Source: Leucoraja ocellata
Taxonomy: Eukaryota
Direction: 5' to 3'
DNA length: 64,000 nucleotides
Assembly (NCBI GenBank): GCA_036785375.1
Contig: JAWMAR010000084.1
Location: 1,364,001-1,428,000, forward strand
Part shown: positions 1 to 64,000 of the stretch, piece by piece
How the letters are laid out: each line of letters opens with the position of its first letter
How positions within the stretch are numbered: position 1 is the stretch's first letter
Notes under the pieces: model-generated
What the model was told of the DNA's origin: nothing
The model's input: the letters and a program-made list of their open reading frames with translations, nothing else
Databases searched by the model: none
Program-made: the position numbers and the translations under genes

Positions 1-408
1 AATAAAAAGTGCAAGTTGAAATGATGTAGACTAGGAGATCAGGAATATATACGTAGTATTTGAGAGATCTATTCCAAGAATCTGATAACAATGGGAAAGA
101 AGCTGTTCTTGTATCTGGTGGTTTATGCATTTAAGCCTGCACCTACTGCCCAACAGGGGAGGGGAGATGAGAGAATTCCGTGTGCGGTCCTTGATTATGT
201 TGGCTGTTTTCCCGAAGCGATGTGATGTGTAGATGGAGTTAATTGAGGTGAGAGGAAGGGGTGGGATGGGGAAGCTGGTTTATGTGATGGACTGGGCAGT
301 GTGTACAACTCTTTGCAATTTCTTGCTGTCTTGGGCATCTTGGCCCGAGCCGTTGCCATACTAAACTGTGATGCATCTGAAAGGATGATTTCTATGGTGC
401 ATCTGTAG
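1..408 (-). mobile_element. Rex1/Babar-like LINE 3' fragment (continues at 2795-2910)
   Basis: The - strand encodes YRCTIEIILSD, a degenerate FYRCTIESIL (DUF1891-type) motif. Confidence 0.7.
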
Positions 409-715
409 CAGGCACGTGTCGTCAGGTTGGGCAAGGTAAGCAGTGCCTACCCTGACTAAAATTATAAAAAGGGAATTATTAAATATAAATAGTAAAGGCA
501 AGGGAGAATTATGCCTACCTAAGAGATCAATCTCTAAGAGATCAATCTCTTAGGTGGGCATAATTCTCCCTGCCTTTCATCCGCAGTACATGTAACACGC
601 GGAAGTATGTGCAACTTGCGTGCTGTCGAACACTGCTTCAAGCCTTCAATGACAACGGTCTATAAAGGCAGCTGAAATTCTGCCTTTGTACCGTGGACTG
701 CATGCCTGTGCTGCA

Positions 716-1567
716 TGATACAAGATGGATTTATTCATCACATGTGCCAGATGGCACAGTGAAATGAAATTCCCATACAGCCATACAATAAAAAATAAGG
801 GACACAACACACAACAATATGGGTTTGACATAAAACATCCCCACACAGCAGAATTAAAGTTTCCCACTGTGTGGAAAGGCACCAAAGTCAGTATCTTCCT
901 CCATTGTTCCCCGTGGTCAGGGCCGCCCCGTGCCCTCTGCAGTTACCGCTACGGGTGGCCCGATGTCCAGGACCGCTCGCTGGGGTGTTGTAAGTCCGAC
1001 GTCGGGGCTGCGGGACGTCCTCAGCGGCGTGGACACCAGTGTCGGCCCCCTCCTACAGGAGTCGGCGGCTTCCAAAGTCCGCAGGCTGCGCCGGGTGGAG
1101 ACTGCTGCTGGAGACCCTCTGCAAGGCGCCCCAGGACTCCGCGATGTTGTTCAGCGCCGCCCGCGCTGGAAGCTCTCCGCACCAGAGCGCCACGATGTTG
1201 GAGCAGCGACTCAATGCTTCGGAGCTCCAAACTGCGACCCAGGTAGGCATCGCCCGCTCCGCGGTGACTCCAGCGCTGCGCCACCGCTGTAGGAGCCCTG
1301 GTCCGGTTCCAGGTCCCCGGCAGGAAAGGCTGCTCCGATCCAGCAGGTAGGCCGCGAGGTGGGGGGCGAGAACGCGACTCGGAGAAATAGTCGCGTCCCC
1401 GCCAGGAAGAGACTGGGAAATGGTTTCCCCCTTACCCTGCCCCCCTCCCCCACATAGAAAAGTAAAAGTTTCCCCCAACACAAAACTTTAGACTAACTAA
1501 AAATAATAAAAACAGATATAAATAACAGACAGGCTGTAGGCAGAGGCTGTTGCCAGTGCAGCGCCCC
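716..1567 (-). mobile_element. Dispersed non-coding GC-rich retroposon with LINE-like 3' tail, copy 1
   Basis: Collinear with 25085-25836 over about 750 bp. The - strand ends with AATAAA and a short-repeat tail. Confidence 0.75.
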
Positions 1568-1743
1568 TATCGAGTTATAAGGAGAGATTATAAGCACAGC
1601 ATCGTACTGCGCATGCGCAGCGCATGTTTCTTGGTGGGTTTTTCAAACATAGATTGTCATTATCTTAAGAGTATCTTAAGAAACAAAGCGAGAAGAATGG
1701 AGTTTGTGTACAAATAATGTGGTAAGTACATTTCTTTGAGCTA

Positions 1744-2613
1744 CCGTATTTCCTGGCAATGAAGCCGCATCCCCAATTTAAGTTGCTAAATTTTGAAAAA
1801 AGGATGGTGTGACAGGATCAAGGGTTTGGTTTAGTCCAGGGGTCGGAAACATCATCTACGTGCCACGGGACTGGCTGCAGTTCCCAGATCCCTTGCGTCC
1901 CCGGGACTAGCTGCAATTCCCAGGTCGCTTGCCCCAGGTCTGGCTGTGACACCCAGGTCAGCTGCGTGCCCGCGAATGCCTGCAGTTCCCAGGTCGCCTG
2001 CCCCTGGACTGGCTGTAGCATCCAGGTCGCCTGCCCCGGGACTAGTGTAGAGAGAGACAGAGAGAGAGCCCAGGACAGAGCAGCCAGCCTTCCGCTCAGT
2101 AGCTACCCGCCAACCACCACCTCCGCTGGTTGCGCCTGTGCCAAAGGACACCGCGGCTGGCTGGCGGGCCGGCTGGCAGAAGGTGCTGAGTGTTCGATCC
2201 TGACTACGGGTGTTTCCCTCTCCGGCCACAATGCGGTGGCTCTGCGCCCGGAATGCCACGGCAGCGGTGAGTGAGTTGCTGGCATGATCCCTGACCCCCT
2301 CCTCAATGCTCCTGCCCGTGCTGACCAGGGCCAGACTCCCCACACGCTGTGAAAGGAACTCTCCCCTCCCAACGGCGCTGTCCTTTTACAGCCGCGTCCC
2401 ACTTTACAACCGCTTCCCATCAGCTGCCAGCAATGAGGGATAGACTTGGCTATCCCTCAGTACAGCAACATCGTTCTTGATGTTGCTGTACTGAGGGATA
2501 GTCAAGTCTATCTTTCTTGGCTAACAACCTAATCTTCGGCCTCCAAGACGCAGGTAAATTTTCGTGCCTTATTTTTGGGTAAAAAATAGCGTCTTCATTG
2601 CCGGGAAATACGG
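1744..2613. mobile_element. Non-autonomous Tc1/mariner element with Tc2-type CCGTA termini
   Basis: 25-bp TIRs CCGTATTTCCTGGCAATGAAGCCGC / GCGTCTTCATTGCCGGGAAATACGG with 2 mismatches, flanked by TA on both sides. Contains 33-36 bp tandem repeats at 1865-2045. Confidence 0.85.
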
Positions 2614-4525
2614 TATATGTTTTTTAGTACTTTATTAAGAGATAAGGCTTTTGAAGACAAATTACTTTATAAAAGTCGACTGACTGCCTACCGGAGAGGA
2701 GAACAATCTGCACATGCACGTTTTTTAAAGATTTTTAAAAGCCGACTGACTGCCTCCCCTGAGTAATTACTCACGGCACGTGCCTGATTTGTAGAAATTG
2801 ATAAGAGTTATTGGAGCCATGTCAAACTTCTGAGGAAGCAGAAACGTGGCTGTGCCTTCTTGACCATAACATCAATGTGGTTGGACCAGGCCAGATTGTT
2901 GGTGATATTTTATAAACGGCTCCTGTATTTCAGTTAGACTCAACCCAAACTGCCCAATCTCTCCTTATAACTAATGGCCTTAATTCCAGACAACTCCCTG
3001 GTGAATCTCTTGTGCACTCTCTCTATTGCTACCACATACTTTATTGTGGTGAGCAACCAGAATGGTACACAAGACACTAAGTGTGGTCTAAATTATGTTT
3101 TGTACAGATGCATCATGATGACACAACTTCTACTCGATGCCTTGGCATTCGAAGCATACCAAACGCCTTCTTCACAACACTATGTACCCATGTCACTACT
3201 TTCAGGAAGCTGGTACCCAAGTTCTCTCTATATCAATGCTTCGAAGGTCCTTGACATTTTCAATATGTCCTACCAGAATTTGATTAACCAAAATACATTA
3301 CCTCAGACTTGTCTGGATTAATTTCCATCTGCTGCTGCTCCTCCCAACTTTCCAGCTGACCTTATCATGCTTTATCCAAAGACAACCTTTTTAACTACAA
3401 CTAATTTTCATGTCATCTTACCACTTACTAATCATACCCACCTACATTCTCGTCCAAGTCTCTTATATTATAAACATCAAAGATTCCAGCACTGATCCCT
3501 AAACTAAACTAAACCATGTGATGCACCATTTCTTACAGATTTCCAATCATTTGTTTGTTTTTTATTTCCCATACTGAATATACAATTCTTTTCCCTGATC
3601 AAATGTTCAATACCATTCCCTAAACATCCTGTCTTTGCCTCTTACCCTTACAGAGACTGAATCCTATCTTGCTTTTAAGCACCTACCACTTATCTGATGC
3701 TGTTTTCACCTATAGATACTGTTCCCAATCTATTTCTGTTAGTTTATCGCTAACACTAGTGAAATTTGCCGTGAAAGTTCCTAAAATTACGTTACCTAAA
3801 ATTGGAATTTTTTTTTAAAAACATGCAGATTACCCATAATCTGCTTCAGCTATCCAGATGAATAAATATTGTATACCTTGGAATCCTTCCAGTAACTTTT
3901 CCTACCACAGATGTTAGGCTCACTGGTCTATAATTCTCAGGCTTTTCCCTGCAGGCCTTCTTAAATAATTACACAACTTTAGCCACCCTCCAATAATTCA
4001 ACATAACAGTTGTGTCTAATTATATTCATATATCTCACCAGGGCTCCTGCAACTTCTCTATCTCCCACAGTGTCTACGGATATATCTAATCTGGGCTGTG
4101 AGATTTATCTACCTTCATACGTCTTATGATTTCCAGCACCCCCTCAATACTAGCATGCGGCTCCACACATTGATGACTGCCTTTGTTTTTGATGGGCCTG
4201 TCTCTCTGTCGAGTTACTCGCTTTTTCTTAATGCACATTAAATATTTTTTGATTCTCCTTAATCTAATTTGCCAGTCAACTCCTGGCCCCTTTTTGCACA
4301 CCTGATTTCCTCCATAATTATGCTCCTCAGTGCTGTAAACCTTCAAGGATACACAACCTCAACTGCCTTTACCTGTCCCATGCCTCTTCCTTATTCCTGA
4401 CCAGAGCCTCAATTTATTTTGTCATCCAGGATTTCTTACTCCCAGTTGCATTGCCTATCATTCTAACATGAACATGCATGCTTTAAACTCTCACCATCAC
4501 ACTTTTAAATGAATCTAACTTTCTG

Positions 4526-5281
4526 AACATAGAAACATAGGTGCAGGAGTAGGCCATTCGGCCCTTCGAGCCTGCACCGCCATTCAATATGATCATGGCT
4601 GATCATCCAACTCGGTATCCTGTACCTGCCTTCTCTCCATACCCCCTGATCCCTTTAGCCACAAGGGCCACATCTAACTCCCTCTTAAATATAGCCAACG
4701 AACTGGCCTCAACTACCTTCTGTGGCAGAGAATTCCAGAGATTCACCACTCTGTGTGAAAAATGTTTTTCTCATCTCGGTCCTAAAAGATTTCCCCCTTA
4801 TCCTTAAACTGTGACCCCTTGTTCTGGACTTCCCAAACATCGGGAACGATCTTCCTGCATCTAGCCTGTCCAACCCCTTAAAAATTTTGTAAGTTTCTAT
4901 AAGATCCCCCCTCAATCTTCTAAATTCTAGCGAGTACAAGCCGAGTCTATCCAGTCTTTCTTCATATGAAAGTCCTGACATCCCAGGAATCAGTCTGGTG
5001 AACCTTCTCTGTAATCCCTCTATGGCAAGAATGTCTTTCCTCAGATTAGGAGACCAAAACTGTATGCAATACTCCAGGTGTGGTCTCACCAAGGCACTGT
5101 ACAGCTGCTGTAGAACCTCCCTGATCCTATACTCAAATCCTTTTGCTATGAATGCTAACATACCATTCGCTTTCTTCACTGCCTGCTGCACCCGCATGCC
5201 TACTTTCAATGACTGGTGTACCATGACACCCAGGTCTCGTTGCATCTCCCCTTTTCCTAATCGGCCACCATTCAGATAATA
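4526..5281 (-). mobile_element. Young CR1 LINE 3' fragment (about 755 bp)
   Basis: Encodes QRDLGV...LYSALVRPHLEYCIQFWSP...RRLRGDLIETYKI...TRGHSLRI and ends in a (TTTCTATG)n-type tail. Confidence 0.92.
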
Positions 5282-5620
5282 TCTCTTTGTCCGCAAGCAA
5301 CCAACTCCAATCAACTTTACCAAGTTTCTGTCTATTACCATCAAAGTTGACCTTGCCCCAATTCAGAAGTTTAACTTGTGCTTTGTTAGCTTTGTTTTAT
5401 GGTTGCTAGGCAGCAAGGACTCTGGGATCATGGCTGCCTCCTCATTACATCCATAGCAATAGCAAGGTTTCCAAGGATAAAGGTAATGCTCACCTTGCTG
5501 ATCATTTTGTTTTTCAATTGTTTTATCTTTATGAAGTTATGATGTGAACTGTTAAACAAAAATGATAAATAACAAATGTATAGGTCTAGGGTAGGGTCAA
5601 GGTTAGGGTCAGGGTCAGTC

Positions 5621-5850
5621 TATCGGGCTTGTCGGTAGGTCGTTGGATGCTGTGGAGGATAGGTCGGGATGTCGGAAGGCCGGTGAGTGCTGCGAGGGGT
5701 CGGTCGGGCTGTTGGCCCGACAGTGGATGCTGCGAGGGGTCGGTCGGGCTGTTGGTAGGCTGGTGGATGCTGCGAGGGGTCGGTCGGGCAGTTGGTAGAC
5801 CGGTGAGTGCTACGAGTGGTTGGTCGGGCTATCGGTAGGCCGGTGTTGCA
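5621..5850. repeat. 40-bp GC-rich minisatellite, about 5.7 copies
   Basis: Unit approximately CGGTCGGGCTGTTGGTAGGCCGGTGGATGCTGCGAGGGGT. Confidence 0.85.
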
Positions 5851-7989
5851 GCGAGCGAGTGGGCGGACTGACGGAGCCGGCGCTATGGGGATGCTGAAGG
5901 CGGCCCGGGCGGCGTGCAGGGCAGTGCTGCTCCCCACAATCATCACCATGACGATCCAAAAGGGCATGCTGGCCGAGGTGGACTCGCTGAGCGGCCACAT
6001 ATAGGGAGCCCGCAGCCGGTCCCAAAGCGGCTCCATCTCCAGCCGTGGGCAGTTCTGGAAGGGGGGGCGAGTTAATATAGTATAATAATATATAGTTTAA
6101 ATAGACTGCAATACGGAAATAGGTTCCCATGGTGTAATATGAGTATTGGACACTAGATGGCGCTAAATTTTTTGATCTCATTTTGATTTGGTTTAATTAA
6201 TTAATTAATGTGCAACTTTTGGCACTGACGAGTTATGACTTCCTTCTCAATTATATTTTATCTAAATCTGTGCAAAATTTCATGTAGTTCCGAGACATGG
6301 ATCACGAAAGTTGATTTCTGGACACATTTTTGATGCTCGGCCCACAGCCTATTAATTATCATATGCATTGGGAGCAGAACAATGGAATTCTTGCTGCAAA
6401 TTTACAGGCACATTAATGCAAAAACACAAATAACTATACAGTAATCCAAATAAATTATCAATTATACTATACTAGATAACCAGATTCTAATAGTGCACGT
6501 TGAAGCACATAGTACAATCTATAAAAAGTCCATAGTAGTTTGTTGCTTTGTTTGGTTATGATGAGTGTTGTGCAGTATGGTTCAAGAGTGCTGGTTGATG
6601 GGAAGAAATTGTTCTTGAAACTGGAGATAATGGTTCTAGGGTTCCTGTACCACTACCTCAAAGTAGCAGCGATGAGAGCATAGCCAGGGTGGTGGGGGTC
6701 TTTAATATTAGCTGGCTTCTTGAAGAAACACTTCTTGAAGATCTTCTTTGATGGTGGAGAGATAATTATCTGTGATAGGTCCCTGCGTCTGGCACCAGTA
6801 GTCCCCAGTGTGGCAATTTTTGCAATTTTCCTGCATTGGATTATATTTTGATATTAGTTTGAGTTCATAATTCTTGAAGGTTAAGATCAAAGGGTTGAAT
6901 GGTTTCTACTCGAATCTTTACTAACATTGACAATATAAATTTGACCTTTATAAAAATGTACTTTGTAAAAAGTGAAGGACACTTAACTTCCAGCTGCTCA
7001 CCTTCATTACAATTTCAAGCGATGTTAAACTGACTCGGGTAAACGAAGATTAAATGGATATGCATAAAATTTCTGTCCATATATCCAACCTGATGTTTAA
7101 TGAATAGTTCTGATCATATTACTTTGGTACAATTCTTCTTTGACCAAATATCCAAAATGTGCCTGAAAGTTGACAAAGCTTCTGTTTTTCCAGTAACATT
7201 AGAAATTAATTTTGCAGCATCACTTATTGTGTCTCCATTGTAAATCTTTCTGACTTTATCAATGGACTACATTTTTGATAGCATCTTTTCCATTCTGAAA
7301 TGTAGTTGATCTCTTGCCATGCAGAATGGACCACCTTTTTTGCCCAAAGTTGTGAATGTTCTTGAACGCTTTGTCAACATTTAATCATATTTCCCTGCAA
7401 GCTCTTGGAAAGTGTTACCCAATTAATCTCCTTTTGCACTTGCTCTCTAGACCTGAAAATAAAAATAATTAAATAAAAAAACCTCAGAAAGTATAACCCA
7501 GGTTATAACCTGTAGTCGCAAACATTTTCATTTCCCACTTTTTTTGATTATTGTAAACAAGAGATTCACACAATATGTAATCCAAGATCATCTTTAATCG
7601 TTATGCAAACTATAGCAGTACAGTAGATCGTCAGTTGTCAGAGCATCCTGGCTGCTTCCAGAGCTGAGCAGTATAGGAAGTGGGTGTTAATATAAATGGT
7701 ACAGTAAGGTGGGGTTAGTGATGCTAACCTATTATGATTGGTTGTCATACATAAACCAATCTATCTTGATCCCTTCCTTTCATTTTCCCTTTTTCGTTGT
7801 TCACTGGATATCAGCCACTTAGCAGTTCGCTCGTGGTGGTGTGGAATAGCAGGAGGAGGGTGTTTCTCCTTAAAAATACTTTATACGTACAAAATTATTC
7901 TGAACATGACTGGAAGGCTGTACTTTTTAATTTCAAGCCTGATTTAGTCAGCAGTCTCAGTGTGTGAGCGTTTATCTAATAGCCATCAT

Positions 7990-9380
7990 AAAATGATCAA
8001 GGCCAATGTAGTGTTTGATAGGGGGAAACGTGATGCAGTTATTAATGTTTCAAGTATACCAGCAACTACTACCTCTACAACTGAGAGAAAATGGGTGGTC
8101 AGGAGCCATATGCCCCTTGTTAAAATTGATATTGGCAATATATTAATGAAAAACAAGACAATGGCAGACATATTGAATAATTGCTTTGCATCAATATTTA
8201 CAGTGTAGGAAGAGGATAGCAAGCTGCTGGACATCCCAAGGAAGCCAATATTGAATCAGACACGGGGACACAACAAAATTAATGTAAGCAAATAACATTT
8301 GTGAATAAATTAATGAAATGTCCCCAGAACCAGATGTTTCCATCCCAGGGTATAAAGGAAGTAGGTGAGAATGTTGCAGTTGCCCTAAATATAATCTTGC
8401 AAAATTCTCTTGATTCGGGAACCCTACCTTCTGCTTTGAAAATTGCTTGTGTGATCCACTATTCTAGAATGATTAAGCGAGATATGGGCATTAACCTGGA
8501 ATACGTAGCCTGACTTCATTTGTCATTAAAATTAGTAAACCAATGATAGTGTAATTGAACAATTAAAACTTTGAGTTGAACAGAGAGTCCCAGCAAAATG
8601 ATATTAAGAACAAGGTTGCCTGGTGAACTTGATTGGGAATTTTTGAAGAAATTACCAAAGTAATAGACAAGATAAATTCTATGAATGTCCTGAAAGCTTG
8701 TGCTAAGGTTCTTCTTAATATTTTTTTAACAACATTTAAATTTATGGAATTGAAGACAAATTGTTAAACTTGTAAGGAAGTTAGGTGACTGATTGGAGGT
8801 GGTGAGAATAAAGGGCAAATACTTCAATTGGCCAGACATGATAATGGCCCGCTATGTCTGTGTGGTCTCAATTATTTACCATTTACTAATTATGTGAGTG
8901 AAGGGATAGAAAGCCATAAATATTTGCTATAGATGCAAATCTATAGCAGTGTAGGTGACTGCAAAAAGGGAGAGGCTAGGCAAGTGGGCAAAAGTGTGGT
9001 TACATGAATTCCACTGTCAACAATGTGAGGCGATTCACTATGGACCAAGAAAAGACAGAATAGAGTACTTTTTAAATGGTGGAAAGCTACCAGCAATGAC
9101 ATTGTCTTGGGGATCCATTGATATAGATCAGTAAAGTGTAAGGAACAGTGCAGAAAATAATTGAAGGTGAAATGTCTCTTAACCCAAAGGATTAGTAAAG
9201 AACTAATATATAGAGGAAGTTTAAATTCACGGCTATTTTAGTGTTTAATTTCTAATCTCCGACAAATAAATATTTATTAAGCTAAGGTATTAAAGGATGA
9301 AGGACAAATTCATGTATATGGAGTGAAATCGTAGAGTAGCTCTGATATCATTGAGTGAGGGCAGGGGTTCTTGTGTTCCA
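7990..9380 (+). mobile_element. Old degenerate CR1 LINE
   Basis: Remnant CR1 ORF2 motifs MADILNNCFASIFT and ALNIILQNSLDSG. Confidence 0.65.
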
Positions 9381-9560
9381 AAAATTAATTAATAACTAAA
9401 GGTATTTCGTCTAATTTGAATGCATTGTCTAATGTTTTGGTTGTGTCATTATTAACAAAACTTACAATATTTATAGGTTTTTTAAACAGTGGTCAAGACT
9501 GAGCTATTGGCAAAATCAGTACACAAATACTGAAACTAAAGTTGTGCATATTTGTTTTAG

Positions 9561-9746
9561 CAATAGGAAATGCATATGCGATTTTGAGCAATACTGAAAA
9601 ACGAAAGCAATATGATCAACGTAAAGAGGAATTCACAACTTTCCGCACTTCCCACACTGACAGTTCAAGCCATTACAGGGAATTTGAAGCAGATATAACA
9701 CCTGAAGATGTATTCAACATGTTCTTTGGTGGAAGGTTCCCAACAG
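9561..9746 (+). CDS. DNAJC18: DNAJC18 internal coding exon (end of J-domain and G/F-like region)
   Basis: Acceptor tttgttttag| and donor ACAG|gttggt. The 186 bp translate to AIGNAYAILSNTEKRKQYDQ...EFEADITPEDVFNMFFGGRFPTG, a DNAJB12/DNAJB14/DNAJC18 family motif. FPTG and the downstream exons favour DNAJC18. Confidence 0.9.
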
Positions 9747-10922
9747 GTTGGTATTACATTTGTACAAAAAGATTAGTTTGTACATAATAATCACATTGGT
9801 AATGAGATCTCTTCATATAACCTCTTGTAAAACAGTTGGTGTCAGTCACATGAAAATGTGGCAGTAGTTTTTTTCCCCATTTACTTGCAACAAAACATGC
9901 CTCTGAGTTGTGCATTTCAGTCAGATTTGAACACCACAGTGTGGTATGGCACTCATGAAATACAGACGATTACTGCTCTGTCAGTCCTGCCTCTTTTCAG
10001 ATGAGTTGATTAACTATCCACTAGTTCTGATTGAAGTGGACATGAATACTCCAAGGTGTCCTATTGAAAATTTATACCTCAGTTTATCGTTCTAAAACTT
10101 TTCAAGTTAATTGTCATGTTGCTGCTTACAACATAGAGAGATGAACGGGAGCCTCTTCACCAAGATGGTGGTGAATCTTGGGAATTCTTATCCTGGGGAC
10201 TCGCAATCAATGTCTTCAAAGCAGAGGCTGATAGATGATTAGATTGAGGAGGATGGGGTTCGTGTGGACGGTGAGGTAGAAGGTGAGCTAAGATCTCATT
10301 GAATGGGCAAGCAATGTCAAGGTGTCGAATGGCCTCTTCTACTTCTGTTTCGCTTACAGAACCAGTAACAATACAGCACAGGAATAGCCCTTTCGGCCCA
10401 CAATATATGTGCCGAGCATGATGCCAAGACTAACTCTTATCTATTTGCAGATAATACATATCTCTCTACTCCCTGAAAATCCTAGTGCCTATCTAAAAGT
10501 CTCTTAAATGACCCTATCATATCTGTCTCTACCATCAACTCTGGCAGCACATTCAAGAACTTGCAACCCTCTGTGTTTATAAAAAATAAAAAAAATAAAA
10601 AATTAAATAAAAAAAAAACTTGCTCTGCATTTATCCCATGTCCCTCTCACCTTAAAGCTAAGCCCACATGTATTTAATATTGGCATCCTGGGGGAAAAAA
10701 GGTTCTGACCATCTATGCTGCTCATAATTTTATATACTTCTATCGGGTCTCCTTTCAACCTCTCGTATTCTAGAGAAAACAATCAAAGTTTTCCAACCTC
10801 TCCTAGTAGCTAATAGCCCTTAATCCAGGCACATTCTGGTAACAATGGTTTGTTAAATCTTTGTAATAAATTTAAATATGTTATTCCTACATTGTAGAAG
10901 TGACTAAAGAACTTATATTCAT

Positions 10923-11015
10923 CTCTGAAGAAGGGTCTCGACCCGAAACATCGCCTATGCCTTCGTTCCATAGATGCTGCCTCACCTGCTGAGTTTTTCC
11001 AGCATTTGTGTCTAC
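10923..11015 (+). mobile_element. Penelope-derived short element with hammerhead core (single arm)
   Basis: 11-bp TSD CTTATATTCAT (10912-10922 and 11016-11026). It begins CTCTGAAGAAGGGTCTCGACCCGAAACATC. Confidence 0.72.
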
Positions 11016-12282
11016 CTTATATTCATGAATGCTTCTTTGTAAATAGAAGACATTCCCTTCTTGCTTGCCACAAATTTGGTACTAAAACTCAAAGCCAGTC
11101 TTCCATGTAAAAATCCAGTGACAGGAAAATTCTTGCTTTGTTCAGGCAATCTTTGGTTTTGAAGTGACTAGGTTGCTTTTAGGAGAAATTAGATTTGTCA
11201 GTCCTGATTTACAAAAAGTAAAAATCAAACCATTATGTTTAGAATAATCATAGCTACACAGGAAAGAGGAAATGTTTGTCGTTTTAGGCATTGGGTTTAC
11301 AAAACTCAGAAATGCAATAAATGTTTCTGTGTGACATCTTCATGACAAAATTGTATTAAAAAAATTGGTATGATTTAATGCCTATCAGGAAATACTGACA
11401 GAATTCAAGAGACGTATCTTATTACAGTGTTGTGGATCCTTCCATATGAAATTTCAGCGCACTGCACTCTTTTAAGTGAATCTACACAAATGTTTACTTG
11501 CCATTTTCACTGTTAATATTGATTTTACAAATCCAATGTTTGGTGACTTAAACCATTAAACTAATCAATGCTAACAGAAATCAGCAATTCTAAACCAAGG
11601 CTTTGGTTTATGGGTTGTGAATCAAAATATGTATTATCTGGCAGCTGTTGTGTTATGGACTGTTTACAAACACAGATACCAGAGTTGACAAGTTACTGTT
11701 ACAGTCAGTTCTTCTCACTGTTGTCAAATGTAATTACGTACCTTGTTTTCTTGTTTGTTTTGTATGATATTTTATCTTGTATTTTAACAGTTTTTAAAGT
11801 TTGAAGGCTTGTGTGGCCTTCTAGTGCACACCAGTTTAACAAATCACCCGTTGCTTCAAACTCTAACTCCGTGTGGCCTTTCCGTTTTGCTCCTAAAACA
11901 TCTGTTCTGTCATAACTCATTGAAATATGGATTTGAGTTTTAATGTGCGATCGCACAAGATTAATAATAATTGTGCAATAATCAACGAAAAAAATAATCC
12001 AGTTAAAGAAGATTTGATTCATTCATTTGGTTGGACTTCATTAAAAAAAAATTAAATGAAATGCAGGGGACTTTAAGCATAGGTACTACAAAATGTTGAA
12101 TATAGATGTAGAAACAGGCTGCCGTTCCTTAGATTATTTGTGTTGCTTAGAGCATGAAGGGAAATTCCATCTTTCTTGAGATTGAACAAACCCAAGAAAT
12201 TGAGTAAAATATATATTTATCAACCGTTACAGACTGTTTATCAATTCTCATCCTATATCTACTAGGTGGAATAGAACCAATT

Positions 12283-12661
12283 AACCATATAACCATATAA
12301 CAATTACAGCACGGAAACAGGCCATCTCGGCCCTACAAGTCCATGCCGAACAAATTTTTTTTCCCCTTAGTCCCACCTGCCTGCACTCGTACCATAACCC
12401 TCCATTCCCTTCTCATCCATATGCCTATCCAATTTATTTTTAAATGATACCAATGAACCTGCCTCCACCACTTCCACTGGGAGCTCATTCCACACCGCCA
12501 CCACTCTCTGCGTAAAGAAGTTCCCCCTCATATTACCCCTAAACTTCTGTCCCTTAATTCTGAAGTCATGTCCTTTTGTTTGAATCTTCCCTATTCTCAA
12601 AGGGAAAAGCTTGTCCACATCAACTCTGTCTATCCCTCTCATCATTTTAAAGACCTCTATC
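12283..12661 (-). mobile_element. CR1 LINE 3' fragment
   Basis: Encodes IEVFKMMRGIDRVD...NFFTQRVVAVWNELP. The + strand shows a TAACCATA repeat tail. Confidence 0.85.
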
Positions 12662-12980
12662 ATTTTTGAGAACAAAAGTCCTTTCTAGATGTGTCAGAGA
12701 GAAAGGTGAATTTTCTGTTTTTTAAATAGCAGACCTATTAACAAATCTTTTAAAGTATAGGATGTCATCAAAAATAAGAGCAGGTTTTAGAAATACAACC
12801 CCTCAAGCCTGTTGCTTCATTCAATGTTAATGGCTTAACTTGACTTGCAGATCATTTAGCATTCTTTAAAAATTTAAAAAAATGATTTTAATGTTTAAAG
12901 CAGTGATAGGGATAAAGATTTCCCCAAAAAAATCATTCTTAGTGAAGCAATGTTTCATAACTTATAAAGAGTATCATGTA

Positions 12981-13085
12981 CCTACCCCCCTCTCTCTCCC
13001 CGTCTCCCTCTCTCCCCCTCTTCCCTAAACCTCCTTTTCCCTCCACCCCTCCCCTACCCCCTCCCCTCCACCCCATCCCTCCCCA
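12981..13085. repeat. C/T-rich low-complexity tract
   Basis: About 100 bp of CCCCT and CTCT runs, which is G-run rich on the - strand. Confidence 0.7.
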
Positions 13086-13744
13086 TTGAAGAAGTAGAAG
13101 AAAGCATCTCAATATAGAAACAAGAATTCTAAACAGTTTATAGATTTATAGATTAAAGCGGTTTATAGATTTTAGATTTGAGATCTGCAGCTGGAAGTTT
13201 AAAAAATATTTAAACCTTTATAGCTAGAAGTAGCCAAAAGGAACGATGGTGACTAAAACCAAGAGAGCCTTCAGATTTTTTCCCCGTGCGTTTTTGAGGA
13301 GAAAAATAGGATTGGGTTAATATTTCTCCCTTTTGCAACTATTACTTTGTGCATTCACTTCAGAATTTTAAGTATTCTCCATCCAAAAGATTGGAGCAGT
13401 CGTGTGAGGGCATACCTAAGTGCTGAGGCATTAAGCATAGATCTTGATGCTGTTGCAAAACTTGCCTTGTGCTTTCGAAAATTAGACAGAAGGTAGTATA
13501 AACATACCAATCTATGCAAGGTATCTATTGGGAATGTTTAGCACCAATAAATAGCGCATATCAAATGCAAATTCAAAATCTGTGGCTATAATTTAAAAAA
13601 AATTGTGTATATATTAAAAATTGTGTATTTATCGTAAATATGTATTCTGAAGCAATTTACATATATAAATCAGTTTTAACAGTTGGATTTTATTATCTGT
13701 TTAAAATAGTTGATGTAGCATACCTGTGATTGTATTTTGATCAG

Positions 13745-13854
13745 GTAACATTCATGCCTATACAAACGGAGGTACAACATACACCCATATTTACCGTCGG
13801 CGCCGACACATGAATGAAAGGGCAGAAGAGGAAGAGCCAGAGCACAGAATCCAG
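13745..13854 (+). CDS. DNAJC18: DNAJC18 internal coding exon
   Basis: Acceptor ttttgatcag| and donor CCAG|gtagtg. The 110 bp continue the previous exon's frame: GNIHAYTNGGTTYTHIYRRRRHMNERAEEEEPEHRIQ. Not in the ORF track. Confidence 0.88.
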
Positions 13855-14313
13855 GTAGTGTTACATTTTTAGGAGGTTGGGTAGATGAGATTTCATAACA
13901 CGAAGAAGCGAAGTGGCTTGTACGGTTAATTGTCCGTAGATAGATACAGTCTTTTCATTGTTAGGATTAAACCCTAAAAGCACTCTATTCCTAAATAGGA
14001 AAGGCAAATTAATGCTTAAAAAATCAATTTCACGTTGAGTGCCTTTGGTCATACGTTGCAGATGAAACCTCTGCAAATATCATGAATTTAAATCTGGTAA
14101 AATATATTAACTACAGCAGTAGGATTTGCCTCGCCTTCTCTGCTTGAATATTGCTACTGACAAAAGAAGAAAATGAAGCCGCCTTTGTTATAAATTATTT
14201 GGCGTTTTGCCTGCTAAAGAACTGGGGAGTGAGATAGTTTTAAACAAAGGATATTGTATCATCAATAGCCATGGGTGAGGTGCCAAAAGAATGTAGGGTG
14301 GGAGGCTCTGCCT

Positions 14314-14680
14314 CATAGAAACATAGAAAATAGGTGCATGAGTAGGCCATTCAGCCCTTCGAGCCAGCACCGCCTTTCAACAGTATCCCGATCCTGCTTT
14401 CTCCCCTTTATCCCTTGATTCCGTTAGTCCTAAGAGCTATATCTAACTTTTGAAAACATGCAGTGGCAGAGAATTCCACAGATTCACAGCTTTCTGGGTG
14501 AAAAAGTGTTTCCTCATCTCAGTCCTAAATGGCCTACCCCTTATTCTTAAACTGTGACGCCTGATCTGGACTCCCCCAACATCGGGAATTTTTTTCTTGT
14601 ATCTAGCCTGTCCGTTCCCTTAAGAATTTTATATGTTTCTATAAGATCCCATCCTTCCAAATTCCAGTGAATATAAGCTC
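14314..14680 (-). mobile_element. CR1 LINE 3' fragment
   Basis: CATAGAAACATAGAAA tail on the + strand and similarity to the 4526-5281 copy. Confidence 0.8.
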
Positions 14681-16570
14681 CATTTAAGAAAAGGTTAGAA
14701 GGAAAAGCCTAGGAATTACAGTTGGGTGAGCTTAACAACAGTGATGGGAAAGCTATTGATGGGGATTCTGAGAGACTGGATGTGCATGTATTTGGAAAGT
14801 CAATGGCTGATCAGGGATAATTAGCATGGCTCTATGTGGGGGAAATTATGTCTCACGAATTTGGTTGAGATTTTAGAAGACGTGACCAAAGATATTGGTG
14901 AAAGCAGTGTGCTGGATGTTGTTTATGTGGACTGGAGCAAGGCCTTTGAAAGGTACCCTGTGATAAGCAGGTTTGGAAGGTTAAATCATGTGATCTAGAG
15001 TGAGCTAGCTAATTAGACATAAAATTAGCATGGAGGTTGACGATAGTGGGTGATGGGAAAGGTTTTTTTCAGATTGGAAACCTGTAGCAGGTTGAGAGCC
15101 ACACTGTCCATTTTTGTTTGATATTTATCTGAACAATTTGGATATGAATATAGGTGTCATGGATTGTAAGTTTGCAGATGTCATTTTAAAATTGTGATAT
15201 TATGGATAGTGAAGAAGGTTATCTAAGATTATAATGGGGTCTTCATCAACTGGAGCATAGTAGTTTCTGGTGAATTGGGGAATAGATGGAGATTAATGCA
15301 GATAAATGCGAGGTGTGGCATTTTGATAAGAAAAAACAAGGCTAAATTTTAATAGTAAATGGTTGGGACCTGGGGGGGGGGGACTTTAATTCTTACTTTA
15401 ATTTAATTATTTAATTCTTAGTCCCCTACCTGGTCGGAGAGGCGGGGAGCGGGCAATGCCTTACCGGGTCGCGTGCAGTAAGCTCCGGAGCGCTGTGGCA
15501 GCCGACTCCCAACATCGCGGAGCTGGGGCTGCGGGCTTCCAGCCGCGGGCGGCGCCGGTTGGAGCTCCGACCCCGGCAACTCTACCCCTGGCTGCGCGGC
15601 GCTCCAAATCCAGCGCCGCCCGCGGCCGGACGCCCGCAGCCCCAGCTCTGCGATGTTGGGAGTCGGCGGCCACAGCGCTCCGGACCTTACCGCACAGCGA
15701 CCTGGTAAGGCATTGCCCGCACCCCGCTGGTATCCCAGCGCTGTGGCCGCCGACTCTCAACATTGCGGAGCTAGGGCTGCGGGCATTTGGCCTTCCAAAC
15801 CAACTGACTAACATTTAAGCAATGATTTACAATGATTCCCCGGTCTCCGGGGAGGAGGCAGTCGCTCCAGACTTTTCAAGCCGCCTAATCTACCTACCTA
15901 ATCTACGCTAAAAATCTTCCATTCCGAAATCCGAAAAATTCCAAAATCCGAGAAGTGTCTGGTCCCAAGGCTTTCGGATTAAAGGTTGTGCACCTGTACA
16001 TGGTTTAGGACATAGTCCCATGAAATTGATGACATGGGTAGATAAGGTGCTGAAGGAGGAGTTTGGCAATCTTGCCTTCATTGGTCAGGGTATGGAATAC
16101 AGGAGTTGGGGCAGTAAGGGTATATTTGGAGTACAGTGTATAGTTCTGGTTGCTCTGCTACAGGATGGATGTTATTAAACTCGCAGGGTGCAAAATAAAT
16201 TACTAGGATGTTGCCAGGACTAAAGGGTATAAGTTAAAATATGAAGCTGGATAGGCTGGGTCTTCTTTTACATGCACTGTAGGAGGCTGAGGAGTGATCT
16301 TTGTAGAGGTATATCACATCACGAAGGGCATAGATAAAGTGAATAGCCACAGTTTTTTTTCCTTGAGTAGGGGAGGCTCAAACTAGAGGTTTTAGGTTTA
16401 AGGCTAGAGGGGAAAATTTAAAGGAGATTTGTCAAATTATTTCACACAGAGAATGATACATATATGGAACCAGATGTCACAGGAAGTGGAAGTAGTACAG
16501 TTATCACCTTAAAATACACTTACACCAGTAGATGGATAAAAAGAGGTTTGGAGAGATATGGGCCAAAGTA
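14681..16570 (+). mobile_element. Old degenerate CR1 LINE (RT region) interrupted by a DNA element
   Basis: Recognisable remnants of SKAF, KFAD and C-terminal CR1 motifs, with many stops and frameshifts. Confidence 0.7.
15383..15996. mobile_element. Tigger/pogo-like non-autonomous DNA element (right end only) with long internal inverted repeat
   Basis: Terminus ...TTCGGATTAAAGGTTGTGCACCTG|TA. A GC-rich inverted repeat spans 15449-15720. The left TIR was not found. Confidence 0.55.
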
Positions 16571-16828
16571 TAGTTGAGTTTGTGGAAAGGGCTTATAAAA
16601 ATCACTGCACCTGATGATTAAGAAATATGAGAATTCTGCGAAGGAGGATTAAGGCATTGAAAAGGAAATAGAAACAAATAAAAAAACTAGGGTAGATTTG
16701 GCGAGAAATGTAAAATGCAAATTGTAAGAACTTCCATAGAGTCATTAAGTTTATTCATGGTAAAGATCATATTCCTTGACACCCCAAATATCTAAAATAT
16801 CTGACCATTTTCCTCTCACATTTCGCAG

Positions 16829-16938
16829 GGTACTTATTCTGCATTTCTGCAGCTATTACCAATCTTTCTATTAATTCTTGTGTCGGTAGTTGCTCAATTG
16901 ATGGTGACCAATCCTCCTTATAGTCTTCACTACAAACC
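16829..16938 (+). CDS. DNAJC18: DNAJC18 exon encoding the transmembrane segment
   Basis: Acceptor tttcgcag| and donor AAACC|gtaagt. The 110 bp give [37 protein letters not shown], a hydrophobic helix followed by the family NPPYSL motif. Confidence 0.9.
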
Positions 16939-16969
16939 GTAAGTTTGTTTTTGAATTCAATCATTTTTG

Positions 16970-19370
16970 TTTAGGTCTATTATTGTCACATGTATCAAGG
17001 TACAATGAAAAGCTTTGTTTTGCAGAAACAGGTCAGATATACCATACATGGATACAATCAAGTCAAATTCATGTACAACAGACAGAGGAAAGGAGAAGTG
17101 TTCAAGAAGGAACTGCAGATGCTGGAAAATCGAAGGTACACTAAAAAAGCTGGAGAAACTCAGCGGGTGCAGCAGCATCTATGGAGCGAAGGAAATAGGC
17201 AACATTTCGGGCCGAAACCCTTCTTCAGACCTCTTAGAGATCTGCTGCACCCGCTGAGTTTCTCCAGCTTTTTTTGTGTACCAGAGGAAAGGAGAACATG
17301 GGCAAGTTAGGCTGAGGGACCTGTTTCCATGCTGTTTCACTCTGTAAAGAGTGCAGAATATAATTCTCAGCATTGTAGCGCATCAGTGCCATAGACAGTC
17401 CAATGTCTTCAATGGGGTAGAGGTGAATCAAAATTATTTAAATAATCTGTAATGCATCAGTTCCATTGACAGTATCCTCGTTTATGGAAGGACTGGTCAG
17501 TAGCCTGATAACAGAGGGGAAGAAGATTTGCCTGAGTCTGGTTTTCAAGTCCAGAGTTTAAGCTTCTGTACCTTCTGCCAGAAGGGAGCAGGGACAGAAG
17601 GAATGACCAGGATGGTTACGTTGGCTGCTTTTCTGAGGCAGCATGGTGTAGATGGAATCAATGGTGGGACGTCTGGTCTGTGATGGACTGAGCTACATCT
17701 ACAATTGTCTGCAATTTCTCTTGGTCGAGGGCAGAGCTGATCCCAAACCAAGCTGCGATGCAACCTGGCAGTATGCTTTCTATGATGCATCTGTGGAAGT
17801 TTGTAAGAGCCACTCGAGACTTGCTGAATTTCCGCAGTCTCATCAGGAAGTAGAAGCGTAGGTGTGCCTTGTGTAGGAAGGAACTGCAGATGCTGGTTTA
17901 AACCGAAGATGGACACAAAATGCTGCACTATTTCTTGGAGATGCTGGATTGCCTTCTTGGTTGTCGCATAAAAGTAGTTGATCCACCACAGATCATTAGT
18001 AATATTATCGCCAAGGAACTTAAAGCTCTCAACGATTTTCACTTCGACAACATTGATGCTGATTGGGGCATGTATTCCACCATGACATCAATAATTTGGT
18101 TCTTTGTTTTTCTGACATTGAAGGAGAAGTGTTTATTGACCTGACACCATGTCACTAAGTTGACTATCTCCTTCCTGTACTCCGTCTCATCATTGTTCAT
18201 GATTTAGCGCATCACAGTGGTGCCGTCTACAAATTTGTAGATGCAATTAGAGCCAAATTGGGCCATAGAGTTGTGTGTATAGGAAGCACAGTAGGAAATT
18301 GAGAATTTGGCATTCTTGTGGGGCACTGAATGTCAACAAATATTGTGAAGGAGGTGGTGCTCCTATCCTCACTGATTGAGATCTGTGGGTTCGGAACGCG
18401 AGGATCCAGTAGCAGAGGGGGGAGCAGATTCCTATGTGCTGGTGTTTGGAGATGAGTTTGAATGGAATTGTGTTGAAGAACTATAGTTGATAAATAGGAG
18501 TCTAACTTGTGGTCTAGGTGTTCCGGAGATTAATTTAGGGTCGGGGAGAAAGTGTCTGCTCTGGGTCTGTTGCAATGGTAAGCAAATTGCAATGGATCAA
18601 GGCTGGCTGGGAGGCTGAAGTTAATGTGCGCCATCACCAGTCTCTCAAAGCACTTCATGATAGTGGATATCAAACCCACCAGACGATATGCATTAAGGCA
18701 CTCTAGCTTTTTTTCAGCGCTGGGATGATGGTGGTCTTTTTCAAATGGGTAAGATGTAAGGTGTCTATGAATACCTCTGCATACTAATCCACACGGGTCC
18801 TGGGTTTGCGGCCAGTGACTTCATCCAGACTAGTTGCTTTCCGCACATTCACTTTTGGTAAAGTTGGTTTTGGCACAGGCGCTCCTGAGACTGCCGAGGC
18901 AGGTGGCATTCCACACCAACCTTGGGTTCAAGGCAGGCATAATATGCATTGAGTACATCGGGGAGGGCCCCATTGTTGCCAGCGATACAGCCCGCCTTTG
19001 TTATAATGTGCAAGCCCTGCCACAATCTACGGGTATGCATGTCATTACTTTGAGACTCCGGCTTGGTCTGGAATTTCCTCTTAGCATTCTTAATGGCACT
19101 GTGATGGTGGTAGATAGATTTCTGGTACTCTGGGTCATTTGACTTGAATGCTGCAGACTTGGACTTCATCTGGTAGTGGACCTTGCCTGGTTCCTGTTTG
19201 GGGAATAGATTTATCATCATCTTCAGTACATAGTCCCCTACACAGATTGTCTGTGACAGCTGTAGCATAATCATCTAGATTAGCCTCAGACATCTTGAAT
19301 ACAGACTCGTCCACTGACTTAAAGCAATCGCAAAGGGTGTCATCTGTTTCCTTGTACCAGCAGTTTTATA
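16970..19370 (-). mobile_element. Degenerate Rex1/Babar-like LINE (about 2.4 kb) with nested insertions
   Basis: Encodes VESFKFLG, RLRKFSKSRVALTNFHRCIIESILPGCIAAWFG and RRLWQGLHIIT. Confidence 0.78.
17098..17281. mobile_element. Penelope-derived fold-back element
   Basis: 15-bp TSD CAGAGGAAAGGAGAA (17083-17097 and 17282-17296), inverted arms, and a hammerhead-like core on the - strand at 17201-17228. Confidence 0.75.
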
Positions 19371-19759
19371 TATTTGCATCTAAATGGGTTTTTTTTTTTT
19401 TAATCTTGCATTTTAAACTAAAAATAAAAAAAGGATTGAAGAAAATGCATTCAAGTAATATAATTTGAATGTTGGTAACTAATTTACAATGTCTCATAGA
19501 TTACTAGATTTGCCTAAAGACTGCTCTTGTTTGTTTGAACTGAACCTTGGACAAGTTTTGTCTAGATTGTGCTTGGAGAAATTGGTGCTCTGAGAAAATG
19601 ATGATGCTTAAGTTCCTTTTATCGATGACATGAAGGTTGAATGCAGTCTACATAATCAGTGGTTGTCAGACAAATTGAGATTTTGATTTAAAACATTTTA
19701 AAAACAGATTTAAATAATTTACATGGAAAACCATAATTAGATACATTAAAATGAATCAT

Positions 19760-20140
19760 AGATTCAAAGATTCAAGAGACATTTAACATCACATGCACCA
19801 ATTGGTACAGTGGAATCTGGGGTTACCATACAGCCATACGAATAAAAAAGAACACGGAACACGATAGTCTTTAACATAAACATCCCCACACAGCGGAATC
19901 AAAGTTTCCCATTGTGTGGGAAGGCCTAAAGTTCAGTCATCCTCCTCTTTGATGTCCTTTGATGTTCACCCATGGTCGGGGCCTCCAGAGCCCTCTGTAG
20001 TCGCCGCTACGGGCGGCCCGATGTTCAGGCCCACTCTCCGGGATGATGGAACTCCGACGTCCAATTGGAGTTCCGAATCGACCACTTCCTACCGGAGACC
20101 ACGGCTCCCGAAGTCCACAGGCCGAGCTGGGCGGAGATTC
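19760..20140 (-). mobile_element. 5'-truncated relative of the GC-rich retroposon family
   Basis: Shares CATCCCCACACAGC.GAATCAAAGTTTCCC and GCTACGGGCGGCCCGATGT with copies 1 and 2. The + strand shows a GATTCAA repeat tail. Confidence 0.65.
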
Positions 20141-20931
20141 ACGCTTTATTGCATGTTTTAAATCCCCCACGGGGTTAGTGAACCTATCCAGATGCTAGTC
20201 CCATTGTAAAACTGAGGGGTCGCCTGCCAATTACATCTGCAACATTTCCTCACATGTCACTGCATCACCAACATATGACTTTCAGAACATTTCAAGCTTT
20301 TGTTTTGTGACATTGCTTAAGCATAAATCAGAGTTTAAGCTGAGTGTTGAATGGAAGGAAACTGCCATCTAACAATCAGGAAATTCAGACACAAGTAACT
20401 GCAAATGCTGGTTCACAAAAAGGTACACAAAGTGCTGGAGTATCAGCGGGTCAGATAGTATCTCTGGAGAACATCGAAATTCAGCTTGTTATTTGTTTTT
20501 TGTAGACGTAGTGCCACCACAAGATGGCAGAGTTACTGCTTAATTGCATTGCTGGATGTTGAAATGACATGCTGAGAAACTGCTCTTAAAATTACGGCAG
20601 AGATGTTTATCACTGAACTGCTATGAAGTTCCACCAAAATACAGACCTTAATGTAGTTTTTGGCCAAGAGTAAAATTTATACAAATAAATCCAGTCCAAC
20701 TCCATTGTCAGAACTAACATCGTCATAATGTTTACATTGCATACCAATGTTATAAAAAGTCTCAACGTCGGATTCCCCATGTTCCACTCAACGTGGGAAA
20801 TGTGGCAATATTGTCTTTGTATATTGTTTCTAGGATTAATAAGTATAGCTTATACCTTAATAGTTCAATAAATGTATTAATTTTTATTTAATGTTGCGCC
20901 CTACATGCAGTAATGTATTCCAATTATTCAG

Positions 20932-21104
20932 GTCATTGGGCCACATTCTGTCTAGAGAAACGGAGCATTTAAAAATCACGTATTTTGTCAAGAAAGGCTT
21001 TCAGGAAGAGTACAAAGGCAAATCATTGCAAATTGTGGAAAGTAATGTTGAGAACGACTATATTGATTACCTTCAAAAGAGCTGCTGGAAGGAAAAACAG
21101 CAAA
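20932..21104 (+). CDS. DNAJC18: DNAJC18 exon, DUF1977 luminal domain
   Basis: Acceptor ttattcag| and donor CAAA|gtaagt. The 173 bp give SLGHILSRETEHLKITYFVKKGFQEEYKGKSLQIVESNVENDYIDYLQKSCWKEKQQ. Confidence 0.9.
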
Positions 21105-23188
21105 GTAAGTATGCATTTAAAAGCTGGCGTTTACTAATTAAAGAAATTCTTAATTAATACTGTAATTTTCTTTTATTTCAAAGATTGTTAATCAGTGCAA
21201 ATATGATCACTTGGCCAACTAGATGGCTGCATCAATGTTCAGCTAGAGCACGTGGAAATATATTTAGCGGCCTCAGAATATAATTTGCAATTTAATGTAC
21301 TATGTTTCCAACACTTATCCTCAGACAAGAACTGCAGGTGTATTATTGTGACCAACCATATGGGGGAGCTCGGTGACCATGAGGAGAAATATAGGTCTAT
21401 GCATATTTTGTGTTCAATATTCTTTGTAACTAGTCGGTAATAATATCAATCGTGACTTTCCTTAGTGCAGTCGTCTTCTTCGACTTGGCTATCCCAGTAG
21501 AACATTTATCTTGTTTAAACATCGAATATGAATATCCAATATGAATTTGCTATCAGATTTCTGAGCCAATCACCCCTTTTGCACCCCCTTCTCGGAGATG
21601 TTGCCACGCATATATTCTCTTAGCTCTCCCTCATTTTGGCATTCTATTGTTGCACTTGAATATTTTTGCACTATTTCAGATTGCACTTCAATCTGCACTA
21701 TTCTGCTGCTTAGCATTCATCATATTTATTACAGTAGCTACAGTTAACCTCTATACTGTTTACTCTGAGCTTCATACAAACTAGACATTTCATTGACGCC
21801 AGTGTATATGATAAACTAATCTGAATCGGAACAATATGCATATGTTGATGCAAGTTAAGTTTGACTATATAGGGAATGGCATTGGTTTATTATTTTCAGT
21901 TGTAACATGATACAGTTTTAAAACCTTTGTATTCTATCCAGTGAAATAATATATGAGTATAATCAAGTCACTCACAAGTACAACAGGTAGTGCTAAGAGA
22001 AAAATACAAGTGTGACAAATATAGTGTTACAGCGTTAGTTACGGAGAAAGTACAGATTAAAAGAAAAAGTGCAAGGGCTACAATGAGGTAGGTTTGGAGA
22101 TCAGGACTGCACACTTAGTTTATGATGGACTGTTAAGTAGTAATAATTGTGGGGTAAAGGCGATTCTTGAATCTGGTGGTATATGCTTTCAAGTTTTTGT
22201 ATCTTCTGCCTGACAGGAAAGGGAAGAAGAAGGAATGTCATCCTTAGTTTCCTGAGGAAGTAGAACATTGATGTGCTTTCTTGGCCATAGCTTCAATATG
22301 GCAGGTCCAGGACAGATTGTCGGTGATATTTATGCTTAGAACTTGAAGCTCTTGACCATCTCCACTTTGGCATCATTGATGTTAACTAAAGCGTGTACAC
22401 CACCTCATTTTACTGAAGTCAATAACTAGCTGCTTCATCTTGTAGACATTGAGGGAGAGGTTGTTGTCTTGACACCATGTTACTCAGCTCTCTTGTTACT
22501 GGATTGCATCATGAATTGGGTTACATTGACTTCATTGAAGGGACTTTTGAACTTTCACCCCGTATAAAAGGATGCAAGTTCAACATTTTCAATTAAACGG
22601 GGTACCATTATTTTCTTAGTGCCTGGAGTGTGTAGGTTAAGCAAATGGATCTTGGTATGATATCAGAGTGGAGGAGTTGATCATTTATAATCAAGTACAT
22701 TATTTTATTTCGATCTTTGCATGCCTTGATGGTAGCGCACTTGTGTGGACTAGTGAGATGTATTTATTTTTAATTAAGCCTTTCAGGCGAAAGTTTAAAA
22801 AAAATCCTTCCTTAATCTAACAAATGCACATTGTATTAAAACACAAATTACTGAAAGGACAGTATCTGAAATGTTAACTTTTCCTCCACAGATATTACCT
22901 AGCCTTCAGAGCATGTCCTGCATTTTCTGTTAATATATTGGATTTGCAGCATCCATAACATTCTGTGTTAGCAAAATTGAATTGTTCTGACACGCTTGGG
23001 CCTGTATTCATAACCTTTGATCCGTGCCAAAATAATCTCCATTTGAGTAGATATGCATTGATAATGCTACCTTGGCAGCATCTTTTTGTTTCTAATCCTG
23101 CATGAGACATGTTTATGGGTATATTGTACTACATCTGTGTGTGCAATGAGCACTGTTGTGATTTACTAAGTGTGATTTACTTTTACAG

Positions 23189-23313
23189 AAGCCGATCTGC
23201 TGAATTTGGCAACATTGTACAGGGATGAGCGTCTGAAGCAGAAAGCTGAATCTCTTAAGACAGAGAATTGTGAAAAATTGTCCAGATTTGTTGAACTTCA
23301 AAGGAAAGGATGA
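23189..23313 (+). CDS. DNAJC18: DNAJC18 terminal coding exon
   Basis: Acceptor ttttacag|, then [41 protein letters not shown] and a TGA at 23311-23313. [13 protein letters not shown] matches the DNAJC18 C-terminus as I recall it. Confidence 0.9.
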
Positions 23314-24736
23314 CAAGAACTAGGTTCCCATAAAATCTGGATTGAAATTAACAATGTTCTAAAACTGTTAAGATTTAATTCCTGAACTAAACATACTGGT
23401 TTCCTAACCTTGAAAACAATTTGCAGAGTGTTATCAATCTGTTCAGGATAGTTTTGAATTAAAGCCATGCCAGTGCAACATAGTATATTGCTAAGTTAAA
23501 TTCATGTTTAATAGTTACCATTAAGACTTTTACATAGAGGTTATTTTATATTGTTGGAAATGAGCAGAATGTTAAAAGGACAGTGACATGAAATATCAAC
23601 TGTCTCTCCACAGATACTACCTAATTTTCTGAGCAAAGCCAGTGCTTTTCTTTAACATGCAGTGTTACAGCATCTGTAGTATTTTGAGTTTTTAGCATAA
23701 TTTAATGGCTGTGGTGAAGTGTATTCATTTCGTTGCATTAAATGTGGATAATTTTAATCCGTGCTTCACATTTTGTGCCTGTAACTTCAATTCAGCCTTG
23801 CTGCAGAAGTTTCATATTTTTGACATAAATCACTTAAGCCATTGCTTCAGGATGCAAATTACTTGCCAACTACGTATTAACTGTGAGCAAGTTTAATAGC
23901 TACAAGGTGGAAGTTCATTTTTCATTTTCATATCTAACTTCTAACTGTAATTAAATGCATCACATTTTTTTGGACCCAAATATCTTGCTGTCTGTAAAGA
24001 TAGCAGAGGCACTAACCCCTATTCAGACTCTGAAAAGTCCTCAGATGAGCACTTGAAATATGATCCGAGTTTAAGGATTAATAGAAGGGAAGGAGGATTA
24101 ACCTACCAGCTCTATTCGTAGGGTGGCAAAGATTTGATGAGCCAAATGACCACCACCTATGACATCGATTTTTATGTCTGTGGTTCCTCAGTATTTGCTT
24201 TCTTGAAACCATTCTCAATTTAAGTATTTTCTTCACCATAGATTGTAATAACTGAAGTATTATGTATTCTCTACATCTTTTTTTTGTAGACATGATGTGG
24301 ATGTACTGTGAAACGTCTCGAATCAGAGCTGAAATTACAATCACTGAACTAATAGTTCTGGCAACTTTTTTGCCTCCATATTTTCAGAAGCACTGTCGAT
24401 GCTGTGCATTGGCTTTGTGTTGCTGACTAAAATGCATAAAACAGAATTTCTGAATAATTGGGATTTTGATTAAATGACAAACTTTACTCATTGTAAACAT
24501 GACTATTGAAGCTAATTTTTTTAAAACTCTACGGGGGCATATTTGCATATGGCAATGAACTAGAAAATTACTTTTTCACATGTCTTGCAAGTGTGACTCT
24601 AGGTCTGTAACTAGTGAAGGAATTATGCATATTGATATTTATTTCATGTACATATTTAGAAATATTTATTGAGACTGATCACACAATTGTTTATTACATT
24701 GCATGTAACTAGATTTAAATTTTACATAAATGAACA

Positions 24737-24836
24737 AATAAAGCTTTTATTCTAATTACTGTGATATTTGGAGAAGGATATCTAATACAATCTGTATATC
24801 ATTGTAGAATTATGAAACTTTGAGTGTTGAAATAAA
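24737..24836 (+). promoter_or_regulatory. Candidate DNAJC18 polyadenylation signals (AATAAA at 24737 and 24831)
   Basis: Two AATAAA hexamers end an AT-rich stretch of about 1.5 kb after the stop codon and are followed by T-rich sequence. Confidence 0.5.
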
Positions 24837-25084
24837 GTAATTTTTTTAAAGGTGATCATTATTTTGAATTTTGTTGACTTAAAAAGTATTCCAAAGACGT
24901 ATAGTAACCCGGGTGCATATTAACAGGATTGTGTAAATATTACTTTTCAACTGAAACTAAATAGTGGATTGAGACAATTTTATAACTTCCATCCTCGGCA
25001 GTTCTTGGTTCTTGGGTCCTCCAAAATATTCCAACTGGAATTTAAACTGGAGGTGTTGAACGGAGGGATTAAGCCAGAAAGGGT

Positions 25085-25836
25085 ATAAAGAACACACACT
25101 ATAGAATTTAACATAAAACATCCCCACACAGCAGAATCAAAGTTTCCCACTGTGTGGGAAGGCACCAAAGTCAGTCTCTTCCTCCACTGTTCCCCGTGGT
25201 CAGGGCCTCCCCATGCCCTCCGCAGTTGCAGCTACGGGCGGCCCGATGTCCAGGACCGCTCGCCGGGGTGATACAAGTTCGACGTCGGGGCTGCGGGACA
25301 TCCTCAGCGGCGTGGACACCAGAGTCGGCCCCCTCCTACCGGAGTCGGTGGCTTCCAAAGCGCGCCGGGTGGAGACTGCTGCTGTAGACCCTCTGCAAGG
25401 TGCCCCAGGACTCCACGATGTTGATCAGCGCCGCCTGCATTGGAAGCTCTCAGCACCAGAGCGCCACGATGTTGGAGCAGCGGTCCAATGTTCCGGAGCT
25501 CCAAATGACGACCCAGGTAGGCATCGCCCGCTCCGCGATGACTCCAGCGCTGCGCCGCCGCTGTAGCAGCCCTGGTCCGGTTCCCGGTCCCCGGCAGGAA
25601 AAGCGTTCCGATACAGCTGGTAGGCCGTGAGGTGGGGGGCGAGGACGCGACTCGGAGAAATAGCGCGTCCCCGCCAGGAAGAGACTGGGAAACGGTTTCC
25701 CCCTTACCCTGCCCCCCTCCCCCACATAGAAAAGTTAGTTTCCCCCAACACAAAACTTTAGACTAACTAAAAATAAAAAAAATATTGAAATAACAAGACA
25801 GGCTGTAGGTAGAGGCTGCTGCAGTGCAGCGCCCCC
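25085..25836 (-). mobile_element. Same GC-rich retroposon family, copy 2
   Basis: Highly similar to 800-1567, with the same 5' terminus (...GCAGCGCCCC on the + strand). Confidence 0.75.
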
Positions 25837-26457
25837 CTTTCAATCCTCCTGTTTATCAATGGTGCTGATTACATTTCAGTAGCACATCAGTCAACAAGAA
25901 GGGTATTGTTTAAAATTTCTTCAGCACTATCAGCAATTCCATGCTATTGTTTACCCATTCTCCAACGATTTCATGCAATCAGTTTAAGGAGAATTAATCC
26001 TTTTTTTTTTAACATTTAGCAATTTCTCGGACTGGTGGGAGAGTGGATAAACAAAGCAACCAGGACCTGCCTTATGCCTGACCTCCCACTTTCCAACAGC
26101 AATTCGTCAACACCCTGCCCCATGTGTTGATAGGATAAACAGCTGATGTGAACTGCTTGGGGTCTCAACTTTTTGTATTATTCACAATTGTCAGTCACAA
26201 AGTGGAAAATTCAGACCATTGTGAATTATTGTTGTTTCGGCACGTTGTTTTTATTGTCCACTTCATAGGAGTTAGTAGAAAGCTTCATTACATTTAGGGG
26301 ACTCTTTAAACACATGAAAGTGGAAATCTTGGAAATCTTTGCATTTATTTCTCCCAAACCAAGTCTCCCTCTGATTGCTAACTGATTGAAATCACTACTG
26401 AAAATCTTTTATTTTAACTGTTGCTTAATTTGCATTTAAATTCAGGGATAAACTGAT

Positions 26458-27310
26458 TAATAATAATAATAATAATCTTTATTACGGACTCGAGGTCCAG
26501 ACAAGGGGCAACATCACATAAAAATGCATTGCATATTAAAAAATATAAAGTTCATATAAAATGTTAGTATATCACTTATAAAAGCATCATAAATTATATA
26601 TTAAAAAAAACCACAATACATGAATTAAAAATCCAGATTAAAAGAATGATCAATGTCCTACAACGAGACGATACCAGTGTCTCCACAGCTGGGATTCGTA
26701 GCGTGTAGTGCTAACCCTTATGTTTGACAAGGCCCCAATAATTACATTTTTAGTGTCATTTATCCAGCAAATGAATTTATACATATGATTTCTTAGGATA
26801 GCTTCTAAAGTACTGATTCCTGCAGCCACAAACATATTACTGGCACTACACCATCTAGGTTTCCTTAGCAGTGTTCTCATGGCATCATTATATGCCACCT
26901 TTAGTCTCTGCAAACTTGTCTTTCCATAGTCGACCACAGGTGCGCAGTATGCTCTAAATAGCGACATCTTCGCCACATCTGCACACGCACTAAATTCACG
27001 CGAGAATATTTGCCTGTACATACAGCATGCGTCGTTGCCTATAAATATCCTCATCTGTCATTTGTTCTGTAATAAAATGCCCCAGATATTTTACCTTATT
27101 ACAGACACTAACATTATTGTCAGACAATTTAAAATCAGGAAATTTTAGACATTTATCCTCTCGTTCTACAGATCATAACAGCACTCTTACTAGCATTATA
27201 TTTAATATAATGTTCCACACCATACACAGGACATACAGTAAGGAGCTGCTGGAGACCAGTGCTAGATGGATTAAAGACCACAAGATCATCTGCATACATA
27301 ATATGGTTCA
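26458..27310 (-). mobile_element. Non-LTR retrotransposon 3' fragment, tentatively RTEX-like
   Basis: Encodes SLFRAYCAP...RLKVAYNDAMRTLLRKPRWCSASNMF and ends with AATAAAG(ATT)n. It is distinct from the CR1 and Rex1 copies; the clade call is from recalled motifs. Confidence 0.6.
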
Positions 27311-27600
27311 CTAAAATATTACTGCATCATATTACTGATTATTCTACTTCATTCATTTTATCGATTATCGATGACCTGCCTTCAACGTAAATCCTAAACT
27401 TCAGATTCTATCCTTAAAACTGCCTCTGCCTTTTTCTGTGATGGTATTTTTTTTTTTTTGCAAATGGCCTTGTATAACATTTAAAACATTTTATAAATTA
27501 TACATGTAAAGTTTTTGTGTTGAAACCTGTTCCTTCCTGTGTACGTATAGCTTGAACCAAGAGAGACTTGGGACAGAAAAGGAAATCTTCCATTTATTCT

Positions 27601-27776
27601 TAGATAGACACAACATGCTGGAGTAACTCAGCGGGACAGATAGCATCTCTGGAGAGAAGGAATGGGTGACGTTTCGGATCGAGACCCTTCTTCAGTCACT
27701 GTCCCACTGAGTTACTCCAGCATTTTGTGTCCATCTTCGATTTAAACCAGCATCTGCAGGTCCTTCCTAAACTTTC
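27601..27776. mobile_element. Penelope-derived fold-back element
   Basis: 14-bp TSD CTTCCATTTATTCT (27587-27600 and 27777-27790) and inverted arms. Confidence 0.75.
27668..27695 (-). ncRNA. Minimal type I hammerhead ribozyme-like core
   Basis: The - strand reads CUGAAGA-A-GGGU(CUCG)AUCC-GAAA-CGUC. Both conserved boxes, stem II and a GUC triplet are present. Stem I is weak and activity is untested. Confidence 0.55.
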
Positions 27777-28727
27777 CTTCCATTTATTCTATCTTGATTC
27801 TGCCGTGCCATCTATTTTATGAAATGATTATCTGAAGAACATAACCGTAACAATTTGCCCTTCAACCGTCAACGATTTGCATGCACGAGCCTCATTCTGA
27901 TCCTGAAACAATTTTTAAACGATGAATTTTGTTGCCTTTCCTTTACCTCATTGAGTCATTCAGCGTGGAAACCAGCTCTTCAGCCCAACCTTCTTACTCA
28001 ACTACCTCTTCCGGCAGCTTGTTCCATACACCCACCACTTTTTGTGAAAAAAAGTTACCCCTCGGGTTCCTATTAAATCTTTCCCTCCTCACCTTAAATC
28101 TATGTTCTCTGGTTCTCAATCCCCCTACTCTGGGCATGAGACTCCTTGCGTATATGTATTCTACTCCTCTCACAATTTTGTACACCTCTGTAAAATCACC
28201 TCCTATCCTCCTGTGCTGCAAGGAATACAGCCCTCGCCTGCTCATCCTCCTACTAACTCAGGCCCTCGGGTCCTGGCAACATCATCAAAAATCTCTGCAC
28301 CCTTTCCAGCTTGACAACATCTTTCTTGGAACGTGGTGTTCATAACTGAACACATTACTCTGAATGTGGCCTCACCAATGTCATATATAACTGCATTCTG
28401 ACCTCCCAACTTCTATACTCAATATTCTGCCTGAAGGAGGCCAATGCACTAAAAGCTTTTTTGACCACCCCATCAACCTGTGCAGTCACTTTAAGGAATC
28501 CGATACCTGCACCCCTAGATCCCTCTACTCTACAACATTTCCAAGAGTCCTTACATTCACTGTGTAGATTCTGCCCATGTTAATCTTCCCAAAATGCGAA
28601 ACCTCACATTTATTTACGTTAAATTCCATGGACCGATCGAGACCCTGCTGCAATTTTTTACAACCACCTTCACTATCTACAATATCGCCCACTTTTGTGT
28701 CATCTGCAAGCTTGCTAATCATGCCAT

Positions 28728-28940
28728 TGTAGTGTGTGGGTCTCAAAATGAGGCAAGTAGTCCGAAGTTTGAGAAGCACTTTACTTTAATTCCTCCCGGT
28801 TCAGGGGAAGACGAAACCAGGAAAAGATGGCACCCAAACCCTGCCTTTTAAACCCTCCGGCTAAGGACCGCCTCCGACTGCTCCACTCCTGTGCCGAGGG
28901 GTTCGGCAGTATAATGGCACAACCCTTAAGAGCCGCCACA
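28728..28940 (-). repeat. 3' LTR (213 bp)
   Basis: Direct repeat of 33049-33262, preceded on the - strand by a G-run polypurine tract. Confidence 0.95.
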
Positions 28941-31900
28941 GGACCCCCCCCCGCAGAACCAGAGGCACAAAACGCACCGGCGGGCGCACGACCCGGCCGG
29001 CCCGCGTGCGGAAGTCAGCAGATCCCGGGGCTTGCGGGGGCGTAGGTGGAGGGACAGGTCGAGGGACCGGCGGGAGGACAGGTGGAGTGACAGGTGGAGG
29101 GAGTCGTGAGGGGGGGCGCCCTCCGGGCCGAGGTTGGGCAACCAGCACCGGCTGGTCAATGTCCAGGTGCGCCGGCTTTAAACGGTCAATCGACACGGCC
29201 TCCGGCCGGCCCCCCATGTCCAGGACAAAAGTCGACTGCCCGTGTTCCAGCACCCGGAACGGGCCCTCGTACGGCTTCTGGAGTGGCGTCCGGTGGGCAT
29301 CACGGCGCAGGAAGATGTATGGGCAGTCCGTGAGGGCCATTGGCACGTGTGGGCGAAATGTCCCATGGCGGGACGTCGGGACGGGTGCGAGCCTGCCAAC
29401 TCGCGCACGAAGACGTTGAAGGGTGGAGGAGGGGGTTTCCTGCTGCTCTGGCGCCGACGGCACGAACTCCCCGGGCACTGTGAGTGGCGACCCGTACACC
29501 AGCTCCGCCGATGATGAGGCCAAGTCCTCCTTGGGAGCGGTCCGGATGCCTAGCATGACCCACGGCAACATGTCCATCCAGTCCGGGCCGGTGAGTCGTG
29601 CCTTCAATGCCGCCTTCAGCTGCCGGTGGAACCTCTCCACCAGACCGTTAGCCTGCGGGTGGTAAGCCGTGGTGTGGTGCAGCTGCACCCCCAGCAAGCG
29701 AGCCATGGCTGACCACAGCTCGGAGGTGAACTGTGGCCCCCGGTCGGAGATGTGCGCCGGCACCCCGAAGCGAGCAATCCAGTGCGCGGACAACGCACGA
29801 GCACACGTAGCCGATGAGGTGTCAGCCAACGGAATGACCTCCGGCCACCGCGTGAAGCGGTCCACCATGGTCAAAAGGTGGGTGATGCCCCGGGATGGTG
29901 GAAGGGGCCCCACAATGTCCACGTGGAGATGGTCGAACCGCCGGTGAGGTAGACCGAACTCCTGGAGAGGTGCGCGGACATGGCGCTGGATTTTTGCCGT
30001 CTGGCACGGGATGCAGGTGCGAGCCCAATGGGCAACCTGCTTGCGCAGACCGTGCCACATGAAGCGAGCTGCCACCAGTGCCGTTGTCGCCCGGATTGAT
30101 GGGTGAGCCAGTCCGTGGATGACCTCGAACACTCTCCGGCGCCAGGTGGCAGGGACGATGGGGCACGGCTGACCGGACGACACATCGCACAGGATTGTCA
30201 CACCCCCAGGACCGAGAGGGACATCCTCAAGACGGAGGCCGGAGATGGCAGTCCAGTAGGTGGGCACCTCGTCGTCCGTGAGCTGTGCCGCCGCCAGAGC
30301 AGAATAGTCCATTCCGGGCGCCACCTCGAACACGGCATTTATAGCAGGGCGGGACAATGCGTCGGCCACCCGGTTCTCTTTCCCCTTGACGTAGCGGATG
30401 GCTGTGGTGTACTCGGAGATGTAAGCCAACTGCCGCTGCTGACGTGCGGACCAGGGGTCGGAAACCTTCTGCAGGGCGAAAGTGAGCGGCTTATGGTCGG
30501 TGTAGGCGGTGAACGAGCGGCCCTCCAGGAAGTAACGAAAATGGCGCACAGCCAGGTACAGAGCCAGGAGCTCACGATCGAACGCGCTGTACTTGGTCTG
30601 CGCGCGGTTGAGGTGCCGACTGAAGAAGGCCAGAGGCCGCCAAACTCCGCCAGTCAGCTGCTCCAGTACAGCACCAACTGCCGACTCCGAGGCGTCCACA
30701 GTGAAAGCAGTCGGGGCATCTTCCCGCGGGTGCACCAGCAGCACGGCCCGAGCAAGGGCCTCCTTCGCGCCATCGAAAGCTGCCTCCGCCTCGTGGGTCC
30801 ACTCAACGCTCTTCTGCTGCCCACCCGCCAGAAGTTGATACAGGGGCCGCATGATGTGGGCCGCGGATGGCACGAAACGATGGTAGAATGCCGCCATGCC
30901 GACAAATTCCTGCAGGCCACGCACCATGCGTGGGCGGGGAAACCGACGGATGGCGTCAACCCTGTCAGGCAGGGGAACCGCGCCTTGCGCAGTCACGCGG
31001 TGGCCGAGAAAGTCAATTTCGTTGACCCCAAAACGGCACTTGTCCAGGTTGATGGCCAAACCATGCTCGCTGAGCCGCTGACAGAGCTGTTGAAGGTGAG
31101 CGCAGTGTTCCTGCTGCGAGCGGCTGGCCATCAGGATGTCGTCCAGGTACACGAACACGAATTCGAGGTCATGACAAACCCCGTCCATGAGGCGCTGAAA
31201 GGCCTGTGCAGCGTTTTTGAGGCCGAACGGCATCCGAGTAAACTCGTAAAGCCCGAATGGCGTGATGATAGCCGTCTTGGGTACGTCATCCGGGTGAACC
31301 GGGATCTGATTATAACCCCGTACCAGATCCACTTTTGAAAAAAATGTGGCCCCAGCCAAATGGGCCGTGAAGTCCTGGATGTGGGGTATGGGGTATCGAT
31401 CCGCTGTTGTTGCAGCGTTCAGCCGTCGGTAATCCCCACAAGGTCGCCAGCCCCCGCTTGACTTAGGGACCATGTGGAGTGGGGACGCCCAAGGGCTGCT
31501 CGAAGGGCGGACGATCCCCAAGGCCTCCATCGTGCAGAATTCCCGCCGTGCCAGACGCAGTTTATCTGGTGGCAGTCGTCGTGCTCGTGCATGGAGTGGT
31601 GGGCCGGTAGTCGGGATATAATGTACAACTCCGTGGCTGGGGGTTGCTGAATGAAACTGCGGAGTGAGAATGTCCGGGAACGCAGCCAAGATTCGTGCGA
31701 ATCGGGAGTCCACGGACGCCAGTGGCCGTCCCACCGGTTGACTCAAGCGCAACGTGATCGGCTCCATTGTAGTGGCGTTGACCAAACGCTGACGCCCGAC
31801 GTCCACCATGAGGGAATGCGTCCGGAGAAAATCGGCCCCGAGCAATGGTTGGGAGACATCGGCAACGGTGAAGTTCCATGAAAAATGGCAGGAGCCGAGC

Positions 31901-32130
31901 ACGATGGGAACCATGCGCAGTCCATATGTGCAGATGGGGCTGCCGTTCGCCGCGGTGAGGACGGGCCCCCGCTTACAGGAACGAATGTCGGCCAGCGAAG
32001 GGGGCAGGACGCTGAGCTCCGCTCCTGTATCCACGAGGAAGCGGGTCCCGGAGCGCCGATCCCAAGCGAAAAGGCGGTGAATTTGGCCGGCCACCGCGGG
32101 GACTATTGGCAGCCGGCCCAGGCGTTTCCC
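28861..32130 (-). CDS. pol: Gypsy Pol (protease, RT, RNase H, integrase), probably reached by -1 frameshift from gag
   Basis: Protease [13 protein letters not shown]; [10 protein letters not shown] and YLDD; RNase H VDAS, DRELLA, TDHKPL; integrase HHCC (HGLAH...CIPC), DDE (HVDIVG, SDRGPQF, VERFHR) and PYEGPF. No internal stops. Confidence 0.95.
28941..28954 (-). promoter_or_regulatory. Polypurine tract
   Basis: The - strand reads GCGGGGGGGGGTCC immediately before the 3' LTR. Confidence 0.75.
32085..32130 (-). promoter_or_regulatory. -1 programmed ribosomal frameshift signal
   Basis: Slippery heptamer G_GGA_AAC (32130-32124) in the gag frame, a 5-nt spacer, then an 11-bp stem GGCCGGCUGCC/GGUGGCCGGCC with two G-U pairs and a 12-nt loop. 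A -1 shift enters the pol frame. Confidence 0.85.
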
Positions 32131-33020
32131 GGGAACGTGCATGGCTGGCGGCATTGTCGTGCTGCAGCACCCCAGCGCTGATGGAAATAGCACCAGCTCC
32201 TTGTGTTGGTGCTATTTGGAGCTTGCCTGCCCCTGCTGGTGGTGCCTGCAGCTTGCTGGCGCTGGACTGCAGGTGCAGTACCCCTCACTGCCGCTGGGGG
32301 TAATCGTGCGGGCCGTCGGGCTGGAGCTGTCACTCCTTCCACAGCTCTCCCGCCCCACCGGAGGAAATCGGGAGCTGCTGGGTTGACGTCATCGGCGTGC
32401 CTGCCGATGGCCAGCGCGTTGACGTCATCCGGGCGCGTCGACCTCAGCGCGACCTCGTCTCTGCTGACGCCCAGCACGCTGACGTCATCAGGGCGCGCCA
32501 TCCACATGGCGTCGGCTCGCCTCCCGAGGGCCCGAAGGTCGGCAAACGAGGCGTCGGTGAGTTGCAACCGAATATAGGCCGGCAGCAGATGCAGGTAGGT
32601 GTACTCGAACAACAGGCACGGCGTGTGCCCGTCTAATAACGCCACCATTTCCTTTAGGCGGGTAGATGGCCGCCGGTCGCCCAGGCCACTCATATGCAGG
32701 ATCCTACCTGCCCGCTCCATCCTACTTAGTCCGTAAATTTGGAGCAGGAGCTGTTTCAGGCCGAGGTATTTATTATTGTCCGGGGGGTCTGCGAGGAAGT
32801 CCGTTACTTCTTCCACCGCATCCTGGTCGAGGGCTCCCACCAGGTAATAGAAGCGGGTGGCATCGACCGTGATGCCCCGCAGGTTGAACTGGGCCTCCGC
32901 CTGCTGGAACCAGATGAGCGGCCGTGTGGTCCAGAAGCTGGGCAGTTTTACGGAGACCGCGTCCAGAGACAGGGTCGGGCTGGCGTGTGAGGAGGTAGGG
33001 CTTTGTTCTGTCTCCATCAT
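32103..33020 (-). CDS. gag: Gypsy Gag (305 aa) with CHCC zinc knuckle
   Basis: N-terminal [22 protein letters not shown], typical of CsRN1-type gag. C-terminal [18 protein letters not shown] fits C-X2-H-X9-C-X3-C. Confidence 0.9.
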
Positions 33021-33033
33021 GATGCCAATGGAG

Positions 33034-33047
33034 CGTCGGGGTCACCA
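33034..33047 (-). promoter_or_regulatory. Primer-binding site complementary to the tRNA-Trp 3' end
   Basis: The - strand reads TGGTGACCCCGACG starting 1 nt after the 5' LTR, complementary to ...CGUCGGGGUCACCA. Confidence 0.9.
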
Positions 33048-33048
33048 A

Positions 33049-33262
33049 TGTAGTGCGTGGGTCTCAAAATGAGGCAAGTTGTCCGAAGTTTGAGAAGCAC
33101 TTTACTTTAATTCCTCCCGGTTCAGGGGAAGACGAAACCAGGAAAAGATGGCACCCAAACCCTGCCTTTTAAACCCTCCGGCTAAGGACCGCCTCCGGAC
33201 TGCACCACTCCTGTGCCGAGGGGTTCGGCAGTATAATGGCACGACCCTTAGGAGCCGCCACA
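33049..33262 (-). repeat. 5' LTR (214 bp)
   Basis: TGTAGT...GCCACA on the + strand. Differs from the other LTR by 5 substitutions and 1 indel (counted by eye). Confidence 0.95.
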
Positions 33263-33648
33263 CCATGTACGTTTTCATCTAAATTATTCATATAAATGGT
33301 AAACAGCAATGGGCCCAACACTGATCCCTGAGGCACAATACTAATCACAGCCCTCCAGTCTGAAAAGCAACTTTTTATCATCATCCTCTGCTTCCTTATT
33401 AAGCCAATTTTTTTCCCATTCAGCTATCTCTCCTTGGATCACCAAGTGCTCTAACCTTCCAGAGCAGCCTACCATGCGGAACCTTGTTGAATGCCACGCT
33501 GAAATCCATATCTACAACATCTACAGCTCTTCCATCATCAACCTTATGGTCACATCTTCATAAATCTCAATCAGATTCGTGAGATATGAACTCCCGCAAA
33601 CAAAACCATGCTGACTGTCCCTAATCAGCCCTTGCCTATCTAAGTAGT

Positions 33649-34396
33649 CGATTAGGAAAAGCGGAGATGCAACGAGACCTGGGTGTCATGGTACACCAGT
33701 CATTGAAAGTAGGCATGCAGGTGCAGCAGGCAGTGAAGAAAACGAATGGTATGTTAGCATTCATAGCAAAAGGATTTGAGTATTGGAGCAGGGAGGTTCT
33801 ACTGCAGTTGTACAGGGTATTGGTGAGATCACACCTGGAGCATTGCTGCAGTTTTGGTCTCCTAATCTGAGAAAAGACATTCTTGCCATAGAGGGAGTGC
33901 AGAGATGGTTCACCAGACTGATTCCTGGGATGTCAGGACTTTCATATGAAGAAAAACTGGATAGACTCGGCTTGTACTCGCTAGAATTTAAAAGACTGAG
34001 GGGGGATCTTATAGAAACTTACAACATTCTTAAGGGGTTGGACAGGCTGGATGCAGGAAGATTGTTCTCAATGTTGGGAAAGTCCAGAACAAGGGGTCAC
34101 AGTTTAAGGATAAGGGGGAAATCTTTTAGGACCGAGATGAGAAAAACATTTTTCACACAGAGAGTGGTGAATCTCTGGAATTCTCTGCCACAGAAGGTAG
34201 TTGAGGCCAGTTCATTGGCTATATTTAAGAGGAAGTTAGATGTGGCCCTTGTAGCTAAAGGGATCAGGGGGTATGGAGAGAAGGCAGGTACAGGATACTG
34301 AGTTGGATGATCAGCCATGATCATATTGAATGGCGGTGCAGGCTCATAGGGCTGAATGGCCTACGCCTGCACCTAATTTCTATGACTATGTTTCTA
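33649..34396 (+). mobile_element. Young CR1 LINE 3' fragment, inserted antisense in an older CR1
   Basis: Near-identical to 4526-5281 and 42466-43207, with CR1 C-terminal motifs and an octamer tail. Confidence 0.92.
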
Positions 34397-35376
34397 AATG
34401 CATGGATATCTTATCCGTCAGAATACTCTAGCTTTCCAATCACAGAAGTTAGGCTCACTGGCCTGAGGTTAGCCTTTTCCCTGCAGCCCTTCGTGAATAG
34501 AAGCACACCATTTGCCACCCTCCAGTTTGCTGACACCCGACCTGTATTTAATGACGACATAAATCTCAGCTAGAGCATCTGCAATTTCCTCTCTATCTTC
34601 CCATCTGGAAGATCACACCTGGAGTATTGCGTACAATCACTTAAGAGCAAAAAAAATCTAAACTTAACTTTGTGTAATACAGCAGGAGGGGAAAAAAAAC
34701 ATTTTGGGCCACAAAAATTGTCAATTTCAGTCCTGCTGACGCATGTACATGAGTCAAGAGTATGTTATGGCTTTCAAAATAGAACTAAAGATTTGTTTTC
34801 TTTAGTTAGCTGAAAAACCTCAAGCTGTACAATTATATATTTGTACCAATGAACTGAATAGTTTAAGGGCAGCCAAATTGAAGGCCATGTTCTTCAGATT
34901 ATCATGTGGCATCTTCAGCTCTATAAATAGAGAGACAGCATTGCTAAGCAAAGAAGTTATGCTAACCCTTAATACATCATTAATCAGACCACAGCTGGAG
35001 TATTGTGTCCAATTTCAGGCACTGCACAGGAAGGTTTCCAACCCTTTGAGAGGATATGAAGGCACTTTACTGCAATAACGCTAAGAAGAAGGGAGCTATG
35101 GGAGAGATTAGAGTGACTGCTACTTTTTTTTTTGCTTGCATAAAAAGATGAAACACCAAAGGAGTACAAAATAATATAGAACACTGTAGAGTGCATTAAA
35201 ATGTGTTCATTTGAAAGTGTGCTGGTAATTGGAAGAATTGAAAGAGAAGAGTAATGGGTTCATTTTTAGATTTACATAATTGGATTGCACACTCTTGCTG
35301 ACAGGAGACAACTTTCATGGGAAAATTATGATATTTTTAAGTATCCGTGAATGAAATTGTTTCTGAGCACTCCTGA

Positions 35377-36080
35377 AAGTTCAAGTTCAAGATGAAGTTT
35401 AAGAAAGTTTATTGTCATGTGTCCTTGAAAGGCAAATGAAATTCTTGCTTTGCTTTAGCACACCAGAACATAGTAGGCATGAATACTGAACAGATCAGTG
35501 TGTCCATATACCATTGCATAAATATATACACACATGAATAATAAAACTGATAAAGTGCAAATAAACAGATTATTGGCTATTAATGTTCAGAGTTTGGTCC
35601 GAGCCGAGTTTAATATCCTGATGGCTGAGGGGAAGAAGCTGGTCGTTGCAGTCTTCAGGCTCCTGTACCTTCTACCTGAAGCTAGTGGGGAGATGAGTGT
35701 GTGGCCAGGATGGTGTGGGTCCTTGATGATGCTGCCAGCCTTTTTGAGGCAGCGACTGCAATAGATCTCCTCGATGGAAGGGAGGTCAGAGTCGATGATG
35801 GATTGGGCAGTGTTTACCACTTTTTGTAGTCTTTTCCGCTCCAGGGCGCTCAAGTTTCCGAACCAAGCCACGATGCAACCAGTCAGCATGCTCTCCACTG
35901 TACACTGTACACTCTACACTGTAGAGGTTAGAGAGAGTCCTCCTTGACATACCGACTCTCCGTAATCTTCTCAGGAAGTAGAGGCGCTGATGAGCTTTCT
36001 TTATAATTGCATCAGTGTTCTCGGACCAGGAAAGATCTTCAGAGATATGCATGCCCAGGAATTTGAAGCTCTTGACCCTG
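35377..36080 (-). mobile_element. Rex1/Babar-like LINE 3' fragment
   Basis: Encodes RVKSFKFLGMHISEDLSWS, KAHQRLYFLRRLRR and LASGRRYRSL. The + strand shows an AAGTTC repeat tail. Confidence 0.85.
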
Positions 36081-36857
36081 TCTTTATCATTAGCATTCAT
36101 TTAGGTTGTGACCTTGTTGGAGAATGAGGGAACAGAATTAGACCATGTAAAATGCCTTCCTTAAGTGTGCCTTCAGTTCTTGCTATGAATTAGTCGTATT
36201 TTTCACAATTGTCTTCTAAAGTAAGTGTATCATCTGAAATTTGTGTTCTAAAGCCCTGTTGTTGAACACCAGGATATTAACCAGATGAGTGGAGATAATA
36301 AATAATTCTTGCAGCCAGAAGTTATCCCTGGCCAGCAGTGCTTATTTGTTTTTCTAATTTTGGCTGAAGAAAATTTTCAAAGAAAAGAAATATAACTTTT
36401 ATAACCCCATTTGCCCATCAAAATATTTGTATTAAATCTGGTTGTTTTTTTAATGTTCCTTAAAGTCTAAGGTGCAATATGGAAATTTTGAATAATTATT
36501 TTGAATAATTCCATGAGGTTTTATATCTACTGAGAACACTGATGGTGTGTTAACTTTATGCCCCATTCAGACGATGGCATATCTGGCACTGATAGACTGA
36601 GATAATATAGCAATGAAGTATTCCCATTATATGTTCAAGTCTCAATGTTCTAACTTGGAAGCAAGAATTATACCAATTTCAAGGCTAAAATCAGATTTTA
36701 CGCAACACCAATATAACATCAAAAACATAAATTATGTTTTTCTACTGATTTAGACCTTGCCTTAGCTGGATCCAGACCTAAGACCAAAGATACTAGAGGA
36801 GCTCCTCTATAATCTTTGCCTAAGACCCAGGCTAGGCCAAAGACAGATAGAACCATG

Positions 36858-37045
36858 TGTTCAAGAAGGAACTGCAGATGCTGGAAGATCGAAGGTACAC
36901 AAAATTGCTGGAGAAACTCAGCGGGTGCAGCAGCATCTATGGAGCAAAGGAAATAGGCGACGTTTCGGCCCGAAACGTCGCCTATTTCCTTCGCTCCATA
37001 GATGCTGCTGCACCCGCTGAGTTTCTCCAGCATTTTTGTGTACCT
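36858..37045. mobile_element. Penelope-derived fold-back element (near-perfect palindrome)
   Basis: 15-bp TSD ACAGATAGAACCATG (36843-36857 and 37046-37060). Arms of about 75 bp fold at TTTCGGCCCGAAA. Confidence 0.78.
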
Positions 37046-38629
37046 ACAGATAGAACCATGGTGACTTTGAATCCCAAAGTTCAAGGGAGAATTGATGACA
37101 CAATTGTCCATGTCAAGGTGGGAAGAGAATTGAAATCTGACCTCTGATGTTAAAATTGGCAGCTTTAATACAGGTACATAGTGATAACAGAAAAATAATA
37201 TAAACCATGTTTAGTTTATTGTCACATGTTCCGATGTACAGTGAAAAGCTTTATTGTTGTGTGCTCTCCAGTCAGTGGAAAGACTATACATGATTACAAT
37301 CTAGTTGTCCAAGTGTGCAGATACAGGATAAAGGGAATAATGTTTAGTGCAAGGTAAAATCCAGTAAAGTCCAATTAAAGATAGTCCGATGGGCTCCAAT
37401 GAGGTAGATGGTGGCTTAGGATTGCTCTCTATTTGGTGATATGATGGTTCAGTTGCCTGATAACAGCTGGGAAGAAACTGCTCCAGAATCTGGAGATATG
37501 CATTTTCACACTTCTGTACCTCCTGCCTGATGGAAAAGGGGAGAAGAGGGAGTGACCGCGGTGAGACTCATCTTTGATTATGCTGGTGGCTTTGCCAATG
37601 CAGTGTGAAGTGTAGATGAAATAGACCTATCAGTTAAAGCTTAATTTATATATTCGTTACTGAATGGATCAACCACACCCAGTTGCATTTTAGGTCAAAA
37701 CTCAGCAATAATTGGCATCATCAATGACAATATTTTGTGGAACTCAAGTGAAGCACAGTTTTGACAGGCAATACTCAACTGGGCAAGTCTAACATTCTAT
37801 TGAGACATAACTTTTTGCAATAGGTTTATTGAAAGAGAAATCAGTATTGATCCATAATATTTAAGTACATAAGTAAAATTAAGTAGCAAATTGGGTCAAG
37901 AAACATCTACTCAATTGGTTTTTATTTTTTAAATATTTATGGCATTTAAAATCACAAGGGTTCTCCACTTTAAACTCCACAAAAGCATATTCTACCTGGC
38001 TGTGCATTCAATTACCACAAAAAATAAATGTTTTCATTTTCTACCTAAAACCGCAGAATAATGTTAGTAATTTCCCAATACTTGAGAAGTCACTCTTCAT
38101 GTGTGGTCCAGGATATTAAATGCAGGGGCACCTCACTGGATCCAACCATTTCCATGGCATCCTCTGGCAACAGGCCTGGCTTGCCTGCTGTGGACCCAGG
38201 AAGCCCGTCCTCAAGAAGGAAGCCACCGAGCCTGGCCATGCTCATCCCTGAGGACCAAAAAACCAGAGAGTAGGGTGGAGAGAGATGGTGGTGGCAACGG
38301 ACGCAAAGAACAAAGGGCCGGTAAGAAGAATCACAATCTTATCTGCAGTGCCCTCAAGGTTAGCTGCGGGATGCGCAGCATGGGACGACAGTTCACTGGC
38401 CAATATGAGGATCTGGACCAAGGCTGGAAGTCCTTGCACAGGCTGGGTGTCGACTGGATCAGGCGCTGCACTGAGAGACTGAGCGCGCAGATCGGACATG
38501 TGCACAGAGCAGTGATGGAGGACATCAACTAATTTGCTTGACCAGGCCGATCCTGCAACGCCTTTATGGCCAGCTTCACTAAAGCAACTTAGACTGTGAA
38601 AATGGCTCAAAATCCTGTACTTCTATACA

Positions 38630-38932
38630 CTTTGTCTTCTCCCCATAACCTTTGACACGCTTACTAATCAAGAATCTATCAATCTCGACTTTAAAAATAC
38701 CCAATGAGTTGACCTCCACAGCCATCTGTGGTAATGAATTCCACAGATTCACTACCCTCTGACTAAAGAAATTCCTCCTCACCTTACTAAAGGTGCGTCC
38801 TTTTATTCTGAGGCCATGCCCTCTGGTCCTAGACTCTCCCACTAGTGGAAACATCCCCCCCGCATCCACTCTCTTCCAGGCCGTTCACTATTCGGTAAGT
38901 TTCAATGAGGGACCCCCTCATCCTTCTAAACT
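38630..38932 (-). mobile_element. CR1 LINE 3' fragment
   Basis: Encodes MFPLVGESRTRGHGLRIKG...FFSQRVVNLWNSLP. Confidence 0.82.
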
Positions 38933-40090
38933 TTGGTGCAACCAATTGCAGAGCATGTAATAGTTGCTTATGAGATTAAAAAAAAAACTATGTGGAATAA
39001 TTGTTGAAAATCAGTATGTTTGATATCACAGTTAATGTTTGTTAATGAGGACAAAAGCTGGACTGACCACATACAGCCGAATGGTAATGTTTGCATTGAT
39101 CACGTTAAGCAGGATTTGCTCAAGGTTATTATTCTAGCTGAGGGTAAATTTAGCGTGTGACATGATGAAACCAGCAGAAATTGCTTCTTCTGTTGCCTGT
39201 GCGTGGGTTTGACACTTGCTACTAACTATATCTTTTATTAGCCCACAGGAAAATAAAACTCCGTTGAGAGTAAAATAAAAAGAAAAATGTGCCAACGATG
39301 TGAATTATCGGTTCTGCAAATATTAATATCTATTTTTATCCAATGGCTTTTTATCTTAATATGAATTCGAAATTTGTCACAAGAATGCAGTGGAAGCTTT
39401 GACAATATTTGACAAATTATAGAAGTGGGTGTCAACTATTTAAATATGCACCAGAATAACTGGTCAATCATGAGCAACGGTGTTTTGATTCTAGACATAG
39501 ATTTTCAAGCCTCCATGAAACACGAGTTAAGTACTGAATGCATGTGCAGTTGTCTTGGCTGGAATTCAGGCATTGGTATGATTCCTCTCCTAAAATTATA
39601 ACATGGAGCGTCTGCCCTGCTGGGCTTGTGACGGCTTCAGTCTGAAAGTAAATGGCTGCTGACACATCGCCTCCACTGATTTGACCAAGGAGCTTCTTGT
39701 GGAAAAGTGAAAATGTTTCTTGTTTTCATCAGTTGAGAATGCACATGCTCAGCTTCCTCATTCACTTTTGAAAATGACTGTCATTATGCAGCAGGTAATA
39801 ACTTTATTTCTTTATCCACTTCATTACAGATTTCAAAAGTAATTTCATTTTCTAATCATGGTGGAACAATTAAATCCAATGAATGTTTCCTATTTCACTC
39901 TTGATTAAGCGGGACAGGCGGCACCTCTGGAGGGAAGGAATGGGTATCGTATCGGATCAAGACCCGTCTTCAGTAATGTTCAATTTTATGTGATATAGCA
40001 GCACGTACGTTGAAACTGTCCAGGACTGGAGGAATGCTCTAAAACGTTACAAGCTCTTGACTAATTTAAAGGTCACCTCAGACAGTCTTA

Positions 40091-40397
40091 AGGGCCTGTC
40101 CCACTGTATGAGGTAATTCAAGAGTTCTCACGAGTTTCCACTGATTCGAACTCGGAGAATTACGGTAATAGCCGTTCGTAGGTACTCGGGGCTCTCATGG
40201 ACATTTTTCACAGTGCTAAAAAAACTTCACGAGTTACCGCGTTTCCCGAGTACCTGCCGTTAGCATTACGAGCCGCTACGAGACATCCACGAGCTCCGAC
40301 GTAGCCGCTACGTACATTCTACGTACTTACCACGAATTTGATTTTTTTTTAAACTCGGGAGAGCTTTTGGATTACGTCGTACATTGGGACAGGCCCT
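40091..40397. mobile_element. PIF/Harbinger-like MITE (307 bp)
   Basis: TIRs AGGGCCTGTCCCACTGTA / TACATTGGGACAGGCCCT and a 3-bp TSD TTA on both sides. Confidence 0.88.
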
Positions 40398-42264
40398 TTA
40401 CCTAGAACAGCAGTATGATTATGACAAAAGCAGAAAAGCTGAGAAGTGTAGAAAGGAACTGGAGATGCAGATGAAGAAGCCTGATTTGCTGAGTTCCTCC
40501 AGCAATTTTTTTTTCTTGCTCCAGAAAAGCTGAAAGTTTGATTAGTATTCAGTGTAAACCTTGTTGAGGATATACTTTTGAATTTTTGGAGGTAAATTCC
40601 TTGTGAGTGTAGGCCGCTAGGTGCGACTACAATTTTGCAGATATTGTTTTTGCTATCAAAGTAAATCTACTTGTGGTGCATTATAATTATTGTGCCAGAG
40701 TTTCTTTTATTTAGTACTACTCCAAATGTGAAGTATGTGCTGTTAAAGTCTTTTGAACAATTGTAATTTACTGGGCTGGAGTTTGTTTGTTTGTTTGTTT
40801 GCAGCTCTGACCATAGGAAGTCACACATCCTTTGGCCAGGAAAGGGTGCCTGATACAAGGATGGGAAATAGGTGAATTGTGGGGCTGGTGTGATATAACT
40901 TTCCTATTTACTGGACAAGTCATAAAAAGCAAACAAATACCAAGTCAAAGTCCCAAAGCTCAATCTCAGAAACATGGTTTAGGATCCTTGAATGATGCCT
41001 CTTCTAAGATATGCCACTTTGCTGCTTCCTGATGCATTACAGTGTCAGAAATAGCTCAACAGGCAAAGTGCGGAATGATAGACATGCAGTAAATAAAACC
41101 TTTGTATTCATAAGGCACTCAAAGAGTTCACATTCATAAAAGCACACAAGCCTCACCAGGTATATCTGTGACAACACCCTGTGGTAGATATCATCCCTTC
41201 ACGAGGTTGCCTTCCAGCAGTTTCTTCATTTTTGATGAATGTGGAACCGCATCATTTTGTGCAGCGTTTGTTCTGACATTTCTGCACACTTCATTTTGAG
41301 GGAGAATCTTTTGAACGGCGATGTGATGACTGGGATTCCGGGTTGCTTGAACGTTGTTTGCTTGGGAATTGTTCATTACTCTACCTGCTTGTGAGTTTTC
41401 CTTTAAATAATAAAATAATAATATGACTGCTTGTGACCGTCCCTTTAAATAATATTCAATTAATTGAGGGGGGAAATGTTAAAGATGTGGAGGGCATGTT
41501 TTTTACACAGAGGGTGGTGAGTGCCTGGAACGTGCTGCTGGAGGTGGTTGTTGAGGCAGATACAATAATTGCATTTAAGTGATTTTTGGACAGGCGAATG
41601 GAGGGATATGGATTATGTGCTGGCTGCTAAGAGTTGGTCTTGGCATCATATTCAGCACAGATATTGTGGGCCAAATGGCCTGTTCCTGTGCTGTACTTTT
41701 CTATGTTTTAGGTTCTAACTGGAGCCTTCAGGATTGTTGCAACTCTATGAGTGAACAACCCCTGTCATGATTCAGATCAATGTACTTACTGCAACACAGA
41801 AGGAGGCTATTTGGCCCATCTCATCCACATAGAAACCACATCAGTCCCATTCATAGCAATTCTATTTTCCATGTATCCCTGCAAGTTGTTCTCTCATTGA
41901 TGCACTTTGATTCTTTGGCAGAATCCCTGCTGTGTGGTACGTTACATTAGCCAATCAACCTACCAGCATATCTTTGGAACGTGGAATAAAACCAGAGCAC
42001 TCGAGGGAAACCTACAGTTACTGGTAGAATTGCACACAGACAACCCTGAGGTTAGGATTGAGCCTGGACTGAGCTGTGAGACAGCACTGTTAAATGCTGC
42101 ATCACCTCCATTGCCTCACTCTGGAAACACATTTTTTAGCATTGTGCAACTTCCAGTGCCATTTGGGAAACCGCAACATCGGAAGATCATCTTCTTCTTA
42201 CAGCAGAAAATTCAATTCTATCAATGACAGGAGTTAATTGGCTCAGAATTTGTTCACAACAGAA

Positions 42265-43322
42265 GGGCGCCATAGTGGTGCAGTGGTAAAGTTGCTGCCT
42301 TACAGCGCCAGTGAGCTGGGTATGATCCTGACTACAGGTGCTGTCTGTACAGAATTTGTACGTCCTCCGTGTGACTGCATGGGTTTTCTCTGTGTGCTTC
42401 GGTTTCCTCCCACACTCAAAGACGTATAGGTTTGTAGGTTAATTTGGCTTCAGTAAAAATTGTAAGATTAGGAAAAGGGGAGATGCAATGAGACCTGGGT
42501 GTCATGGTACACCAGTCATTGAAAGTAGGAATGCAGGTGCAGCAGGCAGTGAAGAAAGCAAATGGTATGTTAGCATTCATAGCAAAAGGATTTGAGTATA
42601 AGAGCAGGGAGGTTCTACTGCAGTTGTACAGGGTCTTGGTGAGACCACACCTGGAGTATTGCGTACAGTTTTGGTCTTCTAATCTGAGGAAAGACATTCT
42701 TGCTATAGAGGGAGTACAGAGAAGGTTCACCAGACTGATTCCTGGGATGGCAGGACTTTCATATGAAGAAAGACTGGATAGACTCGGCTTGTACACGCTA
42801 GAATTTAGAAGATTGAGGGGGGATCTTATAGAAACTTACAAAATTCTTAAGGGGTTGGACAGGCTAGATGCAGGAAGATTATTCCCGATGTTGGGAAAGT
42901 CCAGAACTAGGGGTCACAGTTTAAGGATAAGAGGGAAGTCTTTTAGGACCGAGATGAGAAAATCATTTTTTACACAGAGTGGTGAATCTGTGGAATTCTC
43001 TGCCACAGAAGGTAGTTGAGGCCAGTTCATTGCCTATATTTAAGAGGGAGTTAGATGTGGTCCTTGTGGCTAAAGGGATCAGGGGGTATGGAGAGAAGGC
43101 AGGGATGGGATACTGAGTTGGATGATCAGCCATGATCATATCGAATGGCAGTGCAGGCTCGAAGGGCCGAATGGCCTACTCCTGCACCTATTTTCTATGT
43201 TTCTATGTCCCTAGTGTGTCAGAAAATGCTAGTGTATGGGGAGCGTTGTTTGGCGAGGATTCGGTGGGCCAAAGGTTCTGTTTCCACGTTGTATCTCTAA
43301 ACTAAACTAAAACTAAACTAAA
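42265..43322 (+). mobile_element. tRNA-derived SINE split by a CR1 insertion
   Basis: Head 42265-42465 has A and B boxes. Tail 43208-43322 ends in (AAACT)n. Confidence 0.8.
42466..43207 (+). mobile_element. Young CR1 LINE 3' fragment inserted into a SINE
   Basis: ORF 42504-43019 carries CR1 C-terminal motifs and the tail is TTTCTATGTTTCTATG. SINE sequence flanks both sides. Confidence 0.92.
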
Positions 43323-43599
43323 CAAGTTAGCACTCATTTTTTGGACTTCATGCAGGTGTACTTCCAGGTCTCTGTTTTTATTCTACGATCAGTTTTAAAT
43401 CGGGTTTTTGGATAGGTATTGATTGCTGAAGCAAATTACATTATCTGTGTGCCATTCATAATTTGGTACTTTTCATATGATACAAGTCCCATATCCAAAC
43501 CATAGATATCCAGAGTTCCTTAAAATTTGCTTTTAAATATGTTTCAATGTATAAGATCTTACGTTATTTGTGGGTTTGCTGTGTTTCATTCATATTAAT

Positions 43600-43677
43600 T
43601 ATTTGTACTCTATTTCCAGAATTAGTATGAGGGAGGAATTACTGAAGAACTTGGGCAACATCCAGGATCACAGTTGA
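43600..43677 (+). promoter_or_regulatory. Candidate splice acceptor (43619/43620) and 16-codon uORF upstream of the PROB1-like ORF
   Basis: T-rich tract ending tttgtactctatttccag|. ATG at 43627 to TGA at 43677 encodes MREELLKNLGNIQDHS. Confidence 0.4.
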
Positions 43678-43765
43678 CACATCGTCTATTTTTTTGTACT
43701 GGCATTATTAAAATACGTTTCGAGGCGCAATCGAAAAACTTCATTGCACAGACTACAAGTTTAAA

Positions 43766-46700
43766 ATGAATAATTTAGATCAAAAAATTCTGTTTGGAAA
43801 AAACCCCAAAGAAAACAACAAAAAAAATGAACCTGGTGCTAACTTTGTATCTGAAATATGGTTCAAAAATCTCTCGAATAACTCGAATGCAGACTCAAAT
43901 TTTATTTCAGACAACACATTTAGGAGTATAGAGACTGGTAATCAAGTTTTGGCAGAGGATCATGGCCAACTTAAAGCAAATACTAGTCCCTCTGGGATTC
44001 TTGCAGATCCTGATTCTATAAATAATGATCAGCTTTTCGAACCAGGCATCATCACGTCCACAGTAAAGACATCATTTGAATCACCATTGTTTCTCAAGGG
44101 TGATGATAATCATTGTGATTCCTCTGGTTCTTACCATACTGCTGTGGGCTCCGATATTGGAGAAAATCTTAGTGATTGTAGTGGGCCATACGAAGATTTT
44201 GAAGAACTCTCTCCTGACCAAGACGAAAGTCACGAGATTTCACAGCGTTTTGGTGCTTCGCAGAAAGAACAAAGTGTTGACTGGTTAAACAGTTCTGAAA
44301 TTGAGACCAGTTTAAATGATTGCTCACCACCACCTCAGTTTAGCTGCAGGGAAGAACAAGAACAAATATTTGTGAGTAAACATAAGATGGAATTGCTTGA
44401 ACTAACTGCTGGGGGGGAATTAAATGGTGATATAAAGCCCTTTCAGTTACATAGCAGAAATGTGCATGATGTTAAATCTCATTACAAAATGGATGTGGGA
44501 TTAGCTGTAAAAACTGCTGATGAAAAGAATTCCTTTGGGTATGAAATCACATCTAGCCCTCAGGAAGAAAAGAATGCTTGCAGTAGCGATGTGGTAAGTA
44601 ATGATTCTTTATTAACTACGCACAGCAATTCAAGTGCTGAAGGAGAAGTCAACAAATCGCCTGAATGTGATCTAACAGGGCTGGGCACTAATCTACAGAA
44701 CTGTAAAGGAAATGGAGACCAACAGGTTCATTTGTCAATCACAGCTCAAAATAGCAAAACTGCAGAGAGAGGTAATGGAGTGCAGCTGTCGAGAAAACAG
44801 GAGGCTGAAGTGAGTACGCATGCTTCTCCAGGCTGTTATCTACATCTTGGTTTAAATGAAATTGAAGAAATGCCTCAAAAAGATAAGTTTGAAGACAGTG
44901 CAAAAAATAATTCAAGTGCTAATGGTAAAAGGAAATGTGCTGAGAGCATGAGTGAATCATCTAGTTTTGCAAGTGAGCTAGATGAAACAGATTATGAGGT
45001 TCGAAAATTGACTGCTCTGGCTTTTCGAAGTTTGTCCTGTCCAAATGATAATTATCTCCACATTTATAATTCTGGGGGTTTCATTGATTTCTCACCGGCT
45101 TTGTCAGAGGAATGCCACAATACAAAGAGTGTGTCGGTTTGTTCTGAGCCAGACTTTGTGGGCACAGCTAGTGAAACAGAGGATCCCAGTTATGCAGCCT
45201 ATGCTTTATACACTGGAGCTGAAGAAAGTAATATGTTTCTTGATGATCCATATGACAGAATGCAGTTTGAATGCATCGACGTAGCTGTAGAATCTCCAGA
45301 GAAAGGCAAAGATGTCAGAGCAAGCAGAACTGTCCCAAAACGTCAAATTGAACTCAGGAGACCACAGAGAAGTGAATTAAAAGTATTTACCTCGAGTAGT
45401 GCCATCAATTCCTATGCTTATGTTGGTCTTGGAGATGAAACTGGGAATGAAGAAGAGCGTTTGGAAATCATTGAAAGGACGCCTTATATAGAAAACGCAA
45501 TAAGCACAAATATCAAAAATAAAAATAGAATTCATAAGCAGCCACAAAGAGCAATATCTATAGATGGGCCTACACCACGAAACAAATTTGCATCCAGCCT
45601 TTTATCAAATGTGATATCCAAAAAAATGCTGTATGAGCAAAATCTCAAGGCAGAGCAGGAATTCAACAGGTTTGCCCGCTTCCCAATTACACGTAATGTG
45701 AGAAAGAAAGATCGAGCTCTTTTGCCAATTGTCTCACAACAAATACACCATGAAAGTTCTGCTTCAAAATCGGAATGCAATAACTCTCAAAATGTTGCTC
45801 AGAACAATTTGAGAAAGAATGGTTGTGAATTAACTGCTGATAATGCAGAGGAAAATGAAGGTTTGGGTCAAAAGTGCTGTTACAGTTCTTTAAGGTGCGC
45901 AGGTGGTCAAACTATCGGTGGACAGAACAACATCAGCCCTGATTGCTGCACAACCAATGTACTTGAGAATTACAGAGAAACACATATGGACAGCCAATGT
46001 GAAGCAAGTGCTGAAAGAACTCCAGGAATGAGTAGGGCAAAATCATGTTCCATGTTTAATAATCCTAGCATCAATGTATCTGGGGAAGAGAAGAACCTAA
46101 CTTCTTCATGCACTTCAGTAGGTAAATATAAAAATGGGAGTTGGCAAAATACTGAAGAAAATGCAGAATCAGACAATAGCATACAATGTGAATTACCATC
46201 ATATGAAGATAAAACAAGTGACATTCAGTTAAGTAAATCTTCACACCAAATCAACGCTTCAAGGAATATTCTTGCGCTAAAGTCATCAAAGATGCTACAC
46301 AACTCTCCAAAACCAAATGTTCAAAGAACCATCACATGCTGTGTCCCAAAGACACATTCTCTCACACCAGAATCCAACACTTCTGATCTTGACCCCAACA
46401 ATCAAACACTCCCTGTTTCACCTAAAGCCAACTGTGGCATGGAGAAAACTAACATTTCACATTGTAATATTGAAGACAACATATCCATCAAAAATAAAAC
46501 TAAGTGTCCTACTTATGTTAGGGATGTGAAAAAACTTGGTCAAAATAATAACTGTGGATTAACATTCTGTGCTACCAAAGGTAAATGTGATGTCCCCGAT
46601 GAGGTTTGTAATCCATCCATTATAAAGCAACCACTTCCAGAACCTCTCAACAAGGTCTCAATAGTTGACAGCATTTCGTCACCAAAATGTATTCAACGTC

Positions 46701-49534
46701 AGTCAATAGGTAGGGAAGTTGCCAAAGATGATAACAGCTATGTCACAGTTGGCAGGAAAGGTTTGATAAGCACGGAAAGTTCAGAAACATTAAGGTCATT
46801 TTCTTCTGACTTTAAATTGCCTATTCCATGTAAAAAGCAAGAAAACAATGGAACTTCTGCTAAAAGAATATGTAACCAAGACCACTTCACAAAGGACAAT
46901 GAGAATAATGTAGCTGAACCTTTGAATGCTTTCCCAAATATAGTAACATCTGAAAGGAAAATGCATGTCAAAACAATTTCAAATAATAAAGAGTCTAAAT
47001 CACCACCTATGAAAGTCCAGTTTGAAGAAGAAACTCTGAAAGCCGATTCAGCCAAATTTATGTTGAATAATAGAATTACTGATTTGGTAACAGGAGAAAG
47101 TAATCAACAAAATCAATTCCTTGAAGGACTGGAAAATCTCAATGCACACTCCAGTTCAACAATTGATGATACTAATTACGCATTGACCGAAAAACAAACT
47201 GATCAAGAAATTGAAAATGAGCTAGAAGGGAAAGAAATTTTAACAAATCCTAATTCAAACAAAGAAGATATACAAATGGAGCTATACAAGGATGAACCTC
47301 GAGAGATTCCAGAAAGAATGCAAAATCATGAAGATGAAAAGGCTACTTGTACCAAAATAGAAATGCAGAATCACCCACTCGGGGCTATTTGTTACAATAT
47401 TGAGCAGCTTGATCTGTCAATTGGAAAAAGCAGTCCTCAAGGTAATCAAGATAAATTGAAGAGCCATAATGGACTCTTCTGTAATTTTGCTGGAAGCAAC
47501 AAAAGTATAGGAATGTCACTCTGGAAAGATGATACTAATAACAATAGATTATCTTCCAATGACAAAGAAACACAAACACCATCAAGAAAAAGTAAACATA
47601 AAAAAGAACTTAAATTTAAACTGGAAAATCAAAAAACCATGGAAAATTCAACAATAGACAATAATGGCTTTGAACAATTATGTAAAACATCTAAACTGAA
47701 AAGAGGAATTCAAGTCAATTTAAAAGAGCAGAGCGAACTCATTGAAAATTCTGCTCCAAACAAAGATGCAAGCAAATTGTTACTCAATTATGTTGAAGAT
47801 CAGATAGCTCTTGACGGAGACAATCTGAATAAACTGGCTTCAGAAAGCAAAGATGATAAGAATGTAAGTGATATGCAAAGTGGGTTGCCAAATGAAGCAA
47901 ACTTTTTATTTAAATCTAGTTCAAATCCTAAGCAAATAAGATTATCACCCGTCAAACATAATCTTGATGAAGGGATCGATGATGGAATAGAAAGTCAGAA
48001 CATGCTAAATCGCGAAGCAGGCATCAAAATACAAGCTATTAAAACTAAGAACAATGATCTTGTAACTGAATTTATTGCACCCCAAAACACCGATAAAGTT
48101 GAAATGCTACCAAGAGCAGAAAGTGCCAGATTGACAGTTGTAAATGAATTACAATTGAACAAAGATAACAATAAAATGTTGATGGTTTCAGAGGAAGAAA
48201 AACAAAATCCTTCTAAAGAGTGCTCTGAGTCCGGCAATATCAAAACTGTAGATGAACTACTTTCAACTTTGAAAGTCCAGATCCCAAATGAAATCGGTGT
48301 ACCAGTTATAACCATCTCAGACAATGTTATTCCTGTGGAGTCATCCAATTGTTCTAAGACTATAAAAATTTCAGCAAATACATCATTTCCAGAAACTGAA
48401 GGTCAGGATGTTCATAATAAATTAGAAATTTCAGCTGCCATTCAGAATGCAGAAGTTAATAAGCCACTGGCTCCACAGACTCCTTCATGCTTCACAGATT
48501 TGAATGTGAAGTCAATCAATTCTAATCACCCTGTTGTTAAATCATCCAACAGTGCAACTCATGATCAAGAACAGCAACCCTCCTTTGAATTGAAAATGCT
48601 AGCAATGAACAAAGCTGTCACGCAAGATCCATCTCTTACATCAGCCCCAATAAATTATCTTTCCATTCCTAATGAAGAACACAGGCCACGTGCACCTCCA
48701 AAGAAGCAAGTACCTGCTCCTCCTCATTCATTAATTCACATAGCAAGCACTAGTCCTCGCCAGCAAAACTGGGAAACTTTAAATCCTCACAAACAGGAAC
48801 AACAAGCGTTGCCTCACCAGGGCCTTCGGGAGATGTTTTCGTTTGATACTTCTCTGCAGCATCCATTCTATGCCTCTTCTCAGGTACCAAATCAAGCAGA
48901 GTCTCATTTACTTCATTTTACACCAACCAGCCAAACTCCAGATCATGTGGACAAATGTTACCGAGTGCCTCAATCACCTCACTTGATGGACAGTCCCCGG
49001 CTGCCTTGCTTCCAATATCCAGAAGCTCACAAGAAAGTGCTTATTGATCCAGAGACAGGAAAGCATTACTTCGTTGAGGCACCAATGCAATCTCCACGCA
49101 AAATGCTGTTGGATCCAGAAACTGGTTGTTATGTCGAGGTGATAATACCTCAACAAACATACGGTGGATATTATCAAACATCATTCTCCCCACACGTTTT
49201 ATATCCAAACGCCTTGAGGCCTTCATTTATACCAACAATGCAATATTCTGACTTAATCTCAACACCTCTTGTGGCATACCCGGGTCCACATCCTGGGTCC
49301 TCTGAAGTACAAAACCAATCGAGTCCAAACAGCACAACTGTAAGTGTGACAGAAATGCCGAATCATAAAAAGGATATGCCAAAAAATCATTTTGCTGAAA
49401 CGAATTACATGGAAAGTACATATTCAGCTCCAATGAATGTGCCTGTAAATCCTAACCCAATTCGCACCGCTGCACAAGTAATATCCATCCATTCAAAATC
49501 TCGTGCAGAAGTTAAAGATAACTCTCGTGTTTGA
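43766..49534 (+). CDS. PROB1: Uninterrupted 1922-aa DUF4585-family protein, PROB1-like (C4orf54/C10orf71 paralog family)
   Basis: A 5.77-kb ORF. The C-terminal KKVLIDPETGKHYFVEAP...RKMLLDPETGCYVEV is the DUF4585 signature. Family motifs SELDETDYEVRKLTALAFRSL, FECIDV, RTVPKRQIELR and KFASSLLSNVISKKM are present. It lies downstream of and co-oriented with DNAJC18, as PROB1 does in human. The gene symbol rests partly on synteny. Confidence 0.8.
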   Translation: MNNLDQKILFGKNPKENNKKNEPGANFVSEIWFKNLSNNSNADSNFISDNTFRSIETGNQVLAEDHGQLKANTSPSGILADPDSINNDQLFEPGIITSTVKTSFESPLFLKGDDNHCDSSGSYHTAVGSDIGENLSDCSGPYEDFEELSPDQDESHEISQRFGASQKEQSVDWLNSSEIETSLNDCSPPPQFSCREEQEQIFVSKHKMELLELTAGGELNGDIKPFQLHSRNVHDVKSHYKMDVGLAVKTADEKNSFGYEITSSPQEEKNACSSDVVSNDSLLTTHSNSSAEGEVNKSPECDLTGLGTNLQNCKGNGDQQVHLSITAQNSKTAERGNGVQLSRKQEAEVSTHASPGCYLHLGLNEIEEMPQKDKFEDSAKNNSSANGKRKCAESMSESSSFASELDETDYEVRKLTALAFRSLSCPNDNYLHIYNSGGFIDFSPALSEECHNTKSVSVCSEPDFVGTASETEDPSYAAYALYTGAEESNMFLDDPYDRMQFECIDVAVESPEKGKDVRASRTVPKRQIELRRPQRSELKVFTSSSAINSYAYVGLGDETGNEEERLEIIERTPYIENAISTNIKNKNRIHKQPQRAISIDGPTPRNKFASSLLSNVISKKMLYEQNLKAEQEFNRFARFPITRNVRKKDRALLPIVSQQIHHESSASKSECNNSQNVAQNNLRKNGCELTADNAEENEGLGQKCCYSSLRCAGGQTIGGQNNISPDCCTTNVLENYRETHMDSQCEASAERTPGMSRAKSCSMFNNPSINVSGEEKNLTSSCTSVGKYKNGSWQNTEENAESDNSIQCELPSYEDKTSDIQLSKSSHQINASRNILALKSSKMLHNSPKPNVQRTITCCVPKTHSLTPESNTSDLDPNNQTLPVSPKANCGMEKTNISHCNIEDNISIKNKTKCPTYVRDVKKLGQNNNCGLTFCATKGKCDVPDEVCNPSIIKQPLPEPLNKVSIVDSISSPKCIQRQSIGREVAKDDNSYVTVGRKGLISTESSETLRSFSSDFKLPIPCKKQENNGTSAKRICNQDHFTKDNENNVAEPLNAFPNIVTSERKMHVKTISNNKESKSPPMKVQFEEETLKADSAKFMLNNRITDLVTGESNQQNQFLEGLENLNAHSSSTIDDTNYALTEKQTDQEIENELEGKEILTNPNSNKEDIQMELYKDEPREIPERMQNHEDEKATCTKIEMQNHPLGAICYNIEQLDLSIGKSSPQGNQDKLKSHNGLFCNFAGSNKSIGMSLWKDDTNNNRLSSNDKETQTPSRKSKHKKELKFKLENQKTMENSTIDNNGFEQLCKTSKLKRGIQVNLKEQSELIENSAPNKDASKLLLNYVEDQIALDGDNLNKLASESKDDKNVSDMQSGLPNEANFLFKSSSNPKQIRLSPVKHNLDEGIDDGIESQNMLNREAGIKIQAIKTKNNDLVTEFIAPQNTDKVEMLPRAESARLTVVNELQLNKDNNKMLMVSEEEKQNPSKECSESGNIKTVDELLSTLKVQIPNEIGVPVITISDNVIPVESSNCSKTIKISANTSFPETEGQDVHNKLEISAAIQNAEVNKPLAPQTPSCFTDLNVKSINSNHPVVKSSNSATHDQEQQPSFELKMLAMNKAVTQDPSLTSAPINYLSIPNEEHRPRAPPKKQVPAPPHSLIHIASTSPRQQNWETLNPHKQEQQALPHQGLREMFSFDTSLQHPFYASSQVPNQAESHLLHFTPTSQTPDHVDKCYRVPQSPHLMDSPRLPCFQYPEAHKKVLIDPETGKHYFVEAPMQSPRKMLLDPETGCYVEVIIPQQTYGGYYQTSFSPHVLYPNALRPSFIPTMQYSDLISTPLVAYPGPHPGSSEVQNQSSPNSTTVSVTEMPNHKKDMPKNHFAETNYMESTYSAPMNVPVNPNPIRTAAQVISIHSKSRAEVKDNSRV

Positions 49535-49769
49535 GGAAAGAACAACGTTGCCCATGATGAATCTATGGGTTTTACTGAAGGAGCATTCTCTACCAAAATT
49601 ACCAGAACAATGTTAAAAGGACATGTAGCTTTGTCGTGCTGAATGTATGTATTCTTTGCAGGTGTTGACTGACGTGCATTTTTTAATAATCTATATGCTT
49701 AACTACCTTTTGAAATATTTATTATCAATGTTCCCTACAACAAAATACTAAAAGTGAAAATGTAAATTA

Positions 49770-49775
49770 AATAAA
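49770..49775 (+). promoter_or_regulatory. Candidate polyadenylation signal of the PROB1-like gene
   Basis: AATAAA about 235 bp after the stop codon. A second one lies at 51256. Confidence 0.35.
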
Positions 49776-51892
49776 AAGGTTATGTTAAACCCTTTAATTA
49801 TAATTTGGGAGATCTGACTATTGAATCGACCATTTTGTTCTGGAAAGCAATTGCAATTAAAGAGTATAAATCTTAAATAATGTTAATCCTTGGCATACAC
49901 ACTGGACTCAATGATAATGATAACGGTGATAATGTATAAACTCTGTGCAGATAACACTCGTAGTCAGGATTGAACCCGGGACTCTGGTGTTGTGAGGCAG
50001 TAACACTACTGCTGTGCCACTGTGTCACCCTAAGTTATATGGACTCTGAGTGAATTGTAACTACCGGTCATGTAAGGGATGTCAGGAGGCAACATCAGCT
50101 GCAGTAAAGGCTAAATACATATTTTAATTTTTGGGTGGGTTAGAAGAAGCAGGAGAAAAATATTTTTACATCGGTGAACAAAGGATTAATGCAAAGGGAA
50201 AAACTATGCTTATTCTATACCTGATCACTTTACTCCCCCGTAACTGGGGCACATGCACTCCTGTGGGGTCTCCATATGTTTCCTGGTGACTTCGCTCTTT
50301 GTGGTTATTTTAAGGCACCTGATACACTTTTACATTTTACACTGCAGTTATTTTTTTACATCAGAGTCAAGGCAAGGGGGATTATTTTACTAAGAGGAGC
50401 ATAGCACACATATCTGACTCTAATGACACTTTCTGATAGGTAACAAACAGTAGGAGGAATGCTGTCAAAGTTTTGTCACTTACAGTGTTCAGTTAACCAC
50501 TGCCCTGCTGAAAGAGGTTAAGAAAACGCAGGGTTTGGATTAATTATTTGGCCTTGTGTTTGGCCTTATAGGACAATAATTGAGCTTCTGATAGTTTTTT
50601 CTTAATTTTTCTCAATATTGACATTTAATTTTATTTCAGCTGGATGGATTTTTGTTTTCTTCACACCAGAAATAATCTAATCGATAATTATTTACAAAAT
50701 TTAAATAATTCCACTGAAACAAGGCTGACACCACCATCTCTATAATATATAAACCTGTTAGAGTCCACATGTTTTCAGTGGGGTTTGAGTGAATTTGATA
50801 TTTGTTTGTGGCTCCTTAAGCATTTTTCATTTGCAGGTCCATGTCAATACATTCAATTTTCATGAAGGCTACAACGAGAGGACATAGATTTAAGAACCTG
50901 CGCTTGTTGTAGAGGTCGGTACAATTACAATGTTTAAAAGGACAGGTACATGGATAGAAAAGGTTAAGAGTGATATGGGCTGAATACAGGTAGATTGACT
51001 AGCTTACAAATATATCTTAGTCGGCATGTACGAGTTGGGCCAAAGAATCTGCTTCCGTGCACTATGACTCTAAGGGATAGAAACTGGATTCAGCTTTCTT
51101 CCATTGAATGCGTCTACAACTGTAAAATGATGCTGTTAGAGACCCAGCATATTTTCATGTAGTGCAATACTTTGTGACCAACCTGGTACAAAGTTAAATC
51201 CTTCGCCAGGTGACCAGATGACTATAAAAATGACTATTACCTTTTTATGCAGGTAAATAAAGAGCCAAATATTTTCATTCTTGGTTTAGGACTCCTCACC
51301 TAAAATGGATCCTCGATATTGATGTGTTTGGTCTAAAGAGCACTTGTTAGTGATTTATTTTCCCTTTAAAAACTTTCTGCTGAAGTCAGGAGAAGAGGAG
51401 TATTCCCACTGCACAGTCTTCCCAGCGGCAGCTGTCACCTCATGATCAATCCTCTCTTCCACTTACACCTGTGAAGGCTGCTGCTAACTAGGCAGGAAAT
51501 CTAAAATTGGGCACAACACTCAGATGCATTTTTTTCAGGAGGTATGGCAGTTGTGAGAAACTAATCCAAGTGTGGCCAAAGCTCAGCTTTGGGTGAGATT
51601 GCCACAGACCCCTCAATCATTTCTCGTTAGATTTTAGTGCCGAAAGCTTCTTCCATTTGTGATGCTGAACTTATTGTGTGAGAAGTGAAAAGGCAACAGG
51701 AAAGATGTAACAAAATCTTGTGGCATGGGAATGACAAATCCACAGTTCATCAGCTTGAAGAGCTGCTAATCCAGCAGTGTTGAGGTGCCTTTGTACCGTC
51801 TCTTGTGTTATACCATCACCTGCATAGTAAATTGTTCTTACTTTTAATAAAGAACACCATGTCACATTCTGTGGGATCTAGGTGAGTCAGTC

Positions 51893-52117
51893 GTGTTCAA
51901 CCAGGAACTGCAGATGCAGGAAGATCGAAGGTACACAAAAATGCTGGAGAAACTCAGCGGGTGCAGCAGCATCTATGGAGCGAAGGAAATAGGCGATGTT
52001 TGGGGCCAAAACCCTTCTTCAGTCTGCAGAAAGGTTTCGGCCCGAAACGTCGCCTATTTCCTTCGCTCCATAGATGCTGCTGCACCCGCTGAGTTTCTCC
52101 AGCATTTTTGTGTACCT
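51893..52117. mobile_element. Penelope-derived fold-back element
   Basis: 14-bp TSD TAGGTGAGTCAGTC (51879-51892 and 52118-52131). Arms of about 95 bp fold at CTTCAG-T-CTGCAG. Confidence 0.78.
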
Positions 52118-53844
52118 TAGGTGAGTCAGTCTATGTGATGTTTCTGAACTATTCACTTGTACAGTGTAGAAATCCAACATTTTGGCAACATACTTCAGTT
52201 CTTGAAATGTTTGATGCTTACAAGTGTTGCCTGAGTATGGAGGTGCAATACAGCTCCTACATTCACAGTATTTTCCAGTCAGTGCCTGCTCTCGTCTGTG
52301 AGAATGAAGGAAACATACTCGTGGTAGCTTTGTGAGGTATTTGACAGCTGGTTCCATGGTTGAAGAGTGCAAATGTTACAAAGAAGGCACGGGGTGTGCG
52401 GTTACAAGTGTTTTAGTAGTTCTGCGAAGTGGAAGTGGGTGGAGTAAACACGGGAAGAGTATAATGTAAATCATTAAAACAGAGTGAAAGAAAGTGGGGC
52501 AGGAACGGTGTGAGTTGTTGCAGATTTGAAGGTTTGTGCACAGATCAATTAAAGTGTTCTATTAGTCGAGAACTGAGATATAGATCCATAAATCAGTTGA
52601 TTCCTGCCTTGATAACCCAGTGAGATTAGTGCATTTATTTTCGTGGCGCTGCTGGGTCAATGATCCTGATCGTATGCATGAGGAGATCCTGTCATCACCG
52701 TATGAGGTGTCCCTTCTCTGTGTAAATGTCAGTGTTACTTGGGAAGACTTTTCATGCCCTGGGGTACAAAGCCCTTCCACTTTCTTCCAACCCCCAAGTG
52801 AACCTTCAAAGGTAACAACCAAGATGATCAAACAACACATTTGCCAGTCATGTTGTTTCGGGTCAAGATCTTCCTACTGCAGACCCCTTTTGAATAGATG
52901 CAACAAGGCCATTGTCTAACCCAAGCTGTATGAATTGCACAGCTTGTACATTGGTCATGAACACTGGCTCCCAGCATGAATTCCCATTGTCTATCTGACT
53001 GCGTAAATTGATGCATGTAAATTGCATCCACCCCCTGGGTGACTTTTTTCAATCTTACTGCTTTGAATTATCCTCACCTTAATTCTTGTTGGCCCTGTAA
53101 ACAAATTAGTCATTGACCAGAGCCAGTACTGCTTTTATCTGATTGTGAATGTTGTAAGTAAATATGTTTAAAGCTCATGTATTGACAAAATCTTTGAAAT
53201 TCAATGACAGCTGCCACTTGGGGGTATTGCAATTAAAGGTATGAATAATTAGTGTATGCCAGTGATATTTACATAATTGGTGCCGAGAATATAAAATATA
53301 TAAAATACAAAGGTTAGTGCAGCTCAATTTTCAGCGATGCATATGCTAACACAAATGAATCTGAAAGTTGCTTTATTACAATGAAGAGTTTATTTTTTAA
53401 ATATATTTAATTGGAATTAGCAGCATCATTTCATTAATGATGAATGGTTCTTAACAGCTACATTTTTGCATCTATTTGTGGCAATGTAAACCTTGGCAAA
53501 TGATTAAATGTGAAACATTGAGTTTTGTTTCAGGTCCAGTGACTCTGTGTTCTTGCCGTTACTGTGAGCAGTAACATTAAGTAATCAGGATTGCATTGTT
53601 CTGGACAACAGCGCGTGGGCAAGGATATGGCAGTGTCCATTGTTGTAGTTCACTGATTCCTGGATGTTCTGAAGGGAAACGATCAAGGTTATAGGATAAT
53701 CGTGTGCTGTGCTTTTGAGGAGATATTGTATTTCTCCCGATATAGCCATTCTATTGTCTCATTGTTGTTTTTTAATCACAGAACTTGTTACAAATGTGGA
53801 TTCTTGCTTAGAAAGTCACCTGCACAATGCAAATAATGTTCATT

Positions 53845-55559
53845 TTAGTTTAGTTTAGTTTAGTTTAGAGATACATTGTGGAAAGTGATCCATTGGCCCA
53901 CGGAGCCCATGCCGACCAGTGATCCCCTCACACTAGCACTATCCTACAATACAATACAATACAATTTATTTGTGTCATTTGAACCTCATTGAAGTTCAAA
54001 CGAAATTTGGTTTCTGCAGTCATACACACAAGAAAAATAACCAAGACACAACACAATTTACACAAACATCCATCACAGTGAATCTCCTCCTCACTGTGAT
54101 GGAAGGCAAAGTCTTATCACTCCCCTGCACTCATCATTCTCCTCCCGATGTCAGAGTTAAAGCCCCTGGCGGGGGATGGTAAGTATCCCGCAGCCATTAA
54201 AGCCGCGCCGGGCGATGCAAGGCCGCGCTCCAGGTCTTGGTGTTGGAGCCCCCGGCGGGCGCTAACCAGTCCCGTGGCCATTTAAAGCCGTGCCAGGCGA
54301 TGATGTAAGGCCCTGCTCCAGGTAATTTTCAACCTCGCAACTCGGGCGGGAGAAGTCGCCATTGCGGAACACCCGAAAAGCGGTCTCCCAGCAGGGACCC
54401 GCGGGCTCCCGGTGTCACCTTCCACCAGACCTGCGGTTGGAGCTTCCAAATCCCCGGGGTTAGGTTGCAGCCACGCGCCACCACAGCTCCTCCCACTCCG
54501 AACTCGGCCAGCTCCACGATGGTGGGTAAGTCCGCAGCTCCGCGACTGGAGCCCCAGGTCGTTCCGGTTGGAGGCCGCTCCACGGTGCTAGGCCCCAACG
54601 ACAACGGAGACCCGACAGGGAAAAGGTCGGGTTCTCCGTGCAGGGGAAAGATTTTAAAAGTTTCCACACCCCCCGCCCCCACACACATACCCAGTTAAAA
54701 AAAAAACACTTTAAACTACATTCAAACATTCAAACGCGACAAAAACATTAAAAAAACGACAGACGGACTGCAGAGGCCAATGCGACGTGAGTCGCTACAC
54801 ACACAAGGGACAATTTTCTATTCATACCAAGCCAATTAACCTGCAAACCTGTACGCCTTGGTGGCATGGGAGAACACCAGAAGTCACGGAGAAATCCCTC
54901 GCAGGTCACAGGGAGAACGTACAAACTCCATAGGAACTTGTGCAGGATCAAATTCTTGGTCAGGTCTAACATCGTGGAGCTGTAGGCCTTGCTCCAGACT
55001 GACTTGGAGCCCCACCACGGGACGTGGACTTACATTGGAGCCGATTCCTTGCCTGGGATCGACACTCCAAACGTAGTCTGCGGACATTAACACCAAGGGC
55101 TTGCAGTCTTGGGAGATACCGAGTTGGGAGCTTCAACGACACAGAAGGTTCGACAAGCCCCGACCCGTGGTCAGGTCGCCTGGCGCGGGGGAGCTGACAA
55201 CCCCCCGATACAGGAGCTTGATCACCCCGAAGAGGAGGGCCCGCCGCCGGATACGGGAGTCAAGATCGTCCTGTCAACGGTAGGCCCGAGGCCACCTGAC
55301 CATGGGAGAACAACCAAGGGAAGAGATTGAACTTTTTTTTCGCCTTCCAACAGTGGGGAATGTGGAGGAATTACTGTGGTGGATGTTCATGTTAAAATGT
55401 AATTTAGTGTTCTGTTGCTTTTTTTTAGTATGACTGTATGGCAAAACAAATTCCTCGTATGTTGCAAAACATACTTGGCAAATAAAGTATGATTATGGTC
55501 AATCCTCGGTCCCTAGTGCTGTAAGGCAGCAGCTCTACCGCTGTGCCACCATGCCGCCC
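53845..55559 (-). mobile_element. tRNA-derived SINE split into three pieces by two nested retroposons
   Basis: SINE tail 53845-53945, middle 54797-54930 and head 55498-55559. Inserts are about 53946-54796 (- strand, CAATA repeat on +) and 54931-55497 (+ strand, AATAAAGTATGATTATG tail). Confidence 0.72.
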
Positions 55560-55871
55560 ATTTCTGGATCATTCTAGGGTTATCCTTGGAATTTGGCTGG
55601 GAAACTCCAGGCATAAATTACTCTGACACACAAACGTGACATCGATATCAGGGCACCCATGGAGAATGAGTAATATTATCCCAAGAACAATCATCATTGG
55701 ACAACTGAGAAATTTGGAACAATTTGGTCTCCCCAATGCTTAGATATCCACTAGGTAAAGTCAATGCTTCCCTTTGGTTTCCCCAAACCACCACCTCCTC
55801 GGCAACACTGTGCGCCTCTTATCCCACCACCTACCAATGTTGCTACCAACCCCATGAAAACCAATCATCAT

Positions 55872-56495
55872 CACATCCTCGGGGTACACATCTCGGAGGA
55901 TCTGTCCTGGTCCCTCAACGCCTCCAAGCTGATCAAAAAGGCGCAGCAGTGCCTTTACTTCCTGAGGAGGCTCAAAGCTCACCTGACCCCCCAGATCCTG
56001 ACCAACTTTTACCGCTGTACCATCGAAAGCATCCTGACCACCTGCTTCACGGTATGGTACAGCAGTTGCACCGTAGCGGACAGGAAGGCACTACAACGGG
56101 TGGTGAAAACCGCTCAGTACATCATCGGTGCCCCGCTCCCTGCCATGGATGCCCTCCACCGAAAACGGTGTCTGAGATGGGCCGGGAAGATCATCAAAGA
56201 CCTCTCCCACCCTAACCATGGACTGTTTGCCCTCCTCCCATCAGGGAGGCGGTACAGGAGCCTCAGGTCTTGTACTAGTAGGACGAGGAACAGCTTCTAC
56301 AACAACACTATCACATTGCTGAACTCGGAGTCCCGCCGATAGATTTCTCCAGTCTCTCCGTCCACATTGTTTGCTTATTCTGTATTTTTATTTCTATATT
56401 GCACTATTACTACGGACTGACGCTAAACTGCATTTCGTTGTACCCATACTTGGATCTGTGCAATGACAATAAAGTTGAATTGAATTGAATTGAAT
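55872..56495 (+). mobile_element. Rex1/Babar-like LINE 3' fragment
   Basis: Encodes LGVHISEDLSWS...TNFYRCTIESILT...LPSGRRYRSL and ends with AATAAA plus (TTGAA)n. Confidence 0.88.
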
Positions 56496-56997
56496 GACTC
56501 TTTGACCCTTCAGCCTTCCAGGTTTTCAGCTCTGAATTTCTTCTCACCCACTGCCAATTCAAGCTGTCAGCTATCAGGTTTCACCACAAATCTCCACACT
56601 CTTACAGTGACCAATCACCCAGCCAGTGAGCATGTCTTGTGGATGTGAGAAAAAACAGGAGGCTTCTGGGTAAACCCGTGCAATCACAATGAGAACATGC
56701 TAACTCCAAACTCACAGCACTGGAGTTCAGGATCGAACCTGGGTTGCTGGTGCTGTGAGGCAGGTGCTTTATTAACTGTCTTACAGTACTCCCCAAGGGA
56801 GATGAATTACTGAGTGTGGATTAAGACATCTTAATTTGTTATGAGAAGCAATGGTTGGAAATGCAGTCATAATTTCCACATCCATTCTCAATGGAAGGGT
56901 ACTTGCATCCTGGCTCAAGAGGTTTTTAAGGTCACTCTCGCAACTATAGGCCTAGCAGTATAATTTTTGCGATGCAGAAGATGCCAGAAATGATCGA

Positions 56998-57155
56998 TGA
57001 ATAGGTGACGTTTCGGGTCGAGACCCTTCCTGAGACCCAAAACGTGAATAGGTGACCTATTCCTTTTCTCCAGAGATGATGTTTGACCCGTTGAGTTACT
57101 CCAGCTTTTTGTGTCGATCTTTGGTTAAAACCAGCATCTGCAGTACCTTCCTACA
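56998..57155. mobile_element. Rearranged Penelope-derived element of the same family
   Basis: GACGTTTCGGGTCGAGACCCTTC followed by the opposite-orientation arm ending CAGCATCTGCAGTACCTTCC. Confidence 0.65.
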
Positions 57156-58309
57156 TATAGCTTTCTAATATGATAGGCTTGTATAGAATTGTGTGTGTAC
57201 CCCTTTAAGGATTGTAACCACCTACAGCATACAGCACTCTTTATTAAAAAAAAGTAATTTGTGAGTTCCATTGACTGGATAGCTTCCAGCATTCTAAAGA
57301 GTAAAGCTGATTATGATATTCAAAACAATGTTTAATGAAACTGTGACTATGATTCTGAACTGGTTCATCCAATCATTATGTGAATAAAATTCCCCAATGA
57401 CTATTGCAGTTTCCTTCAAGCATGCCCCAGATATTTCCCCTCCTCTGCTTCGTCCTATCTAGGGGTCTCATTTTTGGGGTGCCAAGAGACTGCCCCTACT
57501 GGCGACTTCTCTCCCTGTTATTCATGATTTCAACCCAAACCCAAATTAAACCAACTCCACATCACTATCCTCTATATTGCCATGCAACACCGTTTTATTA
57601 TCTACCTGGATTAACAAGTCCTGCCATTTCCTTCCCCTTGCAGCCTATTCTTTGGAACATAGTGAAACCTGAAATATTGTGCAACCTCTCCTGGTCACCC
57701 TGCAACCATAAATGTGTAATAGCTATTAAATCACTGCTGTCAACTCATACATTGTAAATGCTATGTGTGTTCATATAAAAACCATAATGCTTATTGCAGT
57801 TTTTATTGATTCTTGATTTACTATGTTCTGCATACTCTGTTTACATTTCCTGCTCCAACTTTTACTGTACCATTTCTCACATTTCCTCTTGGAGCCTTCC
57901 TGGTCTTCGACATAATTTAATTAACTTAATTTATCCACAACACTATTTATGCGACACGTCAGGACACTTGTCCCAGCATAGCTCAGGTAAAGGCCATTCC
58001 AATAAATTGCTCTCTTCTTTCCCATTGCTGGTGCCAGGGTCCCATGAATTGGGAATTTCTGTACACACCACACTTTGTCAAGCAAATCCTATTTTCCCTT
58101 TGTCAATTTGCACATGGATCAGATAATCTTGTGCTTATCATTATTTTGGTTCTGCTTTTCAATTTTGACACGAGCTCCTCAAGATCTCTTGCCACAACCT
58201 CTGACCTGGTTCTACCTGTGTTGTTTGTAACTATGTGGGCTGCAACAATAATATGCTCCTCTTCTACTCCAAGTACTGCTCTACCACAGAAGAAATGTCC
58301 ATAACCTTA

Positions 58310-58868
58310 CAGTGCATTCTGAAAGTATTCAGACCCCTTCACTTTTTCCACATTTTGTTACGTTACAGCTTTATTCTAAAATAATTGATATTTTATTTTT
58401 ATCATCAATCTACACACAATACCCCACAATCCTATCTCAGAGGTCAACGGACAATTCCTTTGTGTTCATGGCTTGATTTTTGCTCTGACATGCACTGTCA
58501 ACTGTGGGACCTTATATAGACAGGTGTGTGCCTTTCCAAATCATGTCCAATCAATTTAATTTACCACTGGCGGACTCCAATCAAGTTGTAGAAACATCTC
58601 AAGGATAATCAATGGAAACAGGATGCACCAAAGCTCAATTTTGAGTCATAGCAAAGGGTCGGAATATTTATGTAAATGTGATATTTCAGTTATTTCTTTT
58701 TAATTACTTTGCAAAAATTTCTAAACACTTGTTTTCGCTTTTTTATTATGAGGTATTGTGTGTAGATTGATAATTAAAAAAAACGAATTTAATCCATTTT
58801 AGAATAAGGCTGTAACGTAACAAAATGTGGAAAAAGTGAAGGGGTCTGAATACTTTCTGAATGCACTG
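58310..58868 (-). mobile_element. Tc1-family internally deleted element
   Basis: Long TIRs starting CAGTGCATTC.GAAAGTATTCAGACCCCTTCAC, flanked by TA on the left and TG on the right. A residual transposase start MNTKELSVDL*DRIV lies on the - strand from 58469. Confidence 0.88.
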
Positions 58869-60242
58869 TGGCACCAGGTGATCAACATAGTCTTTGGGAC
58901 CCTCTGTCTTTGCAGCAAAGAGCAGTGTCTGTTCTCCTAATTATTCTACCCAATGGCTCCTACATTTCTCCCCCTCCCCTTCCCCCACCACCACATGAGT
59001 GGGCCCTTGTTCCATAGCGCTATGAACAACTTGGTCATCTTCCCTGCAATGTCCACACTTGTCCACTCAGGGAACAAGAATCTCATACCTGTTGGACAAA
59101 ATTAGAAACCGGGAAGATAATTTAAAAATATATATTTTCTTAATTGAGCCAGTCTATGAACTGGAATAAGAGGATTTGAACGATTTCTTCATCATGGTTC
59201 AGATCATTTGTGGAATTCAGAATTTTAGTCTGAAGGAATCAACATGCATGGAGATGTTCAAAGCTGCAGAATAATCCATCGCCATGTTCGAGATATTGGG
59301 TGGTCAATAGGATAAAGTACATGAGGCAAAGATTGAGAGAAAAACTCGAATAGGAAAAGTACAACCAAGGAAATTGAGATGTTGCAAGAATTGTGGTTGG
59401 TGACATGTGTGGCTATAAAAGTGTATACAATGTTGACTAAACAATAATTTATATGTACAATACACAAAGATGAGAGCATCAATACACTGCAGAGTAGATG
59501 AGGTAATGCATATAGTGACAGAGAGAGAATACTTTCAGAGCACCTGTAGAAGATATTGTACCTGGTGCCAAGGGGGTTAATTCCAAGGACTTCCCTCTAG
59601 CTGTATTTATACTTACATGTTGTTGCAATAAAAAACAGTGACCTGTCAACTTGACTTGCAAGCAAAGTGTGATGTCTTCCTGCAGCATGCCCAAAAATCT
59701 CAAACCTTAAAACAAATGAGTTTTGTTCCAATAATGTATAAGAGGCCTGCTGGGAGATACTCACTAAAGACATTGAACTCAAAAAATTGAGAGATGAATG
59801 AAACAGATTTCTTTGTAGTAAACCAAAGTAGTGCCACAATAATACAGAAGAGCAGACGGGACTGGAAAAGGAATGACACAGCAGAACTCTGCAGTGGTTA
59901 AAAGAAGAAATACTTTCATGCTACAAAATAGCCAGCACTGGAGTGGCACAGTGGCACACCTCTAATACTGTGCCATCATTATGGAGTAACTCATTCCATA
60001 TCAGAGGGTTAAATTAGACGATTGGATCTAAGAAGATGGTCAAACAACACGAATGTTTGGAAGACTGTCAAAGTCATACACAGAACCTACAATTATTTTG
60101 GATGGTTCTTTTCATTTTTATTGGATTTCGATTATTAAAGAAGTGTTATTACAAATATGACATGCAATATCGGGTGTGCATGGTATGAGTGTCTGTGTAC
60201 AATGCATAGAGAGAAGTTTCCAGAAAGTCTTTATCTCTTTGT

Positions 60243-60744
60243 AGCAGTGCAGCGTAGGTTCACGAGATTGATCCCTGGGATGGCGGGACTGTCATATGAG
60301 GAAAGATTGAATAGACAGCTTGTATTCACTGGAGTTTAGAAGGATGAGGGGATATCTTACAGAAACATATAAAATTATAAATGGACTGGACAAGCTAGAT
60401 GCAGGAAAAATGTTCCCTATGTTGGGTGAGTCCAGAACTAGGGGGCCACAGTCTTAGAATAAAGGGGAGGTCATTTAAGACTGAGGTGAGAAAAAAACTT
60501 TTTCTTCCAGAGAGTTGTGAATTTATGGAATTCCCTGCCACAAAGGGCAGTGGAGGCCAAATCACTGGATAGATTTAAGAGAGAGTTAGATAGAGCTCTA
60601 GGGGCTAGTGGAGTCAAGGGATATGGGGAGAAGGCAGGCACGGGTTATTGATAGGGGACATCAGCCATGATCACAATGAATGGTGGTGCTGGCTCGAAGG
60701 GCCGAATGGCCTCTTCCTGCACCTATTTTCTATGTTTCTATGTT
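60243..60744 (+). mobile_element. CR1 LINE 3' fragment
   Basis: Encodes VQRRFTRLIPGMAGLSYEERL and ends in a TTTCTATG tail. Confidence 0.88.
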
Positions 60745-62003
60745 TGAAAAATGTGTGCCTGTCTCGGTGTAGTAGGCATACAACAGGGGAAAAACGCATG
60801 TCTCTCTATAAATTCATTTGTTTAGTAAAGCACTTTGATGGTTCAACCTACTAGCTAATGTTCTGTATCCAAGAGAATGATACTGATATAACATTTATTA
60901 AAGGAAAAACATACGCTATGAACTTGATTGAGCGCTGTGAACGCGTAGCAGTAAGGTTGACGAGGGAAATGATTCATGTTCTACATTTGAATTAATAAAA
61001 GTGGCATATATTAAGCTTGTCAGAAAAATAAAAGTCTGTCTATTAAAAGAATAAGTGGTTGCATAGTATATTGCATATATTGCATAGGTTGGCTCAGGGC
61101 AGGAAACAAACAATTGTTTTCAATAGTTATTTTGTGGGTTGATATTGCACATTGATATTTCCCAATGGGTGGTACTAGCCTTACAGGTCCTATCCAATAT
61201 TTAAAGTTTAATATCAAACATAATGGGCAGTGGGAAGGGTAGATAAGGACTTAAAGAGGAAATGTAAGGACTAGTGGAAGGGATGAACATGTACAGCTGA
61301 AGTTCAACACAAGATGCACAATTCTGGAGGAAGAAGAGAATGATACAATTTTAAATGGAATGTACGATTTTGAGTATGTAAGGTCACAAATGTTTGAACC
61401 TTGAAGGGTAATTGAAGAGAAATATTAAATAAAGTGCACAAGATCCTGGGCTTTATAACCAGGGACACTGAATACAGAACCAAGGAGGATATGCTGAACC
61501 ATGTGAATTATCAGTTTAGCCACTACAAGGTTATTGTGTCTATCCATTTCTGGTTCCTGCATTATAAGTGATACCAAACATCCTTTTGGGCATGTTCTTG
61601 GTAGTAATGGATACTGTTGCATGGCTAGACTGGGATAATTGGGATCACTCTTCTTGGAAGATAGGTTGAGGGAGGATTCGATGAAAACCTATTCAGAATT
61701 ATCAAAGTGTTCGACAAAGTGGTTAAGAGAAATTGTTTCCATTGGCAGACAGATCAAGAATCAGGAATAAAAAAAACATAGGTGAATTAAGGGGTGACAT
61801 GAGGGAAACATCCTCATGCAATGAATTGTCTGACAATATGGTGGAAGTGGATTAAATCATAGATTTCAAGGAAATTTGGACAGGTGATTGTGGAAGAAAC
61901 AAAATCCAGGCTGTTCTTAAATGCCCGGTATGAGTTTGATGGGCCAAATATCCTTTTGTGCAGCATAAATTCTAATAATTCAAAACAAGTTAGCATTTAA
62001 CTA

Positions 62004-62320
62004 TATTTAGTTTAGTATAGTTTAGAGTTACAGAGTGGAAACAGGCCCTTCAGCCCACCGAGTCCACGCCAACCCGCAATCCCCCCCGCATTAACACTAT
62101 CCTACACACAATAGGGACAATTTACATTTTTACCAAGCCAATTAACATCCAAACCTGTGCATCTTTGGGGTGTGGAGGAAACTGGAGCACCCGGGGAAGA
62201 CCCACGTAGGTCACGGGGAGAATGTACAAACTCCGTAAAGACAGCACCGGTAGTCAGAATTTAACCCAGGTCTCTGGCGCTGTAAGGCAGCAACTCTACC
62301 GCTGCGCCATCGTGCCGCCC
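62004..62320 (-). mobile_element. Full-length tRNA-derived SINE (HE1/SacSINE-like)
   Basis: 5' GGGCGGCACGATGGCGCAGCGG (A box), degenerate B box GGTTAAATTC, and an (AAACT)n tail. Confidence 0.82.
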
Positions 62321-62526
62321 AACAATTCCTGTCGTCTTCCGAGGCGCCATTTAATAGTGATTCTAGCGAACCAGAAACATACATCTTATTCTTAATTATC
62401 AACATATGAGGTTTTATCTTCAGGTAAAGTGATTTCTAGACTTGGCATTTCTTGGTTATTGGCAAAAATAATACATTCATGAATGAAATCCAATGTCATT
62501 TTATGACTTACTCATTAATATGACAA

Positions 62527-62545
62527 TTGCACCCCCTGGTGGCAT
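62527..62545 (-). promoter_or_regulatory. Strong CTCF-like motif
   Basis: The - strand reads ATGCCACCAGGGGGTGCAA, against the consensus core CCACCAGGGGGCGC, in otherwise AT-rich unique sequence. Confidence 0.5.
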
Positions 62546-63324
62546 AATTTTCTACTTCTAAATACATGATTATTTTAATTTGAATTTTAATTACATTTTA
62601 TAAAAGTGGTACAACGTTCAGTGGGCTAGATTTTCCTGGATTCAGCCTGTTGCCTGAACTGATTAACTCCAGCACCAACCCACCTGCACTGCCCCATCTC
62701 AGATATGGAGTGCTGCTGATATAATCTATGTGCCCCAAAGCTGCTCCACACAGCACTGACAGCAACAGCTCAGTCTCTGGCAGCAGATCTTGAGGCCCTG
62801 GCACCAAATGCAACTGTTCCTAAAGGCCTCTAAATATTTCACATACCTGCATGAATATTCTTACTCACAGCTGGCGACTCCATGAAATTGTGCATTTGAT
62901 GCCGACCATTTCTGTCAGGAAGTTAAGCACTAGGTGTTCTTTAGAATACAAGTCCAGTGGTGGAATGTAGCAACCCCAACATTAGCAATTGCTTCAGGTT
63001 AGAACTACAACAATGAGTCTGGAGATTTCTGGTAAAATATATTGCAAGGCATTCTGATTGTTTCAACTATGAATGGTCTTTGTATTTCATTCACACAATA
63101 TAGGCATTGCTGGAAAGACTAGCATTTGTTGCTCATCCTTTGCATTCCCAAAACAGTCAATTTCTAGGGGAGTTAACTTCATTGTTGTTTGTCTGAAATC
63201 ATCCAGCATCTATGTTGTTGTAGGTATGAGGCTGGTCAGGTAAAGGTGGCCTTTCTTTGAAGGGTGTTAATGAACCATTGAGGTTTTTCCAAGAATCTGG
63301 TATTTTCATGGTCACTATATTTAC

Positions 63325-63690
63325 AGAATAGTGAAAGGCCTGGATAGAGTGGATGTGGAGAGGATGTTTTCACTAGTGGGAGAGTCTAGGACCAGAGGTC
63401 ATAGCCTGAGAATTAAAGGATGTTCCGTTAGGAAGGAGATGAGAAGAAATGTCTTTAGTAAGAGCATGGTGAATCTGTGGAATTCAGTGCCACTGAAGGA
63501 TGTGGAGGCCGTTAATGGATATTTTTATGGCAGAGATAGATAGATTCTTGATTAGTACGGGAGTCAGGGGTTATGGGGAGAAGGCGGGAGAATGGGGTTA
63601 GGAGGAAGAGATACAGTAGATCAGCCATATAGAATGATGGGCCGAATGGCCTGATTCTGCTCCTATCACATAAACTTATGAACTTATGAA
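63325..63690 (+). mobile_element. CR1 LINE 3' fragment
   Basis: Encodes KGLDRVDVERMFSLVGESRTRGHSLRIKG and ends in an AACTTATG repeat tail. Confidence 0.82.
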
Positions 63691-64000
63691 CCATTATTGG
63701 CGTTAAAGTCATTTTAGTTAACTGAATTTTAATTCACCAGTTACCACTGTGAAATCATTAGTCAAGGTCTCAGGACTATTACTCAAGAAAGGTGACTGAT
63801 GTGCTACCACACCCATCTGAAGTTAAAAGTCATCACCACAATGAGCAGCATAATTCATCAATCATCTATTTGGATACATGAAAGCTGGCAGGGTGAAGTT
63901 GTGCATGATAAAATCATTAGAATAGATTTGGGAATTTCCAGCATTGATCAACAAGATTTATCACCATGCAATGACAGGACATCCAAGGATAGAGAGCATT

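Follow-up and report, generated by a model that had tools for sequence, protein, structure and literature searches.

At the locus under study, a 225-bp insert (51893-52117 of the 64-kb stretch of Leucoraja ocellata DNA analyzed here, hereafter the window) is flanked on each side by a 14-bp direct repeat. The exact 23-bp sequence at which its two arms meet occurs 1683 times genome-wide. Both arms carry a hammerhead ribozyme core, and both cores are mutated at catalytic sites: the G12 of the GAAA box has become C in the long arm (G12C), and in the short arm CUGA has become CUGC (A6C) and the first pair of stem II is broken. A transcript of this copy was predicted to fold into a single hairpin (-186 kcal/mol, z -21.6), whose 93-bp duplex would mask both cores and reduce stem II formation to nearly nil. 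We note that an inverted duplicate of the locus lies ~114 kb away on the same contig (L002, G000:C84:1529773), with a shared flank on the side that was read and 98% identity in the long arm.

All six copies and three partial ones named in a first-pass annotation were found in the window (Table 1). They had been described as usually a long arm plus a shorter inverted arm, which held for the fold-back copies but not for 10923-11015, a single short arm on its own. Distinct direct repeats of 11-15 bp, read as target-site duplications (TSDs), were confirmed on five of the six main copies, the exception being the copy at 56997. A third weak, old match, in addition to the two in the table, lies at 40473. 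By tblastn, no fragment of a Penelope open reading frame (ORF) was detected in the window. Other occupants of the window include a 1940-codon open frame with DUF4585 near its end (43712-49534, plus strand), which is likely a large host exon and lies 2.3 kb from the flagged copy. LTR retrotransposon-type frames occupy 28861-33041 on the minus strand, one gag-like (312 aa, DUF7041) and one of 1116 aa with protease, reverse transcriptase (RT), RNase H, and integrase domains in Gypsy order. Fragments judged by eye to be LINE-like RT C-termini lie at 4709-5362, 33780-34301, 42492-43019, and 55755-56342.

Table 1. Features of the flagged locus and other arm-bearing copies in the 64-kb window; paired TSD positions are those of the left and right repeat.
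Feature	Position	Strand	Direct repeats
Left TSD of flagged copy, 14 bp	51879..51892	+	14 bp, 51879/52118
Long arm, 131 bp, from hammerhead front edge to end of ~35-bp tail; element 3' end	51893..52023	-	
Junction at TCAG-T-CTGA quasi-palindrome	52019..52027	.	
Short arm, 94 bp, tail absent	52024..52117	+	
Right TSD of flagged copy, 14 bp	52118..52131	+	
Solo short arm, ctcg type, begins at CUGA box	10923..11015	+	11 bp, 10912/11016
Fold-back: long arm on minus (17230-17098), truncated short arm (17238-17281)	17098..17281	-	15 bp, 17083/17282
Tail-end fragment	17871..17930	-	TSD looked for, none found
Older truncated arm	20390..20471	-	9-bp direct repeat possible
Very old weak arm-like match, E 4e-4	22853..22953	+	
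Very old weak arm-like match, E 1.4e-3	23581..23680	+	
Fold-back, ctcg type: short arm and core on minus, truncated long arm on plus	27601..27776	.	14 bp, 27587/27777
Fold-back joined at stem II quasi-palindrome, CUGA box absent	36858..37045	.	15 bp, 36843/37046
Decayed partial arm	39904..39974	-	
Old fold-back: 40-bp inverted arm plus long arm, broken core	56997..57150	.	TSD absent

Positions within an arm are numbered from the C of the CUGA box (0), which places the predicted cut before +28. A degenerate hammerhead 28-mer, searched with up to 3 mismatches, matched six sites in the window and none in shuffled sequence. These matches support the CTGAAGA/stem II/GAAA/GUC core that had been proposed, but only one of the six (27668-27695, with a G-U wobble in stem II) retains an unchanged core with GUC, and CUGANGA is lacking from 36858-37045, where the arms join inside stem II. 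A search of Rfam returned no family at its gathering score and no hammerhead family at E<=10. At the level of the family consensus, the assignment to the minimal type I hammerheads of Penelope-like elements was borne out, with CUGANGA, stem II, GAAA, and NUH in order and a palindromic helix III. The two subfamilies first recognized (ctcg and ttcg loops) turned out to be two among several. Across 223 arms, core boxes were better conserved than flanks at non-CpG positions (0.94 vs 0.86), a figure biased upward, since the arms had been selected by their match to the beginning of the model; among cluster consensuses, 1 of 11 core columns varied, vs 23 of 78 others.

The family resembles published minimal type I hammerheads of Penelope-like elements in its CUGANGA box, extra nucleotide before stem II, G10.1-C11.1 pair, GAAA box, and palindromic 15.2-16.2, as well as in having single motifs that derive from truncated elements and are dispersed by the thousands, some of them in opposite-strand pairs. 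It is unlike them in that helix I has just 2 bp plus a possible outer stem and in that the cut site reads GUU in the youngest subfamily. Such dispersed motifs are already known to derive from truncated Penelope-like copies (PMC4209133). Energy predictions gave -3.1 to -4.1 kcal/mol for an intermolecular helix III; for the monomer, the active fold reached -3.2 vs -6.7 kcal/mol for the minimum free energy structure, with a stem II pair probability of 0.05. By these models, the palindromic helix III would suit a dimer, helix I would be weak, and the monomer would not adopt the active fold. In the fold-back copies, the head-to-head arms place the two cores on opposite strands, so these cannot form the hammerhead dimer within one transcript, and masking of the sense core by the hairpin is predicted as well. 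At the 17098 copy, which has a short second arm, stem II is predicted to be still possible (0.53). We also considered an intron ending in CAG directly ahead of a T before the core, with helix I completed by splicing as in D. virilis, and found no support for it, as no such joint occurred among the joints listed from three RNA runs of a related organism, a listing that left out 71 weaker ones.

These repeats very likely represent 3' ends, truncated on their 5' side, of an autonomous Penelope-like retrotransposon of Neptune type, and their hairpins probably formed anew at each insertion rather than being copied from a hairpin master. The ~130-bp unit corresponds to the 3' end of the element, that is, its pLTR with the hammerhead, plus a tail. 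Among the 30 best genomic long-arm matches, 10 continue upstream through a pyrimidine tract; when these were read further, eight reached the endonuclease end of an ORF, one reached the RT, and one was not seen to reach an ORF. The endonuclease piece scored above the Pfam cut-off for GIY-YIG. Searching the genome with the RT piece gave 43,735 first-look candidates, and many of the 150 that were scored lay in long open frames. We fetched 20 among the loci with the longest frames, and 19 of these have an arm immediately after the ORF, most often with its end at ~+90 to +95 and in the remaining cases at ~+118 to +130. At one locus (L105), the frame runs unbroken for 1264 aa and includes a CX4CX2C linker ahead of the GIY-YIG domain (Pfam RVT_1, E 7e-6; GIY-YIG, E 0.025; both below cut-off). 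The parent protein has 2422 homologues at E<=1e-30, of which those listed carry RVT_1 and some GIY-YIG, and its nearest named relatives come from sharks and rays (63-73% identity). A Penelope-like enzyme that shares the terminus of the repeat, as the first-pass annotation had anticipated, therefore exists in full-length RT plus GIY-YIG copies. By contrast, the proposal of a distinct non-autonomous fold-back family was not supported: the unit is the terminal piece of an autonomous element, the junctions are heterogeneous, and the arms of a copy share locus-private variants.

Long and tiny insertions have a common anatomy, consisting of an inverted arm with the tail, a sense arm without it, and one TSD around the whole unit, mostly 9-17 bp in length. 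In a 5.7-kb copy (L104), the order is TSD, inverted tailed arm, partial tandem, ORF, short arm, and TSD, and the inverted arm is 100% identical to the copy's own 3' end and 96.7% identical to its own inner pLTR. The pLTR as a partial tandem overlapping the ORF start was seen in this copy and in L258/259 and L267/268. A zinc-finger-like CX2-5CxxC linker lies between RT and endonuclease. This linker, which Neptune shares with Nematis, is defined as a Neptune-clade criterion in PMC8557442, and the clade placement proposed here rests on the motif in our translations, not on a tree. According to PMC8557442 and PMC3846280, Neptune and Nematis elements with an endonuclease likewise have a single ORF, RT with a C-terminal GIY-YIG domain, the CX4CX2C linker, heavy 5' truncation, partial tandems, and short TSDs. 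The same papers describe an adjacent inverted 5'-truncated copy, a 30-40-bp tail at one end, and palindromes at inverted junctions, and treat the inverted pLTR, tail, and palindromic joints as standard. Inverted pLTRs, tails, palindromic junctions, and minimal hammerheads are thus all already published for Penelope-like elements. What differs from these descriptions is the very large number of minimal insertions, along with 5' ends that pile up sharply at the hammerhead front edge. Our literature search found no description of the present family or of such a pile-up, and the supplements of these papers may hold shark or ray hammerheads or Penelope-like families. No RNA record was listed as containing the element. 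In two single-cell runs (X22, X23), reads over the endonuclease region of L105 (2200-3000) were mostly antisense to the element, which internal priming may explain.

To gauge abundance, we sampled 120 stretches of 10 kb (1.2 Mb), picked by position from the 80 largest contigs, with a profile built from 99 arms. This gave 570 arm matches and none in a control of reversed DNA. Crude scaling to the 3.44-Gb genome suggests ~1.6 million arms and ~0.3 million hairpins. Exact matches to two 34-mers from young subfamilies number 20,162 and 19,216, vs only 250 for a 31-mer just past the tail. Paired arms were head-to-head in 110 cases and tail-to-tail in eight; the former comprised 74 long-short, nine short-short, and six long-long pairs, and 21 with a damaged end. 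Exact TSDs of at least 8 bp bounded 30 of 115 pairs, a set that includes the window's five (control mean, 0.8), and exact TSDs of at least 10 bp bounded 31 of 214 evaluable solo arms (control, 6.85). Where a copy contains the ORF start, it is often a mini-tandem, roughly 190-470 bp in length. In these partial tandems of pLTR and ORF start (L260, L266, L269-271, L274-277, L278/279), a 3' end at +194 to +300 jumps to -189 to +29; some contain two or three identical units, as from circular templates, and mini-tandems could serve as small donors. An internal piece of the arm also recurs as short tandem repeats of 66 bp (L017, L021, L262/263).

The fold-back junctions vary between copies and favor two self-complementary words, TCAG-T-CTGA at the front edge (the 1683 exact cases above) and a word in stem II, whose 51-bp junction accounts for 43 of the first 50 of 5621 matches. 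Even copies joined at an identical junction fall in different subfamilies, and the arms of any one copy are usually of one type. Rare variants were common to both arms nine times in 35 loci after five duplicates were dropped (permutation mean, 0.51; maximum, 4 in 2000 permutations) and three times in 15 loci (mean, 0.28; maximum, 3); arm distance within a copy was half that between copies. Variable, palindrome-favoring junctions and private variants shared between arms together indicate that hairpins are likely made anew at each insertion, although gene conversion between arms could also account for the shared variants, and the recurrence of two junction types (1683 cases and most of the 5621) could also be obtained from a master. 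Fold-backs with arms of different types (L290, L291, L294, L302, L322) require two templates or conversion. A non-autonomous fold-back family would be expected to have one fixed junction and arm-specific differences shared across copies, and neither was observed.

The alternative of a true non-autonomous family, copied as a unit by a Penelope enzyme, draws what strength it has from the hairpins joined at stem II. Their 51-bp junction recurs in 43 of the first 50 fold-backs listed, 18 of these with a TCC/GGA center and three with TGC/GCA, and 45 of the same 50 lie within 17.0-25.4 Mb of contig C1, whereas linear arms are evenly spread along that contig. However, TCC/GGA is found with four or more arm types and in either orientation relative to the long arm, the arms of a copy share private variants, and stem II-joined TCC/GGA hairpins lack the CUGA box. 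In addition, linear arms with TCC (816, vs 32,396 with GCC) cluster in the same regions as the stem II-joined hairpins (G000:C1:17.0-25.4 Mb; L288-L327), which are of the type seen at 36858-37045. An edited hairpin RNA would leave an ADAR-type A-to-G scar on one strand, and none that was convincing occurred in 170 fold-backs (transitions, 281 vs 305); four old copies flagged in this test were mixed or of CpG type. We consider such a family improbable, even if restricted to the stem II-joined TCC/GGA hairpins.

A single master for the TCC/GGA hairpins was rejected because of the several arm types and both orientations. A GNA triloop as the cause was likewise set aside as a weak lead, since the closing pair here is G:C, which is less stable by about 3 kcal/mol (PMC3201870). 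Two duplicate loci (L306, L310) differ at the center, which points to change after insertion, and three listed pairs have TCC on both arms, which points to conversion or a TCC template. Deletion between the two 15-bp direct repeats contained in a front-edge hairpin could also produce the stem II-joined form at a later stage.

We mapped arm starts in a set of young arms from contig C1 (60 fetched, seven duplicates dropped, 53 retained). Twenty-three begin at -6 to +10, another 23 beyond -160, three in between, two from a single locus at +25 to +31, and two elsewhere. Similarly, 22 of 31 TSD-bounded solo copies begin at -34 to +8 and none at +25 to +32. These ends bear directly on the idea that the hammerhead cuts the template RNA and so defines or mobilizes short elements in a retrozyme-like cycle. 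The better conservation of the core boxes, a selection-biased figure, would fit such a cycle, as would a fold-back (L231/L232, G000:C1:335883) whose arms both begin exactly at the predicted cut site (+28) and a junction from 232 to 29 that falls at the cut site on both arms of L278/L279. Yet the former is one among the first 50 of 5621 matches, starts at the cut site were seen in just 2 of 53 young arms vs 23 around the front edge, and the copies are not head-to-tail arrays cut at that site. Moreover, hammerhead mutants of an Anolis element left insertion in vitro unchanged (PMC11167929). End mapping largely refutes the retrozyme-like cycle for the short copies, and we regard it as highly improbable. 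Animal non-LTR retrozymes, as described in bioRxiv 10.64898/2026.07.22.740005, are also pLTR-derived and non-coding with a type I hammerhead, and our mini-tandems resemble them. The window copies differ, being solo or head-to-head rather than head-to-tail and having ends away from the cut site. Head-to-tail units each carrying a complete hammerhead, as in these retrozymes, were absent from the window, and mini-tandems elsewhere are rare.

The pile-up of starts at the front edge allows two readings under the same parent element. One is that RT stalls at the C-rich tract upstream of the hammerhead and that the inverted arm forms by snap-back self-priming, or from an antisense template as proposed in PMC3846280. 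A long C/U run does lie directly upstream, junctions sit at quasi-palindromes, arms diverge half as much within copies as between them, and self-priming has been inferred from palindromic junctions in rotifer elements (PMC3846280). Still, snap-back alone does not account for the end of the second arm at the other RT start site (long plus short in 74 of 110 pairs), for the nearly equal numbers of pairs with the long or the short arm truncated, or for pairs whose arms differ in type. We judge this reading somewhat unlikely, if clearly live.

The other reading is that cDNAs run off at an RNA start located at the front edge. Cap-derived G was in excess at neither the predicted start (4 of 13, p=0.54) nor neighboring positions (10 of 21 and 6 of 12; p=0.08 and 0.13), none of these being significant. 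RNA of a related organism contained no pile of read starts at the front edge, with reads mostly from read-through copies and so uninformative on autonomous expression. Only 3 of 16 jump points in mini-tandems fall at -5 to +2. Neither cap-G nor read starts directly support an RNA start at the front edge, so stalling at the C-rich tract with snap-back priming stays in play.

A precedent for priming at both target ends comes from the Poseidon element PAc of Anolis. According to PMC11167929, RT begins in vitro at two internal sites that bracket the tail, both target strands are extended, RNA downstream of the start site is required, and the hammerhead is dispensable. The present element is similar in having two 3' ends that bracket the tail and a hammerhead near the junction of pLTR and ORF, although PAc belongs to another clade and here the first ATG of the ORF lies past the tail, not at stem II. 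Carrying two-end priming over from the Anolis element, we propose that the endonuclease would make a staggered cut that yields the TSD, and that both target ends would prime RT internally, one at the tail end (~+130) and one ~35 nt inside it (~+93). The cDNAs would often stop at the front edge, most likely because the template RNA begins there (at an initiator-like TCAGTCT). Tiny copies, or stumps, of 95-130 bp would then be run-off products of the 5' pLTR, and long copies would need tandem or circular templates. Because cDNAs of the same polarity could pair only at palindromic words, the head-to-head joint would be fixed. The hammerhead would be a passenger in the stumps, which, lacking the sequence past the tail, are probably dead ends.

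Taken in full, the run-off proposal holds that one ribonucleoprotein primes both target ends in the 5' pLTR, that its cDNAs run off at the front-edge RNA start as strong-stop products, and that they join via the ribozyme palindromes. It further holds either that a one-base variant giving a GGA loop in the cDNA raises fold-back formation by an order of magnitude or that hairpin tips are a regional hot spot of mutation. We offer this combination tentatively and consider it unlikely as a whole. If the strong-stop reading is true, the stumps would be a million-copy record of Penelope-like integration.

The family itself is ordinary, and its value lies in the large natural data set it offers on how Penelope-like elements make inverted pLTRs and tails. 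The model of two-ended priming and run-off can be tested directly on this family, given its two sharp 3' ends, the sharp pile-up of 5' ends, the palindromic joints, and young ORFs that are intact. For the host, the ~0.3 million near-perfect hairpins of ~90 bp estimated by crude scaling could supply double-stranded RNA and cruciform DNA in large amounts.
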